Of a stretch of 64,000 bases of DNA, positions 1 through 64,000 are shown piece after piece. The position numbers were made by a program, and so were the translations under genes. The notes below the pieces were generated by a model. That model worked only from the letters and a program-made list of their open reading frames with translations. It searched no databases and had not been told where the DNA came from. The stretch is taken from IMG/VR virus record IMGVR_UViG_3300025357_000908, positions 32,001-96,000 of that record. One strand, given 5' to 3'. Origin of the DNA: a virus (Duplodnaviria; Caudoviricetes). The stretch's first letter is position 1; each line of letters starts with the position of its first letter.

Positions 1-413
1 ACACAAGGAGCATAGTCTACAGTAAAGCTTTCATCTACATCACATTGGTAATTAGATTTACCTTTAAATATTGACGATTCATTAAATAATTGCTTATACT
101 GGTTTTGTAATGCTTTGGTTGTAGTGAGAGCAAATAAACCATGTAAAGGAAACCTGGCCATTACATCAATATAGTCTTCGTCATAAGCGTGGTAGTTAAA
201 AACTAAGTTTTTAAACTCTGGATCACACTCATCCGTAGCGTTAGAAAGAGTCTTACTAATAAATGATTTACCTGACCCTGTAGGTGCTTGTACTATAATA
301 AACTTTTTTTCTTTTTTTATAGCTGCTTCTATATCCTGAAGACCTTTTATTTGATGTGGTCGAGGTGTATAACCAGCAGGAAAGTATTCGAGTAACGGTT
401 TATTGAGCAACAT
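1..413 (-). CDS. DinG/Rad3(XPD)-like SF2 helicase, N-terminal part (runs off the left edge)
   Basis: Not in the ORF track. Manual translation from ATG at 413: MLLNKPLLEYFPAGYTPRPHQ...IIVQAPTGSGKS...LTTTKALQNQY...KGKSNYQC, giving Q motif, Walker A, motif Ia and the start of the Fe-S region. Confidence 0.8.
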   Translation of the reverse strand, partial: MLLNKPLLEYFPAGYTPRPHQIKGLQDIEAAIKKEKKFIIVQAPTGSGKSFISKTLSNATDECDPEFKNLVFNYHAYDEDYIDVMARFPLHGLFALTTTKALQNQYKQLFNESSIFKGKSNYQCDVDESFTVDYAPC

Positions 414-419
414 TAACTA

Positions 420-447
420 ATGATACACTACTATCTAATTAGTTCAA
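420..447 (-). promoter_or_regulatory. sigma70-like promoter TTGAAC-N16-TATCAT
   Basis: Matches the recurrent TTGA-N16-TAnnaT pattern and ends 6 nt before the helicase ATG. Confidence 0.6.
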
Positions 448-774
448 TGACGAAATTGTAAGAACAGCATTATAAAATTTGCATTTTTTAACCTGATTTG
501 TTGCCTTTAAATTGACTAACAAATCATAATCCTGTTCTGCTAAAGCTTCTAAAGTATAATCAAACACAAGCTTATTATTTTCTGTTTTCATAGAAAAAGG
601 AAACGGTATTTCAAATGTTTCTTTTTTCTTTTCTGTAAGCATTACTATTGAAATATAACAACCGGAAAGCTTAAAATTAATAAGTTTACCTTTTTTGTAT
701 TGCTTATTTTTAAGAGTCAATACAACGCTTTTTTGAAAGTATTCTTTGAGGCTGTTATCAATAATATTAAGCAT
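439..774 (-). CDS. hypothetical protein
   Basis: 111-aa ORF tightly packed in a minus-strand run. Confidence 0.6.
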   Translation of the reverse strand: MLNIIDNSLKEYFQKSVVLTLKNKQYKKGKLINFKLSGCYISIVMLTEKKKETFEIPFPFSMKTENNKLVFDYTLEALAEQDYDLLVNLKATNQVKKCKFYNAVLTISSLN

Positions 775-775
775 T

Positions 776-1159
776 TTATTTGTCCATAAACCGTTCTTTT
801 TCGGCTGTAGACATTCTACTTAATACCTCACTGAAATATTTCCAGAACTGTTCTGGTGGTGTAGATGGTATAACACTAACAACATCAGCAGATTCTGCAG
901 GAATTAACCTATAGTCTTGCATGAATATATCCCAAGTTAATATCAATCCTTTTTGCTGAGGATTAAATTTTAAGTGGCCAGTAGCCGGTCTGAAGTTAAG
1001 CGCAGTCCTTCCAGCTGAACTATTTAGCAAAATAGTGTCATTAGTTGCAAGCATTCTCCTGGTGGCGGGTTCTCCAGGAGAAGGTCGCCTTCTTACAAAC
1101 TTAATCTCTAAAACATTTTTAGTTAGTAGAGTAGCTAATGCTCCTTGGGAAAGTCTCAT
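776..1159 (-). CDS. DUF2693/WYL-like SH3-barrel protein
   Basis: VLEIKFVRR...RRMLATND...WDIFMQDYRLI resembles this T4-like phage family. Confidence 0.5.
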   Translation of the reverse strand: MRLSQGALATLLTKNVLEIKFVRRRPSPGEPATRRMLATNDTILLNSSAGRTALNFRPATGHLKFNPQQKGLILTWDIFMQDYRLIPAESADVVSVIPSTPPEQFWKYFSEVLSRMSTAEKERFMDK

Positions 1160-1635
1160 TTAACATACTTATCATATGTTTCTTCTGGTTCTGCTACACC
1201 GAAAATACGATCTTCATTAAGAAACACAATGTTTTTTAAATTATTAACATTACTTGCTTTCAAACCAAAGGTGCTTGGAAAAATAACATGTTGACCGGGC
1301 TTAACTTTTGCGCGAGGTCCCGATAAAATTACTTTAGCTACACGCCATGCTTGATTAACAGCATTAATAGGTATCCAGATATCACCTCTACGGATCATTG
1401 TGCCATCTTCGTTAGTGTCTGCAAACTGACAGAAAAGAATATCATCCAACACGGCTGTTAGCTTCCAGCTTTTTAAGTTTAAATCGCTATTTGCATACTC
1501 TTCAAGCCTGACCATACCTTTTGTGTTATCAGTCTCGACTTGCTCGTTTGCTTCTAAAGCCTTGTTTTGTTCAGCGTATGATAAACCGCTTTGCTTGATA
1601 TCTCTCTCAATTTTATGTTGTATAGTTTTCTTCAT
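1156..1635 (-). CDS. GroES-like co-chaperonin (gp31-like) with N-terminal extension
   Basis: LTAVLDDILF...GDIWIP...AKVILSGP...VKPGQHVIF...FLNEDRIFGV follows the GroES pattern. Confidence 0.7.
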   Translation of the reverse strand: MKKTIQHKIERDIKQSGLSYAEQNKALEANEQVETDNTKGMVRLEEYANSDLNLKSWKLTAVLDDILFCQFADTNEDGTMIRRGDIWIPINAVNQAWRVAKVILSGPRAKVKPGQHVIFPSTFGLKASNVNNLKNIVFLNEDRIFGVAEPEETYDKYVK

Positions 1636-2277
1636 TTAAATTGTAAAGTCAAAATTAATAATACATCTTACGTTTTTAGTGGGCCCAGAGCTTGAATGGT
1701 AACGTTCACCGTTAAATATCACCACTCTACCTTTTTTGGGTGCAACCTTTTTAATAATATTAAAATTAGTCTCCTTGTACTCATTACCGTTATCTTGATT
1801 TACTTCTCCTAAAGTTTTATCAAAAAAATGAGTATCACCATCAGTGTCGTTTACGTAGTAAAGACAAACCATGTGGGGAATAGTCAAATCAATATGGGGG
1901 TTATTGTGGTTCTTGTTTAAAGAAGCATTTAAAGGAAAGCTTATAAAGCTTCTGGCCATTAGTATTTTTTGAGGTGTTAAATTAGCTTTTGCACACGCAG
2001 AAAACAGCACTGGTTGTACTGTTTTTAGTATGTCAGGGTTAACAACAACAACTTTCGTTGCATCATCATCAAGATACACAAAGGTGTTATTTATTGCTGG
2101 TGTTAGTTTGGTAATTTTCTTTTCTTTAATTCTTTTTCTATTAAAAGTAATATCGTTAACAAATATCCATTTTAATTTTGACCCTAACATATAATCTTCA
2201 AGAAAATCTTGTTGTTCTTTAGGAACAACATCATCAAAAATATATAAATCTTTAATGTTATTATTTTCTATTTTCAT
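1636..2277 (-). CDS. 2OG-Fe(II) oxygenase
   Basis: PHID, LYYVNDTDGDT, PKKGRVVIFNGERYHSS, RCIINF (HxD...H...R). Confidence 0.85.
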   Translation of the reverse strand: MKIENNNIKDLYIFDDVVPKEQQDFLEDYMLGSKLKWIFVNDITFNRKRIKEKKITKLTPAINNTFVYLDDDATKVVVVNPDILKTVQPVLFSACAKANLTPQKILMARSFISFPLNASLNKNHNNPHIDLTIPHMVCLYYVNDTDGDTHFFDKTLGEVNQDNGNEYKETNFNIIKKVAPKKGRVVIFNGERYHSSSGPTKNVRCIINFDFTI

Positions 2278-2647
2278 TTGGAATTTTTAATTGAAAGAGT
2301 TCTATATACTGATTTACTTCTCTTACGGAAATTTCAAGATGGTTGGCAACTGTCTTTACGTTTGATTTATTATTGTTTTTATCGGTATCTTTCTTTTTCT
2401 TTATATATTCCAATCGTTTAAACTTAGAATTAGGTATAATACTATGTAGGTAACTAAACCACATAGTATTATTTTCTAATATTGGCCAAACACGATTACT
2501 TGTTTGATTTACAAGATTAGATACTTCAGGTGAATACATAGAACACCATCTCTGTATTAAAAAAGGCTGAAACTCCTTAACCTCATTTATAGTAGAGGTG
2601 TCAGGAGTCTTAGTCTTAAAAAGTATCTTGTTAAGATATTCGAACAT
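2261..2647 (-). CDS. clamp loader small subunit (gp62-like)
   Basis: MFEYLNKI...FQPFLIQRWCSM...YIKKKK...VANHLEISVREVNQYI; size fits gp62. Confidence 0.65.
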   Translation of the reverse strand: MFEYLNKILFKTKTPDTSTINEVKEFQPFLIQRWCSMYSPEVSNLVNQTSNRVWPILENNTMWFSYLHSIIPNSKFKRLEYIKKKKDTDKNNNKSNVKTVANHLEISVREVNQYIELFQLKIPNENRK

Positions 2648-3228
2648 TAAACTGTAATTTTAGTGGTAGCAATAAAAATATTATCTACCATACTGTAGAA
2701 CTGATCAATAACAGCTTTTTGAAATTGCTGTGTTTGTTCCGGTGTTAAGTTAGTACTATACGCAAAAGCAGGAGCCTTTTTACCGGCTGTTACATTGACA
2801 CCGGTATGACCGATAGCAATACCGTCTTTAGAGTAGGTAATACTAACAGAAGCTTTACCTTTTTGTTGTACAATGCCACCTTGGGTAAATTCAGCATGTA
2901 CCATAATATCGTCACCCTTCATTTCAATAGGCTTATTAATAATTTTATAAAGAATATTAGCTATTGATGTATTGAATAAACGTTGAAAACATACAGCACC
3001 CATTGGATCCAAGTTAGGTATTTCCCAACAGAAATTAACCATTGAATCACTATAAATGTAGTCGTTTTCAAGAGAATCTTCGAGGTCGATAAGGTTAATA
3101 GTAACTTCAACCGGTGCAACAAAGCTAACAATATTACCGATCGGTAATGTGCGATCTCTAAAATATTTATAAGCAAAACGCTTGTGAATAAAATCGCCGT
3201 TATATATTTTTTGGTCTGTTATAATCAT
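2647..3228 (-). CDS. DUF366 family protein (biotin/lipoate-ligase-like fold)
   Basis: YNGDFIHKRFAY, LIDLED, IYSDSMVNF, FQRLF, KGDDI, KASVSI, GHTGVNV. Confidence 0.75.
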   Translation of the reverse strand: MIITDQKIYNGDFIHKRFAYKYFRDRTLPIGNIVSFVAPVEVTINLIDLEDSLENDYIYSDSMVNFCWEIPNLDPMGAVCFQRLFNTSIANILYKIINKPIEMKGDDIMVHAEFTQGGIVQQKGKASVSITYSKDGIAIGHTGVNVTAGKKAPAFAYSTNLTPEQTQQFQKAVIDQFYSMVDNIFIATTKITV

Positions 3229-3249
3229 AATTGTATGTTAATATAAATT

Positions 3250-3930
3250 TTAATATTCTCCACGATTAAATTTATTTAAAAACCAGTCTTGACCTTCAAG
3301 CCATTCTTTAGTAAACGATTTGAGCCCTGGAGATGCATGAGTCACATTAATATTGATAGTGCCTAACTTTAATTTGGCTTTATTACATGCCAAACTAAAA
3401 TCGATATCATAAAAATGAAAACCAGCTGGACATGATTCATCAAATTTAACACCTGTATTGAATAGTTTCTTAGGGTTAAAAGCTAAGAACAAACCATCAA
3501 GTATTAATACTCTACCGGTTTTACCGAAGTGTGTTTTAAATGTTTTATTATCTACGTGGTGACCGACTGTACCGCTATGGGTTTCTCTCGGACACATGAT
3601 ATGCCATAAACAAGGCTGTCTAATGGATGGGTTACTACCACCCGCAAGCCCTACAACATCATATTTTTCAAGCGCTTGATGTAATTTAACTATCCAGTTC
3701 TTATCTGTAATAAGAATATCATCATGAGCTAAAACTAAAATACAATCTTCATCTTTATAGGTATTAATATATGAGTTATAAACTTTAGCTATAGCGGTTT
3801 TATTGTTAAAAGCACCGCTTGTGAGTGCTACACCGTCTAAGCCTTCACTATTAACAATAGTGAACTTACTTCTTTCTTTGAGATTTGAATAAGAAGTAGC
3901 TGTAGAACAATAACTAAGATATACATTCAT
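3250..3930 (-). CDS. GT-A glycosyltransferase (GT2-like)
   Basis: IAKVYN, LAHDD, VVGLAG, LDGLFLA, FDE...FHFYDIDFSL. Confidence 0.8.
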   Translation of the reverse strand: MNVYLSYCSTATSYSNLKERSKFTIVNSEGLDGVALTSGAFNNKTAIAKVYNSYINTYKDEDCILVLAHDDILITDKNWIVKLHQALEKYDVVGLAGGSNPSIRQPCLWHIMCPRETHSGTVGHHVDNKTFKTHFGKTGRVLILDGLFLAFNPKKLFNTGVKFDESCPAGFHFYDIDFSLACNKAKLKLGTININVTHASPGLKSFTKEWLEGQDWFLNKFNRGEY

Positions 3931-4193
3931 TAGTCAGTGATAACACTACTGCACGGCAAATTCGAAAATGTTTGTTTAGTTTTTTCTGCTAAAACTGGGT
4001 TGTCAAAAGGGCCGCCCTCGAAGAGGTAAATGTTGCTGAGCTTAATATCAGGGTTATTAAGTTTTTGAGCAAGTTCAACCATGAGCTGATTTTGCTTCGG
4101 TGTCCATTCAGCACATATATCAGTAATGCTTGAAAATAATAAAGCTTCTACCAGTAATTGTTTTTCTTCTAAAGTTAATTGTATACCCTTCAT
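3930..4193 (-). CDS. hypothetical protein
   Basis: 87-aa ORF preceded by TAGATT-N16-TATACT (4230..4203). Confidence 0.6.
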   Translation of the reverse strand: MKGIQLTLEEKQLLVEALLFSSITDICAEWTPKQNQLMVELAQKLNNPDIKLSNIYLFEGGPFDNPVLAEKTKQTFSNLPCSSVITD

Positions 4194-4234
4194 ATTAAGA
4201 AGAGTATAGCTACTTTTCTTAACAAATCTACATT

Positions 4235-4606
4235 TTATTTACCAAAAAAATGTATTAATAGATCTGTCATACTACCTATTAAAGCTACCCAAATTGCTGT
4301 TTGTATATGCCAGTGTAATTTTTGTCTCTCACTGTGCTTTGTTGCACATTTATTGAGTGTATCATGAAGTTCTTCGTAATGAGATGTCATGAAATCACGT
4401 TGCTCTTCAAGTCTAATATCTAATTCTGTCTTAAGATGTTCTATTTCAGTTTGTATAGTGGCAATCTGTTGCATTAAGCTTGGATGTCCATTACCATCTC
4501 GTACAATCTTACTAAGGACTTGTAAATCTTCTTTTACATTAACTATATCTCTGTTAATGTAATCAATGGCGGTGTTTCTTTCGGATGGCGTTTTCTTAGA
4601 GGGCAT
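4235..4606 (-). CDS. coiled-coil protein with C-terminal hydrophobic segment
   Basis: Heptad-rich body, hydrophobic C-terminus (AIWVALIGSMTDLLIHFF), TAAATA at 4611-4616 upstream. Confidence 0.55.
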   Translation of the reverse strand: MPSKKTPSERNTAIDYINRDIVNVKEDLQVLSKIVRDGNGHPSLMQQIATIQTEIEHLKTELDIRLEEQRDFMTSHYEELHDTLNKCATKHSERQKLHWHIQTAIWVALIGSMTDLLIHFFGK

Positions 4607-4623
4607 CCAATATTTATTGAATT

Positions 4624-5280
4624 TTATATAAAAAAGTAGGGGGATTTGTGTTTAAACCTACCTGCAGGTACTATACAGTTGTAGTCCTGTACATCATAAA
4701 CAATTCCCTCCTTCAAGGATTCACTACCTTCAAATTCTGTAGATGAAAAACAGCCTGTAACCGAATTTGCAAATAATGTGCTCGCACTTCTGGCTAAATA
4801 TGTTTTTTTATGTTTAGAGTTAAAAGCCCATATAGCAAACGTACCTTTAAGTAATTCCATAGCTTCTGACACTTGCGGTTTAATCTCTAACATACGAGGT
4901 ATAATGCAGCTGTCGGTTCTACCGAAAAAATCTTCATCAGGAAAATACTCTTTACATAAACTCTCAAAGTTACTAATAATACCGTTATGAGATACTATCC
5001 AGTCACCATAAGTGAATGGGTGATTGTCGCCTGGTTCGAACGATTTCGTTTCTACTGTAGGGCCACGAGAGTGATACAAAAAATAACGACTGTAGGTGTC
5101 TATACCTGGTGGGTTAAAACAGTCTATAGATTCATTAAAAACCCCTTCAGTTTTATGTATACGGTACTGATCATTAGAGTCTAATGTTAATGCACCAGAA
5201 CTATAATAACCCCTTGTAAGATTATTTTTATATAAATTAAAAGCTTTGTCTTTGTATTTTGAGCCAGCTATACCGCACAT
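4624..5280 (-). CDS. stand-alone class II (Ntn) glutamine amidotransferase
   Basis: N-terminal MCGIAG nucleophile, HSR, NHPF, HNGIISN, TDS; starts 1 nt after the queC stop. Confidence 0.85.
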   Translation of the reverse strand: MCGIAGSKYKDKAFNLYKNNLTRGYYSSGALTLDSNDQYRIHKTEGVFNESIDCFNPPGIDTYSRYFLYHSRGPTVETKSFEPGDNHPFTYGDWIVSHNGIISNFESLCKEYFPDEDFFGRTDSCIIPRMLEIKPQVSEAMELLKGTFAIWAFNSKHKKTYLARSASTLFANSVTGCFSSTEFEGSESLKEGIVYDVQDYNCIVPAGRFKHKSPYFFI

Positions 5281-5281
5281 A

Positions 5282-6004
5282 TTATGTTAAATAGGTTAAA
5301 GGTTTACAGTCGTATTGTTCCCAAGGTATATTACGTGAATATTTAATAGGGTCAATAGCTTTGTTATCAATAAAACCTTTGATACGTGCAGCACACGATA
5401 CACATTCACCGCAAGCAGGATCAGTACCCTCATAACAAGTATGCGTCTGTCTGAAGTCTACCTGTAAGTCAATACCAGTCTTAATTACTTCTTCTTTAGA
5501 ATAACGCATAAACGGCGCATTAACTTTAATAGTATTTTTACGATTAAGACCGTAAATGTCATTAACTTTATTTAAAAACATTGAGGTACAGTCCCAATAA
5601 CCGCTAAAGTCATCTGTCTCCACTGCGCCATAAAACAAGTCTTGAGCACCAATAGATTCAGCCCAACCTGCCGCGCTTGTTAAGAGTAACAAGTTTCTAA
5701 AAGGTACATAGCTTAAGGGTTGAGCGTTACCTACATCATCTTTAGCTTTAGGTATTTTAAGATCTTTATTGGTTAAAGCAGACATAGTTGATATGTCTCT
5801 AAAGAAATCCATATCAATAACTTTGTGCTCTTTAACATTGCATGCTTTAGCTTGGAATATTGCACAGTCAATTTCTCGAGCAATCCGCTGACCGTAGTTA
5901 AACGTTACAGCATATACCTCATCGTATTTAAGTGTTTTAGTTACATAATGTAGTAACACGGTACTATCCATTCCGCCTGATAATATAACTAATGCTTTAT
6001 TCAT
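5282..6004 (-). CDS. queC: 7-cyano-7-deazaguanine synthase
   Basis: LSGGMDS, FNYGQR, YVPFRN, GYWDC, TCY...CGECVSC. Confidence 0.95.
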   Translation of the reverse strand: MNKALVILSGGMDSTVLLHYVTKTLKYDEVYAVTFNYGQRIAREIDCAIFQAKACNVKEHKVIDMDFFRDISTMSALTNKDLKIPKAKDDVGNAQPLSYVPFRNLLLLTSAAGWAESIGAQDLFYGAVETDDFSGYWDCTSMFLNKVNDIYGLNRKNTIKVNAPFMRYSKEEVIKTGIDLQVDFRQTHTCYEGTDPACGECVSCAARIKGFIDNKAIDPIKYSRNIPWEQYDCKPLTYLT

Positions 6005-6010
6005 GTGTGT

Positions 6011-6038
6011 ATTTTAAGTTATAAATGAGAAAATTCAA
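6011..6038 (-). promoter_or_regulatory. sigma70-like promoter TTGAAT-N16-TAAAAT for queC
   Basis: Ends 6 nt before the queC ATG. Confidence 0.65.
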
Positions 6039-6064
6039 TGTGATTTGATAAATAATATGTACAT

Positions 6065-6805
6065 ATGTCTACGTTTGCAAATAAATTTTTGAAAGCTCTT
6101 AACGAGGATACAGAAGGTAATGCTTTTACTGGTGCTTTACACAATACTAAAAAAGGTGAAAAAGCTAAAGTAGACGGTAAAGAAATCACCAACACTACTG
6201 GTACAATTCCAGAAGATAAAAAGTGGATCCAGCACACACATGCTAAAAAGGGCGGTTTACATAAAGCTTTACACGTTAAACAGGGTGAAAAGATTCCAGC
6301 TGCTAAATTAGATAAAGCTTTACATAGCAAAAATGCTCACTTACGCCACATGGCTCAGTTTGCAAAGAACGTTAAAGGTCTAAAAGAAAACGTAATGGAA
6401 GCCCCAAAAGCTCAACCGGAAGCCCCTGCAGCTGATGCACCTACTCAAGATGATGACTCAGCAGCTTGGCAAAAATCATTAGATAAAGGTACTGATCCAA
6501 AAGCTTTCGACACCCCAGATAACCCTCAACACACTGTTGATACAACTGGTATTCAAGCAGCTCATGAGTGGATACAAAAGCTTGAAGAAATGGCACACTT
6601 TGTTAACGGTACAGGCCCAGAAAGCTTAAACTCACAAATCAATCAATTAGAAATTAAGAATTCAGTTCCTTTCCGTGGTATTGTTCGTCGTGAAGAAAAA
6701 CGTATTACTAAGTTGGCTGAAAACTTACGCGGTTTAGCAGAAGTGTTTAAGTCAGTAGTTATTACTTCTGAAAAGAAGATTAAAGACGTTAACTCACCTC
6801 GTTAA
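6065..6805 (+). CDS. putative internal head/virion protein
   Basis: TAAATA at 6049-6054; LNE/LKE/VME candidate cleavage sites; basic His/Lys-rich module. Confidence 0.5.
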   Translation: MSTFANKFLKALNEDTEGNAFTGALHNTKKGEKAKVDGKEITNTTGTIPEDKKWIQHTHAKKGGLHKALHVKQGEKIPAAKLDKALHSKNAHLRHMAQFAKNVKGLKENVMEAPKAQPEAPAADAPTQDDDSAAWQKSLDKGTDPKAFDTPDNPQHTVDTTGIQAAHEWIQKLEEMAHFVNGTGPESLNSQINQLEIKNSVPFRGIVRREEKRITKLAENLRGLAEVFKSVVITSEKKIKDVNSPR

Positions 6806-7821
6806 TTACATTTAACCTGAGAGTAGTACAATAGACCTTTCATACCGCAATAGGTATGTTTGTTTATAAATTCCGGGTTTATTTCATCTTTCTTAGTGTG
6901 CACACACAACTCATTTAAATCTTTAAATTTGTTAAGTTCCTTAGGCCAAATAAACACACATTGATCTGCTTCAAGTAATTCTTTAGTTATCTTGTGTGAT
7001 GTCTTATCTCTCCATTGATTATCTAAAACATATACTATCTTATGAAACGGAAACTTAGTGGTTATAGTATTTAACTGCTCTTCAGTGGGATGTATACCTG
7101 CTAAAGCTACACTATTACGTAAGAACATAGCATCAATAGGTCCCTCTTGTAGATAAATGTAATCAATATCAGAAGTAACTTTATCTAAGTTAAATATTCC
7201 TTTTTCACTATTAGCTTTAGATAGATACTTTGCTCTGTCTTCATCTACCTTATATAATGCTCTGGATTGATAGTGCTCTACCTTAGCATTACTATCTGCT
7301 GAATAAAAAGGAAATATAACTCTATTTTTGTGCGTATAATCTGTTAGACTTAACCAAAGCGCTCTCGGTTTATTAATAGCGGTGTCAAGTCGTCTATTAG
7401 TTATAAACGCTAAAGCATCCTGTATTACTTGGTTTTCTTTATAAAACGATACTTGATTGGTGTCGTACAAATTAATACTATCGTCCGGTAAACTCTTGGG
7501 GTTATATTTTTTATATGTTGCTGATTTTTTAATAATATCTTCTACAGTTTCAGCATGTGTTTCAGATTCGGATAATATCTCAGTTAAAGACATACCTGTT
7601 CTGTCTTTAACAAAGTCTATGCCGCTTTTACTTTCATTACAGTTATGACAGTATAGATGATCTTCTTCTGGAATATAAAAGAATCTACGCTTTCTACCTG
7701 CACTCTTGCCTTCATGGCAGTATGGGCACTCTCCTGCATACGTACCGGTACTTTTCTTAAATACTGGTCTTTTACAGTATTGAAAGAATGTACGAATAAC
7801 TAAATTTTGAGAAATTTGCAC
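6802..7821 (-). CDS. DNA primase (gp61-like)
   Basis: CPYC...CHNC zinc finger, YQSR, EGPIDAMF, LDN, KDLNE (TOPRIM). GTG at 7821 chosen to avoid overlap with gp4. Confidence 0.9.
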   Translation of the reverse strand: MQISQNLVIRTFFQYCKRPVFKKSTGTYAGECPYCHEGKSAGRKRRFFYIPEEDHLYCHNCNESKSGIDFVKDRTGMSLTEILSESETHAETVEDIIKKSATYKKYNPKSLPDDSINLYDTNQVSFYKENQVIQDALAFITNRRLDTAINKPRALWLSLTDYTHKNRVIFPFYSADSNAKVEHYQSRALYKVDEDRAKYLSKANSEKGIFNLDKVTSDIDYIYLQEGPIDAMFLRNSVALAGIHPTEEQLNTITTKFPFHKIVYVLDNQWRDKTSHKITKELLEADQCVFIWPKELNKFKDLNELCVHTKKDEINPEFINKHTYCGMKGLLYYSQVKCN

Positions 7822-7840
7822 GGTAGAGTAATTATATGTT

Positions 7841-8296
7841 ATGGGCACCGCTAAAAATAGCAAATATATTCAAGGAATTTATAACCCTATAAACAAAGAA
7901 AAGTATATAGGTAACACAAATCCTTCATATAGATCTCTACTTGAGCGGAAGTTTTTCTACTACTTTGATACTAACCCGAACGTTACCGCGTGGGCAAGTG
8001 AGTCAATTGTAGTTCCTTATTATAACGACGTTGATAAAAAAGTACACAAGTATTATGTAGATTTAGTTGCAGCTATTAAAGATGATAATGGTAATGTACA
8101 AAAGTACTTGATAGAGGTTAAACCACACACTCAAACACAACCCCCAGTACCTTCTGATAGGAAAAAATCGAGTACAGTGTTATACGAGAATTTAATGTAC
8201 CATCAAAATCAGTGCAAATGGAAAGCCGCGAGTGATTACGCGGCTAAGAAAGATATGAAGTTTGTTGTACTGACCGAAAAGTTTTTAGGTAATTAA
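7841..8296 (+). CDS. head completion nuclease (gp4-like, TnsA-type)
   Basis: QGIYNPINKEKYIG, YRSLLE, WASE, HKYYVD, LIEVKP, NQCKWKAA, FVVLTE. Confidence 0.9.
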   Translation: MGTAKNSKYIQGIYNPINKEKYIGNTNPSYRSLLERKFFYYFDTNPNVTAWASESIVVPYYNDVDKKVHKYYVDLVAAIKDDNGNVQKYLIEVKPHTQTQPPVPSDRKKSSTVLYENLMYHQNQCKWKAASDYAAKKDMKFVVLTEKFLGN

Positions 8297-8928
8297 TCAG
8301 ATTCTACTGCATCTGTTTCATCAGCATCGTAAGGGCTCTTTTTCATTGCCTTTACATAATGTGAAACATAAGGATCAGCTTCTACTTCGTCTTCATCTTC
8401 GTCTTTATCTACTTTAGGGGCAACTTCAGCTGCTTTACGTTTTGCAGCTAAAATACGATCGCGTTCAGCTTTTGGCTTCATGAAAAACTTACGCAAACGA
8501 GCCATCTTAGCAGCTTTTTCAGCTTCAGGATCAAATTCGGGTTCAACTTCACTTGGTTCTTCACCTTTTGCTAAAGCTACCATGCCCACTACATCCTTAA
8601 GACTACCTTCAAATGGTGTTTCGCCTGGTAATGTGTTTTTGAGATGTTTATATATTTCTTCTGGAGATAGGCCTTGAGATACTAATTGATCAACAACTTC
8701 TTGTTTACGTGGATCAATCTCTGTAGGTGTATGTTGTACAACAGGTGCAGCTGCTGGTGTAGTGCCACCTCTTGTGGATTTCTTAAAGTGATAATATGCA
8801 CTTGGACCTTTAGCTAATTCAGGATTAGCTGCTTTCCAATCAGCAAAAGAAGCATTAGGGTTACGACCTTCTGTTTCTTCAGAGGTAATAGATTCGTTAA
8901 TTACGTTTGCAAGCTTGTTGAAATTCAT
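8293..8928 (-). CDS. hypothetical late protein (putative internal head protein)
   Basis: TAAGTA at 8943-8948; N-terminus MNFNKLANVINES; acidic tail. Confidence 0.5.
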   Translation of the reverse strand: MNFNKLANVINESITSEETEGRNPNASFADWKAANPELAKGPSAYYHFKKSTRGGTTPAAAPVVQHTPTEIDPRKQEVVDQLVSQGLSPEEIYKHLKNTLPGETPFEGSLKDVVGMVALAKGEEPSEVEPEFDPEAEKAAKMARLRKFFMKPKAERDRILAAKRKAAEVAPKVDKDEDEDEVEADPYVSHYVKAMKKSPYDADETDAVESD

Positions 8929-8967
8929 ACGATTAATATGATTACTTACACAAATTAAGGCAAGTTT

Positions 8968-9678
8968 TTATTTCATTTTTTTCATTGGCTCAATTAAGTT
9001 CTTTTCCAGTAATTCTTTTTGTAAGAAATCCGAAACAATAGACTCATTTTCACCAAACATATCACCTTTATCGTTAATATAAAGGTTTATCATTGCAATA
9101 CGCTCTTGTCTACTACCAAAAATAGGGATAATAGGTGGGCAATCATCATGATTAAAGAAACGTGTTCCTGTACCTTTTTCCCACGCTTTATAAATACCTT
9201 CAAATATATGGCCTATTTCAGAACGATAAACAGGGTCAATGTCTCTGTTGGGTGCAGCGGTTAACAACACGTCGTTTTCTTTACAGAAAGGTAGATAGAA
9301 TATAACTGAATATGAACTCATAGCGTTACGAACAAGAGTTACACACTTGTTAATAAACGCTTCATCGATACCACCTAAACCCTTATCAAACAGCCAAAGT
9401 GAATACACTAAATTATCTAATGGTGTACGGTCAAATACCATTTTTTTCTTACCATAGTTTTCCATTGCTTCATCAATAAGAAAATTAAGTATTGTTTCTT
9501 GAGATTCCTTTGTAGCATCCTTATTCAAAGGAAGATTCTTTTCTTTTACTAAGTCTCTATAAGTCTTGCTTGGAGACTGAAACATTGGCCATTTTTCTTT
9601 AAAATCTGCAATAAGTGTAGATTTGCCTACACATTGTGTACCGATAATGCCAACTTTTTTAAGTTTTGAGGTGCTCAT
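8968..9678 (-). CDS. P-loop nucleotide kinase (AAA_28/NadR-Ttd14-like)
   Basis: GTQCVGKST Walker A, FDRTPLDNLVYS. Confidence 0.75.
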   Translation of the reverse strand: MSTSKLKKVGIIGTQCVGKSTLIADFKEKWPMFQSPSKTYRDLVKEKNLPLNKDATKESQETILNFLIDEAMENYGKKKMVFDRTPLDNLVYSLWLFDKGLGGIDEAFINKCVTLVRNAMSSYSVIFYLPFCKENDVLLTAAPNRDIDPVYRSEIGHIFEGIYKAWEKGTGTRFFNHDDCPPIIPIFGSRQERIAMINLYINDKGDMFGENESIVSDFLQKELLEKNLIEPMKKMK

Positions 9679-9715
9679 TTATTAGAATTTACGCTTTTTA
9701 GTGATATTAGCAACC

Positions 9716-9943
9716 TCATTCATCATCTTCAGGTGGTTGACCGGTTTCAACATCTACCCAATCAAGAACGCAATTGTCAGGTGGGTTGTAACCTATAGCT
9801 TTAACAAAAGCGTTAAACTGCTCTGTTAATTCCTGTAAGTCGGCTTGACCGTCAAATATAATTTCAATTTTACGAGGCACACTGACATTAATATCGTCAT
9901 TAGTATGCTCTAACGTATATGTGAATTTTACTTCTTGCTTCAT
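9716..9943 (-). CDS. hypothetical protein
   Basis: 75-aa ORF; FNAFVKAIGY resembles small T4-like phage proteins. Confidence 0.6.
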   Translation of the reverse strand: MKQEVKFTYTLEHTNDDINVSVPRKIEIIFDGQADLQELTEQFNAFVKAIGYNPPDNCVLDWVDVETGQPPEDDE

Positions 9944-10101
9944 ACTACCTCCTCTGCAATACCGAGTAGTTCAGCAAATATTAATAAAGCACCTGCTGAA
10001 GCCATATAGCCTATAAAAAGAGCACCACCAGCAGCAATACGAAAGATGCTTTTAATTAAGCTAATATAAAAATGAGTTTTAGGGTCTGGATTGTAGCTCA
10101 T
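9940..10101 (-). CDS. small membrane protein
   Basis: HFYISLIKSIFRI...AELLGIAEE hydrophobic; start moved to ATG 10101. Confidence 0.6.
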   Translation of the reverse strand: MSYNPDPKTHFYISLIKSIFRIAAGGALFIGYMASAGALLIFAELLGIAEEVV

Positions 10102-10105
10102 AATA

Positions 10106-10909
10106 TTATACCTTGAGTGCACGATCCCAGACCTGCAAGTGTAATCTATTAGAAAATTTAAAATTATACTTCTTGCACAGTTCAGCTACTACAGGCCCTA
10201 CTTCTAATAATTCTTTACGACTACCACAGCAAGGCATAATCCAAACCTGCTCTGAACGCAAACCAATGTCTGGGTTGTTGAGATAATTTTCTAACACTTC
10301 ATTTAAATCTGACTCTTGACGAGCTACAAACTTAAAGCAGGCGTCGTTTTCAACTAAGAAACGCAGTACTTCCGGTTTAAACCGCTTATCCGCCGGATCC
10401 CCGTTACTTGATAACTTAGGAGATGTAGTAAACGTTATAGTAACCCCTAATAAGAACCACTCTGGATCAGGCATTAGTGTTCCGTTAGTTTCAAAATCAA
10501 TATGTAATAAAGGCTTACCGATATCTTCTTTAGTAAGAGTTCTACTGTAATTAGCAAACCCCCAACGGTCTCTAATAAACTTAACAAATTCAATTAAGTT
10601 CTTTTGCTGAATGAAAGGCTCACCACCGGTAATCTTAAGTAAAGCACCCTGTCTTAAATTTTCATCATAGCCGTTCTTTTCATAGAATTGAGCTATTTCC
10701 TCAAAAGACATTTTGTTCTTTTTAGACCAGCTCACATATGAATCACATCCGAACGGTGCATCTTCACTCTTAAAACCTATACAAGTGAGATTACACATAG
10801 ACAATCTCATAAACACTGAAGGATAACCAATATAACGGCCTTCACCTTCTAATGTATAGAATACAAAGTCGTCTGATAGAAATAAAGTTTTATTAGGATC
10901 GATTGACAT
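10106..10909 (-). CDS. queE: 7-carboxy-7-deazaguanine synthase (radical SAM)
   Basis: TLEGEG...PSVFMRLSMCNLTC...CDS, ITGGEP, ETNG, SPKL, RLHLQVW. Confidence 0.95.
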   Translation of the reverse strand: MSIDPNKTLFLSDDFVFYTLEGEGRYIGYPSVFMRLSMCNLTCIGFKSEDAPFGCDSYVSWSKKNKMSFEEIAQFYEKNGYDENLRQGALLKITGGEPFIQQKNLIEFVKFIRDRWGFANYSRTLTKEDIGKPLLHIDFETNGTLMPDPEWFLLGVTITFTTSPKLSSNGDPADKRFKPEVLRFLVENDACFKFVARQESDLNEVLENYLNNPDIGLRSEQVWIMPCCGSRKELLEVGPVVAELCKKYNFKFSNRLHLQVWDRALKV

Positions 10910-10930
10910 ACGTTATTATATTATATAAGA

Positions 10931-11395
10931 TTAGCTTTTCCACTCACCGTCATGAATAGTTTCAAATATAGCACTATTGCCTTCATGCTCCCATACTTCT
11001 ACTTTAGAGCACCAACAACGACCTAAAGTTAGGTCGTCTACAAATTCATTTGCTGCTTTATGACAATATTCAGCAAACTTCTCAATACCAACACCATCTG
11101 GCATTATACGTAAATCTATAATTTCTTTCTTATTGAGTAATTGGAATGTCTGCAATTCAGGGTCTTTTTCCCACACAACAGTGGTATGATCAAACTGTTC
11201 CTCTAATGCTGTTTTTAATTGTTTGAGAGCGCCAAAATCCACTACCCAATTATTATCATCTAATTTATTACACTCAAACCAGAACTTGGCTTGTAACCTG
11301 TAACCATGAATAAAATGACAGTGACTATTTGCAAAAGGTTGACGGAATGCACACGAACCTAATGGTATAACTTTAGTAGAAGTGTATTTTGACAT
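10931..11395 (-). CDS. queD: 6-carboxy-5,6,7,8-tetrahydropterin synthase
   Basis: HCHFIHGY, VVDFG, FDHT, VEVWEH. Confidence 0.92.
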   Translation of the reverse strand: MSKYTSTKVIPLGSCAFRQPFANSHCHFIHGYRLQAKFWFECNKLDDNNWVVDFGALKQLKTALEEQFDHTTVVWEKDPELQTFQLLNKKEIIDLRIMPDGVGIEKFAEYCHKAANEFVDDLTLGRCWCSKVEVWEHEGNSAIFETIHDGEWKS

Positions 11396-11421
11396 AACTT
11401 CATATTATAATAAAAAAACTA

Positions 11422-11775
11422 TTAATCAAGCTTTTCTAAATGATTTTGTACCCATTTTAAAAGAATCTCTTCGCTTATATCATCAGGAGCACACATCATT
11501 GCATTATTATCTGCATCGTTAGTATCAAACAGACTTCTTTGTAATGTGCGTTTTTCTTCTTTTTCATCAATTCTAAAATAAATAAAAGCTCTTTTATCTT
11601 TAATAACAGACTTGCCCGCTAACACAAAATACATACAATTTACCTTACACCATGTACCAAGTTCGTAATATTGCAATAAGTTTATGAAATCATTACGGTT
11701 TTTATCTGTTTTAAAATAGATAAAAATTGGTAAGTCAGTACTACTGTATGTTTTATCGCGATACTTTATATACAC
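11422..11775 (-). CDS. hypothetical protein
   Basis: 117-aa ORF; TAAATA on the minus strand at 11788-11793. Confidence 0.55.
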   Translation of the reverse strand: MYIKYRDKTYSSTDLPIFIYFKTDKNRNDFINLLQYYELGTWCKVNCMYFVLAGKSVIKDKRAFIYFRIDEKEEKRTLQRSLFDTNDADNNAMMCAPDDISEEILLKWVQNHLEKLD

Positions 11776-11794
11776 TTTATTATGGCATATTTAT

Positions 11795-11802
11795 TATAAA
11801 TA
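11795..11802 (+). promoter_or_regulatory. T4-type late promoter TATAAATA
   Basis: Exact T4 gp55 consensus 6 nt before the lysozyme ATG; gp55 is encoded in the window. Confidence 0.7.
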
Positions 11803-11808
11803 TAACTA

Positions 11809-12423
11809 ATGCAATCGGTAAAGCATAATAACCAAATAAATATAAAAGAAGCCATGGATGTACCTCCACCCCCACCTACCATCCATTTTAATGAACCCAC
11901 CGCAATTGTACACAAAGTAAACAAACCGGCTGCTGACTTTAAGTCTTTTTATCAGGCAAGCTTTATGCCAACACCTGATTTTATTAATTATATTAAAAGT
12001 GTTGAAAACAGTACACATACCGGGTTTAAGCACGGTTTATGGCATCCGCATAAAAGTGTAGAGGGTGGGACGGATACTATTGCATATGGTCACAAATTAC
12101 ATGCTGGTGATAATTTCAGTAAAGGGCTTGCAGACGAAGAAGCAACTAAGCTTTTAATTAAAGATATAATGAAAGCTTCAGAAACAGCTAAACATATTGT
12201 TAACAAAACTTATGGTGCTGGTGTCTTTGAAAATTTACCTAATAAGAGCAAAGAGATGTTAATAGATTTTGCGTTTAACGGAGTTATCAATAAGTTTCCG
12301 CAGTTTATAGACGGGGTAATTAATAATGACACCGAAACAATGATGGCACAATACAAGCGCCACTCTAACGGTAAGGAATTAACCGGCCGCAATCATGCTT
12401 TCGCTAACCGGTACTTTAATTAA
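11809..12423 (+). CDS. phage lysozyme (GH24-like) with N-terminal extension
   Basis: IKSVEN...EGGTDTIAYGHKL...EEATKLLIKDI...LIDFAFNG. Confidence 0.8.
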   Translation: MQSVKHNNQINIKEAMDVPPPPPTIHFNEPTAIVHKVNKPAADFKSFYQASFMPTPDFINYIKSVENSTHTGFKHGLWHPHKSVEGGTDTIAYGHKLHAGDNFSKGLADEEATKLLIKDIMKASETAKHIVNKTYGAGVFENLPNKSKEMLIDFAFNGVINKFPQFIDGVINNDTETMMAQYKRHSNGKELTGRNHAFANRYFN

Positions 12424-12761
12424 AGTCCTTCTACGATCTGCTTAATACGGTCCGCTACTTGATCAGCGTTATCCTTAGTAACGTGTGTCTCAAATATAGA
12501 CTTATCTTGTTCACTGATTGTTGAAGAATCTACCGCTAATGCCTTAAGAGCAAGCTCTACTAAAAACACTTTACCCTCTGGTGTCATTGGTTGGGCTTCT
12601 TGCTGCTCCGGAGTAGCAGGGGCCTGTGCTTGAGCAGGAGCAGGAGCAGCTGCCACGTTTTGATCTCCCTGCTGACCACCTGTTTGATCTAAGCCAGGTT
12701 GCTGATCGGCTTCTAAAAGATTAAAATAAAATTCGTTTAATTTTTGATTAAATTTGCTCAT
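12420..12761 (-). CDS. hypothetical late protein (putative internal head protein)
   Basis: MSKFNQKLNE...LLEAD followed by a Q/A/P linker. Confidence 0.5.
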   Translation of the reverse strand: MSKFNQKLNEFYFNLLEADQQPGLDQTGGQQGDQNVAAAPAPAQAQAPATPEQQEAQPMTPEGKVFLVELALKALAVDSSTISEQDKSIFETHVTKDNADQVADRIKQIVEGL

Positions 12762-13135
12762 GGTTGTTTCATTATTGCTTGAGCTTGTTGTAACTTTGCA
12801 TTAGCTGCAGCAAGTGCAGCCGTAGCAGCAGCTTTTTGTGCTGGGTCTTGTGTATTAGCTTGACTCTTAAGTTGGCCCATTTGACTGTTAATTGAATTAA
12901 TATCTTGTTGAGCTTGTACTTTTTGTTTTTTCTTTAAATCAGCCGTATCTTTGTTAACCTTGTCTTGTGCTTGTGCTAAAGCTGGGTTTGGAGCAGAAGT
13001 TGGTGCAACCGGCGCGGTACCAGCTAATGCTCCAGGATTTGCTCCATCTTCAGTTGCAAGACCGCTTTTATTAAATTTTGCTACAACAGCTAAAAATTTA
13101 CTTTTAGTTTTAAACTTCTCGTATAACGTTTCCAT
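12758..13135 (-). CDS. hypothetical Ala/Gln-rich late protein
   Basis: TAAGTA at 13142-13147, 6 nt before the ATG. Confidence 0.5.
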   Translation of the reverse strand: METLYEKFKTKSKFLAVVAKFNKSGLATEDGANPGALAGTAPVAPTSAPNPALAQAQDKVNKDTADLKKKQKVQAQQDINSINSQMGQLKSQANTQDPAQKAAATAALAAANAKLQQAQAIMKQP

Positions 13136-13350
13136 TATTATTACTTACTGACTTACAACAAAAATAAAGAACTATAGTTGATTTTTCGTGGATTCATTTA
13201 ATATAATACCGAGGAGAGAAAAGACAGGGCATGTATAGATAGTAATCTATACGTTATGTTTGATATAAGGTTTTTTCTTGTTTATTTTTTAATAGGCTCG
13301 CTGCGCTCGCCTGATATATCATATATAATTATATATCTCCCGGAAACTTG

Positions 13351-13833
13351 CTACTTGTATTGGTTTAGAAAATCCGGGTTTATTTTGCGTTTTTTAAGGT
13401 ATGTTACTAATTTCCGGTGGGAGTATTTGTTATGATCGAAATTAAAGCGGTAATTAGTTATACTGTTAATTACTTCAGTAGATTCCCCGGATTTGCTGTA
13501 TATACAATCATAGTCTATTGCATTGGTATGTACTATTAGATTTAATGCATTCGCTACGCTTTTAAAGTTAGATTTAATGTCTTTGTATGTATCTAACTTT
13601 TCGTTAATATAAAATATAATATTTTTTTTATGCTCTTTAAATTTTACCTGTATCTCAAGTACATGTTGTAATATATAATAAACTAACAGTCTGCTTGCAT
13701 CTTTTTTAGGTAAATCGTCAGCAAACACCCGAAACTCACTTCTCAACTTTGTTAGATAGCTGTTTTGTATATCTTCAGCTACACTTTCAAAGTCTACTAC
13801 TATCAAGTGAAGATCTGTCTGGTAATAACGCAT
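13351..13833 (-). CDS. hypothetical protein
   Basis: 160-aa ORF overlapping the end of the upstream gene. Confidence 0.55.
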   Translation of the reverse strand: MRYYQTDLHLIVVDFESVAEDIQNSYLTKLRSEFRVFADDLPKKDASRLLVYYILQHVLEIQVKFKEHKKNIIFYINEKLDTYKDIKSNFKSVANALNLIVHTNAIDYDCIYSKSGESTEVINSITNYRFNFDHNKYSHRKLVTYLKKRKINPDFLNQYK

Positions 13834-14284
13834 TACTGTTTATAGTAGTGCCAATTTCTTGTTGTGCAAGCTTTTTTAATAGTGCATCCGGTGCTCTACC
13901 TATACGACAGTTAATAATACCGTTGTAAAACCCTTCTTTTAATAATACATTATTATCGAACTGTATTTTAGCTTCATAGTATGCTAACTCAAACTTACTA
14001 TCACAAAAGCGTAGTATTTCAAATTTAAATTTGTCTTTACCGAGTGTTTCAATATCTTTATTAACATCATTTGACGATGATGTGTAGGTTTTCCAGTCGG
14101 TCTCTATATCAAAGTGTCTTTTGTTTTTTCTTCCTTTGAGAGGTTTGAGTTTTTTGACGCTTTTAATTTGTTTTTTTCCAAAATATACCCGACCGTTAAC
14201 GGTGTTAGTAATGCGGTATATAAAACCGTAAGGTAGATTATTGCTATCAAAACTCTCATTAGTAGTCCAATGCCCTAAGTCCAT
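13787..14284 (-). CDS. GIY-YIG-like endonuclease
   Basis: GFIYRITN...YFGKK...DWKTYTSS...FKFEIL...YYE...FYN. Confidence 0.75.
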   Translation of the reverse strand: MDLGHWTTNESFDSNNLPYGFIYRITNTVNGRVYFGKKQIKSVKKLKPLKGRKNKRHFDIETDWKTYTSSSNDVNKDIETLGKDKFKFEILRFCDSKFELAYYEAKIQFDNNVLLKEGFYNGIINCRIGRAPDALLKKLAQQEIGTTINSNALLPDRSSLDSSRL

Positions 14285-14297
14285 TTAAGTTGACTTA

Positions 14298-14570
14298 TTA
14301 CAAACCTGGCGGAGTTCTACGGATGACCTTAAACTTGGATTTAAAGCCTGGATTGTTTTTAGGGGCTTTAAATTTAGATTTTCTCTTTTTAGGTGCTTGA
14401 TTACCCCAAATATTACGTGCATCTCCGGGGGCATAAAAATCACCCGACTGACCGGTATTTGCTGGATGAGCTTGCCCGGAACCGAAAGCTGTACCGGTAG
14501 TAACACCTGCACCAGCAGCTGCTCCCATATCTTCTAAAATTTCTTGTATCTTTTTATTAAATTTTTTCAC
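14298..14570 (-). CDS. small late protein (putative internal head protein)
   Basis: GTG start, MKKFNKKIQEILED, Gly-rich middle, basic tail. Confidence 0.5.
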   Translation of the reverse strand: MKKFNKKIQEILEDMGAAAGAGVTTGTAFGSGQAHPANTGQSGDFYAPGDARNIWGNQAPKKRKSKFKAPKNNPGFKSKFKVIRRTPPGL

Positions 14571-14613
14571 GGTTGATTATATTAAGAATTATAATATACT
14601 TATGTTGTTTATT

Positions 14614-15015
14614 ATGGACTTACCTGATTTAGATACACTATTTAATAATTACCAAACTGAAATCGTTCAGGATATACAGGTAGATGAACTATCCCTTAAG
14701 GATAAAGCAATGCTTGTACCTACTATTAAACATAAATGGGTAGCTCGAATGATGCAACACAAAGCACAACTACGTAAGTTCCAAGCAAAGAAAAAAGAAC
14801 TTATTAAGAACACCGCAAATGCGAGTCCTGTTTCAATGAGTAAAACTGCCTTAGAACAACTTTCTCAAAATAACCCAAATATAGTACAGTTAACCGAGTA
14901 TATTGAAAAATTAGAAGGTATTATTGAATACCTTGAAAAAGTAGAAAAGCTAACCAGCTCGTTAACATACGATTGTAAGAACGTAATTGATCTACAAAAG
15001 CTTGAAACAACCTAA
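14614..15015 (+). CDS. uvsY: recombination mediator UvsY-like
   Basis: DIQVDELSL...PTIKHKW helical protein directly upstream of uvsW; promoter TTGATT-N16-TATACT (14573-14600) favours ATG 14614 over 14602. Confidence 0.7.
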   Translation: MDLPDLDTLFNNYQTEIVQDIQVDELSLKDKAMLVPTIKHKWVARMMQHKAQLRKFQAKKKELIKNTANASPVSMSKTALEQLSQNNPNIVQLTEYIEKLEGIIEYLEKVEKLTSSLTYDCKNVIDLQKLETT

Positions 15016-16466
15016 TGGTAGTAGAATTTCAATACGACCCTAAGCGTAAAGAAGTAAAGATTGTTTCGGAATACCTTAACAATATTAAAGAACGTTTTAG
15101 TGTAAAAAATCCGGGCGCTCGTTTTAATCGTTATCAGAGATTTTTACCTCAGCGTACCTATGCTATAACTAATGCTGGTTATTGTGGTATAGGTTTGGTT
15201 CCAGAGATTATAGATTATCTTAACTCTCAAACTATACCTTTTGAAATAAAAGCTAATCAAGAGTATAAAGATGTATTACAACAAACACATATTCTTGTAC
15301 CTGGATCGCATAAAATATTAGAGAGTGAATTTAAGCTTAGAGATTACCAAGAAGCTGCTGTTAATAAGGCTTTAGAAAAGGGTCATGGAGTTGTAGAGTT
15401 AGCCACAGGTGGTGGAAAGACATTAATTATAGCTAATTTAGTTTATGCAGCGCTGCACAGTATCAAACTTACTGAAAAAGTATTGATTGTGGTGCCAGAC
15501 TTAGGCTTAGTAGCTCAAACATATAAAGACTTTACTTCATATAATTTTCCTATGGAAATAGTGAGTAAATGGACAGGCGATACTGAGTTAGATCCTAATG
15601 CCCGGGTTATTATAGCTAATATGGGTATATTACAAAGTAAATCTTCAGATATAACTTGGTTTAACAAAGTTGGTTTGTTAGTTGTAGATGAATGTCATAA
15701 ATTGCGTAGAGGTAACAAAGTATGTAAACTTATAGATAAAATACCTACTTTAAGGCGTATTGGTTTTACCGGTACATTACCAGAGAACGACATCGATAAA
15801 TGGAATATTAATAATTTTATCGGGCCTGTAATATTTAAAAAGACTACTACCGAGTTAAGAGAAGCAGCTGGTGGGGAATATATTGCTAATGCTCAAGCTC
15901 TATCACTACATATAGAATATGCAATGAAGCCTGATTATACCGCAGTATCTGCATCTCAGCGCTATTTGGTAGAGTTAGACTTTATACATACAAATAAATT
16001 TCGTAATGAGGTTATTAAGAGTATTATTAGTAAACTAAATAATAACAGCCTTATACTTGTGGATCACATAGCACACGGTGAAAACTTATATAATACTCTA
16101 TCTACCTTAGCCGGTAAACAAGTATACTTTATACAAGGCAGTGTTGAAGTTGAAGACCGTAAAAAAGTACAAGAACTAATGGAACAACATAACAATGTTG
16201 TATGTGTTGCTATAAGTAAGATTTTTTCTACTGGAATTTCTATAAAAAACATACATTATATAGTGTTTGCTGCAGGCGGTAAGTCAAAGATCAAAACTTT
16301 ACAGTCTATTGGTCGTGGTCTACGCGTTCATGAAAATAAAGATATTCTTACTATCATTGACGTTGTGGATGAGCTTATCTATGGTGGTAAACATTACGAA
16401 AAACGAAAAGAATTTTATGCCCTTGAACAAATCAAAATTACCGAAAAAACAATTACCGAAAGCTGA
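15015..16466 (+). CDS. uvsW: UvsW-like SF2 DNA helicase
   Basis: LRDYQ, ATGGGKT, DECH, GFTGT, STGISI, QSIGRGLR. Confidence 0.92.
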   Translation: MVVEFQYDPKRKEVKIVSEYLNNIKERFSVKNPGARFNRYQRFLPQRTYAITNAGYCGIGLVPEIIDYLNSQTIPFEIKANQEYKDVLQQTHILVPGSHKILESEFKLRDYQEAAVNKALEKGHGVVELATGGGKTLIIANLVYAALHSIKLTEKVLIVVPDLGLVAQTYKDFTSYNFPMEIVSKWTGDTELDPNARVIIANMGILQSKSSDITWFNKVGLLVVDECHKLRRGNKVCKLIDKIPTLRRIGFTGTLPENDIDKWNINNFIGPVIFKKTTTELREAAGGEYIANAQALSLHIEYAMKPDYTAVSASQRYLVELDFIHTNKFRNEVIKSIISKLNNNSLILVDHIAHGENLYNTLSTLAGKQVYFIQGSVEVEDRKKVQELMEQHNNVVCVAISKIFSTGISIKNIHYIVFAAGGKSKIKTLQSIGRGLRVHENKDILTIIDVVDELIYGGKHYEKRKEFYALEQIKITEKTITES

Positions 16467-16917
16467 AAGCCCACCTAAGGTTAAAAAACCTTTAAGTGAG
16501 TCAGCTAAAGCTAAAAAAGTATATTATGTGAGCCCAGCTGAATTTACAGCTGAGTTACGCAAATACTATGAAACAGACATTATTACTGATGACTTAGCAA
16601 TGATGATTAAAAACATTGCTTATGGCCTCGCACATGCCTCGAATTTCATTAATTATACATTTAAAGAGGATGCTATCGGTGATTCATTAATAAACATGTT
16701 TAATGCATTGAAAGATAAAAAATACAACTTTGACAAGGGTAGTAATCCATTTTCGTATTTTAACTCAATTTCTTTCAACTGTTGGCGTAGCCGTATAAAA
16801 AAAGAAAAACGTATGAGAGATACATTAGCAGCATATCAAGAAGAAGTATACAGCATTATTGGACCTCAAGTAGGTGTTGATGATCCTGTTAACCCTAACA
16901 ACAAACATGCAGATTAA
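16417..16917 (+). CDS. late-transcription sigma factor (gp55-like)
   Basis: YYVS...IAYGLAHASNFINYT...NPFSYF...RIKKEKR; start moved to ATG 16417. Confidence 0.88.
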   Translation: MPLNKSKLPKKQLPKAESPPKVKKPLSESAKAKKVYYVSPAEFTAELRKYYETDIITDDLAMMIKNIAYGLAHASNFINYTFKEDAIGDSLINMFNALKDKKYNFDKGSNPFSYFNSISFNCWRSRIKKEKRMRDTLAAYQEEVYSIIGPQVGVDDPVNPNNKHAD

Positions 16918-17962
16918 TAGTCCAAGAGTAGGTATTTTTTCAGACCCTCATTATGGTGTGCACCGTAATAGTGAAACGTGGCACAAGATTGCTTTAGAGC
17001 ATGCAAGGTGGGCGTCGGAACAATTCAAACAACAGGGCATAAAAGATATAATAATACCAGGAGATATATTTCATGATCGTAATGACATTGCTGTTAACAC
17101 TCTTCATGTGGCTACTGACATTTTTGATATATTGCGTGATTTTAACAACATTGTTACTGTGGGCAACCACGATGCTTATTACCGTGACAATTCTACCGTT
17201 AATTCCGTATCCATACTTCGCGGTTGGAGTAATATTACTGTTGTTGATAAGCTTGCGATCGAAACACTCCAAGGAAAGAAAATAGCTTTTTGTCCATGGG
17301 GTCAGGATATTAATGAAGTACCTAAGTGCGATTTAATTATAGGTCATTTTGAGGTTAATAGTTTCAAGATGAACTCTTATAAAGTATGTACTAATGGGCT
17401 TAAAGCTTCAGATTTAACAGATAGAGCTCCTTTAACTATTACAGGGCATTTCCATCATAGAGAGGAACGCAAATACAAGGATGGTACGATTCTTTATGTG
17501 GGTTGTCCTTATCAGCAGGATTGGGGTGATTATGGTACTACCAAAGGTTTGTATATTTTAGACTTAAAAGACTTAAGTTATGAGTTTATTGTTAACAATG
17601 TATCACCTCGTTATAACAAGATTAAATATTCTGAAATAGCTAATGGTGTATACACAGCTGAATCACTAAAAGGATTTATACGTAACAATATAGTAAAGTT
17701 TTATATAGATAAACAACTTACACCTGAAGTAGTAGATAACATTGTCAGAAAGATTGCTTCAATTAAACCTGTTGAACTTACTTTAGAGTATGATTATTCA
17801 GAACTATCTAAACTTAATGTAGAAGAAGCTAATACTAAGGATTTTAGTATAAGTGTTGAAAACTCTATATCGGAATTTATTGATTTATTAGATGTTAATC
17901 ATAAAGATAAGGTAAAGAGTTACGTAACTGATTTATACCATAGAGCACTAACAATAACATGA
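16907..17962 (+). CDS. recombination nuclease gp47 (Mre11/SbcD-like)
   Basis: SDPHYG, GDIFHDR, GNHD, GHF, GHFH metallophosphoesterase motifs. Confidence 0.92.
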   Translation: MQINSPRVGIFSDPHYGVHRNSETWHKIALEHARWASEQFKQQGIKDIIIPGDIFHDRNDIAVNTLHVATDIFDILRDFNNIVTVGNHDAYYRDNSTVNSVSILRGWSNITVVDKLAIETLQGKKIAFCPWGQDINEVPKCDLIIGHFEVNSFKMNSYKVCTNGLKASDLTDRAPLTITGHFHHREERKYKDGTILYVGCPYQQDWGDYGTTKGLYILDLKDLSYEFIVNNVSPRYNKIKYSEIANGVYTAESLKGFIRNNIVKFYIDKQLTPEVVDNIVRKIASIKPVELTLEYDYSELSKLNVEEANTKDFSISVENSISEFIDLLDVNHKDKVKSYVTDLYHRALTIT

Positions 17963-18756
17963 AAATAGGAGTAGCAGTAATAGCGTGCGATAGACTGGAA
18001 TACACTAAACAGTGTGTTGCAAGTGTACTCGCAAATAAAGGTCCATTGACTGATATTATTTTAATTAACGATGGTGTTAAGATACCAGACGGGGAATTAC
18101 CTGAAGGAATTGAAATAATGAACAATAGACCCCCTTATCAGTCTGTCGGTAAGGCTAAAAATAGAGCTATGCAGGTATTAGTAAATAGAGATTGTGATCA
18201 TATATTTCTTATTGAAAATGATATTATAGTTCAAACACCAGACGTATGGCAAAAATATATTGATGTTGCTAAGACTACCGGTGTAAAGCATTTAAATTTC
18301 GGTTATCATGGCCCAGCTAATAGAACACCGGATTATAAGAAACCGAATCCCAGATACGTTGTAGAGTATCCAGACGGTATTAAATTAGCACTTAATTTAC
18401 ATTGCGTTGGTGCGTTTTCATATTTTAATAAAGCATTTATGAAAGACGTTGGTTACCATGACACTTTCTTCAAAAATGCATGGGAGCATGTAGAGTTATG
18501 TCAAAGAGCTATTGCTAAAAATTATTTACCTGCTTTTTGGTGGTTTCCTGATGTAGAAGGTAGTGATGAAATGCTTAAAGAAATACCCGGCTCTATACAA
18601 AATAGCTCTATTACTCATACCGAGAAATGGACAGAAAATATGCACAAAGGTGCAGAACATTATAGAAAAATACATGGTGTTTCAGCTGTAGAAAACCCAG
18701 ATACTGATATAAAAATTGTGTTACAACGTTTAAAAGAAATATACAAATGCAAGTAA
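17959..18756 (+). CDS. GT2-like glycosyltransferase
   Basis: IILINDG, GKAKNRA, FLIENDI, AWEHVE. Confidence 0.8.
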   Translation: MKIGVAVIACDRLEYTKQCVASVLANKGPLTDIILINDGVKIPDGELPEGIEIMNNRPPYQSVGKAKNRAMQVLVNRDCDHIFLIENDIIVQTPDVWQKYIDVAKTTGVKHLNFGYHGPANRTPDYKKPNPRYVVEYPDGIKLALNLHCVGAFSYFNKAFMKDVGYHDTFFKNAWEHVELCQRAIAKNYLPAFWWFPDVEGSDEMLKEIPGSIQNSSITHTEKWTENMHKGAEHYRKIHGVSAVENPDTDIKIVLQRLKEIYKCK

Positions 18757-19532
18757 CCCATTTAGCATTAGCACCTAATGGCAACAGTGGTAGATTTGGT
18801 AATCAATTATTTTTAGTTGCCAGTACTATAGGTATAGCACTAAACAATAATATGAAATATGCTTTTCCTGAATGGAAGAACAATATTTACTTTAAAAAGA
18901 AATTGCCGCAATTAGCGCCTGGTACTGGTATAACATATAGCGAGCCGTCCTTTAAGTATACCCCAGTAAATTTTACTGATAAACAATTTGTATATCTTAG
19001 CGGTTACTTTCAAAGCCCTAAGTATTTTCAAAACTATGAAGACACAATAAGAGAGACATTTGAATTTAAAGATAATTTTATTAATAATGTAAAATCTGTA
19101 CTTGATGAAGCAAAATTAGGTACTACGTGTTCAATTCATGTACGTAGAGGAGATTATTTAAACTATACCGATATACATCCGCAGCAGCCGGCTGAATACT
19201 GGAGTAGTGCACAAAAAGTAATAGAAGATCATGAAAATATTAACACATACGTGGTTTTTTCTGATGATATTAACTGGTGTAAGCAAAATAAGCAGCTATT
19301 CAATACTACTGGTAAGAGAGTTGTTTTTATGCAAGGCAGAAACGAAATTGATGATTTTATAGGTATGATGTATTGTGATCACAATATTATTACTAACTCT
19401 ACTTTTTCATGGTGGGCAGCATGGTTAAATACTAATAAAAACAAAGCTGTTGTAATGCCTAAATTATGGTTCGGACCTAAAGGACCACCAGATAGTACAG
19501 ATTTGCAGGTAGAAGGATGGAAAATTATATGA
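18747..19532 (+). CDS. GT11 alpha-1,2-fucosyltransferase-like
   Basis: GRFGNQLF, GYFQS, IHVRRGDY, FSDDINWC, NSTFSWWAAWL. Confidence 0.9.
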   Translation: MQVTHLALAPNGNSGRFGNQLFLVASTIGIALNNNMKYAFPEWKNNIYFKKKLPQLAPGTGITYSEPSFKYTPVNFTDKQFVYLSGYFQSPKYFQNYEDTIRETFEFKDNFINNVKSVLDEAKLGTTCSIHVRRGDYLNYTDIHPQQPAEYWSSAQKVIEDHENINTYVVFSDDINWCKQNKQLFNTTGKRVVFMQGRNEIDDFIGMMYCDHNIITNSTFSWWAAWLNTNKNKAVVMPKLWFGPKGPPDSTDLQVEGWKII

Positions 19533-20350
19533 AAAAAGAACTTTATTTAAAAGATAGTAATTTCGGGCATTGTGCATTCAGCAACAATCCCACACCACCG
19601 GTTAGTTTTTCTGAACATATTATATGGAATCGCGGACCTGCACCTATAGGTGCTGACGTAGTATGTACGGACTGTCATTTAAATGACGGTAATATTGCCT
19701 GGATATTGGAACCATACGAAATTAATTCAGGCCCGTACATACACGTTAAAAATAATAGTTTGAAGTATAAAGAAATTTGGACACATGATAAAGAGCTTTT
19801 AACATTACCTAATGCTAAATGGTATCCGGTTGGAGGGTGTTGGTTAGAAGTACCTGAAAGAAAAATCTACGAAAAGAGCAAAATGTTCTCTATTATAGCT
19901 TCTAATAAGAATCAACTACCAGGTCATCAACTAAGACATCAAATAATACAAGCTTCTGGTAATAAGATAGATGCTTACGGGCATTCTTATACTCAATTTA
20001 AGAAACACTCAATGCATAAAATAGAGGGTTTAGCAGATTACCGTTATCATTTTGCAATTGAAAATTGTAAGAGAGATTTTTATTTTACAGAAAAACTTAT
20101 TGATACCTTGATGTCTGGTACAATTCCTATATACTGGGGATGTCCTTCTATTGATAAGTTCTTTAATACTGACGGCTTTATTATCTTTAATGACTTGTAC
20201 GATTTAAAAGAAAAACTTAAAAATTGTACAGTAGAGTTTTATGATAGTAAGAAAGCAGTTATTGAAGAAAACTTTAAATTAGCTCAAAACTACATCTTAT
20301 CAGAAGACTGGATATATAATAATATACTACAAAATGAAAAGACAATTTGA
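19529..20350 (+). CDS. GT10 alpha-1,3-fucosyltransferase-like
   Basis: YRYHFAIEN...YFTEKLID...GTIPIYWG. Confidence 0.85.
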   Translation: MKKELYLKDSNFGHCAFSNNPTPPVSFSEHIIWNRGPAPIGADVVCTDCHLNDGNIAWILEPYEINSGPYIHVKNNSLKYKEIWTHDKELLTLPNAKWYPVGGCWLEVPERKIYEKSKMFSIIASNKNQLPGHQLRHQIIQASGNKIDAYGHSYTQFKKHSMHKIEGLADYRYHFAIENCKRDFYFTEKLIDTLMSGTIPIYWGCPSIDKFFNTDGFIIFNDLYDLKEKLKNCTVEFYDSKKAVIEENFKLAQNYILSEDWIYNNILQNEKTI

Positions 20351-20648
20351 TACAGGCGCACAAAGAGATACAGATGTTGGTAAGCCGAGAATAAGTTTAG
20401 TACCTCATGAAGAACTTATGAGGGTAGCAAGTCATTTCGTATCTGGCGGTCAAAAGTATGGGTTCAACAACTGGAAAAAGGGCATGAACTCTTCAGTATA
20501 TTATGATAGTGCACAACGCCACTTGATTAAATACTGGCAAGGTGAAGATGATGAAGACCATGCTGCAGCTGCTGTATGGAATATTATGTGTATGATGTGG
20601 ACTGAAAAGAACAAACCAGAATTAGATGATAGAAAAGAATACCAATGA
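20334..20648 (+). CDS. dATP/dGTP diphosphohydrolase domain protein (DUF5664-like)
   Basis: FDTGAQRD...GKPR...GGQKYG.NNWKKG...SAQRHL...EDHAAAAVWN. Confidence 0.8.
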   Translation: MKRQFDTGAQRDTDVGKPRISLVPHEELMRVASHFVSGGQKYGFNNWKKGMNSSVYYDSAQRHLIKYWQGEDDEDHAAAAVWNIMCMMWTEKNKPELDDRKEYQ

Positions 20649-21400
20649 AAATTGATTTAAAAAACTTAACATTTACAGTACCTGTTAGAATTGATAGTGA
20701 AGACAGGGCGTTTAATCTTAACTATATTATTGAGTATTTACTGCATAATTTTGATACAAATATTATTGTATACGAGAACGGGCCTAAGTCTTTATTTAAA
20801 AACAAGTATGATATAACGCATATTTACGAGCAAAATGATGGTATTTTTCATCGCACTCGTTACCTCAATAATATGGCTAAACAGGCTACTACTGATTTTA
20901 TCGCTAACTATGATTGTGATGTGATATTTCCTGTAAAACAAATAGTTAAAGCTTATAACCTACTAAAAAGTAATAATTTAGATTGTGTTTACCCATATAG
21001 CGGGTACTTTGTTAACATTAAACGTGATATTTTAAATGAAATTACAAATTTAGACCCTGTTAATTTAAATCCAGATATATATCAAAATTTTGGTAAAAAT
21101 TCTTTTGGTGGTGCGGTATTTTGGTATAAAAAAGCTTTTATAGAGGGGGGTATGGAAAATGAAAATTGCGTATCTTGGGGATGTGAAGACTGGGAGCGTT
21201 TAAAGCGTTTTGAAATTCTCGGTTATCGTATTGCGAGAGTAAATGGGCCACTGTATCACATTGATCATGCAAGAACTCAGGATAGTAGTGAAGCTAACCC
21301 GTTTTATAATAACAACAGAAAAGAATTTGATAAAATATTAAACTCTAAAAAAGAAGATTTATTAAAATATGTTAGTACGTGGCCTTGGACAAAAACATAA
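20645..21400 (+). CDS. GT-A glycosyltransferase (GT7/GT2-type, galactosyltransferase-like)
   Basis: NYDCD (DxD), FGGAVF, GGMENE, WGCED, LYHIDH. Confidence 0.82.
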   Translation: MKIDLKNLTFTVPVRIDSEDRAFNLNYIIEYLLHNFDTNIIVYENGPKSLFKNKYDITHIYEQNDGIFHRTRYLNNMAKQATTDFIANYDCDVIFPVKQIVKAYNLLKSNNLDCVYPYSGYFVNIKRDILNEITNLDPVNLNPDIYQNFGKNSFGGAVFWYKKAFIEGGMENENCVSWGCEDWERLKRFEILGYRIARVNGPLYHIDHARTQDSSEANPFYNNNRKEFDKILNSKKEDLLKYVSTWPWTKT

Positions 21401-22182
21401 TGAAAAAAGTATACATTACTTTTAGTGGTAGTATCTATGATGATACTACCCGTATAATAGTTCAAGATGGTATAAAATATGGTGCTGATGAAGTTAAGGT
21501 GTACGATGATGTGTGGTTAATGAAACAACCATTTTTTGAACAAAATAAATGGCTCTGGGAACACCCGCACAAAAGAGGATTTGGATGGTACTGTTGGAAA
21601 CCGTTTATAATATATCATGCTTTACAGAACCTACAAGACGGAGATATAGTGTTGTTTACAGATGCTGATTGTTACCCTATTAGTGATTTAAATGTATTGT
21701 TTAATCAATGTGATAAAGATGGTGGTGTAATGTTATTTGCTGCTAACGGACAAACACACTCTTACTGGTGCAAAAAAGATTGCTATATAATAATGGGTCA
21801 AAATGACCCTAAATATTACAACGTACAAGCTGGTGTAGCACGGTTTATGTTATTTCAAAAAGGTAAATGGAAGGCTACACAGTTTTTAATGGAGTGGTTA
21901 ACATATTGCGTTAACCCATTAGCTACAACGTTTGATAAGAGTGTTCTTGCTGAAGAAACGCCTGAATTTATTGAACATAGAACCGAACAAGCAATAATGA
22001 CCAGTCTTGCACACAAGTATGGTTTAAAGCTTTATAGAGAAGCCTGCGGAGCTGGTAACAGGTATAGTTTTGATAAGGAGTTATATGAGCAATTATTCAT
22101 ACAGTTTAATCCTACCGATTTAGTTGGTAGTGAAAAAGCTACAATTAAACCCATAGGCTCTAAGTTTGCTAATGTTAATTGA
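21400..22182 (+). CDS. putative glycosyltransferase
   Basis: RGFGWYCWKPFII, FTDAD (DxD), EHRTEQAI. Confidence 0.65.
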   Translation: MKKVYITFSGSIYDDTTRIIVQDGIKYGADEVKVYDDVWLMKQPFFEQNKWLWEHPHKRGFGWYCWKPFIIYHALQNLQDGDIVLFTDADCYPISDLNVLFNQCDKDGGVMLFAANGQTHSYWCKKDCYIIMGQNDPKYYNVQAGVARFMLFQKGKWKATQFLMEWLTYCVNPLATTFDKSVLAEETPEFIEHRTEQAIMTSLAHKYGLKLYREACGAGNRYSFDKELYEQLFIQFNPTDLVGSEKATIKPIGSKFANVN

Positions 22183-22226
22183 GTTTACAGTAGAAAAAAA
22201 ATAGTTTTATAATATACTATTAAGTA

Positions 22227-24050
22227 ATGCGCTATGTTTATTTCAAACATTTAAAAATTACTAATTTCCTGTCTGTAGGTAAAAGACCGGTAGTTGTAGA
22301 TTTTAAGCCTGGACTAAATATCATTACAGGTAAAAACTATGATAAAGCTGATAGAGCGAATGGCGTTGGAAAGTCCACTATTGCTGACGCAGTGCATTTT
22401 GCTTTGTATGGTAGCACTATACGCGATCTTAAAAAAGAAAACATAGTAAACGATCAAGCACCTGATCAGTTGTGTGAAGTCGAGCTCGAGCTTACATACC
22501 AGCAAGACGGTAAAAATAATGAATGCCGGATATTAAGAACTCTTAATCCTACTAAGTGCTTTTTCTTCGTTAATGGTGAAGATGTTACCAGATCTGGTGT
22601 ACCACAAACTACAGAGCTAATAGTTGATACCATTAAAACATCTTCTGAAATATTTCAAAATAGTGTTGTTATGTCAATTAACACCACGGTGCCATTTATG
22701 GCGCAGAAAAAGATAGAAAAACGTAAGTTTATCGAGGGTATTCTTGGTCTTGAAGTATTTAGTAATATGTTAAGCTTTGCACGTTTTGATTATAATGAAG
22801 CAAAACGTCTGCTCGATATTGAAAGTACAAAGATAGAAGAGACGAACAGGTCTTTAGCCGATGCGGTTAAACAAAAAGAAAATTACGAAGACACTAAAAA
22901 GAAAAGACTTGAAGTACTATTAACACGTCAGTCTAATAACGCTAAGGAATTAGCGAGTATAGATGAAAAGCTTAATAGTTTAGAATCTGTTGATATAGCA
23001 GCAGAAAAACAAATACAAGATAAATTATCTACTTTAAAAACAGCTGAAGGGGTATGTGACCGTAAAATTGCTTCTATTAATAAGATTATTACAGAAGCAG
23101 AAACACATATTAAGCTCAATAATGATCGCATTAAAAAACTTAAAAAAGTAGATAGCAAATGTCCACATTGCGGTAAAGACTTGGCAGAAGCAGTAAATGT
23201 ACAATATGAGAAAGATAAAGCCGAGTGCCAGTTAGAAATACAGAAATATACAGAAGTTATTAGTACACAAAAACCGCTCTTAGTGGATTCCCAAGATCAA
23301 TTAAATAAGGTTGAAAAAGCTATTGTTACAATACAAAAGAAGATAAACGATTTTAATATTCGTAAAAAAGAAGTAGAGAATATTAACAACAGAGTAAAGC
23401 AGCTTAATGAATGGCAAGCTTCGTTAGTTGTAGATATCGATCAACTTAATAAAGACTCTAATAATTTTCAAGATACTATAGATACTATTGTGACAAGGCA
23501 GAACGATATCAAGAAGCAAATCAGCTCATTACAAGAGAGAATAGATATTGTTGAATCCGCTAAATTTATCGTAGACGAAGAAGGTGTAAAATCTTATATT
23601 GTTAAGAAGATATTACAAGTACTAAATATGCGTTTAGCGCAATACTTACGTAGACTTGAAAGTAACAGTATTGTTACATTTAACGAGTTCTTCGAAGAGT
23701 CTATTACTAATGAAAGGGGTAGTCAATGTAGTTACTTTAACTTTTCTGGGGCTGAACGCAAAGCTATCGACCTTGCAATGTTATTTACGTTTCAGGATAT
23801 TCGTAGAGCGCAAGCAGATGTATGGTTAAATTTGAGTATGTTTGATGAGTTATTTGACTCCTCTTTAGATGAAAAAGGCATTGAATTAGTACTTGATATT
23901 CTCAAAGAGAGGGTAGATAATTACAATGAGTCGATTTATATTATTTCTCACCGTAAAGAAAGTAAAAAGTACTGTATTGGTGGGGAGATAGTATATCTTG
24001 AAAAGAAGAATGGTATAACAACAAGAACAACAACTTATGACATTTCCTAA
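22227..24050 (+). CDS. recombination ATPase gp46 (Rad50/SbcC-like)
   Basis: NGVGKST, CPHCG zinc hook in coiled coil, FSGAE, FDELFD, ISH. Confidence 0.95.
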   Translation: MRYVYFKHLKITNFLSVGKRPVVVDFKPGLNIITGKNYDKADRANGVGKSTIADAVHFALYGSTIRDLKKENIVNDQAPDQLCEVELELTYQQDGKNNECRILRTLNPTKCFFFVNGEDVTRSGVPQTTELIVDTIKTSSEIFQNSVVMSINTTVPFMAQKKIEKRKFIEGILGLEVFSNMLSFARFDYNEAKRLLDIESTKIEETNRSLADAVKQKENYEDTKKKRLEVLLTRQSNNAKELASIDEKLNSLESVDIAAEKQIQDKLSTLKTAEGVCDRKIASINKIITEAETHIKLNNDRIKKLKKVDSKCPHCGKDLAEAVNVQYEKDKAECQLEIQKYTEVISTQKPLLVDSQDQLNKVEKAIVTIQKKINDFNIRKKEVENINNRVKQLNEWQASLVVDIDQLNKDSNNFQDTIDTIVTRQNDIKKQISSLQERIDIVESAKFIVDEEGVKSYIVKKILQVLNMRLAQYLRRLESNSIVTFNEFFEESITNERGSQCSYFNFSGAERKAIDLAMLFTFQDIRRAQADVWLNLSMFDELFDSSLDEKGIELVLDILKERVDNYNESIYIISHRKESKKYCIGGEIVYLEKKNGITTRTTTYDIS

Positions 24051-25200
24051 TAACGGCATTATTGGTGCCCCTCAAATGCCTTTTGGTGCACCTGTTGTGG
24101 GTAGCCCATTAACACAGCCCACCCCACCGCCAGTTTCAGTTGTACCGGAAGGTATGAGACGTGCTATAAGTTATGCTGCAGACCACCAAGGGTGCGGGTT
24201 TTGGAGAATGCACTGGGCTGAGTCTATTATTAATGGTAATCAATTGGGTATCATTAATAATAATAATTTTATGATCTTACAGGAGAACTTTTATCAAGGT
24301 ATATCTTGTGTAAGAATACAAAGACAGGTTACACCCACACAGCTACAATTTGTAAGACTTTTAAGAGACATTTCTAATAGAACCAACAATTTTAAGATTT
24401 ATTACGAAATTGATGATGTTATTTTCCCAGAAGATATTCCACTTTATAACAAAGCACGTGAAGCATTTGTTGATCCTGCCATTGGAGCTACTGCAATAGA
24501 AATTATGAAGCTTTGTGATGGTATTACAACGCCTACAGATTACATGTCAAAGTACTACGAAGAAAGAACCGGCGTAAAAGGAATCACACTTCCTAACTAT
24601 ATGCCAAGGTTCTGGATGGATCGTTTTTACAACAAAAATAAGATTTCTGAAAATTACGAATACAATAAAAAACGACCTCGTATCGGTTATGTGGGTAGTC
24701 CAACTCATTTTAATATTGCTGGTACTCCTGGAGTGAAAGACGACTTCGGTGATATATTAGATGTTATTGTAAAAACTGTAAAGCAGTTTAAATGGGTATT
24801 AATGGGCGGTTGCCCTCAGGAGCTTGCTGAATACGTGCGTAGTGGAGATATAGAATATGTAGGCTGGACAAAGCTTTGGGACTACCCTACAGCTTTTAAC
24901 AATTTAAACGTTAATATGGTAATTGCACCACTACAAAACAATAAATTTAATTTAGCAAAAGCTAATATTAAACATATTGAAGCAGGTGCGTTAGGTATAC
25001 CATGTGTTTGTCAAAATTTAGAGCCGTATAAAGAAGCTCCTTTACGGTTCAATACTCCTGATGAAATGATAAGCGTGATTAAAAAAACATTAAGCGACCG
25101 TCGTACTTATTTAACTGAATCGGATATAGCACGTAAAAATGCATGTAAATATTGGTTAGAAGATCATATTGATGAGCATTGCAAACTATATTTCACTTGA
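24037..25200 (+). CDS. GT-B (GT4-like) glycosyltransferase
   Basis: GCGFWR, YEIDD, IGYVGSPTH, IAPLQNNKFNLAKANIKHIEAGALGIP. Confidence 0.75.
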   Translation: MTFPNNGIIGAPQMPFGAPVVGSPLTQPTPPPVSVVPEGMRRAISYAADHQGCGFWRMHWAESIINGNQLGIINNNNFMILQENFYQGISCVRIQRQVTPTQLQFVRLLRDISNRTNNFKIYYEIDDVIFPEDIPLYNKAREAFVDPAIGATAIEIMKLCDGITTPTDYMSKYYEERTGVKGITLPNYMPRFWMDRFYNKNKISENYEYNKKRPRIGYVGSPTHFNIAGTPGVKDDFGDILDVIVKTVKQFKWVLMGGCPQELAEYVRSGDIEYVGWTKLWDYPTAFNNLNVNMVIAPLQNNKFNLAKANIKHIEAGALGIPCVCQNLEPYKEAPLRFNTPDEMISVIKKTLSDRRTYLTESDIARKNACKYWLEDHIDEHCKLYFT

Positions 25201-25232
25201 TATTTTTGTAAAAGGTCACATAATAATGACCT

Positions 25233-27797
25233 GTGTATCGTAACATATATTACAGTCAACGGGATAGTACTTGCCACCTCTTTACTTGGGATAAAGACGG
25301 TAACCGTGTAATCAAAAAGACACCTTACCAGCCTTATTTTTATATAGAGACTAATGCAGAAAGTGCAGACGCTCTTTCTATCTTTAATACTAAATTAAAG
25401 AAAAAAGTATTTAAAAGTAATTTTGATCGTAATAAAGCAGCACAAGACGGGGCAATTAAACGACTTTATCACAATATACAAGTAGAACAGCAATTCCTTA
25501 TTGAAAATTTTAAGGATGAATATGAAAAGCCTGAGTTTTCTGCTAACCCTTTAAAGGTTTGTTTTCTTGATATTGAGGTTTACTCTCCAGATGAGTTTCC
25601 TGAAGCTAAAGACGCTAAACACCCTATCAATCTATTAACGATTTATGATAACTTATCTGAACAATTTTATACCTGGGGGTGTAAGCCTTATACTCCAACT
25701 CGTAGTAACGTTACATATACTGAGTGTACAAGTGAGTACAATCTTTTAGAAAAGTTTTTAGAATTTTGGGAAAACGGTTATTATCCTGATATACTATCCG
25801 GGTGGAATACAGACTTTTTCGATTTTCCTTATCTGATTAACCGTATCAATAACCTTTTAGGTGAAGACGCTGCTAAACGTTTATCTCCTGTAAAAAGTCT
25901 TTGGTGTCGTAAAGGTATATTTGTTAAAGGTCAAGAGTTAGATCGTTGGTACATTCACGGTATTTCAGCAATGGATTATCTTGAAGTGTATAGAGGTTTT
26001 GCGCGTGGTTTATTAGAGTCTTATGCACTAAACTTTGTAGCTCAACACGAATTAGGTGAAGGTAAGTTAGCTATTAATGCTACTAACTTAGCCTCACTAT
26101 CTGAAAACGACTGGAATAACTTTGTAGATTATAATATTCAAGACGTTGATCTATTGGTACGCATGGAAAAGAAACTACAATTCTTTAAGATTATACGTAT
26201 GTTAGCGTACAAAGGATTGACATCGTTTGAAGCAGCTTTAGGTAAAGTATCTATTGTAACTGGCTGTGTTGCCTTACAAGCGTATAAACACGGTATGATT
26301 ATACCTACGTTTGTTGAAGGACCTTTAAGAGAGGAAATCCAGGGTGGTTTTGTAAGAGAACCCGAGAGAGGTCTACAGAGATCGATTGTGAGCTATGACG
26401 CTAACTCACTATACCCTAATACTATAATTACCCTGAATATATCCCCCGAGACGAAGTTCGGTAAGATAGTTAATAAGAACGATAAGGAAGTTATTATTCG
26501 TTATAGTAACAATAAAGAACAACCTATATCACACGAAAAGTTTATACAGTTTATGCAGGTTGAAAAACTTGCACTATCTAAAGCTAATGTTCTTTACACA
26601 CAAAAGAAAAAGGGTGTAGTTCCTGCTTTAATTGACGGTCTTTATAGTGAACGTGTAACAAACAAGAATCAGTATGTTGAGCTTAAAAAGAAACTAAGTA
26701 AATTAACCCCAGATACAGATGAGTACAAAACGTGTAAGTTTAATATGGAACGAGCGGACACTATCCAGCACGTCATCAAGATTCTTCTCAATTCTATCTA
26801 CGGGGTTTTTGCTAATAAGTTTAGCCCTATTTGTGATAGTGATCACGCTGGTAGCATTACTCTTACTGGGCAGTCGGTGGTTAAGCAAGCAAGTGATATC
26901 ATTGATCAATATGCTAAAGAAAAGTTTGGCTACACTGGTAAGTCGTTAACCATATATAACGACACGGATAGTACTCACGTTACTATTCAGCCGTTGTTAG
27001 ACCAGATGAAACTAAACATATTAACCGATAATAAGGTTAACAAAGAAGGTTTAAAATTCATCGATGATGAATTAGGAGTTTATCTTAATAATAACATTAA
27101 ACAATGGGCAAAGGATAAACTAAATTCTGTAGACCCTCGTTACTTCTTTAAACGTGAATCAATTTGTGATGTTGGTGTTTATCTTGAAAAGAAACGTTAC
27201 ATTATACATGTGTTGAACGATGAAGGCGCAGACGTTAATAAGTTTAAGTACGTCGGTGTTGAAATTGCACGCTCTACTACACCTAAGAAAGCTAAAGAAT
27301 TAATTAAGAAGGTTATTGAAAACAGTTTATTGGTACAAGATCAAAATAAGGCTAATGCTATTTATAGAGATGTGTATGACGGTTTTAAATCGTTAACTAT
27401 TGATGACGTAGCTATTAGAGGTGGTTTAAGTGACTTAGAAAAACATGAAGTTCGTTCAGAAGGCTTTAAAATAGCTAAAGGCACACCAAATCACGTAAAA
27501 GGCGCAATTTGGTATAACATGCTATTAAAGCATAGAGGGTTAGAAACAAAGTACGAACGTATTACTTCAGGTGGTAAGGTAAAAAAGATTTATATTGCAC
27601 CTAACAAGTATAATATTGATACTCTTTGCTACCCCGTCAGTTTTCCACCAGAATTAAACGATTTTCAAGTTGATTACGAAGAAATGTTCGATACAATTAT
27701 AGTACCTCCAGTAAAAGCAGTTTATGAAGCTCTTAACTGGCAGTTACCGCAAGTAAACAATCAAGCACAAACAGATTTATTCGACCTATTCACATGA
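25233..27797 (+). CDS. family B DNA polymerase (gp43-like)
   Basis: Exonuclease motifs DIE, GWN..FD.PY, YNIQD; polymerase motifs YDANSLYP, KILLNSIYG, YNDTDS; no intein-sized insert. Confidence 0.97.
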   Translation: MYRNIYYSQRDSTCHLFTWDKDGNRVIKKTPYQPYFYIETNAESADALSIFNTKLKKKVFKSNFDRNKAAQDGAIKRLYHNIQVEQQFLIENFKDEYEKPEFSANPLKVCFLDIEVYSPDEFPEAKDAKHPINLLTIYDNLSEQFYTWGCKPYTPTRSNVTYTECTSEYNLLEKFLEFWENGYYPDILSGWNTDFFDFPYLINRINNLLGEDAAKRLSPVKSLWCRKGIFVKGQELDRWYIHGISAMDYLEVYRGFARGLLESYALNFVAQHELGEGKLAINATNLASLSENDWNNFVDYNIQDVDLLVRMEKKLQFFKIIRMLAYKGLTSFEAALGKVSIVTGCVALQAYKHGMIIPTFVEGPLREEIQGGFVREPERGLQRSIVSYDANSLYPNTIITLNISPETKFGKIVNKNDKEVIIRYSNNKEQPISHEKFIQFMQVEKLALSKANVLYTQKKKGVVPALIDGLYSERVTNKNQYVELKKKLSKLTPDTDEYKTCKFNMERADTIQHVIKILLNSIYGVFANKFSPICDSDHAGSITLTGQSVVKQASDIIDQYAKEKFGYTGKSLTIYNDTDSTHVTIQPLLDQMKLNILTDNKVNKEGLKFIDDELGVYLNNNIKQWAKDKLNSVDPRYFFKRESICDVGVYLEKKRYIIHVLNDEGADVNKFKYVGVEIARSTTPKKAKELIKKVIENSLLVQDQNKANAIYRDVYDGFKSLTIDDVAIRGGLSDLEKHEVRSEGFKIAKGTPNHVKGAIWYNMLLKHRGLETKYERITSGGKVKKIYIAPNKYNIDTLCYPVSFPPELNDFQVDYEEMFDTIIVPPVKAVYEALNWQLPQVNNQAQTDLFDLFT

Positions 27798-28600
27798 TTA
27801 AAATATCTCACGAATCCCCTTTAAGTATGCTCGAGATCTCTCGTACATACAACGATTACGACTACGCTCTCGTACACTTGTTCGAAGAGCACCCAGAATA
27901 TTACAAGTTCTTTGAAGATAGTGTTAAAATGGGTAGACATGTCTTATTAGATAATTCTATCTTTGAATTAGGTGAATCTTTTAACCCTAAACGCTATGCT
28001 TATTGGATTCAAAGACTTAACCCTACTGAGTTTATCGTACCAGACGTATTAGAAGATTGTCAAGGTACTATTGATTCTGCTAAGAAATGCTTGTGGCACG
28101 ATTGGGACTTTGTTACTAACTCTAAAATAATGGGTGTTGTACAGGGTAAGACATATGGTGAATTAGTTAAGTGTTATGTAGCCTTAGACCAAGAGATCGG
28201 TGTAGATAAGTTAGCTATTTCATTTGACTATTCTTATTACCTCAAACTATTCCCACACCCTAACAAATGGGTATCTTATATGATGGGTAGAGTGATGACT
28301 CTTAATCAATTAATGAATGACGGTATTATTAATAAAGATAAACCTCACCACTTATTAGGTTGCGCACACCCAAGAGAATTTAGTTTCTATCAAGGACCTG
28401 AATATAACTGGATCGAGACGTTAGATACATCATCTCCTGTTGTTCACGGTATTAAAAGAGTAAGGTACTCTGATGCTATTGGTAACTGGAAGAAGGAGTC
28501 TACCAAGCTTGTAGATCTTTTAGATGTAATACCGGATGCAATGCAAGAAAAAATCATTGCAAATAATTTAATTGAGTTTAGAAACTACGTTAATGGATGA
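27794..28600 (+). CDS. dpdA: TGT-fold deazaguanine-handling enzyme (DpdA3-like)
   Basis: LLDNSIFE, VPDVLED, MGVVQG, HHLLG, LDTSSP as in TGT/DpdA barrels; overlaps the polymerase stop and precedes formyltransferase and queF. Confidence 0.75.
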   Translation: MIKISHESPLSMLEISRTYNDYDYALVHLFEEHPEYYKFFEDSVKMGRHVLLDNSIFELGESFNPKRYAYWIQRLNPTEFIVPDVLEDCQGTIDSAKKCLWHDWDFVTNSKIMGVVQGKTYGELVKCYVALDQEIGVDKLAISFDYSYYLKLFPHPNKWVSYMMGRVMTLNQLMNDGIINKDKPHHLLGCAHPREFSFYQGPEYNWIETLDTSSPVVHGIKRVRYSDAIGNWKKESTKLVDLLDVIPDAMQEKIIANNLIEFRNYVNG

Positions 28601-28827
28601 CAACATTAGAAGCTATAACCAACTCAGTTTATGCTAACTATCCCCATCTTTTGGCAGATAACGTGTCTATTGTTGATTATTGTTTTTGGGATTGTTTGTC
28701 AAATACGGAGATACCAGTAAAAGAAATGAAAGAAGTCAAAAATTACTTGACTTCTAACGGAATCGTTGATTTTACACTTGTAATTTTCTTTAGTGATAAT
28801 ACAATAGGTTATCGTCTAAAAATATGA
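28597..28827 (+). CDS. hypothetical protein
   Basis: ATGA overlaps on both sides inside the modification operon. Confidence 0.6.
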   Translation: MTTLEAITNSVYANYPHLLADNVSIVDYCFWDCLSNTEIPVKEMKEVKNYLTSNGIVDFTLVIFFSDNTIGYRLKI

Positions 28828-29402
28828 AACGTAACTTAATCTGGAAAGCATTCTTCTCTCAGAGTGGATCTGAAATAAATGAAATATCTAATAAGGTAGA
28901 AAGGTACCCGGATGCAATTATTACTAATAAGAGTTTTGACGATTTAGATAAAATTAACCCCGAATTACTTGAAAAGTGCTTTAATAAGTTCATATTTCTG
29001 CCGAAGAAACCAACTGTAGAAGAATACCGGGAAGCTATTAGACATACTGATGTCATAACGTTACATGGTTATCTTCGTATTCTACCGCCAGAAATATGCG
29101 GTAAATTTAAAATATATAATGGACATCCAGGACTTATAACCAAGTACCCAGAACTAAAAGGTAAAGACCCTCAAGCTAAAACATGGTACGCATACCCTGA
29201 AAAGAAGTACAACACACATGGACATGTTATTCATGAAGTTATACCAGAAGTAGATGCAGGTAGGGTTGTATCTGAAATGCGCTTCAGTACAGAGGATTTA
29301 TATTTAGATTATAAAAGTTTAGATTTATTTACTGAACATTTACATAGCGTAGCAATTCAAAATTGGGTTGGCTTTATGCGTAAAAGCCTATTAAATAAAT
29401 AA
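28824..29402 (+). CDS. PurN-like formyltransferase (putative preQ1 formyltransferase)
   Basis: FFSQSGS, LHGYLRIL, YNGHPGL, GHVIHEV...VDAG (N-x-H-P and Asp of GAR transformylases). Confidence 0.85.
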   Translation: MKRNLIWKAFFSQSGSEINEISNKVERYPDAIITNKSFDDLDKINPELLEKCFNKFIFLPKKPTVEEYREAIRHTDVITLHGYLRILPPEICGKFKIYNGHPGLITKYPELKGKDPQAKTWYAYPEKKYNTHGHVIHEVIPEVDAGRVVSEMRFSTEDLYLDYKSLDLFTEHLHSVAIQNWVGFMRKSLLNK

Positions 29403-29404
29403 TT

Positions 29405-29980
29405 ATGAGATCAAACTATAAAGCTGCAATCTGTGGCGCTCATTCACAAGGTAAGACTACATTAGTAAAAGCACTAAAAGATGATCTGTTCTTAGATGAT
29501 CAGCATTTTAGTTTTAGAACTAATCTAACAAGAGGTCTTAAAGATTTAAACGTACCTATTAATGAAGGTGGTACTTCTTTAACTCAATATCTGGTAATGG
29601 CTCGTCATTTAGAGTATGCTCTAACTCCAGGTAACTGGATCTTAGATAGAGGTGCTTTAGACGGAATTGCATATACTGCTTATTTTTATGAGAAAGAACA
29701 AGTCAATAAAGATGTATATCAAGCAGCTTTATCTGTTTATGAATCACTGTTAGGTACTTACGATAAGATTTTTTATGTTGTACCCGAACTTGATATTAAA
29801 GATGACGGTGAAAGAAGTACAAATAAAGAATTCTTTGATGGTGTAGTAAAACAATTTGATTTTTATATCAAACATCATTCAATGCCTAAAGACAAACTTG
29901 TTTATGTGATAGGATCAGTAAAAGATAGAGTTAAAATAATAACAGATACAATTAAAAAAGATTTTACCAATGAGCTATAA
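29405..29980 (+). CDS. P-loop nucleotide kinase (AAA_28-like)
   Basis: GAHSQGKTT, LDRGALDGIAY, DDGER. Confidence 0.75.
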   Translation: MRSNYKAAICGAHSQGKTTLVKALKDDLFLDDQHFSFRTNLTRGLKDLNVPINEGGTSLTQYLVMARHLEYALTPGNWILDRGALDGIAYTAYFYEKEQVNKDVYQAALSVYESLLGTYDKIFYVVPELDIKDDGERSTNKEFFDGVVKQFDFYIKHHSMPKDKLVYVIGSVKDRVKIITDTIKKDFTNEL

Positions 29981-30890
29981 TACTAATAATATCGATAAAG
30001 TACTCGGTCAGAGAGTAGACTCTCCAAGTACATATACCCCAGAGATTTTGGTGCGTGAAGAGCGCCAACGTAACCGCACATATCTTGATCTTAAGAACGG
30101 TTCTTTACCTTTCGTGGGTTATGATATCTGGAATGGCTACGAATGTAGTGCATTAACAGATAGTGGTTTACCTGTTACTTGTGTTGCTAAAGTAGTATAC
30201 TCTGCTGAAAACGATTTCATTGTAGAGTCTAAGTCAATGAAGCTTTATTGGAACTCATTTAATATGCAGAAAATGGGTAAGAATACTAAGGAAGTACTTA
30301 AGAACATTAAACAAACAGCTTCTAAAGACCTATCCTTATTATTAGAGACTGATGTTAAGGTAGAGCTATTCTCTCAAATTACTGACACTGAAACCGAAAA
30401 AGATAGAGAAGTTTGGTTTTCAGATCATAGTTCCAAAATTTGGCGCCCATTAGAACAAATTAAGAGTGCAGAAAAGATTAAGTTTACTGTATTCAACGAG
30501 AATGCTGATCTGTTAGTAGCTAATGAAACCGAATCAACAGAACAACACTTCTATATGAGTACTCTGTTACGTTCTAACTGTAAAATTACAAAGCAACCAG
30601 ATTCGGGCGATATTTTCATTTACTATAAAGGTAATAAAGCAGTAACTGAACAATCTCTATTAGAATGGATTGTTTCATTCCGTAATGAATGTCATTTCCA
30701 CGAAGAAATCTGTGAAGCTGCTTATAAGCGTTTATGGGACTTGTTACAACCTGAAGAGCTTATGGTAACTTGCTACTACGCAAGACGTGGTGGTTGGGAT
30801 ATTGTTCCTACACGTGCTTCTCATAAGAAACTACTCAACAAGTATCTTGTTAATGTAAAAGCACCTTACTTTAAATTTCCTCGTCAATAA
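29970..30890 (+). CDS. queF: NADPH-dependent preQ0 reductase, bimodular type
   Basis: QueF motif ESKSMKLY, catalytic SNCKITKQPD, FHEE, RRGG. Confidence 0.95.
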   Translation: MSYNTNNIDKVLGQRVDSPSTYTPEILVREERQRNRTYLDLKNGSLPFVGYDIWNGYECSALTDSGLPVTCVAKVVYSAENDFIVESKSMKLYWNSFNMQKMGKNTKEVLKNIKQTASKDLSLLLETDVKVELFSQITDTETEKDREVWFSDHSSKIWRPLEQIKSAEKIKFTVFNENADLLVANETESTEQHFYMSTLLRSNCKITKQPDSGDIFIYYKGNKAVTEQSLLEWIVSFRNECHFHEEICEAAYKRLWDLLQPEELMVTCYYARRGGWDIVPTRASHKKLLNKYLVNVKAPYFKFPRQ

Positions 30891-30926
30891 ACTTGATTAT
30901 AACAAAAACTATATTAATATAACTAT

Positions 30927-31280
30927 ATGAACTCAGATCAAATCATTGTATTCCTTGATAACATTCAACGTACTATCGTTGCTACATATGTAAGCAGTGA
31001 CGATAACAATATCGTTGTAACTAAGCCTGCTATTTTAAACGTAACACCCTCACAAGACAAAAAATTACAAGTACAACTCTATCCTTTAATGTTTAGAGAG
31101 TTCTTTAAAGACCGCGATGTATTTCCTACATGGACATACAGCAAGTCACAAATTGCTTTAGCACAAGATCTTGACCTTGAAGCTAATCTTATTGCTCAAT
31201 ACACAGAAATGTTCAAAGTAATTAAGAACGAACCTGCTCCTACCATCAAGCTATTTGATGCTGATGACGATAAGAGCTAA
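30927..31280 (+). CDS. hypothetical protein
   Basis: Promoter TTGATT-N16-TAATAT (30893-30920) ends 6 nt before the ATG. Confidence 0.65.
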   Translation: MNSDQIIVFLDNIQRTIVATYVSSDDNNIVVTKPAILNVTPSQDKKLQVQLYPLMFREFFKDRDVFPTWTYSKSQIALAQDLDLEANLIAQYTEMFKVIKNEPAPTIKLFDADDDKS

Positions 31281-31285
31281 TCTAT

Positions 31286-32431
31286 ATGGCACGCAAACCA
31301 CGTACAGAAAACAATAACGATGAAACGAAAGCTTCATCATTAAAAGATATCTTTGAAGCTGTTGATGCATTGAATCAAGATGCATCAATGCTCTCTGAAG
31401 ATAATTCTTTATCTATTGTAAGCGATTGGATTGACACTGGCTCTTATGCACTTAATGCTATCTTTTCTGGATCTCTTTATAAGGGTATTCCTGTTGGTAG
31501 GGTTACTGGTTTTTCCGGGCCTTCCGGTGCGGGTAAGACGCTTATTGTTAATAAGATCATTGCGAACGCTCAAAAGAAAGGCTACTTTGCTGCTGTCTGG
31601 GATACGGAAGCAGCGGTAGATAAGCAATCCGCAGAAGGTGTTGGTATCGATCCAAAACGCTTAAAGTACTATCCTGTAGAAACAGTAGAAGATTGCCGTA
31701 ACCAAATTGCTACATTCTTAGATAAGATTATTGCAGCTAATGACCCTAACTTAAAGGTTATTGTCGCTATTGATAGTCTTGGTAATTTAGCGAGTGCTAA
31801 AGAGCTTCGTGATGTTACAGAAGGTAAGGATGCAGCAGATATGGGCACTAAGGCTAAAGCAATGAAGTCTATGATGCGCGCCTTAACCTTTAAAGCAGCT
31901 AAGGCTCGTGTGCCTATTCTGTTTACTAACCATATTTATGACAACCCAACTTCACTCTATCCTGAACTGGTTAAGCGTCAATCCGGTGGTAGTGGCCCTA
32001 TTTATCTTGCTTCTCTGCTCGTACAGCTTGCGACTCGAAACGAAAAGATCGACAAAAACGAAGGAGAAGAAGCAATAGCAGTAGCCCACAACGTAAGCGG
32101 TGTTACTCTGTCAGCAATGACTGTAAAGAACCGTTTTGCACCACCTTTCTTGAAAGCTGAACTCTATAACAACTTCCGTACTGGCTTAACTCGTTATGCT
32201 GGTTTAGCTGATATGGCAATTGCGTTCGGAGTTATTCAACAAACCGGTTCTACATTCCAGTTTAATGGAGAGAAGATCGGTTATAGAAAAACATGGGAAG
32301 GTGATATTAAGTTCTGGGACGAAAAAGTAATCCCAGCATTAGAAGAAAAGCTTAAAGAGAAAGTTCGTTACGGTGGTGCACTTGATGCAGACCCGTTAGA
32401 TGAGCCTAACGAAGCTGATTCAGCAGAATAA
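31286..32431 (+). CDS. uvsX: RecA-like recombinase
   Basis: DTGSYALN, GPSGAGKT, DTE, IDSLGNL, SGG, KNRF. Confidence 0.93.
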   Translation: MARKPRTENNNDETKASSLKDIFEAVDALNQDASMLSEDNSLSIVSDWIDTGSYALNAIFSGSLYKGIPVGRVTGFSGPSGAGKTLIVNKIIANAQKKGYFAAVWDTEAAVDKQSAEGVGIDPKRLKYYPVETVEDCRNQIATFLDKIIAANDPNLKVIVAIDSLGNLASAKELRDVTEGKDAADMGTKAKAMKSMMRALTFKAAKARVPILFTNHIYDNPTSLYPELVKRQSGGSGPIYLASLLVQLATRNEKIDKNEGEEAIAVAHNVSGVTLSAMTVKNRFAPPFLKAELYNNFRTGLTRYAGLADMAIAFGVIQQTGSTFQFNGEKIGYRKTWEGDIKFWDEKVIPALEEKLKEKVRYGGALDADPLDEPNEADSAE

Positions 32432-32433
32432 AC

Positions 32434-32463
32434 AAAAAAGCTAAGGGAAACCTTAGCTTTTTT
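32434..32463 (+). terminator. intrinsic terminator (potentially bidirectional)
   Basis: AAAAAAGCTAAGG-GAAA-CCTTAGCTTTTTT directly after uvsX. Confidence 0.9.
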
Positions 32464-32487
32464 AATTTAATAGATTATAATAAATAA

Positions 32488-33831
32488 GTGAAGAATAAAC
32501 TTCAAGTTAACGCGGAATATTTTGAAAACGTAATTGCTTGTCAGGCTCTGACGAATGCATACTATACGTCATTAGTGTATGAGCACCTATCACCTGATAA
32601 TTTTAAGAATTCAGGTAATAAGCTTATTATCAGTATTATAAAAGACTTTTATGCTAAAAGAAAGACTTTACCTACTGTAACCGAAATTAAGACGTATATT
32701 AAATCTGAAGAAGATGCTAAGTTAATTAAAGATACACTTATAAGCTACAAACAAATAGACTTACAAGGCAATTTTGATGAGTTAGTACAGAATACTGAAA
32801 CGTACTTTAAAGAAAAGAACGTTTATAACGCTGTACTAAAAATCGTTGATGATGTAACTAACGATAAAGCAGATTACGGTAAATTTCTTAAGATGTTTGA
32901 AAAGGCGTGTAATGTAACGCTTATTAACGATATTGGTTTAGATTTTTATGGTCAATATCAAAAGATATTAGATGAATTGGGTACACCTAATGAAACTATA
33001 CCTACCGGTTGGAACTTTTTAGATGAAAAAATAGGTGGTGGTTTAGCTAAGAGAGGTAGAGCTCTCTATCTATTCTTAGGCCCTACTAACGTTGGTAAAT
33101 CTATTTTCTTGGGTAATATAGCGAGTAATATGGCTGAACGTGGTTTAACTACTGTTCTCATATCTTTAGAAATGCCTGAAATGATGTATGCTAAACGTAT
33201 TAGTAGTCATCTTTCTAAAATCCCTATTAAAGAGATACAACAGCAAATTAAACCTTTAGAAACCTATTTTCAAGAAGTATCAGAGCAACGCAAGCAAAAA
33301 CTTATAATCAAGGAATTCCCACCGAAATCCATTACTATAGGTGGTATTAGAGCCTATCTTGAGTCTTTAGTTAAGTCCGGGATAAAACCGGATATACTCG
33401 TTATAGACTATCTCGGACTAATAAAGGCGAGTAGCGGTGATAACTCTTATGAACAAGGCAAGAATACTGCTGAGGAATTAAGAGCATTATCATATTTCTT
33501 TAGTATACCTATTGTGAGCGCAATTCAAACTAACCGTGAAGGTATGGAGAAACCAAGTCTGGATACTGTTAGTGAATCCCTCGGTGTTGCATTTACGGCA
33601 GATGTTGTCTGGTCTATCTATCAAGAAGAAGGCGATCAAGAGCTTGGAGTTATTAAAGTTGGTGGTATTAAGAATCGTGTAGGACCTAAACACGGGGCTA
33701 CAGCTATGAGAATTGATTACAATACATTATCACTTTCTGAAGAAAAGAACTACGTAGGCCTTGCCAATAACGACAGGGATTTCGATGAAATGTCAAGCTT
33801 AGAAAAAAGACTGGAAAATGCAGCCAAGTAA
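32488..33831 (+). CDS. replicative DnaB-like helicase (gp41-like)
   Basis: GPTNVGKS, SLEM, IKEFP, IDYL, QTNR, SES, KNR. Confidence 0.93.
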   Translation: MKNKLQVNAEYFENVIACQALTNAYYTSLVYEHLSPDNFKNSGNKLIISIIKDFYAKRKTLPTVTEIKTYIKSEEDAKLIKDTLISYKQIDLQGNFDELVQNTETYFKEKNVYNAVLKIVDDVTNDKADYGKFLKMFEKACNVTLINDIGLDFYGQYQKILDELGTPNETIPTGWNFLDEKIGGGLAKRGRALYLFLGPTNVGKSIFLGNIASNMAERGLTTVLISLEMPEMMYAKRISSHLSKIPIKEIQQQIKPLETYFQEVSEQRKQKLIIKEFPPKSITIGGIRAYLESLVKSGIKPDILVIDYLGLIKASSGDNSYEQGKNTAEELRALSYFFSIPIVSAIQTNREGMEKPSLDTVSESLGVAFTADVVWSIYQEEGDQELGVIKVGGIKNRVGPKHGATAMRIDYNTLSLSEEKNYVGLANNDRDFDEMSSLEKRLENAAK

Positions 33832-33845
33832 GTTAAATAAGTCTT

Positions 33846-34775
33846 ATGAGTGCCAAGAATATATACGTTTTTACAGACATTGATTTAGATGGTTCTGTGA
33901 GTTTATTGGCATTACATTGGGGCCTTAAAGCTAATACAGGCGATATAAAATATAAGGCTACCACGGTAAGCAATTTAAGAAGAGAGTTACTACGGTGGTT
34001 GGAAGAAGATAATTTTAATAATTACGATAAGGTTTATTTTTTAGATCTTGATACAAGTAATTGTGCTGATCTTATTGATAAAAATAACGTAGAAATTATT
34101 GATCATCATTTAACACATGTTAATGCAAAAGATGTATATAAGAACGCTATAGCTAACGTAACAGAAGATACATCTTGTGCTAAAAAGCTTTATAAATATC
34201 TTAAATTAAGTTTTCCAGGGTTTGAAAAAAATATTACCTCTGAACAAAAACTTTTAATAGCTTTAGCTGATGATTACGATAGTTATCAATTTAAGCTGGA
34301 TAACTCATACAATTTAAATTGTTTATTAACTAACACACAAAAGACTTTAGATAAAACACGTACTGATAGATTTGTAGAGCGGTTTTTTAATGGTTATAAC
34401 GGCTTTAACAAGCAAGAACTTAATATCATTAAAGAATATATTACTGGTAGAGACAACACTATTAAAAATTTACAGGTATTTTCAGGTAATGTGAATATCA
34501 GTAAGCAAAGTGTTAAAGTTACAGGCACTACCGGTGTAAAATATGTTAATGATGTATGCGATTTCTTAATTAAAGAATACGACTCCGATATTGTGTTTTT
34601 TGTTAATACTAATAACTCGCATGTGTCTTTTAGAAGAAAAAAAGATTGCAGTATAGATATGTCAAAGCTTGCCATAAAATTATGCGAGGGTGGCGGTCAC
34701 GATTACGCTGCTGGAGGTAAAATAACAGATACGTTCATGGAGTTTGTAAAACAATTAACCCCAGTGGAGAAATAA
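33846..34775 (+). CDS. DHH/DHHA1 phosphoesterase
   Basis: DIDLDG, FLD, IDHH, SFR, GGGH..AAG. Confidence 0.88.
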   Translation: MSAKNIYVFTDIDLDGSVSLLALHWGLKANTGDIKYKATTVSNLRRELLRWLEEDNFNNYDKVYFLDLDTSNCADLIDKNNVEIIDHHLTHVNAKDVYKNAIANVTEDTSCAKKLYKYLKLSFPGFEKNITSEQKLLIALADDYDSYQFKLDNSYNLNCLLTNTQKTLDKTRTDRFVERFFNGYNGFNKQELNIIKEYITGRDNTIKNLQVFSGNVNISKQSVKVTGTTGVKYVNDVCDFLIKEYDSDIVFFVNTNNSHVSFRRKKDCSIDMSKLAIKLCEGGGHDYAAGGKITDTFMEFVKQLTPVEK

Positions 34776-34777
34776 TA

Positions 34778-35074
34778 ATGTCAGGAGTAATTGGCGCATT
34801 AGAATCTGCAGTCTTGGAAAACCCTCTTGATTCTTTAATTGAAGAAGAAATAGAGGCAGAGTTGATTAAATTTAGCTCGTTTTGCTCAATCATACATAAC
34901 AAAAAGCTTAACAACGTAGCCGTGTTTTCATTAATTGTTAAGAACAAAATATACAAAAAAGCTTACATGCGGATGTTACAGGTTGACAACGAGAAAGAAG
35001 CTATTTTAATATTTTTAAAGTATAATTCTAACCTTTGCCGTAGCAAAGTAGTGAGAGAGGTACTACAATCGTAG
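34778..35074 (+). CDS. hypothetical protein
   Basis: 98-aa ORF in the replication operon. Confidence 0.55.
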   Translation: MSGVIGALESAVLENPLDSLIEEEIEAELIKFSSFCSIIHNKKLNNVAVFSLIVKNKIYKKAYMRMLQVDNEKEAILIFLKYNSNLCRSKVVREVLQS

Positions 35075-35079
35075 TACTA

Positions 35080-35736
35080 ATGAACGTACCGGAAATATAT
35101 AATACATATCTAAGTGTATCGCGTGGCTCTTTAAACAAGCCATGGAAAGCACGTAAAGATTTTGATAATTTTGATAAAACACCAGACGGTATTATCTGTA
35201 AGCGTTTAGAGTTGTTTTTTAAGAAGTTTCCTCAAATAGATCCGAGAGACTATTTTAAAGCTCCTTATGTAGTTTATAAAGATGAAGAACACTTTCCTCT
35301 CAACTTTTACACCACTCAAAAAGCTATAGCTATTTATACCACGGTAGAAAAACAAAAGAAGGAAGAATTACCTGATACAGACAATCAGATTGAAGATATT
35401 AAGAAATCTTTAAAGTACATTGCCGGGGTTTGCCTTCGACAAGGAATTACACTTACTAACTACTGCAAGATAAAGGAAGGATACACTTATAAAGTGTTTA
35501 ACGATTTTAACAACAAACTTATTAACATTTATGTAATGATTAAGTTGCCTTTCTTTGAAAACCAGCTAAACTCTCTTAACCCTCAAGATAAGTTACTTTA
35601 TCTAAAAGATGCTGCAAATAACATTCAAAAATACAAGATGCGATTGAATTCATCTGTTAGAGCAAAAAAACTTATTGACGAAGGTCTCAAATTAATAACA
35701 AATACAACTAATACTATTGATAAAACTAAAAACTAA
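35080..35736 (+). CDS. hypothetical protein, possible gp59-like helicase loader
   Basis: 218 aa, basic and helical, immediately upstream of gp32 as gp59 is in T4; sequence resemblance is weak. Confidence 0.35.
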   Translation: MNVPEIYNTYLSVSRGSLNKPWKARKDFDNFDKTPDGIICKRLELFFKKFPQIDPRDYFKAPYVVYKDEEHFPLNFYTTQKAIAIYTTVEKQKKEELPDTDNQIEDIKKSLKYIAGVCLRQGITLTNYCKIKEGYTYKVFNDFNNKLINIYVMIKLPFFENQLNSLNPQDKLLYLKDAANNIQKYKMRLNSSVRAKKLIDEGLKLITNTTNTIDKTKN

Positions 35737-35756
35737 ACTAAAATCACAACACAATC

Positions 35757-36671
35757 ATGAAACCTACGTTTAATTCAAATATGTTCGAAAGCATTAAAAG
35801 TGCTCTCGATTCAGCTAAGACAAAGAATACTGGCAGCAGTTTTAAGAATTTATTTTCTATTGCTAAACCAGGTAACTATGTAGTACGTTTACTACCTAAT
35901 ATTAAGAACCCAGGTGAAACCTTTTTACATTATTATCATCACGGCTGGAATAGCATTGCTACCGGTCAATATGTAAGCGTAACATCTCCATCTACATGGG
36001 GTGAACGTTGCCCTATTAGTGAGCTATACTTTAAGGTATTACGTGGTGGGACTCCTGACGAGCAAGAAAAGGCTAAGGCTAATCTACGTCGTAAAGAAAA
36101 CTGGTACGTTAATGTATATGTAGTAAGTGATCCGGTATCACCAGAAAACAATGGTACAGTTAAAGTACTTCGTTTCGGTAAACAATTAAATAAGATTATT
36201 GAATCAGCTATTAGTGGTGATGATTCAGCTGAATTTGGTGCTAAGATCTTTGATCTAAGTGAAAACGGCTGTAATCTACGCATTAAAGCTGAATTAGTAT
36301 CTGATAAGCCAGGTGCACCTAAGTACCCAACTTATACAGCTTCAAAGTTCTTATCACCTTCTGCTGTTGAAGGTTTAGATGAAGATAAGATCCAAGATAT
36401 CTATGAAAGCATCTATGATCTTAATACTTTCGTAGAACATAAAACACCAGCTGAGTTACAAACGTTTATTGATACTCATTACTATGGTACTGATGCAGCC
36501 CCTGTTGCAGCCTCTGTGGTTGACGAAGATGAAGACGTACCATATGATACACCAAAAGCTGTTACTAAACCAGCTGCTAAGCCAGCAGCAAAAGCAGCTC
36601 CTGTATCAGAAGATTCCGAGGTAAATGATGATAAAGTTAAGGCTATCCTTGATGGTCTCGATAACTTATAA
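35757..36671 (+). CDS. single-stranded DNA-binding protein (gp32-like)
   Basis: VRLLP, HGW, CPI, YVNVYVVSDP..PENNGTVKV..FGK, IFD, acidic tail. Confidence 0.9.
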   Translation: MKPTFNSNMFESIKSALDSAKTKNTGSSFKNLFSIAKPGNYVVRLLPNIKNPGETFLHYYHHGWNSIATGQYVSVTSPSTWGERCPISELYFKVLRGGTPDEQEKAKANLRRKENWYVNVYVVSDPVSPENNGTVKVLRFGKQLNKIIESAISGDDSAEFGAKIFDLSENGCNLRIKAELVSDKPGAPKYPTYTASKFLSPSAVEGLDEDKIQDIYESIYDLNTFVEHKTPAELQTFIDTHYYGTDAAPVAASVVDEDEDVPYDTPKAVTKPAAKPAAKAAPVSEDSEVNDDKVKAILDGLDNL

Positions 36672-36676
36672 TCTAA

Positions 36677-37255
36677 ATGACTGAACAACAGAGAAGAGAG
36701 CAAATTCTACAAGCACGTCAGCAGACCGCGCAACAACGGTCTGCTGTACCCGCTATGTCTGATGCTGATGCTGAACAAATTGCATCACAACAACAAAGTC
36801 TTACCAAAGACCAAATGATTGCTATTGCTATGCTTGGTAAGATGGTACAAAATGATATTGGAGGTATTAAAAGGAATGCTATAGGGGATTCTTTAAAGGT
36901 TAGTGATGTTGATATGTCTAAAGTAATGCCTTCAGGTATTATGAAAGCATCAGGCATTCCTGTACAGCAAGTACAGCAACAAAGAGCACCTCAACCACCA
37001 CCAGCGCTGCCATTGGCACCACCACCCTCTGATTTTCAGTTTGTAACATCTTCTGTACAACAGTTACAGTCAGTAAATCAGGTAGTTTCTGACCCTAACC
37101 AGTTAGAATTTGATTTAAATAAACAAGCTCGTTACGAAGATATTATAAATGCTATTGATAAATTAGAGAATAAGATTAACATATTGACCGATAAAATTAA
37201 TACTCTAATAGACTCTAACAATAAAAAAAAACCGAAGATAGCAAATGGAACTTAA
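36677..37255 (+). CDS. Gln/Pro-rich hypothetical protein with C-terminal coiled coil
   Basis: Contains DPNQLEFDL; lies between gp32 and the clamp. Confidence 0.6.
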   Translation: MTEQQRREQILQARQQTAQQRSAVPAMSDADAEQIASQQQSLTKDQMIAIAMLGKMVQNDIGGIKRNAIGDSLKVSDVDMSKVMPSGIMKASGIPVQQVQQQRAPQPPPALPLAPPPSDFQFVTSSVQQLQSVNQVVSDPNQLEFDLNKQARYEDIINAIDKLENKINILTDKINTLIDSNNKKKPKIANGT

Positions 37256-37979
37256 ACTGGCTAAAAAAGATTTCGCTGATAATTTTTTAAATATTATTAG
37301 CAAAGCTGTAGATGTAGCTTGTATTAAGGTTAACAAAGACGGGTTATACGTCTTATGCAATAAACCTGATACAAGTATTATATTACTTGGTAAATATAAT
37401 TACCCTATTGATATTGCTCAAGAACAATCACTTAACATTGGCGATATTAAAAAGTTATTACGCGTAATTGATTGTATAGAAGAGGAAGATTTTGCTTTTA
37501 AAATTAATAGTAATCATTTATTCCATAAATCAGATTCAATACAGTTTAAGTATCACTTTTTAGACGACACTGCTGTACCAAAAGCTTCGATTAAGAAAGA
37601 AAAAGTAGAAGCATTAGAACTTGATACGTTTTTTGATATAGACTACCGCAAACTACAAGAAATACTCAAAGCAAGTTCATTTACTACTGATACTAATAAA
37701 ATTTATCTTTACGGCCAACCTGATGGTGTATATTGTGAGTTAGGAGACAAAGAATCGGCTAATACTGATAGTGTTTCACTTAGAGTATCTGATAAGATTG
37801 AAGGTCAGCCTTTAAATCAAGTTATACCGTTTAACTTAGACATTTTTAGAGTACTCACCGGAGTAAAGTTTGAAACTGCAAGAGTGGGTATTAATCTTAA
37901 ACTTAAAATAATGTCATTTTACGTAAAACCTACCCCTGAAACTGAATTTAAATTTATTATTTCCGGATTAGTTAAATAA
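37245..37979 (+). CDS. sliding clamp (gp45-like)
   Basis: 244 aa, two-domain beta-rich pattern, LNIGDIKKLL...FKYHFLD; replication context. Confidence 0.65.
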   Translation: MELKLAKKDFADNFLNIISKAVDVACIKVNKDGLYVLCNKPDTSIILLGKYNYPIDIAQEQSLNIGDIKKLLRVIDCIEEEDFAFKINSNHLFHKSDSIQFKYHFLDDTAVPKASIKKEKVEALELDTFFDIDYRKLQEILKASSFTTDTNKIYLYGQPDGVYCELGDKESANTDSVSLRVSDKIEGQPLNQVIPFNLDIFRVLTGVKFETARVGINLKLKIMSFYVKPTPETEFKFIISGLVK

Positions 37980-38305
37980 TGGCTAACAAGATAACAACTC
38001 AAAGTTATTTCATCAAAAGACTCAAAGATTCGGGTTATATGGTCTATAAGATGTTTGATGGTTACGGTGAAGCAGACCCTCGTAACTGGACAGTTATGAT
38101 TGATCCAGGTAATGCTTCGGTATTCTGCACGTGCTATGTTAACCACCATGGTATGTTTGGTGAAACATTTTTTGAATTTTATGATGGCGGTCAATTTATT
38201 CCTGAGAGGTTTAAGTTGAAAACCGACTCAATTGAAGTTATAATAAGTTATTTAGTAAAATACGGCATAAACAATAAATCAGAATTATACAATAACAAGC
38301 ATTGA
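37979..38305 (+). CDS. hypothetical protein
   Basis: TAATG overlap with the clamp gene. Confidence 0.6.
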   Translation: MANKITTQSYFIKRLKDSGYMVYKMFDGYGEADPRNWTVMIDPGNASVFCTCYVNHHGMFGETFFEFYDGGQFIPERFKLKTDSIEVIISYLVKYGINNKSELYNNKH

Positions 38306-38312
38306 TTAATTT

Positions 38313-38906
38313 ATGATTAATAATTTATTTCCTACACCTATATACGTTACAGATCTACCATCCAATGTAATAGAAAACGTACAGAGCGAGTTCGATACGG
38401 TATATAACGAGTACAAATTAAAAAACGAATTCGGAAAACAAGAAGGCTGGAAAGGCACTCATCTATTAAGCGACCCAACGTTTAAGAGTAGTTTCATAAA
38501 AGAATATAATTTATTATATTTTCAAAACGTGTTAAAAGATCATGTAACTGTTTATCTTAAGAGTATCAAATACGGTGGTAAGATAGACTATGATATACCT
38601 GGATCCTGGATGACATTATCCCGGAAAAATGAATATGCATATACCCACACGCATGGTTCGTATGATATATCGGGAGTGTATTATTACAAAACTAATAGTT
38701 CAGACGGTGATATATATTTTAGAACCCCTAACCCCTTACCGTATGCGACATATTGTTATAGCGGGTTAACTACTGATGTATACTACAAGCCAGTAGTTGG
38801 CAGGTTAATATTGTTCCCGTCATGGCTTAATCATGGCACTATACCTAACACTACCGATAATGAAAGGGTAAGTGTATCCTTTAATTTAAGATTTACTAAA
38901 AAATAA
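38313..38906 (+). CDS. 2OG-Fe(II) oxygenase (TIGR02466-like)
   Basis: LFPTPIY, SW, HTH, ISGVYY, LILFPSWLNH, RVSVSFN. Confidence 0.88.
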   Translation: MINNLFPTPIYVTDLPSNVIENVQSEFDTVYNEYKLKNEFGKQEGWKGTHLLSDPTFKSSFIKEYNLLYFQNVLKDHVTVYLKSIKYGGKIDYDIPGSWMTLSRKNEYAYTHTHGSYDISGVYYYKTNSSDGDIYFRTPNPLPYATYCYSGLTTDVYYKPVVGRLILFPSWLNHGTIPNTTDNERVSVSFNLRFTKK

Positions 38907-38966
38907 AATATGAAAAACACACAAACAACAGGTGATAATTTTCAAAATTATAATATTATAAACGAT

Positions 38967-39632
38967 ATGAGCACACAACCGAATAATAACCTTGAGCACC
39001 CAACACTTCCTACAGCTAATAGTAGTATGATTACTACAGAAGAAGACAGGAAAGCAATTATTGAAAAAGCTGCAGAAGCGTATTCATCTTTTCTTGATGC
39101 ACTACGTATTGATTGGCGTAATGACGTCAATAGTGCTGATACACCCCGTCGTGTAGCTAAGGCTTATGTATGTGACCTTATCAAAGGTTGCTATGAAGGC
39201 CCGCCTAAGATTACTACATTCCCTTCAGACGGTTATGATGGTATTGTTAGTCAGATGAATATACCTGTAGTGTCTATGTGTTCCCATCACCATTTATCTT
39301 TTACTGGTGTTGCACACGTAGCCTATATTCCAGATAAGAACGGTCAAGTTATTGGCTTGTCTAAGCTCAATCGTATTGTAGAGCATTATGCCCGCCGCCC
39401 TCAAATCCAAGAAGGCCTAACAGTTCAAATACATCAAGCAATCGATCAACTCTGTGTTGGTAATCAAGGTGTTGCAGTTATTCTTAAATGTTCTCATACC
39501 TGTGCTTGTCATCGTGGTGTAAAGCATCATGGCTGTGCAATGATTACTTCTAAGTTATCTGGGGATTTTATGAATGAACCACAAACTCGTAAAGAATTTT
39601 ACGATTTCGTTGCATCTGCTGAACGCGAATAA
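38967..39632 (+). CDS. folE: GTP cyclohydrolase I
   Basis: TPRRVAK, SMCSHHHL, GLSKLNR, QIQE, HTCACHRG; ATG 38967 follows GTGATA-N16-TATTAT. Confidence 0.95.
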   Translation: MSTQPNNNLEHPTLPTANSSMITTEEDRKAIIEKAAEAYSSFLDALRIDWRNDVNSADTPRRVAKAYVCDLIKGCYEGPPKITTFPSDGYDGIVSQMNIPVVSMCSHHHLSFTGVAHVAYIPDKNGQVIGLSKLNRIVEHYARRPQIQEGLTVQIHQAIDQLCVGNQGVAVILKCSHTCACHRGVKHHGCAMITSKLSGDFMNEPQTRKEFYDFVASAERE

Positions 39633-39641
39633 TAAATAAAT

Positions 39642-40052
39642 ATGGTGAGCAAAGAACAGAAAAACTCTAAACCTTCTAAGAAGAGCTCTTCTAAAAAGAA
39701 AGCACAAACAGTAGATGTTCCTTCTTTGCCCGCCGTATTATCTGAAGATCAAAAAAGAATTAAAGACTTAATTTTACATGCTCAAGTAGAGTTTGCTAAA
39801 ATTAAAAACAATATTGTAAAAGATAAGCAAAATGAAATTGCTGCACTTGAAAGTCAAATAAAGGAATTCATGGGGCCTTTCTTGCTAATTGGATATGATA
39901 TTAATAATAACCCTGTTGAGATGGTATCTGCTAACTCAACAGCGGAGCATGACGCTTTACTGGAACGGTTCAGAAGAGTTATGTATAAGATAAATCAAAA
40001 TATCGCTAATTCTGGTGGGGAAGACCCGTATGGTCACCAAAATACTGACTAA
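39642..40052 (+). CDS. hypothetical protein
   Basis: 136-aa ORF with TAAATA upstream. Confidence 0.6.
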   Translation: MVSKEQKNSKPSKKSSSKKKAQTVDVPSLPAVLSEDQKRIKDLILHAQVEFAKIKNNIVKDKQNEIAALESQIKEFMGPFLLIGYDINNNPVEMVSANSTAEHDALLERFRRVMYKINQNIANSGGEDPYGHQNTD

Positions 40053-40347
40053 GCTTAAGCTTTACTTTCTACCCAAAAATCGCCGTATTTATGTTGTTCT
40101 TGAAGGGCAATATAAAGGAGAGTGGTTGGTAAAAGTAAGAGAAGATAAAAACAATATTATGTTTTTTTCATTACCTGATAAACATATTCGTACTATACCT
40201 TTAGATGATTATAATTGGGGTATACAAAATAAAGTTTTGGAACCAGTAGATGTTTTACCTGAAAAGGTATATAATGTCTGTTTAGCAGAATACAACCTTA
40301 AGGCTACAGATGTCCAAAAAAATAACGCTTTTAATAGACGGAAATAA
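40030..40347 (+). CDS. hypothetical protein
   Basis: ORF overlapping both neighbours. Confidence 0.55.
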   Translation: MVTKILTKLKLYFLPKNRRIYVVLEGQYKGEWLVKVREDKNNIMFFSLPDKHIRTIPLDDYNWGIQNKVLEPVDVLPEKVYNVCLAEYNLKATDVQKNNAFNRRK

Positions 40348-41233
40348 CACCCTTCATCGTACCCACTGGGTAGCTAACATAGGGGGTCGTCAATTAATTA
40401 ATTCAAAAGGTATTAATACGGGCAGCACATTTACCTTTCTTAAGACTATAAAGTCGTACGTGGATCAATTTAATGCTGATGAAGTTTATATTGCGTGGGA
40501 TAAAAAACTAACAACAGGTGCGGTTAATTTTCGCAACACTCTAACTGAAGGTACATATAAAGCGGGTAGGAATCAAGAACGCAATAAAGCAGTTTATGAT
40601 GGGGCAAACGAAATAATTGAAATCACTAAAACTCTTGGTATTAAAAACATATTCCCAGGAGAATTAGAAGCAGATGATGTTATTAGCTGGTTTAGTGAAA
40701 AGATTCAAGGTAAGAAGATTATTGTTAGTGTTGATAATGATTTTGCACAATTAGTTAACGAGAGTATATCCCTTTATAACCCAATCAAAAAGGTTCTTAT
40801 AGATATTAGTAATTTCGAAGAACACTATGGATTAACACCAGAAGAATACCTCTATTATAAGTGTATAGTTGGAGATAAGTCCGACAACATACAAGGTATT
40901 GAAGGTATTGGTAAAATAAGAGGACAAAAACTTGCTAAAGCTTTTGTTGCTAAAGATGTTAAAGCCCGGGAACAATGCAACGCGCAGGTTTCATTAAATA
41001 TGCCGCTTGTGTGCCTGACTTATGGCTTTGCAACGCATCCAAATGAGATAAAAATATATGAAGAACAGCTTTATAACACAAAAGATGTTAAAGCTAATTT
41101 TACACGGTTTATTGAATACTGCACTGAACTTGAATTCAATTCTATCATTGATAAAATGAGTAATTGGCAAGCTTCTTTTAACAAAACATCGAATAATGAT
41201 GTTTTAGCCGGGTATTTTAAAACATTTGAGTAA
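40310..41233 (+). CDS. rnh: T4-type RNase H / 5'-3' exonuclease
   Basis: LLIDGNN, YKAGR, EADD, SVDND, GDKSDNIQGIEGIG. Confidence 0.92.
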   Translation: MSKKITLLIDGNNTLHRTHWVANIGGRQLINSKGINTGSTFTFLKTIKSYVDQFNADEVYIAWDKKLTTGAVNFRNTLTEGTYKAGRNQERNKAVYDGANEIIEITKTLGIKNIFPGELEADDVISWFSEKIQGKKIIVSVDNDFAQLVNESISLYNPIKKVLIDISNFEEHYGLTPEEYLYYKCIVGDKSDNIQGIEGIGKIRGQKLAKAFVAKDVKAREQCNAQVSLNMPLVCLTYGFATHPNEIKIYEEQLYNTKDVKANFTRFIEYCTELEFNSIIDKMSNWQASFNKTSNNDVLAGYFKTFE

Positions 41234-41243
41234 ATAATTGATT

Positions 41244-41438
41244 ATGTTACCAAATACAGTAGAACCACGTCCATCTTCTTGTAGTACATGTGGTCAACCA
41301 GCAGTACATCCACGTATTTCACAGGTTAAACGTGGTAAAGACATTGTAACTGAAGCACATTGGATTTGTCCAAGATGTAACAGTAGATTCATGTCCGGAA
41401 CAGTAAGTATAGTCAACGGTGAAACCAAGAAAAACTAA
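41244..41438 (+). CDS. small zinc-ribbon protein
   Basis: CSTC...CPRC; TAAATA ends 7 nt before ATG 41244. Confidence 0.65.
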   Translation: MLPNTVEPRPSSCSTCGQPAVHPRISQVKRGKDIVTEAHWICPRCNSRFMSGTVSIVNGETKKN

Positions 41439-41814
41439 GAAAATCCTCGACGAAGCGTCTTTTTACACTGGCAGCTACTCCGGTCAACAAGCACCAGAGA
41501 CAACATCTGCATATGAATTTAGTAAAGACAGTGTTCCTACACTAAACAAGATTGAGGAACTTAGAAATAAGGGAAATAGTATGGGTGTTCCTGAAGAGCT
41601 ACCTTTTCCTTTTCAAAACTCCGTTAAAGATCTTGCTGATTTATATTTAAAAGCTCAAGATCTAAGAAACAAAGCCCGGGATGCTGCTAAACTACCGTTT
41701 TTTAAAGGCAGAGAAGCAAAACTCGAAGAATTTCGCGGTAAATTAAACGGTATAATGGTTGAGTGTAAAAAATTAGCAGCTGATTTACACAATTTTTCTC
41801 TTGCACCTAAGTGA
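41419..41814 (+). CDS. hypothetical protein
   Basis: 131-aa ORF, ILDEA near the N-terminus. Confidence 0.55.
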   Translation: MKPRKTKKILDEASFYTGSYSGQQAPETTSAYEFSKDSVPTLNKIEELRNKGNSMGVPEELPFPFQNSVKDLADLYLKAQDLRNKARDAAKLPFFKGREAKLEEFRGKLNGIMVECKKLAADLHNFSLAPK

Positions 41815-41839
41815 ATAAGTTCCTCTAATAGGGGATCTT

Positions 41840-42265
41840 ATGAGAGACAAATTAATACTATTAGTTAAATCTTTAGCCGTAACAGCGGCAATATCTGCCT
41901 TGATAGGTGGAACTGTTGTATACTTCGGTCACCCGTTTTGGTTGTGGTTTGTAGTATCATTTATTGCTCAGTTTTTAGTGTCTTATATTTCAAATATGTT
42001 TTTAGAGTATAAGGCGTTAAGAGAAGCACGGGCAATTAAATTAAAAGAGGCTGAAATCGCAGAACAAAACACAATACGTGTTGCGTGTGCTTCCTGCAAA
42101 AAGGAAAGCGATGTAATCGTGCGTACAAATCAAGAAAATAGGTTTACTTGTGGTTTTTGTAATACAAAAAATTCTGTTTATTTAGTTGCAGAAACAGCTG
42201 TAGTAACTGATCCTATTTACGACGCACCTTCACTTAAAAATATTTCATTAAATGGAAACGATTAA
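41840..42265 (+). CDS. membrane protein with zinc ribbon
   Basis: Two N-terminal hydrophobic helices; CASC...CGFC. Confidence 0.65.
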   Translation: MRDKLILLVKSLAVTAAISALIGGTVVYFGHPFWLWFVVSFIAQFLVSYISNMFLEYKALREARAIKLKEAEIAEQNTIRVACASCKKESDVIVRTNQENRFTCGFCNTKNSVYLVAETAVVTDPIYDAPSLKNISLNGND

Positions 42266-42551
42266 TACAATTACAAATAATAAATTATCACTTTACGAGT
42301 TTGCTCGATGGGCAGCTTTATTAGAAGCTGTAAACATTATAGCAGATAAATGCGAAGATAGAGGTATAGACTTTGATAGCCCGGGAGGTATAAAGTATAT
42401 TAAACCTCTTGATATTCAAGATTATGTTAATATTCGTACTGATGCTTTAATGATAAAAATTAAAACCGCTCGAGAGATCGAAAAAAACTTAAATAACATC
42501 AAATGCCTACAAATCGAAAAACAGCTAAAACGCTTGGAAGTAGTAGAATAA
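42252..42551 (+). CDS. hypothetical protein
   Basis: 99-aa ORF in operon. Confidence 0.55.
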   Translation: METINTITNNKLSLYEFARWAALLEAVNIIADKCEDRGIDFDSPGGIKYIKPLDIQDYVNIRTDALMIKIKTAREIEKNLNNIKCLQIEKQLKRLEVVE

Positions 42552-43066
42552 TTCGTTTATTTGGAGAAATCAATGAAGAGCTGGCTAATAAAGTCATTGA
42601 CCAGCTTATAAAATTTGATAAAAAAGGTAGAAACGATATACTACTAATTATTGATTCTCCAGGCGGGGATTTAGATGCAACCATCTCAATGTATCAAGTC
42701 ACGCAGCTATTAAGATGTAATGTTGCTACATTAGCATTATCTAATGCCGCTTCTGCAGCAGGTGTACTTTTAGCGTGTGGTGCAAGTGGTAAGCGTATGG
42801 TAATGGAGCAAAGCATTGTAATGCTTCATGATATCAGTCAAGAAATGTCAGAAGATTACCATCGGTGCTTAGAAAGCGAGTTATTAAGTTTAAGAATTTC
42901 CAAAAAAATTCTAAATGATATACTTTCAAAACAAAATGTGAAGGATCCTGATACCTTTTTAAAGGCTGAAGCGACGTACGTGTGTGGTGAAGAAGCTATT
43001 AAATGTGGTTTAGCAGACCACGTTGTAAAAAACTTTGATGACGTACTTAAAATAGTTAAAATATAA
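42503..43066 (+). CDS. clpP: ClpP-like protease
   Basis: RIIRLFGEI, IDSPGG, AASAA (Ser), MLH (His), EEAIKCGLADHV. Confidence 0.85.
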   Translation: MPTNRKTAKTLGSSRIIRLFGEINEELANKVIDQLIKFDKKGRNDILLIIDSPGGDLDATISMYQVTQLLRCNVATLALSNAASAAGVLLACGASGKRMVMEQSIVMLHDISQEMSEDYHRCLESELLSLRISKKILNDILSKQNVKDPDTFLKAEATYVCGEEAIKCGLADHVVKNFDDVLKIVKI

Positions 43067-43070
43067 TATT

Positions 43071-43322
43071 ATGCCTCAAGAATATATAGTAGTGGATGCA
43101 TCAATAAAATACATGAATGCGCGTAACCCGCTGGAAGAAGGACTTTTTTACTGTAATGAATCCCACTGGTCTCGAAAACTTGATTTGGCAATAAAATATT
43201 CTGATGCAAATAGTGCAATACAAATTGCCAAAAAAATAACTGAAGAAGAAAAATTGCCAAAAAAAGTCTTAATAATTGAGCGTAACGGTAATAACATAGG
43301 TGTTGGAGAAATTAAGTTTTAA
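43071..43322 (+). CDS. hypothetical protein
   Basis: 83-aa ORF. Confidence 0.55.
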   Translation: MPQEYIVVDASIKYMNARNPLEEGLFYCNESHWSRKLDLAIKYSDANSAIQIAKKITEEEKLPKKVLIIERNGNNIGVGEIKF

Positions 43323-43363
43323 GAGTTGATTACTTGTATATGTAATCATAAATATTTTTAACT

Positions 43364-43687
43364 ATGCTTATTAAATTAACCAACGCACTACCACAGTATA
43401 AAGGACTAACTGTATTATTAAATGCAAACATTATACAGTCTGCAATGCAAAACACTGTAACAAGAGATGACGGCACTCTTGAAACGGTCACAACCGTACA
43501 CTGCCCACCACACGGTACATGGGAAATTACTGAGACACCTGAAGAAATTTACGATCAGGCTAAATCGCTTAAGTTAGATACTAACACATCAGCTAATTTA
43601 GCACAACTTCTCAGTGAAAATCAATCCGGCGCTGGTGCACCTAAAAAGAATCGCAAAAACAAAGATCAAGATCAAGAACAGGCATAA
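43364..43687 (+). CDS. hypothetical protein, FlbD-like pattern
   Basis: MLIKLT...LNANIIQS...ITETPEEI resembles the FlbD family. Confidence 0.4.
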   Translation: MLIKLTNALPQYKGLTVLLNANIIQSAMQNTVTRDDGTLETVTTVHCPPHGTWEITETPEEIYDQAKSLKLDTNTSANLAQLLSENQSGAGAPKKNRKNKDQDQEQA

Positions 43688-43712
43688 AGCATAATATTGC
43701 CTTTAAAAACTT

Positions 43713-43743
43713 ACCCATCAATTTAAATATTGATGGGTTTTTT
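43713..43743 (+). terminator. intrinsic terminator between convergent genes
   Basis: ACCCATCAAT-ttaaat-ATTGATGGGT followed by a T-run. Confidence 0.8.
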
Positions 43744-44338
43744 ATGTCATACGGAAATTCATAGCAATACTAATTCTATTTTCATTGCTTTTATTTTTTT
43801 CTACCATGTGAGCAAGATTTGATCTAAAAACTATTACGTCCCCTTCTTGAGGTTGTATGTGGTATGTTTTGAAGTTAGGCATGACGAACTGCTCGGGTGG
43901 TGGTAGTGGGAACATATCTTTATCTGCTTCGTGACTTCTAAAAATAATTTTACCACAGTTTATAGGTATTTTAACATAGTACACTAAACTGAAATGATTA
44001 AGTGTATGTACATGGTATTCTTGAAAGTTACCAGGCTCTGCAATATTTATCCATGCCTCGCTACAAGCCGGTACCCTATTGTTTATACCATACTCTTTAG
44101 CAAATTCTTTTACCTCTATTTTACAATCATTAATTAAATTGTTAAAAAGCGGGTCATTGATTAAATTATACGAAGATAGTGTATTGTACGTGTCTCCAAT
44201 CCAATCAGAATTTAATTTATTGTTTTTCTTTAACTCGTATGCTTTAGCAATATAACGCTCGTTATTGTCTTTATGTTCTAACAAGTTTTTCTTGTAAACA
44301 AGTTCCGCAAACATTATACCAGTATTAGAGTTGCTCAT
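43742..44338 (-). CDS. 2OG-Fe(II) oxygenase (TIGR02466-like)
   Basis: AWIN, HVH, FSLVYY, VFRSNLAH, RISIAMN; own promoter TAGATT-N16-TATTAT (44372..44345). Confidence 0.85.
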   Translation of the reverse strand: MSNSNTGIMFAELVYKKNLLEHKDNNERYIAKAYELKKNNKLNSDWIGDTYNTLSSYNLINDPLFNNLINDCKIEVKEFAKEYGINNRVPACSEAWINIAEPGNFQEYHVHTLNHFSLVYYVKIPINCGKIIFRSHEADKDMFPLPPPEQFVMPNFKTYHIQPQEGDVIVFRSNLAHMVEKNKSNENRISIAMNFRMT

Positions 44339-44393
44339 CTATTAATAATACATACAATATGTGCTAAATCTACACAATAAAATAAATATTATA

Positions 44394-44582
44394 ATGGTTT
44401 TAATACGTAGAGCATCTAAAAACGGTAAAGATTACACTGTTATTATGTTAAAAGGGGAAGAACCTAAATGGATACCCACTACTAATTACGAACACAATCG
44501 GATATTAGAGATATATAAACAAGATAAACCATACGAAGGTATTGAGAACGATTTTGTGGATTTTAAAGATTTGTACCGTTAA
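44394..44582 (+). CDS. hypothetical protein
   Basis: ATG 44394 lies 5 nt after TAAATA. Confidence 0.55.
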   Translation: MVLIRRASKNGKDYTVIMLKGEEPKWIPTTNYEHNRILEIYKQDKPYEGIENDFVDFKDLYR

Positions 44583-44591
44583 TATATAGTA

Positions 44592-45155
44592 ATGGAGCAT
44601 TATCACTATAAAGTACCGGGTTGGTTTTCGTACCCGTATTTGTATTCAAATATGGTTAATTTACACGCCGACGGAGCACACTTTGTAGAGGTAGGTTCGT
44701 GGATGGGTGCTTCTGCTGCCTATATGGGTGTGGAGATTATAAATTCTGGTAAAAAAATCGTCTTTGACTGTGTTGATGAGTGGTCTGATTATGTAGCGGA
44801 TGGATTATATATGAAAGAAGTACCTAAGAATCCTGGAGATTTTGTATACAATCTTTTTAAAGAAAATACAGCACCAGTGAAAAATTATATTAACCCGGTA
44901 AGACTTACTTCAGGGGAGGCAGCAGCTACATACAAGGATAACTCTTTAGATTTTGTTTTTATAGATGCCAACCATGTTTATGAAGCAGTAATAGATGATT
45001 TGAGTGCGTGGTTTAAAAAAGTTAAAATTGGTGGTTTTATTGGTGGTCACGATTATAAAGACGAAGATGTTAAAAAAGCAGTTGACCAGTTTTTTGGAAA
45101 AGATAATTATATCTTTGATTACAAAGAAAATTGTTGGTTACATCGCAAACAATGA
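44592..45155 (+). CDS. class I SAM-dependent methyltransferase (Methyltransf_24-like)
   Basis: VEVGSWMGAS, LDFVFIDANH.YE, GGFIGGHDY. Confidence 0.88.
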   Translation: MEHYHYKVPGWFSYPYLYSNMVNLHADGAHFVEVGSWMGASAAYMGVEIINSGKKIVFDCVDEWSDYVADGLYMKEVPKNPGDFVYNLFKENTAPVKNYINPVRLTSGEAAATYKDNSLDFVFIDANHVYEAVIDDLSAWFKKVKIGGFIGGHDYKDEDVKKAVDQFFGKDNYIFDYKENCWLHRKQ

Positions 45156-45517
45156 CACGTTTAACTGGTTTAGTAAAAAAGGGTTGGGGTAGTGAATATA
45201 TATGGGCTACAAGCGACAAGTATTGTGGCAAGCTTATGAATTTTAATACCGGTGCTAAATTTAGTATGCATTTTCATTCAGTTAAAGATGAGTCTTGGTA
45301 TATATTATCTGGAGAATTTATAGTAAAAACAATAGACCCTAAGGATGCAAGTATAACAGAAACTAATCTTTTACCAGGAGATATGTGGCATAATGAACCG
45401 TTGTACCCGCATCAATTAATATGCATATCTGCTGGCTCTGTAATAGAAGTATCAACACCTGATAGTGTTGAAGACAATTATAGGGTTATACCTGGAGATA
45501 GTCAAAACACGAAGTAA
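45152..45517 (+). CDS. cupin (sugar-isomerase-like)
   Basis: KGWGSE, SMHFH..KDESWY, PHQL, IEVSTPDSVEDNYR. Confidence 0.8.
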   Translation: MTRLTGLVKKGWGSEYIWATSDKYCGKLMNFNTGAKFSMHFHSVKDESWYILSGEFIVKTIDPKDASITETNLLPGDMWHNEPLYPHQLICISAGSVIEVSTPDSVEDNYRVIPGDSQNTK

Positions 45518-45527
45518 TTAACTAAAA

Positions 45528-46202
45528 ATGAATTATACTGATATTATTAAACAAGCAGTTGAAAATGCTAATGCAGGTAAGAGCAAGCTCACTCAAAGTA
45601 TTTTAGACTTAGAAGGTATGTCCAGTAATAAGATAAGACACTTTCTTAATAATATTATTTCCTTACAGGAAGGTAAAGCTCGATATCTTGAAGTAGGTGT
45701 ATGGAAAGGTTCAACTACTATTTCTGCTCTTTATAAGAACAATCCAGAGTATCATACTGCGATAGATAACTTTGTTCAGTTTAATGGGCCTCGTTTAGAA
45801 TTTCAAAAGAATTGCAGAAAGTGGTTAGATTATGAAAATAGAGTTAATTTTGCTGATATAGGATGTTTTGATATAGATCCTGTACACGATCTTAATATTA
45901 CTAATATTAATACGTATCTTTACGATGGTGAACATAGCTACGACTCTCAGTACAAAGCTATTACTCATTATGAGGGTGCTTTAGCGGATGAGTTTATTTT
46001 AATTGTAGATGATTACAATTGGGATGAAGTACAAAGAGGCACACAAGATGGTATTAGAGATATGAAATTTAACGTACATTACCAAGTACATTTACCGGCT
46101 AACCCTGTAACAGTTCCAGGTCGCTGGGGTCCAGAAATATTTGGTGACAAGGCACTATGGTGGAATGGGTACTATGTTGCACATTGCACTAAAACAACTT
46201 AA
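45528..46202 (+). CDS. class I SAM-dependent methyltransferase
   Basis: YLEVGVWKGST, IDNF, YDGEH, IVDDYNW. Confidence 0.8.
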   Translation: MNYTDIIKQAVENANAGKSKLTQSILDLEGMSSNKIRHFLNNIISLQEGKARYLEVGVWKGSTTISALYKNNPEYHTAIDNFVQFNGPRLEFQKNCRKWLDYENRVNFADIGCFDIDPVHDLNITNINTYLYDGEHSYDSQYKAITHYEGALADEFILIVDDYNWDEVQRGTQDGIRDMKFNVHYQVHLPANPVTVPGRWGPEIFGDKALWWNGYYVAHCTKTT

Positions 46203-46203
46203 C

Positions 46204-46278
<75 letters not shown>

Positions 46279-46282
46279 TTTT

Positions 46283-46483
46283 ATGAACATACATGTTATA
46301 TCACTACTAAAAGCTATTTCCTGGAGAATATCTGGCAGTATAACTACGTTTTTAGTGAGCTGGTATTTTACTAAACGAGTAAGTCTTTCCTTAGGTATAG
46401 CATCAATAGAGTTTTTTGGAAAAATCGGGCTGTATTATATACATGAACGAATTTGGCATAAAGCACTATCTAATAAATCTTAA
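46283..46483 (+). CDS. DUF2061 small membrane protein
   Basis: SLLKAISWR...T...YYIHERIW. Confidence 0.8.
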   Translation: MNIHVISLLKAISWRISGSITTFLVSWYFTKRVSLSLGIASIEFFGKIGLYYIHERIWHKALSNKS

Positions 46484-46519
46484 TAGTTTAAAAATATGTT
46501 ATGTTAAATAAATTTTAAT

Positions 46520-47203
46520 ATGCAACTCTCCGATTTAGTAGGTATATTTCCTAATGCTTTAAGTACGAGTATGTGCGACAGATTACTTGATTGTTACGAT
46601 AAAGCTATAGCAGGGGGTATTACACATGAAGGTACTATAGGAAAAACCGCAGCGGTTACTAACAGAAATATAAAGGATAGTTTAGATTTTGATTTTTATA
46701 AAGCCCGTAAAATAATCCCTGATGCAGAGTCTCTAACATTCACAATAAGGAACACACTCAATACTCACTTTAAGAAATATTTGCAAAGTCTTCCAAGACA
46801 AGATGAGTATGATAGCACTAAAACATTATATAATAGTGGGGGTTTTTGTTGGCCTATACTTCAAATACAAAGATATAAAAAAGGTGAAGGGCATTATAAT
46901 GCGTGGCATCATGAAGGGGGTATATTGGGAAATATGCCCGGGGCAGGAGAAAGACTGTTTGCTTTTTTAACATATTTAGACGATGTTGAAGAAGGTGGTG
47001 AAACCGAATTTTTATACACCAATCAAAAAATTAAACCAGAAAAAGGCAAAATGATAATCCATCCAGCTGGTTTTCCTTTTGTTCATAAAGGAAACCTTCC
47101 AGTGACTTCCGATAAAACAATCCTTATCACCTGGATATGTCAGATGCCCCCGCCCCCTGTGCTACATCCGCACGCAATGAAGCAATCTACTTATTTAGTT
47201 TAA
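46520..47203 (+). CDS. 2OG-Fe(II) oxygenase (prolyl-4-hydroxylase-like)
   Basis: IQRY, WHHE, YLDDVEEGGETEF, KPEKG, HKG, K.ILITW. Confidence 0.88.
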   Translation: MQLSDLVGIFPNALSTSMCDRLLDCYDKAIAGGITHEGTIGKTAAVTNRNIKDSLDFDFYKARKIIPDAESLTFTIRNTLNTHFKKYLQSLPRQDEYDSTKTLYNSGGFCWPILQIQRYKKGEGHYNAWHHEGGILGNMPGAGERLFAFLTYLDDVEEGGETEFLYTNQKIKPEKGKMIIHPAGFPFVHKGNLPVTSDKTILITWICQMPPPPVLHPHAMKQSTYLV

Positions 47204-47613
47204 ATCTTTAAACTCTCAGGTTTGGTAGCGCGTATATAAACCTCACCCCAAACTTCTAACTCACCCATAAGAGCTTGAAACTCTTTTTGAGATAATTTAT
47301 CTAAGTCTGCTAACTTTGCATAAACTTCTTCTGCCATTTTTTTGTAATGAGCATTAGCCTTATCACAATCTTTATCAGGAGCGTTTTCCATCTTTTCAGC
47401 TTCAGCATAAGGTTTAGCTTTAGCAGCAAAGTGAATAGCTGTTAATGTAGCGAAACCACCTTTTTCTTTTGAATTGTGAGCAATCTTAGCAGCACCGGCA
47501 GCTCTCTTATCTAAGAACTGTTTAAGAGATTCTTCTGTAGTAGGATCAGGCTGAACACGTTTTTCTAACATTAATTGGTAGTGTTCTGCTAAAACTTTAA
47601 GCTGGCTATTCAT
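47200..47613 (-). CDS. hypothetical late protein
   Basis: TAAGTA at 47630-47635; LAE/MLE near the N-terminus. Confidence 0.55.
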   Translation of the reverse strand: MNSQLKVLAEHYQLMLEKRVQPDPTTEESLKQFLDKRAAGAAKIAHNSKEKGGFATLTAIHFAAKAKPYAEAEKMENAPDKDCDKANAHYKKMAEEVYAKLADLDKLSQKEFQALMGELEVWGEVYIRATKPESLKI

Positions 47614-47656
47614 AGTAAATATCTTATATTACTTATTGTTATTTGACATATTTTAT

Positions 47657-48039
47657 GGGCCTGTACCAGATTCGACTCTGTGACAGATGTATTAGAAGCA
47701 AGCAGGATTAGTAAATCCTTTATAAATTACTACAAAAACAAACGGCATTATTCAAAGCCTCAAGAACGCAGTCGCTTCTGTAATGGATTCATTCAATACA
47801 AGCGAAAGCTTCGCACTCGTAGCTGCTTAAGCTCGATCGGTTGTAGTATAGATTCTCGCTATATATTATAATCGTCATTCAGCGAGACTGACTATTCAAT
47901 GGTAGTAGAATAGCAGGAACACTACCAAACAACTTGTATATCAGCACTATGGGTATACATTTTATTAATAGTGCTAAGCTTGTAGAAACTGATAAGAACG
48001 TTACGGAACACAGGGGTGCAACTCCCCTCAGGTCCACCA
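47657..48039 (+). ncRNA. ssrA: tmRNA
   Basis: 5' GGGCCTG pairs with 3' CAGGTCC-ACCA including the G3:U wobble; GATTCGAC after the 5' strand; T-arm AGGGG-TGCAACT-CCCCT; tag frame 47744-47830 ends ...FALVAA*. Confidence 0.93.
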
Positions 48040-48047
48040 CTTTTTTC

Positions 48048-48122
48048 GCCCTCATAGGATAATGGTTAGTCTACCGCACTTTCACTGCGGGCATCCCGGT
48101 TCAAATCCGGGTGGGGGTACCA
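48048..48122 (+). tRNA. tRNA-Glu(TTC)
   Basis: Acceptor GCCCTCA/TGGGGGT, anticodon arm CCGCA-CTTTCAC-TGCGG, GGTTCAA T-loop, CCA. Confidence 0.93.
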
Positions 48123-48166
48123 GTTTATTGCAGTATTACCGGTAGTAAGTAAATAATAAAACTAAT

Positions 48167-49705
48167 ATGCATAAAGTAGTCATAGTTGGTGGTGGTACTG
48201 CTGGTATTATGTCAGCAGCAATAGTTAAATCAGCGTTTAAAGAAAACGTTGAAGTGACTTTAATTTATGACCATAAAAACCCGGGTATTGGAGTAGGGGA
48301 AAGCTTAACACCATCATTAAGAACGTTTATGCAACAAACAGGTCTCAAGGAAGGAGAGCTAATAAGAAATGTTAATGCTACAATTAAAATAGGTTTAAAA
48401 TTTAAAAACTGGTTAAATGACGGCAAGTATTACTATCATGGGTTTAGTCAAATTAGTGTAGCAGCGCATAATAATTTATCTGCAGCATACGCCATAGCTA
48501 ATAATATATATGACATGGATAATATGTTTCCGAATTATTATTTTGAAAACCATTTAGTCCCTAAACATACATCTTTTTTACCTAAACCCGCTGGAGCTAT
48601 AGAAAACCCCGTACAAGCGGACATATTAAACAGTACCACTTTACACTTAGATGCCACGTTACTGAGTTCTTTTTTAATAAGCAAATTTAAAAACAGTCTT
48701 AAAATTATCGATGATGTAGTTTTAGACGTAACCCTTAAAGATGAAAGCAATATTGCTGAGCTTATACTTAAAAATAACGGTAAAATTTCTGGAGATGTTT
48801 ATATCGATGCAACAGGGTTCAGCCGGGTGTTAATGAAACGACTAAAAAACAAATGGAACGATATGTCTGATTGGTTACCTATTGATAAATTTATACCTAA
48901 CCCTGTACCCACCACACACACTGAATTACAACCTTATACAACTGCTGAGGCAACTGATAACGGGTGGATACTGCAAGTACCTTTACAAAATAGATGGGGT
49001 ACTGGCTATTTATATAGTTCTCAGTTTACTTCTGATGATGAAGCGTATGAAAAATTTGATAAGTGGTCTAAGTTGACATACGGTAAAAATATAAATAGCA
49101 ACAAGTCACTGAGTTTTAAAAGTGGCTACTGGGAAGACCAGTGGGTAGGTAATTGTTTAGTGGTAGGCTTAGCCAGCGGTTTTGCAGAGCCATTAGAAGC
49201 AACAAACATACATCATACTATTAATCAGATTAGTCAGTTCTGCAAATATTATAACCCTCCAATGTTAGAATGGGATCGAATACCTTATAATAAAATTCAA
49301 AAAATTTCATATGAAAACATTTATCTTTATTTGAGATTCTGTTATACAACAGGAAGAACAGACTCTGAATTTTGGAAGTACATGACCAGTACCACACCTG
49401 TTATAGTAAAACATTTAGATGATAAATTAAAAAGCGGCTATTTAAACGTACTGGATAACGCAAGCGGTATTATGTTTAACGCTATTAATTTTACTTGTAT
49501 AGGGCATGGTCTAAATAAGTTTAATGCTGATAAAGTAAAAGATGCACTTATAAAAAACGGTCAATACACTCGATCTGAAAATTTATACAAAAAGCTTATG
49601 CGGGCAAGAGACCTGGAAAAGAATAACGTTATTACCAGTAATAATTACATTGATGCCATCCGCGGTAGACGTGGAATAGATGGCAAGTATTTTAAAATAC
49701 TATAG
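48167..49705 (+). CDS. tryptophan-halogenase-like flavoprotein
   Basis: GGGTAG, IGVGES, ATIKIG (catalytic Lys position), IDATGF, GWILQVPL, FAEPLEAT. Confidence 0.88.
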   Translation: MHKVVIVGGGTAGIMSAAIVKSAFKENVEVTLIYDHKNPGIGVGESLTPSLRTFMQQTGLKEGELIRNVNATIKIGLKFKNWLNDGKYYYHGFSQISVAAHNNLSAAYAIANNIYDMDNMFPNYYFENHLVPKHTSFLPKPAGAIENPVQADILNSTTLHLDATLLSSFLISKFKNSLKIIDDVVLDVTLKDESNIAELILKNNGKISGDVYIDATGFSRVLMKRLKNKWNDMSDWLPIDKFIPNPVPTTHTELQPYTTAEATDNGWILQVPLQNRWGTGYLYSSQFTSDDEAYEKFDKWSKLTYGKNINSNKSLSFKSGYWEDQWVGNCLVVGLASGFAEPLEATNIHHTINQISQFCKYYNPPMLEWDRIPYNKIQKISYENIYLYLRFCYTTGRTDSEFWKYMTSTTPVIVKHLDDKLKSGYLNVLDNASGIMFNAINFTCIGHGLNKFNADKVKDALIKNGQYTRSENLYKKLMRARDLEKNNVITSNNYIDAIRGRRGIDGKYFKIL

Positions 49706-49835
49706 AAGTGATAGTTTATTCCTATAGATTTTTCTTATATTATATGAAAAAGCTTAACTAAGTATTTGTGCTGGTGACAACATCCAGCATAACAACCAAA
49801 GCCCCCGGGCGGCGGTTCTAAACAAAACAACACAT

Positions 49836-50021
49836 ATGCAAGCAATAATAATAACAAGTTATCTTGCTGTTGGTGGTCTTGTTAGACTCGCATACGAGGA
49901 CTATAAGATAGGTAACAGTAAGGTAAAGTCAGAGTTCGTTGAAAGTGTTAAAAAGTTTTGGGTAGGGTTTAAAAAAGCTTGGAAAGAAGCTATTTCAGCC
50001 CCACATCAACATCTATTTTAA
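49836..50021 (+). CDS. small protein with hydrophobic N-terminus
   Basis: 61-aa ORF with its own promoter, structured leader and terminator. Confidence 0.6.
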   Translation: MQAIIITSYLAVGGLVRLAYEDYKIGNSKVKSEFVESVKKFWVGFKKAWKEAISAPHQHLF

Positions 50022-50044
50022 TGCTATATGTTAGAATAATAACG

Positions 50045-50079
50045 CCCGGTTTGGAGCAATCTGAACCGGGTTTCTTTTT
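50045..50079 (+). terminator. intrinsic terminator
   Basis: CCCGGTTTGGA-GCAA-TCTGAACCGGG then TTTCTTTTT. Confidence 0.85.
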
Positions 50080-50119
50080 AATTGTAAAAACGTAAGATAG
50101 TTATAAATATTTATACTTT

Positions 50120-51349
50120 ATGAAAATATGTGTATTGGGGGGAGGTACAGTCGGGTCAATGACACTGCTAACTATATTTAGATATATTCCGTTCATTGAT
50201 TTACGTCAATACCCTCAAGCTCATAAAGACGTTGACGTTACATGTATATACGACTCGAATATACCGCACTTACAGGTTGGAGAAAGTGCATCCAGTATTG
50301 TAAACAAAACACTCAGTACAGTGTTTAACACCCCTGTAACGGAATTAATAAAAGAATTTGATGCTACAATTAAAACGGGTACGAGATATTTTTGGACTAA
50401 AGCTAATGGAAACGTATTTGATGTACAGGTATTATTAGATGATAAAACACCAGCAAAGAGCTTACATATCGATAGTAGTGAGTTCTCTAAATTTGTTATA
50501 AACAAACTAAAAACATGCAAATCAAATTTTACTACCATAGATGATACAATAACCGATGTAACGCAAGATAGTAAATCAGTAAAGTTAAAAGGTAATAAAG
50601 GGCTATATGAATTTGATTTTTTAATTGATTGTAGAGGTACACCGTCAAAAGAAGATTTAGCTAATAAGGACATTTATACCCCACCCAAATTCGAATATGT
50701 AAATTCAGTTATACTGTATCCAGAGTATAAAACTTATAACGAAAGCTATACATCAGTTCATGTACATGAAAATGGCTGGATGTTTGGTGTACCTTTAAGA
50801 AAACGAAAGGGATGGGGGTTTTTGTATAATAATAATTTTTTAACTACCGAAGAAGCGATTAAACAATTTTCTACAATAAAAAATATTGATGCGTCTACTC
50901 TTAAAAGAATGACATGGAAGCCTTATTATAGAAACAAAGCATTAGATAATAAAATCCTGTATTTAGGTAGTAAATTATACTTCTTTGACCCGCACGGGGC
51001 ATTACCATTACATTTTTATAATTCTATTGTTTCGTTCGTACTTAGAGGAGTACTTTTAAACGTACAAGACTATGATGAATTTGTTAAAAGTTCAAATACA
51101 TGGTATTTAAAAAATTTACAGTCAATTCAGGATTTAATCTCTATAAATTACTGTGGACCTAATGATATTAAAAGTGATTTTTGGGACTACGCTAAATCAA
51201 GTTCAACTAAATTTTTAAAAGAATCTACACATTTTAATAATGCTATTAAAATGCATAAAAAAGGGTTATTAGCTGGTTACTGGGCATACCCTAAGGAATA
51301 TTTTTATAGTATTATTAACGGATATAAAATAGATTTAAGTAATTTTTAA
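50120..51349 (+). CDS. divergent tryptophan-halogenase-like flavoprotein
   Basis: GGGTVG, VGES, ATIKTG, IDCRG, GWMFGVPL; TATAAATA at 50102-50109. Confidence 0.75.
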   Translation: MKICVLGGGTVGSMTLLTIFRYIPFIDLRQYPQAHKDVDVTCIYDSNIPHLQVGESASSIVNKTLSTVFNTPVTELIKEFDATIKTGTRYFWTKANGNVFDVQVLLDDKTPAKSLHIDSSEFSKFVINKLKTCKSNFTTIDDTITDVTQDSKSVKLKGNKGLYEFDFLIDCRGTPSKEDLANKDIYTPPKFEYVNSVILYPEYKTYNESYTSVHVHENGWMFGVPLRKRKGWGFLYNNNFLTTEEAIKQFSTIKNIDASTLKRMTWKPYYRNKALDNKILYLGSKLYFFDPHGALPLHFYNSIVSFVLRGVLLNVQDYDEFVKSSNTWYLKNLQSIQDLISINYCGPNDIKSDFWDYAKSSSTKFLKESTHFNNAIKMHKKGLLAGYWAYPKEYFYSIINGYKIDLSNF

Positions 51350-51356
51350 ACTATAC

Positions 51357-51992
51357 ATGAACAAATCAACATCAATAGATATTAATTATCTTTCGTATGC
51401 ATGCGACTTACAAGGCAATTGTGCTTGGTCCTTAAAAGCAGGTAGTCCTGATATTAAGCAGGTACCTACGCCAACCGATAACAGTACTGCTTTTTTACCC
51501 GATAATCCTACTCAATATGCAAGTATTCTTAAACTTGCTGATAGAGCTAATATTACATTAAATGACTTAGTAGTTGCTCAAGGTAGTGAATGCACTGTAG
51601 ACGTAAACAATAATGTAACTGCTACAGTTACTGGAACATTTGGCAACCCCACACCCAATATTGGCAATCAGGTTTTTAGTGTAAAGGGTAATTGCAACGT
51701 TACCATTAATGGTACACTAAAAGGAGCAGGTAATAGAATGAATGCAGATATTCTTGTAGATAACTGGTCTGACCAGGACTATTCCGGTAGCACAGTCGAT
51801 CTTACTAATGCTAAACACGAAACCGGTAGAAAGTTAAATGTAGTGTATCGTATTGGTTCAAGTAAGATAAAAGGTGATTGTAATAAACTTTTATTACCGT
51901 CAATTGGTTTAACAGCTTATTATTATCTTAAACTATTAGTGCGTAAAGTAATGAGAATCAAGCAAGGACAGAAAGGCCCAAGTTTTTTGTAA
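51357..51992 (+). CDS. hypothetical beta-rich protein
   Basis: Asn/Thr/Gly/Val-rich beta-helix-like body with a hydrophobic then basic C-terminus. Confidence 0.55.
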   Translation: MNKSTSIDINYLSYACDLQGNCAWSLKAGSPDIKQVPTPTDNSTAFLPDNPTQYASILKLADRANITLNDLVVAQGSECTVDVNNNVTATVTGTFGNPTPNIGNQVFSVKGNCNVTINGTLKGAGNRMNADILVDNWSDQDYSGSTVDLTNAKHETGRKLNVVYRIGSSKIKGDCNKLLLPSIGLTAYYYLKLLVRKVMRIKQGQKGPSFL

Positions 51993-52060
51993 AATCCTTT
52001 TACAAAAAAAAAAACTAATAAAAGTTGCTTTATTTTAGCAATAATATATAAATATAGAGT

Positions 52061-52801
52061 ATGAAGAAACTATTAACATTCCTCACATTAACCTTAATCG
52101 CAATCGTAGCAAAAGCTGCTCCAGTTAGCGGTGACTTAGACGTTGGATTTACTTCAAAGTTAATCCAACAAGGTCTATTAGTCGGTACTAACTACGCAAC
52201 TGCTGGCGTTGGTACAAATGTATACGGCATTGATCTTGCTGTAACAGCATTTGACAAAGTTAGCTCTACAACCACGTACTCAACTGCTGTAGTTGCTGGT
52301 AAATCAGTAACAACTGCAACAACCGATGCTTCTGGTCTAAAACGCGTTTATCTTGATGCAGGCTATAAGTTCACGTCTCCTCTCGCTGACTTAACACTCG
52401 GTGCAGAATTAAGACATATTAGCTCGACTGAAACCACAGGTGCTAATCACAACCTACTACCATTCGTTAAATTAAGTGGTAGTTGGTTCGGTGGCCATCT
52501 TAACTGGCAGGGTCGTGCACTTAACGATACAGTTAATCGTAGCAACAATTATGAATTCGGTGTCAACACACCAATTAATACATTCGGTGCTCTTAAAGTT
52601 GTTCCAGCACTTGTTGTTGGCTTTAATGACCCAGGCGCTGCTACCATTGCTGCTCTTAAGAACGTTAAGAAGTATTATCAACCAGGTGTTGGTCTTGAGT
52701 TTCACGGCGTAACAGCAAATCTATTTGCTCAACGTACTGACTTAACAAGCTCAGCTAACCAAATTACTGGTTATAACGTTGGTTATAAGTTCAAATTCTA
52801 A
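52061..52801 (+). CDS. outer-membrane beta-barrel (porin-like) protein
   Basis: Signal peptide MKKLLTFLTLTLIAIVAKA, alternating amphipathic strands, C-terminal YNVGYKFKF beta-signal. Confidence 0.8.
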   Translation: MKKLLTFLTLTLIAIVAKAAPVSGDLDVGFTSKLIQQGLLVGTNYATAGVGTNVYGIDLAVTAFDKVSSTTTYSTAVVAGKSVTTATTDASGLKRVYLDAGYKFTSPLADLTLGAELRHISSTETTGANHNLLPFVKLSGSWFGGHLNWQGRALNDTVNRSNNYEFGVNTPINTFGALKVVPALVVGFNDPGAATIAALKNVKKYYQPGVGLEFHGVTANLFAQRTDLTSSANQITGYNVGYKFKF

Positions 52802-52824
52802 GCTTAAATAAAGCTTAAACAATT

Positions 52825-52855
52825 AAATCTCTCACTTCTGTGAGAGATTTTTTTT
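52825..52855 (+). terminator. intrinsic terminator
   Basis: AAATCTCTCAC-TTCT-GTGAGAGATTT plus T-run; overlaps the stop of the convergent gene. Confidence 0.85.
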
Positions 52856-53056
52856 GTGTTCTGAGATATGGAATTGCATTGCTCTGTTAAGCTTATGCAG
52901 AAATTTATCCGGTGCTATACCGGCTTTTTCTTGTAGAATTAATTCTTCTTTTAACACACTTAAAAACTTTTTAGAAAGATTAAAATCTCTCGGATAAAAT
53001 ATCCGTTTTTCTTGTCTTATCATGCCATAGCTTTCCATTAATTCTTGAAATTTCAT
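52832..53056 (-). CDS. small late protein (putative internal head protein)
   Basis: MKFQELMES resembles the T4 capsid-targeting sequence; TAAATA at 53070-53075. Confidence 0.55.
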   Translation of the reverse strand: MKFQELMESYGMIRQEKRIFYPRDFNLSKKFLSVLKEELILQEKAGIAPDKFLHKLNRAMQFHISEHKKNLSQK

Positions 53057-53170
53057 AATAATTTAAATATATTTACTACATTTACATGATAGTTATATAA
53101 TATTAGTTAATTAACAGGATATATTTGTTTTAAACTTGATTTAAACCGAATTTATAGTATTATTATATAA

Positions 53171-53890
53171 ATGAAAGCTGAAACAAGTACATCTTCCGAA
53201 CAACTCGCTATTAATGCTCCTTTTAAAGGAGAAGTACTCGGGTTTTTTCCTATACCGGTAGCTAAATGCAATCTCAGCAAATATTCTGTGTTCAATACAG
53301 CCGCTACACAGCTTAAATCCACGAAACTTAAAACACATAATCAAATTTCTTCAAAAAAATTAGCGCATGCGTTTAGTCAAGAAAACTATCTTTTAGAAAA
53401 AGAAGAATTTTTTAATATTAAAAATATTATTACTGAAAAGTGTACGCAGTATTTAAATCAAGTGCTAAATTTCGAAGGCATGGCAAAGGTCACTCAAAGC
53501 TGGGTGAATTGTAATGCTCCGGGTGATATAACCCACACCCACAATCATCCTAATTCAGTTGTTTCAGGTGTACTTTACCTGGAAACTGATAGTATCAACG
53601 GGAATATAACATTTTATAAACATGCTCAAGACAATGGTGCTGGCCATTCCTATTCTTTACTACCATCTATAATAGATAAACCTATTAACCCGTCTTTTTT
53701 TAAAGCTTTTGCTACAACACAACACACAGTTAATGTAGTTCCAGGGGATCTTGTCTTGTTTCCTTCTTATCTTTTACATTCAGTGCCTGTTAACAATAGC
53801 GCTACAGACAGATGGAGTTTAGCATTCAACTCAATACCCACCCCACGTCTGGGAGCAAGTGAACATTTAACAGAATTAAAGCTAAACTAA
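53171..53890 (+). CDS. 2OG-Fe(II) oxygenase (TIGR02466-like)
   Basis: QSWVN, HNHPNSVVSGVLY, LFPSYLLH, RWSLAFN. Confidence 0.9.
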   Translation: MKAETSTSSEQLAINAPFKGEVLGFFPIPVAKCNLSKYSVFNTAATQLKSTKLKTHNQISSKKLAHAFSQENYLLEKEEFFNIKNIITEKCTQYLNQVLNFEGMAKVTQSWVNCNAPGDITHTHNHPNSVVSGVLYLETDSINGNITFYKHAQDNGAGHSYSLLPSIIDKPINPSFFKAFATTQHTVNVVPGDLVLFPSYLLHSVPVNNSATDRWSLAFNSIPTPRLGASEHLTELKLN

Positions 53891-53933
53891 TTTTATACTT
53901 GAATAACAATAAAAATAACTTATAATATAATAT

Positions 53934-54422
53934 ATGTCAAAAGAAGAATACGTTAAACTACAAGCTGTTATTGCAGCTTTACAAAAAACCGTGGAAGACC
54001 AAGAAAAGATTAATGAAATTATTGATCTACTAAGCAATAACACGGTTGCTGTAGACGAGTCTGCTTCACCTGAAGAAGCATTGCAGGAAGAAACAACGGA
54101 TACAGATGAATCCGATGAACCTAAAGTAAAAAAACAATACGTTATGCTTGTTTCTGATACAACCGGTATTATCGACAGAGATCTTACTGGGTGGGTTCTT
54201 CAGATGCCTGAAGATGAAGACGTAAGAGATGTAGTTGATTGTATAAAAAAGGGCGCATACAACTTTAATGCTTCGAAAAAAGGCCAAAAATACCCGGTTT
54301 CCTCAATAGGACAAGCGATCGCTAATGTTGGTAATAAGTTCTTTAAACCATATAACGTGAGTATTAAGACTAAAGAACCAATTCTTATCGTTACAACAAA
54401 CAACATTCTACCTAAAGGTTGA
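53934..54422 (+). CDS. hypothetical protein
   Basis: Promoter TTGAAT-N16-TATAAT (53899-53926) ends 7 nt before the ATG. Confidence 0.65.
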   Translation: MSKEEYVKLQAVIAALQKTVEDQEKINEIIDLLSNNTVAVDESASPEEALQEETTDTDESDEPKVKKQYVMLVSDTTGIIDRDLTGWVLQMPEDEDVRDVVDCIKKGAYNFNASKKGQKYPVSSIGQAIANVGNKFFKPYNVSIKTKEPILIVTTNNILPKG

Positions 54423-54424
54423 TT

Positions 54425-54616
54425 ATGTCTGGCAAAGGCAGTAAACCACGTCCTTTCTCGGTTTCTCAAGATACATACGGGGAAAATTGGGATAATATTT
54501 TTAAAAAAAAGCAACCTGACCATGATAAGCACATGGCTGCTACCGATTGGTCTCAAATGTTAGGAGAGCTACCCGAAGATTACAAAGAAAACAAGAAAAA
54601 ACGCTCAAAAAACTAA
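54425..54616 (+). CDS. small hypothetical phage protein
   Basis: GKGSKPRPFSV...YGENWDNIFKKK, a pattern common in T4-like phages. Confidence 0.65.
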   Translation: MSGKGSKPRPFSVSQDTYGENWDNIFKKKQPDHDKHMAATDWSQMLGELPEDYKENKKKRSKN

Positions 54617-55458
54617 GCAGGAAGTATGAAACCGGACGGGTCATAAACAGCTGGGCACTTAACCCACCCGTCACAGTATACATCTTTAGGGTTTAAGTCA
54701 AATAGTGCGTCTGGCCCAAACCAGACGCCTGGTATAATTACCTTTTTTTCGGGATAATTTGAAAGATAAGCACCCCACCACGTAAAAGTTGAATTAGAAA
54801 TAACGAAATTTTGACATAAAGACAGGAACCAGAGTGCTTTATGTCGTTCGTAGTTTATAAATACAGTATTAGGTAATTTAATATTTTCTCTACACCACTG
54901 TAGGTCGTCGCTAACTACAAAAATAGTATCTACTTTAGGTAACATTTCTGCTGCTTTGTGTATATAGCTTGCAGAAATAACTGGATGACGCCGTGGAAAG
55001 TTTAAAAAATCACCCCTTCTTACATTAATTACGGCATTTGTTCCGTTTTTTAATTGCGGGTAGTCTTGATATGCCTGGTTAATAAACTCTTCTGTAGGGC
55101 CAAATAGCTCTTTTACCTCTTTTGCATAATCTTTAAAATATTTTTCACTTTCAAAATAACCTCTAAATACGGTTGGTTTAGAAGGGTGCGGAGTGTACTG
55201 GTTATAATGATATGTTGCGTGTATAGTGTGTACATTTTCACCAGGCTCAGGGGATTTATCCAATAAAAACTGTAGTTTTCTATGTACAGTATCATAATAG
55301 TCACTCACTGAAGTATCATGGCGGGGTAATACTAACTGTCTTTTATGTCTTAACGATTGTGCATATACATTAGCTATTTGAAACATTTGATTGCCTAAAC
55401 GACCAACCATATGACAGGTAACAAAATTGGGTTCAAATTGAGAAGAATATGTACTCAT
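54613..55458 (-). CDS. GT11 alpha-1,2-fucosyltransferase-like
   Basis: GRLGNQMFQ, GYFES, NVRRGDF, SDDLQWC, NSTFTWWGAYL. Confidence 0.9.
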   Translation of the reverse strand: MSTYSSQFEPNFVTCHMVGRLGNQMFQIANVYAQSLRHKRQLVLPRHDTSVSDYYDTVHRKLQFLLDKSPEPGENVHTIHATYHYNQYTPHPSKPTVFRGYFESEKYFKDYAKEVKELFGPTEEFINQAYQDYPQLKNGTNAVINVRRGDFLNFPRRHPVISASYIHKAAEMLPKVDTIFVVSDDLQWCRENIKLPNTVFINYERHKALWFLSLCQNFVISNSTFTWWGAYLSNYPEKKVIIPGVWFGPDALFDLNPKDVYCDGWVKCPAVYDPSGFILPA

Positions 55459-56141
55459 TATACTTTAACAATATTTAATCTCTTATAAGACTCTTCCCAG
55501 TGAGTAATACCGGGAGCTCTACCATAAGCATCTAAATCACTTGCACCATCTCTCTGTGCAACAGCTAATGGATACACAAAATACTTCTGTATATCTTTTT
55601 GTTGGCCTAACCACCCGTCAAGTACTGCATCCTTAGCTGGAGCATATCTTAGTAGTTTTTTAAAGGCTTTTTTATTATAACCAACAGCATGTGTAGTCAA
55701 AACAGTGTTAGCTTTAAGTAGGTTTTCTGAAACTTGCTGTACAGGGTTATCAAAAACATACCCTCCAAAATAAATCATATCCCAGTCCGGAAAATTTTGT
55801 AGTTGATCTAAAGCCTTTTCTACGATCTGTAAACCAGTCTCCGGTCCCTTATTATAAAACAGTATATCGTCTTCAAAGACTAATATACGCTCAAAGCCGC
55901 TTTGATCCATTTTTAAAAATAAATTATATAGTGACTCGCTAAACGCATAAAAAGATTTAACGAATTCTGGCTCATGAGCAGGAAGTACATAATTTTTTTC
56001 TTTAACGTCTATACATTTATGTCTTTCAAAAAAACCTTCGAGTCCAATCGCTTTAATATCTTTTTCAAGCTGGATTCTACGATCAGTTCGTCGATCGAGA
56101 TTCATATAATATCCTTTTTGAAAAAATTCGTTAATTTTCAT
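55458..56141 (-). CDS. GT25-like glycosyltransferase
   Basis: YMNLDRRTDRR, LVFEDD, WDMIYFG, TTHAVGY. Confidence 0.8.
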   Translation of the reverse strand: MKINEFFQKGYYMNLDRRTDRRIQLEKDIKAIGLEGFFERHKCIDVKEKNYVLPAHEPEFVKSFYAFSESLYNLFLKMDQSGFERILVFEDDILFYNKGPETGLQIVEKALDQLQNFPDWDMIYFGGYVFDNPVQQVSENLLKANTVLTTHAVGYNKKAFKKLLRYAPAKDAVLDGWLGQQKDIQKYFVYPLAVAQRDGASDLDAYGRAPGITHWEESYKRLNIVKV

Positions 56142-56149
56142 TTATATTA

Positions 56150-57331
56150 TCAAGCTGTTATAGTTTGAATAAAGTCTTCCCACATTTGCCCGACTTTATG
56201 TGCATTAAATTTGTTTAGTATATAATCTTTACCTCTATTTTGTAAATCTGCTTTTACTTCTGGGTTGCTTTCAAGGTAATTAACTGCGTCAGCAATTTTT
56301 GCTGTATTGTCTCTAAATATACCCTGTTCATCTTTAGTTAAAGATTCTTTTTGTATTTTTTCTGGGTCTGCACCGTTTGGAAAATCAATCCATTTGCAGT
56401 AACCATCAAAGTTTTCAGGTAATGCTCCTAAAGGATACGTAATTGGTATAGCACCTAATGCAATTGCTTCAGCTACTACACAAGAAAATGTATCTTTATG
56501 AACATCTTGGTAAGGAGTGTACAGCGGGTAGATAAAATACTCACTTTCAGCTATGTGCGTAAATAATGTTTTTTTATCTACCCCCTCATGCTTATAAAAA
56601 AACGAATCCTCGTGAGGGTGAGTACAAAGCAAGTAATCAAAAGCGTGTAACTCAGCATCAGGCCAATTCAATTCTCTTAATGTTTGAACCGCTACGTTAC
56701 CACCTCTTGGCCATGCAGCATGATAAACTACCTTATGCTTCTTTTTTACTGGTTTAATATCTAAAACCTCGTTAATAATATCGTCCATTACTGGGTTAGG
56801 TATTAGAGTACTAATAGTGTTATCATAGCGACTTTTTGTAGCTTGAATAGTATGTTGATTCATACTTTTTTCCCAATTAGATATATTAACAAACCCCAGT
56901 CTGAGCTTATTGTTTTTTGCGTATGATATTAACTCGTCAATGCCGTATATCCACTGCATATGGCACCAGTATATTAAAGCTTTACTGACTGTTATCGGTA
57001 GTTTAACATAATCATGAAACCAAAGACTACTAATAACTATATCAAAATCTTTATTTGCAATATTAGTAAAATCAATGTCTGTGTAATACACACCTCTAAC
57101 CTTTTTACCAGCATTAAAATACAATCCCTTCTCGGCATATGCTTTTTCAAGTTGCGGCTCAAGTTTATCTGATGTAACCACCACTTCATGTCCGAGCAAT
57201 GCCAGTTGTTCTGCAACAATTATAGTACTACCATCAGTACCAGAACCACCACCATTACCGTACCGTAACGTGTCTCCGTCTAAATAATTACTTCTACGAC
57301 TGTTACCTATTAATATAAATGCTATTCTCAT
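56150..57331 (-). CDS. GT-B (GT4-like) glycosyltransferase
   Basis: GGSGT, LGHEVVV, IPNP, DTFSCVVAEAIALGAIPIT...GALPE. Confidence 0.8.
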   Translation of the reverse strand: MRIAFILIGNSRRSNYLDGDTLRYGNGGGSGTDGSTIIVAEQLALLGHEVVVTSDKLEPQLEKAYAEKGLYFNAGKKVRGVYYTDIDFTNIANKDFDIVISSLWFHDYVKLPITVSKALIYWCHMQWIYGIDELISYAKNNKLRLGFVNISNWEKSMNQHTIQATKSRYDNTISTLIPNPVMDDIINEVLDIKPVKKKHKVVYHAAWPRGGNVAVQTLRELNWPDAELHAFDYLLCTHPHEDSFFYKHEGVDKKTLFTHIAESEYFIYPLYTPYQDVHKDTFSCVVAEAIALGAIPITYPLGALPENFDGYCKWIDFPNGADPEKIQKESLTKDEQGIFRDNTAKIADAVNYLESNPEVKADLQNRGKDYILNKFNAHKVGQMWEDFIQTITA

Positions 57332-57334
57332 AGT

Positions 57335-58606
57335 TTAACTATTTAAGTTCTTTTCGTATCTTTCGCTCCACCCTTTATTTTTCCAGTGCGCGTACATTAC
57401 TATTTTATATGGTTTGTCAATACTACGAAAAGTAGCGTTATGTGTGGTTATTTTAAAACTAATATAATCAGGATCCTTTTCTGTATTAAAATCTTTACGG
57501 TATAAACTACCACCACTCTGTGTCTCAATACCAAATGTTATAAACTCGAGTGTATCGTTTTCTGGAGCTTGTTTTTTAAAGAATTCAGCATCCCAACTAC
57601 ATGTAAATCTGTGCTCTCTGGATATAAACTGATTATCATAATCAATTGGATTTGGTGGTTCTTGTACCTTTAAAGTGTAGTCTTGAATACGACAGTTTTT
57701 AAAATCAAACCCACCGTATATTTCATACTCCCGCAATGTACGTTCTTTACCTAAACCATACACTCCCATATCAATACCATGTTCTTCCTGTCCGAACAAC
57801 TGACGAGTCTTATTACGCGCGTATATATCTCTTTCTCCTGAAGTCTTGCCGGTATATTTTTCTGTACCGTGATCATCCCAGTGCTTTACTCTATAGTTAC
57901 GTGTGTATTCATGCCAAATGTATTGACGGTACGGGCTAAAGATGTCATACCCGTTTGTCCATGCTCTCACACTCATTGTAGTTTCCTCTGTATAACCACC
58001 GAAATATATGTCCGGATCATATGGTACTTCGGCAATAAATTTACCAGGTGCTAAAAAGAAATGACCACTAATGGTACGCGCACGTATAACTTTATTACGT
58101 TCTTTATAATCTTGTATATAGTATGGCATGCTCATTAACAGTTTATCCGAACTAAACTCATACTGAGACATTAAACATGGCCCCATATCTGTTATAGGTT
58201 TTTCCGGGTCAAACGGTGTACAATAAGTAGAAATTATAGGTTTTTTAGAAACCGCTAACGCTTGCTCATAGTCTTCTAACAACATTTTATCCCAATCTTG
58301 AGCAAACCGGTGATGTGAGTCTAATTGTAGAGTGAGTTCTTCTCCATCATATAGAGAGTTAGTTAAATTACGTGCCCACCCTAACCCCTCACTTTCAGTG
58401 TATTTCTTTTTAATAACTCTATAATTTGGTTTACCATCATAGTAGTTAGGGTCTTCATCTGGACCGTACTGCCAGCAAATACCAAATGAAAATTGTTCCG
58501 GGTTAGCAGCTTTTGCTAACATATCGTTAATTGTTGGTATTAGTTGCGGGTCTCTATAAGAAGCAAATTGTACAAAAATACGAGGTTTCTTGGTTTTCTT
58601 AGCCAT
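57335..58606 (-). CDS. GT60/Gnt1-like polypeptide (hydroxyproline) GlcNAc-transferase
   Basis: IFVQFASYRD, GWAR, LQLDSHHRF..DWD, VPYDP, EE...SVRAWTNGYDIFSP, WHEY. Confidence 0.85.
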   Translation of the reverse strand: MAKKTKKPRIFVQFASYRDPQLIPTINDMLAKAANPEQFSFGICWQYGPDEDPNYYDGKPNYRVIKKKYTESEGLGWARNLTNSLYDGEELTLQLDSHHRFAQDWDKMLLEDYEQALAVSKKPIISTYCTPFDPEKPITDMGPCLMSQYEFSSDKLLMSMPYYIQDYKERNKVIRARTISGHFFLAPGKFIAEVPYDPDIYFGGYTEETTMSVRAWTNGYDIFSPYRQYIWHEYTRNYRVKHWDDHGTEKYTGKTSGERDIYARNKTRQLFGQEEHGIDMGVYGLGKERTLREYEIYGGFDFKNCRIQDYTLKVQEPPNPIDYDNQFISREHRFTCSWDAEFFKKQAPENDTLEFITFGIETQSGGSLYRKDFNTEKDPDYISFKITTHNATFRSIDKPYKIVMYAHWKNKGWSERYEKNLNS

Positions 58607-58614
58607 AAAAGTAA

Positions 58615-59727
58615 TTACGAGTTGTTTACAGTATTACCACTGTTTTCTTTTTCAAAATCATGTAAAGCTGCTGCTATAACCTGGTGCATATCATAGTATT
58701 TGTATTCTGCCAATCTACCACCAAATAATACATTAGGTAATGCTTTAGTAAGCTCTTTGTATTGATTATATATTTTAGTATTTTTTTCATTATTAATCGG
58801 ATAATAAGGCGTTAGATCTCGTTTCCATTCTTCTGGATACTCTCTTGTAATTAATGTATGGGGTACATTTACCCAATCAAAATGCTTATGTTCAATAATA
58901 CGAGTGTAAGGTATATCTGCAGCTGTGTAATTAATTAATGCATTGCCTTGATAGTCCTTAACTGGAACTACTTCATGCTCAAATCTTGTAGTTCTATAAT
59001 CTAAGTCTCCAAACTGGTAACTAAAGTATGCATCAATCGGACCAGTATATAGTACTTTCTTAGCTATTTTATCCCAGTTATCTTTATCCGCTAAATAATC
59101 GGTATTAAGTTTTACCTCGATACCGGTGAGCATTTTTTCTATAATTTGTGTATAACCACCTATTGGTATACCCTGGTACGTATCAAAGTAATAATTATCG
59201 TCAAAATTAGTTCTTATTGGAATACGTTTAATAATAAACGTTGGTAACTCTTTAGGATCGGTTTTCCATTGCTTTTGAGTATAACCCTTAATAAACGTCT
59301 CGTAAAGCTCTGTACCTATTTCATTGAGACACCACTCTTCCAGATTTTGCGGGTTATCTATTTTTACTTTACTTGCAAGGAGTTTTTTAATTGCTTCTTC
59401 TGGTGTTTTTACACCCCACAGTTGATACAAAGTTAACAAATTAATTGGAAACGAATAAAGCTTATCTTTATAACTTACCTTTGGTCTATTAACAAAGCTA
59501 TTAAATGTAGCAAACTGATTAACATAGTCCCAGATCCTTTTATTAGATGTGTGAAATATATGCGGACCATATTCATGTACATTAATACCATTAACATTTC
59601 TTGTATAAATGTTACCACCTATATGTTCTTTCTTCTCAAGTACTAAGCATTTTTTACCTGCTTTAGTAGCTTCATGTGCAAAGACTGAACCGTATAAGCC
59701 AGATCCAACTATAAGATAATCGTACAT
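58615..59727 (-). CDS. glf: UDP-galactopyranose mutase
   Basis: GSGLYG, HIGGN, HEYGPHIFHT, GYTQKQW, YQGIP, PYYP, GRLAEYKYYDM. Confidence 0.95.
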   Translation of the reverse strand: MYDYLIVGSGLYGSVFAHEATKAGKKCLVLEKKEHIGGNIYTRNVNGINVHEYGPHIFHTSNKRIWDYVNQFATFNSFVNRPKVSYKDKLYSFPINLLTLYQLWGVKTPEEAIKKLLASKVKIDNPQNLEEWCLNEIGTELYETFIKGYTQKQWKTDPKELPTFIIKRIPIRTNFDDNYYFDTYQGIPIGGYTQIIEKMLTGIEVKLNTDYLADKDNWDKIAKKVLYTGPIDAYFSYQFGDLDYRTTRFEHEVVPVKDYQGNALINYTAADIPYTRIIEHKHFDWVNVPHTLITREYPEEWKRDLTPYYPINNEKNTKIYNQYKELTKALPNVLFGGRLAEYKYYDMHQVIAAALHDFEKENSGNTVNNS

Positions 59728-59764
59728 TCAGTATTATTATATAATAATACCGTAGTTATTCAAC

Positions 59765-61705
59765 TTATGGTCCGTTAATCGGTGTAGATATTGATCCAGC
59801 AGAATTATGATGTGTTGTTGGGCTGCTTGCTGCTACAGCTGCATTAGGTCCATTTACAGCTGCTGCTGCATTATTTAACGTTGCAGGATCTGCTACTAAT
59901 TGAAGTGGTAAGTTCTTAAAGTAATGAGTATGTGCTTGATTGATTACCAGCGTAACCGTATCACCACTATAAATTATACCACCGCCTGGCTTGCTAATTT
60001 GAGCACCTGTATCTGTAATTTTAGTAGACTCAGTAACTTGAAATTCTACAGGTGCAGTAACATGTTGTAAGTATGTTTCACCTTTAAGATATTGACCACC
60101 ACCAATAACTACATTTTGACTTACACCCAAATTATCGTCAATAACTACTTGTTGACGGTTACGCGTTCTTAAAGTCATTATATTAGCTATAACAGACAAA
60201 TTAGTACCACCATCAATATTGGTATCATCTGAAGAAGCAATATTGACCTGTTTACCAGCTAATGCCATTATAGTACCACCCATATTAATAGGGCCGGTTG
60301 TCTTGATGTCTATACCACCTGAACCTACCAATAAATTGTAACGATTACCAGCAGTTACTGTATAATTACCACCAGGCATATCATCAATATGTGTATACTC
60401 AATAGCAGGTATTGTAGTAGTAACTTTACCGTTATTGTTATTATATTGCGTTATTGTTTTTGCAGTACCATTATATCTTGTACTTGCAAATTGATTGAAT
60501 ACTAAACCTACATTGACGAGTTTGTGCTTGGTAATTGTTTCAATATAATTTCCACCAAAACCGAGTGCAGCTTCAGCTTCTGCTAACGCATTTGCTTGAG
60601 TAGCTATTGTACCTGCAAGTTCGTTCTTAGTAGCTGTACTTTCTGGTAAAGCTAAAAGATTAGCTATAGAAGTATAATAACTAACCCACGTATTCATTGC
60701 AGCGGTATTCAAGGAACCAGTTTTAACATAATAGTTACCTTGTATGATATTATCAAAATCTCTACCCACCCACAAATTATTGTGTCCTTTTACTGTTTCA
60801 AATTTATCTCTAAGTGTTAACAGCTGTAAATTCTCAGGAGTAAACAAAGAGTTGTATTTGTTATTAAATTCTAAAAACCCTCCAGCAAAGTGTGTAACTT
60901 TAAATGATTCTCTATCTGTGGTGTTAATGATTTCTATTGCTGCACCGCGCTGATTAACAACCATTTTATTACGGTATGTTTCAGTGTTAACGTCGTTTGC
61001 ATTTCTGACATCTTTACCCACACTTTCAAACGTTTGAGGGTAGTCTTGAAATGTACCATCATCGGAACCAAATATACTTGCAAAATCATCTTGACCTAAA
61101 GAAGTTCCCATATACACTGGGTAAGTTGGAACCCCATCCCTAAAAAATACCCAAACATGAGCACCTACATTAGGTATGGCAAATACACCTTTAGCTGCAT
61201 TTGAGTACGTCGAAGGTCTGTATTGAGTACCAGTAGGGTTTATATTATTGGTACCGTTAGCTACAGTATCAGTAAAAGCGTCTGTTAATTTAGTAGCATA
61301 CTTTTCATAAACAAACCCAGGCTTTTCACCCATACGCTCGTTGTTTAAATTGAACTGAGTATAAGAGTTTGAAAAATTTGTACCAGATAAACTATAAGGA
61401 TACGTAGCATCCGAAACGGTAGCTTTGTCTGCGTATGCATTATATGTACCAGATGAACTTTCCCCTGCAATAGGCCCACAATACTCTGCCCAAGGTAAAC
61501 TATCTCTTAAGTCATTAATAATTAAACTTAAGTCTGAATTTATATTGATACCTGGAAACTTAAAATTTCGATCCTGTTGTGTGATTTCCCATTTACTATA
61601 TACGCCAGCATTAGCATGCGGTACCCACACTTTTATACGCCCACGATGTTCCGGGTCGTTATTAGCTATTACTATACCAAGATAAATTGACGGAAAAGTT
61701 TTCAT
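59765..61705 (-). CDS. baseplate central spike (gp5/VgrG-like), no lysozyme domain
   Basis: OB-fold YLGIVIANNDPEHRGRIKV...GVFAIPNVGAHVWVFF; C-terminal beta-helix repeats and HTH motif. Confidence 0.82.
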   Translation of the reverse strand: MKTFPSIYLGIVIANNDPEHRGRIKVWVPHANAGVYSKWEITQQDRNFKFPGININSDLSLIINDLRDSLPWAEYCGPIAGESSSGTYNAYADKATVSDATYPYSLSGTNFSNSYTQFNLNNERMGEKPGFVYEKYATKLTDAFTDTVANGTNNINPTGTQYRPSTYSNAAKGVFAIPNVGAHVWVFFRDGVPTYPVYMGTSLGQDDFASIFGSDDGTFQDYPQTFESVGKDVRNANDVNTETYRNKMVVNQRGAAIEIINTTDRESFKVTHFAGGFLEFNNKYNSLFTPENLQLLTLRDKFETVKGHNNLWVGRDFDNIIQGNYYVKTGSLNTAAMNTWVSYYTSIANLLALPESTATKNELAGTIATQANALAEAEAALGFGGNYIETITKHKLVNVGLVFNQFASTRYNGTAKTITQYNNNNGKVTTTIPAIEYTHIDDMPGGNYTVTAGNRYNLLVGSGGIDIKTTGPINMGGTIMALAGKQVNIASSDDTNIDGGTNLSVIANIMTLRTRNRQQVVIDDNLGVSQNVVIGGGQYLKGETYLQHVTAPVEFQVTESTKITDTGAQISKPGGGIIYSGDTVTLVINQAHTHYFKNLPLQLVADPATLNNAAAAVNGPNAAVAASSPTTHHNSAGSISTPINGP

Positions 61706-62508
61706 GTTATTGCAGCCATTGTCAGTTGGGTCTGGTTACCTATTGTTGAATTAGTTAAATCTACATTTATTTTTGTATCTCCAATAGTAGATGTATCTTC
61801 GTATTCTATTTGAGTGGTCCAGTTGTACGGTACTACTAAATTACCTATAACAGTATTATTGAAAGGTAGGTACGCATTTAGTACAGGGTAAGTACTGTTA
61901 ATACTTGCAATAAGAATATTATTAGTGTTTATAATACGAGTTAAATCCGTATCTGCCATTATTAGGTTACCGTTGTTTGGACTTGTATCTGTACCGGTGG
62001 GCCCAATATTAGCAATATTATTAACAAACAAGGTATTAGCTGCTTTGTAGAAGTTCTTTATTGTTGTGGATATTCCTGCAGGTAATAGGTTATCTATAAT
62101 AGTATTATAAGGAACTGTATTTGTATTGTTTTGATTGTTTACCCGGGATATATACACTAAGCTACCTACTGATTCAGAGAAAGGCTGATAGTACGTGGGT
62201 TGTGTTTGAGATATAGCACTTAACACTAATGTATTTGAATAATACATTGCTTCATCCCACCAATATTTGCTCCAAAAATATGGTAAATTACCCAAATTAA
62301 TACCATCTAAATTAAACGCTGGATTATTAGCAGAAGCGCCTGCTAATTGTGTAAAAAAATCAATTTGTGAACCAATTGGATTTGACGAATGATGAGTAGC
62401 ATAATATGCTTCTGTAACTTGCATCTGCACATCAAAGCCAGAAACACTATATCCTTTCCAGTAAAAGGTAGTGTTGTATAAATCATACGTTCTGACAAAT
62501 GTAGCCAT
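61702..62508 (-). CDS. putative virion structural protein
   Basis: Asn/Thr-rich, between baseplate genes; TAAGTA ends 6 nt before the ATG. Confidence 0.55.
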   Translation of the reverse strand: MATFVRTYDLYNTTFYWKGYSVSGFDVQMQVTEAYYATHHSSNPIGSQIDFFTQLAGASANNPAFNLDGINLGNLPYFWSKYWWDEAMYYSNTLVLSAISQTQPTYYQPFSESVGSLVYISRVNNQNNTNTVPYNTIIDNLLPAGISTTIKNFYKAANTLFVNNIANIGPTGTDTSPNNGNLIMADTDLTRIINTNNILIASINSTYPVLNAYLPFNNTVIGNLVVPYNWTTQIEYEDTSTIGDTKINVDLTNSTIGNQTQLTMAAIT

Positions 62509-62537
62509 TGTTATTACTTATCCCTGTTGTTCAGTTG

Positions 62538-64000
62538 TTACAGTACATCATCTGCAATACGTGTGTTTTTATCCGCATGCGGTTTTACAGCTGTAATGTT
62601 ATTAATATAATTGTTTTGTGTAAAAACGTGCTCAACTTTTATAATATACCATTGTCCTAAGAACTTTTCATCAAAATCAGAATCTACTGCTCCTGTTTTG
62701 CGATCCAAACCAATAAACCTATTACATTTACGGAGCGTTGTACCGGGTGCTGTAAAATGTAAACACTGATTTAAAAAGAACCCCGATTTTAGTATAGCGT
62801 TTCTTGCTTCAGGATAACGTTCAAGCTTTGTACTACCATATGAATACGGTTGTTTAAACGCAACGTTTTCGGTTTTAGTTTTATTTAAAGATAGCAGTGC
62901 AGTGGGTTCTTGATTATATGAAAACTTTTTAACATAGTTGTCCTGAAAATAACTCTTGATACTATCTACTGTATTATCGGCGTAATCTATATTAAAACGT
63001 TTATCTTTTATGCTATTACTTGCGCACGGCATATTAATAAGCATAAACGCATTATCAATAGCAGACATATCAACGAATTGATAATTATCTATAGCACTTT
63101 TGCCACCAAAATTTAAGTTAAGATAGGTAGTATTAGATTGAGGGGTTTTATATAATGAAGGTATTATAACACCGGTTTGTGTAGCCGTTGTTAAATAAAA
63201 TTGTTCAAGTTGATAGGGACCGGCTACCTTGTTAACAACTGCCAGTGAGAGTTCATTAGATAAAGAAGTTAAGTTCCATTCTTTAGTATAACGATCTCTA
63301 TACAATAAAGGCACATCACCATCTATTTGACCAGATTTCTTACTGGCCACGTGTCTATTGAAAAGATATTCTAAGTCATCAATAGAATTATTGTTTGTGG
63401 GTGGTGTATAAAAAATATTACTCGCACCAGGGTCCCAGAATTGATTAAACTTTTGTTCACCGCTTCTTTTATTAAGAGTGTATTGTATTAGACCTTTTAT
63501 TGCTTCCCCTGTAGGAACCTTTCTTTTATTATCAGGCAATACACTCGACTTACCGTTTAGTTCAGGATAAAGAGAGTATAACACATTGTTAGTATTCCAT
63601 CCAGAAGAAGTAGACTCTGCAAACAATTGATAATCGAGTTCCCAGAAATATAACTTTACAAGTTTTTCATTTGGTTTCGTGTTAGGTATATCTTCTATAT
63701 CATATACAGAGAAAATATAGTTAAGCTCCCAACCTGCTGACGGAAACGGGTCTGAATCGATACCCGCTGTAGAATCATCATAAACTGGTTTAATATTAAC
63801 CAACAATAAATCTCTACCATCGTTACGAAACTTATAATTAGCAGCAGCTGATACCCGCTCATTAGGGCGTCGCTCAATCATATTTTCGTTGTTATTAACA
63901 ATTAAGTAACCCCTTTTAAACCATTCCCGGGAATCTTCTTCAATTGATAGTTCAACTAACGCAGCTGTATTAATACCAAAAAAAGTGTCTTTGGAGTTAA
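62538..64000 (-). CDS. baseplate hub/tail protein (gp27/GpD-like), 5' end beyond the window
   Basis: Frame stays open from 63881 to the window edge; C-terminal GQWYIIKVEHVF...ITAVK; upstream of the gp5-like gene. Confidence 0.6.
   Translation of the reverse strand, partial: NSKDTFFGINTAALVELSIEEDSREWFKRGYLIVNNNENMIERRPNERVSAAANYKFRNDGRDLLLVNIKPVYDDSTAGIDSDPFPSAGWELNYIFSVYDIEDIPNTKPNEKLVKLYFWELDYQLFAESTSSGWNTNNVLYSLYPELNGKSSVLPDNKRKVPTGEAIKGLIQYTLNKRSGEQKFNQFWDPGASNIFYTPPTNNNSIDDLEYLFNRHVASKKSGQIDGDVPLLYRDRYTKEWNLTSLSNELSLAVVNKVAGPYQLEQFYLTTATQTGVIIPSLYKTPQSNTTYLNLNFGGKSAIDNYQFVDMSAIDNAFMLINMPCASNSIKDKRFNIDYADNTVDSIKSYFQDNYVKKFSYNQEPTALLSLNKTKTENVAFKQPYSYGSTKLERYPEARNAILKSGFFLNQCLHFTAPGTTLRKCNRFIGLDRKTGAVDSDFDEKFLGQWYIIKVEHVFTQNNYINNITAVKPHADKNTRIADDVL

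Follow-up and report, generated by a model that had tools for sequence, protein, structure and literature searches.

Nucleotide enzymes around a DpdA3/DpdN cassette in an uncultured phage suggest a possible guanine exchange before replication

The cassette and the preQ1 pathway

The window, that is, the whole 64,000-nucleotide stretch of uncultured phage DNA analysed here, carries a single plus-strand block of polymerase, base-exchange, formylation, kinase and QueF genes, and related genes lie elsewhere along it:

4624-5280, minus strand: class-II glutamine amidotransferase, directly 3' of QueC (GATase_6 5.7e-9, GATase_7 7e-8)
5282-6004, minus strand: QueC (PF06508 7.6e-62; TIGR00364 178.8 bits, over cut-off)
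8968-9678, minus strand: second AAA_28 kinase paralogue near queE/queD (AAA_28 1.7e-9; phrog_2107 1.2e-14)
10106-10909, minus strand: QueE-like radical SAM enzyme, diverged (Fer4_12 2.9e-4)
10931-11395, minus strand: QueD (PTPS 1.3e-17; TIGR03367 5e-9)
20334-20648, plus strand: stand-alone DUF5664/PF18909 protein, candidate dGTP to dGMP pyrophosphohydrolase (PF18909 1.8e-25)
25233-27797, plus strand: family B DNA polymerase, PolB (Pfam DNA_pol_B 2.8e-23, DNA_pol_B_exo1 3.4e-17)
27794-28600, plus strand: DpdA3-type TGT-fold transglycosylase, 268 aa, a bare (beta/alpha)8 barrel without Zn motif
28597-28827, plus strand: 76-aa ORF, conserved in the window's phage lineage only
28824-29402, plus strand: DpdN, PurN-like formyltransferase (Formyl_trans_N 2.7e-7)
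29405-29980, plus strand: AAA_28 P-loop kinase with a nucleoside/NMP-kinase fold (AAA_28 4e-10; phrog_2107)
29970-30890, plus strand: bimodular QueF, preQ0 to preQ1 reductase (QueF_N 6.4e-27, QueF 1.6e-19; TIGR03138 1.7e-65)
38910-39632, plus strand: FolE, GTP cyclohydrolase I (PF01227 1.1e-47; NF006824 2.7e-48)

ORF coordinates and junction sequences agree with the first-pass annotation that overlapping or abutting stops and starts join the six genes from PolB to QueF. ATGA overlaps link the PolB stop to the DpdA3 start, DpdA3 to the small ORF and the small ORF to the formyltransferase; the kinase follows after a gap of 2 nt and overlaps QueF by 11 nt, and no terminator-like site was found on the plus strand in 22000-33000. 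The cassette gene order is repeated in more than 20 IMG/VR contigs of the window's PolB lineage, with PolB directly 5' of DpdA3 in all PolB-lineage relatives, and in many other lineages with other polymerases, so that the arrangement is not due to chance. The 76-aa ORF keeps its position in more than 20 related loci at 47-82% identity and gave no lead in Pfam, PHROG or atlas searches.

The que genes are scattered over 35 kb on both strands. Profile matches located folE, queD, queE and queC outside the block, where they had been placed before; queE is diverged, the best five NCBIfam matches of the ORF all being QueE models (top 1.2e-10), each below cut-off. The pathway is complete, with all seven genes encoded, and by homology FolE, QueD, QueE and QueC are predicted to make the preQ0 base and QueF to convert it to preQ1. 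The amidotransferase is a possible ammonia donor; the QueC-GATase pair is repeated in many DpdA3 loci.

The TGT-fold protein has no Pfam match, PF01702 included. Structure comparison of its AF2 model (pLDDT 96.3) with TGT and ArcTGT (Foldseek E 3e-8; Z 17.7, rmsd 2.9-3.4, ~231 residues) and identities of 50% to immuto DpdA and 42-43% to CP220 gp056 identify it by homology as a putative TGT-fold base-exchange enzyme of DpdA3 type. Its top fold matches are tRNA enzymes and its best PDB profile match is the Salmonella DNA-guanine transglycosylase; two invariant stretches, H186-x-x-G189 and D211-T-S-x-P215, line up with the motif of Salmonella DpdA, the residue mapping onto Tgt/DpdA coming from weak alignments (E 0.3 and 8e-4). 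The DpdA3 family consists of compact acidic barrels (median 267 aa, pI 5.6), and the TGT zinc motif CxCxxC occurs in 0/70 members. Bacterial DpdA/DpdB/DpdC and phage DpdA1/DpdA2 belong to the same superfamily, with an H-L-L-G ... D-x-S motif region, and use a preQ0-type 7-deazaguanine base; DpdA3 differs in its size (268 aa against 436 aa for 7ui4), its missing CxCxxC and its linkage to a kinase. Modification by bacterial DpdA, DpdA1 and DpdA2 is also partial, at 0.1-30% of G (PMC10516641).

A TGT fold combined with FolE-QueF, the canonical queuosine precursor pathway, would also fit a tRNA-directed Tgt-like enzyme with preQ1 synthesis as auxiliary metabolic genes and the phage DNA unchanged. 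We consider this highly improbable: DpdA3 lacks both the PF01702 match and the Zn motif, among characterised proteins it is closest to DpdA3s from phages with fully modified DNA, queuosine synthesis in tRNA involves neither a formyltransferase nor such a kinase, and the genes sit inside a replication module.

Likeness to characterised DpdA3 phages

Judged from its genes, the cassette is a system already described, the DpdA3/DpdN set of Flavobacterium phage immuto, in whose DNA 100% of dG is replaced by fdPreQ1 (PMC10516641); the link drawn in the first-pass annotation between DpdA3 plus a PurN paralogue and formyl-dPreQ1 in a Flavobacterium phage was therefore apt. Both genomes encode the full preQ0 pathway, and the order DpdA3, small ORF, DpdN, AAA_28 kinase, QueF is identical, at 36-50% identity (DpdN 44.5%, QueF 42%, kinase 36% to gp203). 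The gene set for guanine replacement by fdPreQ1 is thus already known, and the window adds an uncultured phage that carries it. The two differ in that the polymerase is of family B and overlaps the cassette from upstream in the window but is of family A and lies downstream in immuto, and in that the hydrolase is a DUF5664 protein 7 kb upstream in the window and, in immuto, a PRA-PH/MazG-like protein encoded shortly before DpdA3. The que genes are dispersed in the window, in contrast to immuto, and the small ORFs at the equivalent position have no similarity; the fdPreQ1 measured in immuto DNA is predicted for the window's phage.

Other DpdA3 phages with 100% replacement are Campylobacter phage CP220 (Firehammervirus; dADG) and Cellulophaga phage phiST (dDG), the former with the orthologue gp056 and the latter with CGPG_00065, which matches the family profile at 1e-24. 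In both, DpdA3 adjoins a P-loop kinase as well as an NTP hydrolase, enzyme types that the window also encodes, and in phiST it adjoins the replicative polymerase too, as in the window; the phiST enzymes, an AAA_18 kinase, a MazG hydrolase and a Pol III alpha polymerase, are not orthologues of their counterparts in the window. Unlike the window, both phages lack QueF and DpdN and therefore end with another base.

In immuto, as in many relatives, a small phosphoribosyltransferase lies within or close to the que cluster, and in phiST one lies beside the ribonucleotide reductase region. This would fit a route in which preQ0 or preQ1 is joined to PRPP, as in toyocamycin biosynthesis, carried to the diphosphate by the kinase, converted to the deoxy form by ribonucleotide reductase and incorporated by the polymerase, leaving DpdA3 a side role such as proofreading of residual G. 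We think this very unlikely, because the 122.7-kb contig (itself only ~58% complete), the window included, gave no Pribosyltran match, and because many DpdA3 loci have no phosphoribosyltransferase while DpdA3 and the kinase are constant; the enzyme could equally salvage guanine freed by base exchange.

Nucleotide enzymes around DpdA3

The kinase is the most constant neighbour of DpdA3, lying within 2.5 kb of it in 19/19 non-redundant clusters (QueF 18/19, DpdN 17/19). It is retained where DpdN and/or QueF have been lost (L037/L038, L063, L074/L078 and CP220, whose gp057 is 33% identical to the operon kinase), and in two phages another P-loop protein takes its place: the non-orthologous AAA_18 protein CGPG_00066 directly 5' of DpdA3 in phiST, and an unrelated one in Bacillus phage BSTP12. 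Fold matches of its AF2 model (pLDDT 88.8) are to NadR-RNK (Z 16.9), dGK (16.1), dCK (15.9) and TMPK (15.6), so that nucleoside kinases are no more distant from it than NMP kinases. The exchanged substrate could therefore be a deoxynucleoside and not dGMP or dGTP, and because the family is nearer NadR ribosylnicotinamide kinase than Tmk, the kinase step may be at the nucleoside or the NMP level. The paralogue at 8968-9678 shares 21% identity with the operon kinase in A2.

Near DpdA3, six unrelated families of NTP hydrolase recur (DUF5664, MazG/PRA-PH, HD, dUTPase, DCD): the immuto lineage has a PRA-PH/MazG-like protein, CP220 an HD protein, phiST and L089 have MazG, L088 has DCD, L074 and L089 have dUTPase, and the window has DUF5664. 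The conserved 145-aa ORF of the L039-L062 lineage resembles neither MazG nor DUF5664. The window's DUF5664 gene recurs at the equivalent relative place in L004, L020, L025, L037 and L038, and the contig has no PF04447, the catalytic partner domain. Phage Wayne has a stand-alone DUF5664 protein that hydrolyses dATP, dUTP and dGTP to dNMPs (PMC12884076), which makes the earlier reading of the gene at 20334 as a diphosphohydrolase a fair one.

DpdN, by homology a predicted PurN-type formyltransferase, has the catalytic triad N106/H108/D144 of E. coli PurN invariant and keeps S8/G11/S12 in the N-terminal S-x-x-G-S loop, which in PurN binds the 5'-phosphate of GAR. Natural DpdA3-DpdN fusions exist (P0141, P0246).

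The level of guanine exchange

We suggest, with a probability of about 0.55, that the base is exchanged on a free deoxynucleotide or deoxynucleoside before replication and not in finished DNA. In our model, the DUF5664 enzyme would convert dGTP to dGMP, both depleting dGTP and supplying the deoxyribose donor; DpdA3 would exchange guanine for preQ1 (or preQ0) on the small molecule; once the product carries a 5'-phosphate, DpdN would formylate its aminomethyl group; host enzymes and the AAA_28 kinase, perhaps aided by the paralogue, would raise the product to the triphosphate; and the co-transcribed PolB would polymerise it. That nucleotide enzymes travel with DpdA3 suggests such a swap without proving it, and the model differs from the published view, in which the swap takes place in finished DNA.

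In the published mode, replication uses dGTP and DpdA3 then replaces every guanine of the replicated DNA with preQ1 or formyl-preQ1, or DpdN formylates preQ1-DNA, while the kinase and pyrophosphatases manage the general nucleotide pool or the P-loop protein acts as a DpdB-like, ATP-using helper. We regard this as possible, if doubtful. To our knowledge, all characterised TGT/DpdA enzymes act on a polynucleotide and none on a mononucleotide or nucleoside, nor do we know of any report of a modified dNTP; the tRNA enzymes among the top fold matches and the Salmonella enzyme as best profile match point the same way. Because bacterial DpdA requires the ATPase partner DpdB, the P-loop neighbour could be an energy-coupling partner for exchange in DNA. 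Also counting against a nucleotide-level route are a hydrolase gene that lies outside the operon in the window, several lineages with no identifiable NTP hydrolase adjoining DpdA3, and a kinase that may serve in unrelated salvage. A polymerase beside DpdA3 does recur across lineages (PolA, PolB and PolC types), as the coupling stressed in the first-pass annotation would have it, but this adjacency is weak evidence for a nucleotide-level route because phage replication modules often house nucleotide-metabolism genes anyway. The DpdA3 authors themselves argue for post-replicative insertion (PMC10516641).

What post-replicative exchange leaves unexplained is why a small-molecule kinase fold should be so constant, be kept without DpdN or QueF and be substituted by unrelated P-loop proteins, why NTP hydrolases of unrelated families should recur beside DpdA3, and why DpdA3 should have lost the Zn motif and extra TGT elements. 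For these reasons, and given the DpdA3-DpdN fusions and the PurN-like loop of DpdN, we favour exchange on free nucleotides. Complete base replacement in T4, SPO1, PBS1 and S-2L is likewise pre-replicative. Further support comes from DpdA3 alone being inactive in E. coli, where DpdA1 and DpdA2 work, from replacement of 100% in DpdA3 phages against at most 30% with other DpdAs, and from the ADG nucleoside detected in the cytoplasm of CP220-infected cells (PMC10516641).

The proposed logic, which contradicts the post-replicative proposal, has parallels in two systems. The T4 hydroxymethyl-dC pathway, with gp56 dCTPase, gp42 dCMP hydroxymethylase and gp1 dNMP kinase, likewise runs from dNTP to dNMP, modification of the monophosphate, rephosphorylation by a phage kinase and polymerisation, although the base and the enzyme families are others and the base is modified and not exchanged. 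In the DUF5664/DutZ plus DmtZ route to dZMP of PurZ0 phages, a dNTP pyrophosphohydrolase, which may be a stand-alone DUF5664 protein, yields the dNMP and the base is swapped on deoxyribose 5-phosphate before polymerisation, a precedent for a natural enzyme that transfers deoxyribose 5-phosphate and is supplied by DUF5664/DutZ (NAR 2026, PMC12884076). This is an analogy in working only: DmtZ has a nucleoside deoxyribosyltransferase fold, not that of TGT, and exchanges adenine for 2-aminoadenine.

A polymerase-linked DpdA3 cassette

The comparisons reported here lean toward a model, to which we assign a probability of roughly 55%, in which guanine is replaced before replication, at the level of free nucleosides or nucleotides. 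We also slightly favor the view that DpdA3, rather than being a DNA transglycosylase, would swap the base on free dGMP or dG, a first for a TGT-fold enzyme, and form the core of a pre-replicative module that would explain 100% replacement. DpdA3 would convert dGMP or dG and preQ0 or preQ1 into a 7-deaza product and guanine, as one member of a three-part module completed by a dGTP hydrolase and a dedicated kinase; DpdN would formylate the nucleotide the way PurN formylates GAR. Such a module could account for 100% G replacement in Flavobacterium phage immuto, Campylobacter phage CP220, Cellulophaga phage phiST, and thousands of uncultured phages.

The first-pass annotation had placed pol, the TGT-fold gene, a small ORF, the formyltransferase, the kinase, and queF in one plus-strand block, with folE, queD, queE, and queC elsewhere in the window, and both placements are borne out, the former by ORF calling and junction sequences and the latter by gene identification:

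25233-27797, + strand, PolB (ORF calling; Pfam DNA_pol_B)
27794-28600, + strand, TGT-like ORF, DpdA3 (ORF calling; no Pfam family)
28597-28827, + strand, 76-aa ORF (ORF calling)
28824-29402, + strand, formyltransferase, DpdN (Pfam Formyl_trans_N, PF00551, 2.7e-7)
29405-29980, + strand, P-loop kinase (Pfam AAA_28)
29970-30890, + strand, QueF (Pfam QueF_N and QueF)
5282-6004, - strand, queC (preQ0 gene)
10106-10909, - strand, queE-like (preQ0 gene)
10931-11395, - strand, queD (preQ0 gene)
38910-39632, + strand, folE (preQ0 gene)

DpdA3 is co-encoded in the window with the 7-deazaguanine synthesis pathway. Three ATGA overlaps join the genes from PolB through the formyltransferase, followed by a 2-nt gap and then an 11-nt overlap. 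Sigma-70 promoter and terminator counts in 22000-33000 were no higher than in shuffled sequences, and such a scan therefore does not set the operon boundaries; no terminator-like site was found on the + strand of this interval. The window derives from a 122,736-bp IMG/VR viral contig, about 58% complete by CheckV, and the phage is known solely as a metagenomic contig. No match to the operon emerged from megablast searches of 50,697 phage records, and the operon is therefore without a close cultured relative.

In immuto the cassette recurs with its gene order unchanged (DpdA, small ORF, PurN-like, 'thymidylate kinase', QueF). The first-pass annotation rightly linked a DpdA3 plus PurN-paralogue set to formyl-dPreQ1 in a Flavobacterium phage: dG is absent from immuto DNA, in which fdPreQ1 amounts to 345,000 per 10^6 nucleotides (Cui, Hutinet et al., PMC10516641), and the names DpdA3, for the transglycosylase subfamily, and DpdN, for the formyltransferase, come from the same paper. 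Thus the gene set is already described, and the window adds another, PolB-linked, member. The small ORF at 28597-28827 is not similar to its positional counterpart in immuto and returned only low-TM, uninformative rows in an atlas search; ORF 30927-31280 is likewise not similar to immuto gp201.

DpdN of the window lies adjacent to DpdA3 and is 44.5% identical to immuto YP_010114479 (1.8e-47). An alignment of 15 DpdN sequences with PurN shows no variation at N106, H108, and D144 (numbered as in E. coli PurN), and DpdN retains the N-terminal loop residues S8, G11, and S12 of E. coli PurN; in PurN this loop binds the 5'-phosphate of glycinamide ribonucleotide. PurN naturally acts on a 5'-phosphoribosyl compound bearing a CH2-NH2 group, and dPreQ1-MP presents the same. 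DpdA3 and DpdN also occur as natural fusions (family representatives P0141 and P0246; 447 aa), which argues that both enzymes work on consecutive intermediates. Formyl transfer by DpdN to the preQ1 aminomethyl group, be it on the base, a nucleotide, or DNA, is termed 'predicted' in PMC10516641.

DpdA3 is a bare TGT-fold barrel

By sequence and HMM, the protein encoded at 27794-28600, for which comparison with the DpdA and TGT families had been proposed, groups with DpdA3. It is 50% identical to its immuto counterpart (6e-78) and 43% identical to those of CP220-like phages (2e-45) by tblastn, and a family HMM built around it matches CGPG_00065 of phiST at 1e-24. The AF2 model (pLDDT 96.3, pTM 0.93) is a (beta/alpha)8 barrel; the top 50 Foldseek matches are all TGT (E about 3e-8), and comparison with TGT/ArcTGT gives a VIA Z of 17.7 with an rmsd of 2.9-3.4 over about 231 residues. 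Phmmer against PDB sequences returned chance matches only.

This protein is not a canonical Tgt, in line with the earlier expectation. A Pfam search of window DpdA3 at E <= 0.01 identified no family, the TGT model PF01702 included, and none of the listed relatives has a precomputed Pfam domain. The CxCxxC zinc motif occurs in 0/70 DpdA3 members, and the same 70 share no conserved Cys or His beyond residue 218. A tRNA-directed role, as in canonical Tgt, appears extremely improbable. DpdA3 proteins are bare barrels with a median length of 267 aa and a median pI of 5.6, and their invariant residues include D53, D84, H186, G189, and D211 (70 sequences) as well as P215. Candidates for the catalytic Asp nucleophile and base-pocket motifs of TGT/DpdA come from weak alignments: the H-L-L-G ... 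D-T-S-x-P stretch falls on its counterpart in Salmonella DpdA, with D211-T-S opposite I-D-S (E 0.3), and HLLG aligns with YLMG of E. coli Tgt (E 8e-4, probability 25%). The hhalign match to E. coli Tgt is local and too weak for a full residue-by-residue mapping between DpdA3 and Tgt.

The family, which is without annotation, is very large: clustering at 90% identity leaves more than 4,184 proteins, and clustering at 50% leaves 1,860 representatives. Further natural fusions join DpdA3 to DUF3310 (P0212, 344 aa) and to a NUMOD3 homing-endonuclease motif (P0125, 475 aa); a DpdA3-kinase fusion was sought in 14 long family members and not found. One member, P0189 (586 aa), carries a 317-aa N-terminal extension.

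Kinases, nucleotide hydrolases, and the level of guanine exchange

For a survey of gene association, 80 IMG/VR loci were fetched and their ORFs labeled by blastp. An AAA_28 kinase lies at most 2.5 kb from DpdA3 in 19/19 non-redundant clusters with enough downstream sequence; of these 19, 17 have DpdN and 18 have QueF. Genetic coupling of a dedicated nucleoside/nucleotide kinase to DpdA3, as a pre-replicative pathway of the T4 hmC or DUF5664/DmtZ type calls for, is thus found in all 19 clusters and extends to CP220 and to IMG/VR loci L088 and L089. The kinase is kept without the tailoring genes in loci L037/L038 (DpdA3, small ORF, kinase), and without DpdN in L063 and L074/L078 (DpdA3, kinase, QueF). 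L037 (10001-11991) and L038 are close PolB-lineage relatives with neither DpdN nor QueF, a makeup from which it follows that DpdN and QueF behave as an exchangeable tailoring module; their small ORF is 80% identical to that of the window, their DpdA3 only 58%. The AAA_28 kinase of L063 (6123-7079), a locus with QueF and no DpdN, is extended at its C-terminus by a region that weakly matches GNAT acetyltransferases (E 0.0023) and may represent an N-acyl-preQ1 variant with the tailoring enzyme fused to the kinase.

Two more distant contigs, L088 and L089, show the same pattern. L089 reads dUTPase, MazG, DpdA3, unknown ORF, AAA_28, and QueF. CP220, a dADG phage lacking both QueF and DpdN, reads gp055 (HD + P-loop), gp056 (DpdA3), and gp057 (a kinase 33% identical to that of the window). 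L088 has AAA_28, DpdA3, DCD, and a Vut_1-family transporter. This minimal module (610-4086) encodes a DpdA3 of 419 aa with an extended C-terminus, and its DCD is a DCD/dUTPase-superfamily protein; the 7.6-kb contig contains no que genes. Vut_1 is the YhhQ family of preQ0/preQ1 importers, which would suggest that the precursor is imported rather than synthesized.

The family HMM detected no AAA_28 orthologue in phiST, a dDG phage, where the operon consists of MazG, one ORF, an AAA_18 P-loop protein, DpdA3, a small ORF, and DNA polymerase III alpha. The polymerase is encoded by two ORFs (PHP + DNA_pol3_alpha, then DNA_pol3_alpha + finger + HHH_6) on the minus strand at 41629-45229 of the phiST record (L085, NC_020842), within a 3.8-kb annotation gap after DpdA3. 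In Bacillus phage BSTP12, an unrelated 187-aa P-loop protein, similar to the window kinase at the P-loop level only, precedes a DpdA3-like gene and then an overlapping PolA. Non-orthologous replacement that conserves a function is, among the comparative arguments, the one that speaks most strongly for a kinase requirement of DpdA3. A second kinase paralogue is encoded in the window at 8968-9678; its similarity to CP220 gp055 is confined to the P-loop level.

As modeled by AF2 (pLDDT 88.8), the operon kinase matches the folds of small-molecule nucleoside or NMP kinases, namely NadR ribosylnicotinamide kinase (Z 16.9), human deoxyguanosine kinase (16.1), dCK (15.9), and thymidylate kinases (15.6); phmmer against PDB sequences gave chance matches only. 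Hhalign places the profile of the kinase family nearer to E. coli NadR (probability 79%, E 1.6e-5) than to that of Tmk (6%), so that a nucleoside, not a monophosphate, may be what the kinase phosphorylates. Against the nucleotide route, the P-loop neighbor could also be an ATP-using helper of exchange in DNA, analogous to bacterial DpdB, although the fold argues otherwise. The kinase goes unmentioned in PMC10516641 (0 occurrences), and our search of the literature on DpdA3, DpdN, pre-replicative 7-deazaguanine, and DpdA with dGMP and kinase found no paper proposing the kinase link or proposing or testing nucleotide-level DpdA3.

The window and the phage's close relatives also encode a DUF5664 protein (PF18909, 1.8e-25; 20334-20648 in the window, 7 kb from the operon), a candidate for the dNTP pyrophosphohydrolase that would remove the canonical dNTP in a pre-replicative pathway; comparison of this protein with PDB sequences gave nothing meaningful. 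A stand-alone homologue hydrolyzes dATP, dUTP, and dGTP to dNMPs, and hydrolases of this kind supply DmtZ in PurZ0 phages, where this natural deoxyribose-5-phosphate transferase forms dZMP out of dAMP and the Z base (PMC12884076). Base exchange at the nucleotide level has, in this pair, a working precedent among phages. NTP hydrolases of different families recur with DpdA3. In the immuto lineage, the PRA-PH/MazG-like gp208 lies just upstream of DpdA3 with one small ORF between, and the others are HD (CP220), MazG (phiST, L089), DCD (L088), and dUTPase (L074, L089). The link is not universal: in the largest IMG/VR lineage (L039-L062), a conserved 145-aa ORF (L041:9567-10004, about 19 homologues) lies between FolE and DpdA3. 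Pfam and hhalign ruled out that it is a hidden MazG or DUF5664, and it belongs to no Pfam family. Searches of the whole 122.7-kb contig for MazG, Pribosyltran, and PF04447 (the domain that carries dATP/dGTP PPase catalysis) found none, which is weak evidence because the contig is only about 58% complete. The same lack of a PRTase in the 122.7-kb, about 58% complete contig speaks against a PRTase/RNR route, which we consider very unlikely.

Of most interest is how DpdA3 phages replace every guanine, and post-replicative exchange in DNA is the published proposal. All characterized TGT/DpdA enzymes act on a polynucleotide and a modified dNTP has not been reported, both of which count against the nucleotide route. 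We regard the published proposal as possible yet somewhat doubtful. DpdA3 alone is inactive in E. coli, replacement reaches 100% in DpdA3 phages compared with <=30% with other DpdAs, and the ADG nucleoside is seen in the cytoplasm of CP220-infected cells (PMC10516641), all of which is consistent with exchange at the nucleotide level. Adjacency of the polymerase to DpdA3 is weak evidence for the same route. If the swap occurs on free nucleotides, a new class of substrates would be added to the TGT superfamily, 7-deazaguanine DNA would rank with hmC, hmU, dU, and Z among the replacements made at the pool level, and pyrophosphatase, DpdA3, kinase, and optional QueF/DpdN would become a candidate enzymatic route to 7-deaza-dGTP analogues, which are in wide use for sequencing and PCR. 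With >4,000 proteins at 90% identity, the family is large enough for the answer to hold for many phages in the environment.

Other genes of the window

Five glycosyltransferase-family ORFs (GT2, weak; GT11; GT10; GT7C/GT2; GT1_4, weak) lie on the + strand at 17959-25200, interspersed with an SMC/Rad50-like gene and the gene for DUF5664; the one at 24037-25200 is directly 5' of PolB, a position kept in all PolB-lineage relatives. A class-II glutamine amidotransferase gene (4624-5280, - strand) lies directly downstream of QueC, with a DUF366 protein (2647-3228, - strand) nearby. The amidotransferase-QueC pair is found again in many DpdA3 loci, and the amidotransferase may donate ammonia for nitrile formation or represent a split form of the Gat-QueC fusion. 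A TnsA-like endonuclease ORF (7841-8296, + strand), probably a homing-type insertion, overlaps the 5' end of the adjoining DnaG-like primase gene (6802-7863, - strand). Finally, two tryptophan-halogenase-family ORFs (48167-49705 and 50120-51349, + strand) accompany four 2OG-Fe(II) oxygenase and two Methyltransf_24 ORFs distributed among 1636-2277 (-), 38313-38906, 43742-44338 (-), 46520-47203, 44592-45155, and 45528-46202, a small-molecule tailoring load that is unusual for a phage.

Follow-up and report, generated by a model that had tools for sequence, protein, structure and literature searches.

The cassette described here is carried by an uncultured T4-like phage, represented by a 123-kb contig that corresponds to ~58% of the genome. 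The window, the whole stretch of DNA that was analysed, spans 64,000 nucleotides of this contig. According to ORF calls, six genes follow each other on the minus strand, beginning with a gp5-like hub and ending with GT11:

59765..61705, minus strand: gp5/VgrG-like baseplate hub/spike, 646 aa (PF04717 OB domain, E 8e-10)
58615..59727, minus strand: Glf, UDP-galactopyranose mutase (PF03275, 1e-80; TIGR00031)
57335..58606, minus strand: GT60-family GT-A glycosyltransferase, 423 aa (PF11397, 194 bits)
56150..57331, minus strand: GT-B, GT4-like retaining glycosyltransferase, 393 aa (AF2 fold)
55458..56141, minus strand: GT25-like GT-A glycosyltransferase, 227 aa (PF01755, 22.6 bits, below the cut-off of 24)
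54613..55458, minus strand: GT11 fucosyltransferase, 281 aa, final gene (PF01531, 6e-26)

The intergenic spacing from the hub to GT11 is 37, 8, 3, 8, and -1 nt. A preliminary description had placed a co-directional run of glf, GT60, GT4-like, GT25-like, and GT11 genes after the gp5-like spike, and the run lies exactly there. The TAATTA reported before GT60 does end 5 nt upstream of the ATG, with the qualification that its TAA is the stop codon of glf. The glf ATG is itself preceded, 8 nt upstream, by a TATATAATAATA element. Transmembrane segments are predicted in none of the five cassette proteins (0/5), which suggests soluble enzymes.

Homologues of the gp5-like hub are found in 17 viral loci (65-86% identity). 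Within this gp5-anchored set, a GT60-family gene directly follows gp5 in 16 of 16 readable relatives. The extension enzymes differ among these relatives and include a carbamoyltransferase, an HtrL/YibB-like protein, a GT2, and a methyltransferase. The slot after gp5 behaves as a swappable glycan island, with a conserved GT60 and exchangeable extension enzymes.

The PF11397 score of the GT60 protein compares with a cut-off of 21, and the match covers profile positions 2-45 and 100-351. Its AF2 model (pLDDT 92.7) comprises a catalytic domain (approximately residues 1-320) and a beta-rich C-terminal domain (approximately 329-419); Pfam detects no lectin domain in the protein. The best 50 listed PDB matches of the model are all GT27 polypeptide GalNAc-transferases (Foldseek, E ~1e-11). 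Residues D95-x-H97 are invariant and H231 is near-invariant across 32 GT60 homologues, and the LDSH of GT60 aligns to the LDCH of GalNAc-T4 in a profile alignment. Characterised GT60 enzymes are polypeptide alpha-GlcNAc-transferases and kin of GT27 (PMC8724618). We propose GT60 as the initiating enzyme for polypeptide O-HexNAc.

The protist GT60 enzymes (the mucin-type initiators of Dictyostelium and T. cruzi; Gnt1) have PF11397, the GT-A fold, the D-x-H motif, and the kinship with GT27 in common with the phage enzyme, which is soluble like Gnt1. In contrast to them, the phage enzyme is encoded by a bacterial virus with a tail, has ~100 additional residues that form a C-terminal beta domain, and is accompanied by a GT4-like partner but no obligatory prolyl hydroxylase. 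The animal mucin-type GT27 enzymes are its closest structural match and also exhibit the D-x-H metal motif. However, phage GT60 reaches ~15% sequence identity with them, has no ricin-type lectin domain detectable by sequence, and is cytoplasmic whereas GT27 enzymes are located in the Golgi.

Glf scores 392 bits against the TIGR00031 equivalog (cut-off 304), has an FAD-binding N-terminus (PF13450, 2e-22), and is the predicted supplier of UDP-galactofuranose. Because the GT4-like protein has no Pfam match, its GT4 assignment comes entirely from the fold: the AF2 model (pLDDT 92.4) is a two-Rossmann GT-B fold, and its best PDB neighbours are sucrose-phosphate synthase, MshA, PimA, BshA, PglA, and also WaaG (Foldseek E 1e-12 to 1e-9 for the latter five). 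The gene lies directly 3' of GT60 in 26 of the 28 loci in which that DNA is present; the GT4-like enzyme is a constant partner of this GT60 subtype. PF01755 is matched by 18/22 homologues of the GT25-like protein (best 2e-10), the family profile matches the procollagen galactosyltransferase COLGALT1 (2e-10) and Mimivirus R655 (2e-8), and an E-D-D motif is invariant in the family, which has one to three paralogues per relative. GT11 exceeds the PF01531 cut-off (91.8 vs 23.9 bits), matches phrog_2644 (2e-52), and by family precedent would form an alpha-1,2 linkage.

Glf, GT4, GT25, and GT11 also belong to the families usually encoded in O-antigen and LOS loci. One alternative is that the cassette remodels a glycan of the host envelope (LPS O-antigen or core, capsule, S-layer glycan) in the infected cell and leaves the virion unglycosylated; such remodelling would serve to block superinfection or to keep progeny from sticking to debris. 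In line with this, similar gene sets of cyanophages have been interpreted as cell-wall modification (PMC12801897), some source records title GT60 homologues 'glycosyltransferase involved in cell wall biosynthesis', and the alternative cassettes of relatives contain LPS-type genes of the HtrL/YibB-like kind. However, the run is free of genes for membrane proteins and has neither a priming phosphoglycosyltransferase nor a flippase or polymerase, and the best 50 listed structural neighbours of GT60 are without exception polypeptide transferases. Envelope remodelling also leaves unexplained the repeated tight linkage of GT60 to Thr-Pro repeat structural proteins described below, and we consider it unlikely.

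ORFs with dense (TP)n repeats occur up to 10 kb on either side of GT60 in 11/30 viral loci and in 0/80 control loci (Fisher p 1.3e-7), where the viral loci are partly dependent and the near-duplicates L020/L021, L030/L032, and L010/L012 leave ~8 independent positives. In a second comparison, viral records were picked solely by the DNA pattern (ACNCCN)x7 and controls by an arbitrary 14-mer (3.3 vs 3.0 Mb). PF11397 is present in 12 of the 70 (TP)7-encoding records and in 1 of the 78 controls (p 7e-4), and in 8 of the 12 GT60-bearing records a TP-rich ORF is found zero to three genes from GT60. With the exception of L280 (65%), the GT60s of those TP-linked records are 26-39% identical to GT60 of this phage. 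Two of the TP-rich neighbours match families of the phage particle: one a virion structural protein (phrog_14478, 4e-211), the other a protein of minor-tail/tail-fibre-like type. Judged by annotation names, none of the annotated neighbours of the homologue in Xanthomonas phage XacN1 is a structural protein. A shared preference for variable fibre regions could also bring Thr-Pro linkers and accessory glycan genes together, with no functional interaction between them.

GT27 enzymes favour Thr near Pro. The linked candidate acceptors of phage GT60 are Thr/Pro-rich and resemble the mucin-like substrates of protists. By genomic comparison, Thr-Pro repeat proteins emerge as the candidate acceptors of the GT60 cassette.

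Neither this phage nor its closest kin carries a TP-rich ORF at a distance of 10 kb or less from the cassette. Several Pro-rich phage proteins had been reported in the window, a count that is not borne out: the highest Pro content of any window ORF is 9.1%, and only two window ORFs contain a stretch in which 9 of 30 residues are Pro. Outside the window, contig bases 6-1304 encode a protein of 432 aa with 34% Pro, which features PTVTPTVT and TPTPTP tracts, two InlB-B-repeat domains, and a poly-Pro tail of ~130 residues that is almost pure proline. Its gene is the last in a baseplate-wedge/tail-fibre operon, preceded on the same strand by genes for a baseplate wedge subunit, a tail-fibre-like protein, and a collagen-like tail fibre, and lies ~88 kb from the cassette on a contig that covers ~58% of the genome. 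This protein is the likeliest acceptor in this phage.

On this computational evidence, we read the five genes as a soluble, cytoplasmic, phage-encoded cassette for mucin-type O-glycosylation of the phage's own structural proteins, with a probability of roughly 0.55. GT60 resembles initiators of mucin-type chains, and the phage therefore probably sugar-coats its own Thr/Pro-rich fibre proteins. The general idea of an O-glycan on the phage's own virion proteins, already put forward in the preliminary description, is strengthened by the GT60-TP linkage across unrelated phages and by the GT27-like fold, while the proposed link to hydroxyproline is not supported (see below). The following scheme, with its acceptor, its sugars, its sequence of steps, and a glycan on the virion, is inferred from gene identities, folds, linkage, and synteny. 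GT60 would move a HexNAc, GlcNAc by family precedent, from a UDP-sugar to Thr and possibly Ser hydroxyls in the Thr-Pro repeat tracts of fibre-like structural proteins, which would be modified during their synthesis in the infected cell. The GT4-like partner would add the next sugar and the GT25-like enzyme a beta-linked hexose, and UDP-galactofuranose from Glf would be spent in one of the steps. GT11 might finally add a fucose cap.

T4 glucosyltransferases glycosylate phage DNA and thereby evade restriction. The enzymes of the cassette might likewise glycosylate phage DNA, and the phage already hypermodifies its DNA (QueC, FolE, QueF, and a dGTP diphosphohydrolase are present) and carries a second set of glycosyltransferases among its replication genes. 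Yet the cassette adjoins the baseplate hub and not the replication genes, the 123 kb of the incomplete contig contain no thymidylate-synthase-like hydroxymethylase, and neither a Galf/Fuc glycan built in five steps nor a polypeptide-type fold like that of GT27 fits the known DNA transferases. A role in DNA glycosylation is thus very improbable.

Five 2OG-Fe(II) oxygenases, one of them P4H-like, had been reported in the window. All five are found, one of them weakly:

46520..47203, plus strand: P4H-like 2OG-Fe(II) oxygenase, 227 aa (PF13640, 38 bits)
43742-44338: 2OG oxygenase (PF13759)
53171-53890: 2OG oxygenase (PF13759)
38313-38906: 2OG oxygenase (PF13759)
1636-2277: 2OG oxygenase, weak (sub-threshold)

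In a Skp1-like route, the P4H-like oxygenase would hydroxylate Pro-rich phage proteins, GT60 would prime Hyp like Gnt1 on Skp1, and Gal or Galf and Fuc would extend the chain. Gnt1, a characterised GT60 enzyme, indeed modifies Hyp (PMC8724618), the best PDB matches of the P4H-like oxygenase are prolyl 4-hydroxylases (led by PBCV-1 5c5t, E 5e-6), and the poly-Pro tail of the 432-aa protein would offer a substrate. Moreover, L282, which belongs to another phage lineage, has a P4H-like gene flanked on one side by a short GT60 and on the other by a TP-rich tail-fibre-like protein of 719 aa, and one further record has six PF13640 paralogues near GT60.

However, the gene of the P4H-like oxygenase is located ~10 kb from the cassette on the opposite strand, and its putative metal motif aligns as H-x-E, not H-x-D. 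The co-occurrence of GT60 with P4H-like genes across phages, suggested earlier as a check, is low: PF13640 is present in just 5 of 41 GT60-bearing viral records. In four of these five the GT60 is of a distant, short subtype; in the fifth, G162, it is of a long subtype (64% identical), and the oxygenases lie at least 50 kb from it. The P4H-like gene is absent at the syntenic site of the close relative L004, which keeps the whole cassette. Neither PF13640 nor PF13759 is found in G052, a complete 257-kb genome in which GT60, the GT4-like gene, one other gene, and Glf stand in this order beside a TP-rich ORF. We class the P4H-like gene as accessory; it is no constant companion of the cassette.

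The Skp1 pathway (PhyA, Gnt1, PgtA, AgtA or Glt1/Gat1) has a GT60 start, a hexose, an alpha-1,2-fucose, and soluble cytoplasmic enzymes, as predicted for the cassette. Its second and third sugars are added by PgtA, a bifunctional GT2/GT74 enzyme (PMC8724618). In contrast, the fucosyltransferase of the cassette is a GT11 (PF01531), no fused GT2/GT74 protein is part of the run, and no GT74-type fucosyltransferase was seen; Glf with Galf and the GT4 and GT25 enzymes lack a counterpart in the Skp1 pathway, in which, unlike here, a prolyl hydroxylase is a conserved partner of GT60. A PF01466 (Skp1) search of the incomplete 123-kb contig gave no match, and control genomes were equally blank. The Skp1-like route proposed for the cassette is not supported, and we consider it improbable. 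Since the P4H-like gene and the poly-Pro protein are both present, hydroxyproline may still apply in this phage. Both chemistries might even run here, with the P4H-like enzyme hydroxylating the poly-Pro tail and the TP tracts and the GT60-led cassette building Galf/Fuc glycans on both Hyp and Thr, although we regard this as a long shot. If so, a bacterial virus would make an extensin-like hydroxyproline glycoprotein, and the trio of P4H-like gene, GT60, and TP fibre in L282 would be a second, independent case.

Mycobacteriophages offer a precedent for phages that glycosylate their own structural proteins, with virion glycans reported on the C-termini of capsid and tail-tube subunits (Freeman et al. 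2023 via PMC12619734). Phage-encoded glycosyltransferases are reported to act there, as we propose here; the acceptors proposed here differ in being extended Thr-Pro tracts in fibre-like proteins, with a GT60 as the initiator.

If this reading is correct, many environmental tailed phages would run eukaryote-style mucin O-glycosylation inside bacteria and decorate the Thr-Pro stalks of their own appendages, which would add a glycan layer to the particles. Such a layer could alter protease resistance, stickiness, host recognition, and antigenicity. The reading would likewise account for the fixed post-hub slot with its constant GT60 and swapped extension enzymes, akin to the variation of bacterial O-antigen loci. 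Furthermore, the cassette would offer soluble enzymes suited to the bacterial cytoplasm for the production of mucin-type glycopeptides. A search for this GT60 type returned 6,656 clusters; in the atlas, the clusters nearest to GT60 are 77-96% viral.

The cassette proposed in the preliminary description is present as drawn: five minus-strand open reading frames (ORFs) occupy window positions 54613-59727 exactly and follow a 646-aa gp5/VgrG OB-domain protein. The intergenic gaps range from -1 to 37 nt. Glf is identified as UDP-galactopyranose mutase at equivalog level, the second gene belongs to PF11397 (CAZy family GT60; 194 bits) and the fifth is a GT11. The third gene is without a Pfam match, and its AF2 model (pLDDT 92.4) adopts a GT-B fold closest to GT4 enzymes. 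For the fourth, GT25-like gene (window 55458-56141), the single-protein match is marginal and the family-level assignment is clear. The best solved relatives of its family profile are human procollagen galactosyltransferase 1 (2e-10), an enzyme that glycosylates protein, and Mimivirus R655 (2e-8). NCBIfam holds no name for any of the four transferases. The reported TAATTA is present, ending 5 nt upstream of the GT60 ATG, and the motif includes the glf stop codon. Copies of the T4 late-promoter motif TATAAATA show no enrichment, and none lies upstream of the cassette; sigma-70-like and terminator-like matches occur at chance level.

The AF2 model of the GT60 protein (pLDDT 92.7) has only GT27 polypeptide GalNAc-transferases among its best 50 listed structural neighbors in the PDB. 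GT27 enzymes are the initiators of mucin-type O-glycosylation. Residues D95 and H97 are invariant in 32 GT60 homologs with identities down to 22%. In PDB sequence searches, GT60 alone returned nothing and the family profile gave only a marginal match to GalNAc-T4, in which the D-S-H of GT60 is aligned to the D-x-H metal site; a Gnt1 structure was not among the results. A review by the family-defining groups describes GT60 as a family of polypeptide alpha-GlcNAc-transferases with kinship to GT27; in protists, GT60 members start mucin-type chains on Ser/Thr, and the cytoplasmic Skp1 enzyme is among them (PMC8724618). Metagenomes are rich in GT60 (6,656 clusters), and the atlas clusters closest to the phage protein are 77-96% viral. 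A tblastn search with GT60 found matches (~33% identity) only in four jumbo phages, which infect Xanthomonas or Stenotrophomonas. In one of them, Xanthomonas phage XacN1, GT60 is paired with a carbamoyltransferase neighbor, and no named structural protein appears among its neighbors as judged by annotated names. A phage-encoded GT60 is not described in the literature that was searched for GT60 with phage and for PF11397.

At least seven independent contexts place an ORF with dense TPTPTP tracts immediately next to the cassette. In a forward test, a Thr-Pro (TP) tract ORF lies within 10 kb on either side of GT60 in 11/30 loci, as compared to 0/80 control loci drawn by an arbitrary 14-mer (p 1.3e-7; ~8 positives after removal of near-duplicates). 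The reverse test selected records solely by the DNA pattern (ACNCCN)x7 and found PF11397 in 12/70, whereas one of 78 controls of similar total size carries it (p 7e-4). A TP-rich ORF is located 0-3 genes away from GT60 in eight of these 12 positives; the eight GT60s are 26-39% identical to the window GT60, except for that of L280 (65%), and their partner genes differ. Of two TP-rich neighbors with a family match, one falls into a family of virion structural proteins (4e-211) and the other into minor-tail/tail-fiber families. Remodeling of the host envelope would agree with the later enzyme families of the cassette and with customary annotation, but it leaves the TP linkage unexplained and would have to proceed from a cassette without a priming, flipping or membrane component (membrane segments in 0/5 proteins), and we consider it unlikely.

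The cassette probably glycosylates TP proteins of the phage itself, and a candidate acceptor is encoded outside the window:

L284:6-1304 (contig bases 6-1304), minus strand: candidate acceptor of 432 aa, 34% Pro, with PTVTPTVT and TPTPTP tracts

This protein contains two divergent InlB B-repeat domains, and its C-terminal ~130 residues are almost all proline, with terminal repeats that include PPPPNPPPPPTPPG and PPPAPPP. It is the last product of a co-directional run that encodes a baseplate wedge subunit, a 785-aa protein, a tail-fiber-like protein and a collagen-like tail fiber. Its N-terminus (F-x-F-N-P) resembles those of collagen-like fibers (Y-N-P-I/V-G), a sequence likeness that hints at a shared virion attachment site. 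The several Pro-rich proteins previously placed in the window were not recovered, as the highest proline content among window ORFs is 9.1%. Gly-X-Ser collagen-like fibers were considered as a general GT60 partner and rejected: the pattern occurs in only 4/41 GT60 records and is regarded as lineage baggage because it is confined to close kin of the window phage. A 381-aa protein with TPPQQGGGNPAPAA-type repeats (8.9% Pro, 11.5% Gly) is encoded in a structural region at L286:11972-13117 (contig 107972-109117, minus strand), and is possibly another modified protein.

The preliminary description further linked the cassette to hydroxyproline. All five 2OG oxygenases named for the window are present, one of them weakly supported, and the product of 46520-47203 (PF13640) indeed has prolyl 4-hydroxylases as its best PDB matches. 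The expected co-occurrence of GT60 with P4H-like genes does not hold, as PF13640 is found in only five of 41 GT60 records. In four of these records GT60 is of a distant, short subtype. The remaining one, G162, encodes a long GT60 subtype (64% identical), and its oxygenases are at least 50 kb away. In the close relative L004 (GT60 83% identical, same synteny), the P4H-like gene is missing between conserved neighbors. The complete 257-kb genome G052, in which GT60, GT4-like, methyltransferase and Glf genes adjoin a TP-rich ORF, encodes neither PF13640 nor PF13759. Judged by gene content, prolyl hydroxylase is not a required partner of the cassette, which would make Thr (or Ser) the simpler acceptor. 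Hydroxyproline is possible as an add-on in the window phage because both an oxygenase and a poly-Pro protein are encoded. The trio of oxygenase, GT60 and TP protein does exist in another viral record (G051, 15,028 bp in total):

L282:5777-11521, minus strand: epimerase, short GT60 (316 aa), radical-SAM/SPASM protein, P4H-like oxygenase (PF13640, 73 bits), DUF6171 protein and TP-rich protein (719 aa, tail-fiber-like)

This run is a compact candidate for hydroxyproline (or other) modification combined with glycosylation of a phage fiber.

GT60s with 52-83% identity to the window protein were found in 30 viral loci. A GT4-like gene directly follows GT60 in 26 of the 28 loci in which the DNA continues, and the usual companions of this pair are GT25-like (one to three copies), GT11 and Glf genes. 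Many of the backbones have nothing else in common with the window phage. Hence, the cassette is a mobile unit with a core of GT60 and GT4-like genes. With the gp5-like protein as anchor (65-86% identity), 17 loci were compared; 16 are readable beyond gp5, and a GT60-family gene follows immediately in all 16. The slot holds the window cassette type in 7/16 and another GT60 subtype in 9/16, which is 32-36% identical to the window GT60, often occurs as tandem duplicates and precedes carbamoyltransferase, HtrL/YibB-like, GT2 and methyltransferase genes. Examples from relatives of the window phage, each with one or two GT60 genes, are the following alternative cassettes in the gp5 slot:

L295:11028-18404
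L300:11090-17738
L298:12226-17758

As GT60 follows gp5 throughout and the downstream genes differ, the slot and the initiator family are constant, and what is exchanged is the extension chemistry; comparative gene order marks the gp5 slot as a swap hot-spot for glycan cassettes. Baseplate proximity is not essential: the sister-lineage loci L010 and L012 carry the cassette between genes for replication and for the head, where it adjoins a TP-rich ORF.

The contig (122,736 bp; GC ~34%), of which the window covers bases 32001-96000, has a T4-like gene content comprising gp32, UvsX/RecA, a gp41-like helicase, gp46/47 and a B-family polymerase, and also encodes a major head protein, a portal protein and a baseplate wedge subunit. 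The polymerase is only ~30% identical at best to those of cultured phages, and the cassette has no megablast match among cultured phages. Glycosylation of phage DNA by the cassette enzymes is highly improbable: the GT60 fold is unsuited, and the thymidylate-synthase-like hydroxymethylase family was not found in the contig, whose estimated completeness is ~58%. Apart from the cassette, a second glycosyltransferase set lies among gp47, gp46 and the polymerase:

Window 17959-22182 and 24037-25200: GT2-like, second GT11, GT10 fucosyltransferase, GT2/GT7C-like and GT1-like genes
Window 20334-20648: dATP/dGTP diphosphohydrolase gene in the middle of the set

Genes of two further families were noted:

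Window 48167-49705, window 50120-51349 and L284:12407-14071: three tryptophan-halogenase-family genes (PF04820, 2e-86 and 1e-27; phrog_2928, 4e-112)
Window 44592-45155 and 45528-46202: two Methyltransf_24 (TylF-like) genes just upstream of the P4H-like oxygenase

The two Methyltransf_24 proteins may be sugar O-methyltransferases.
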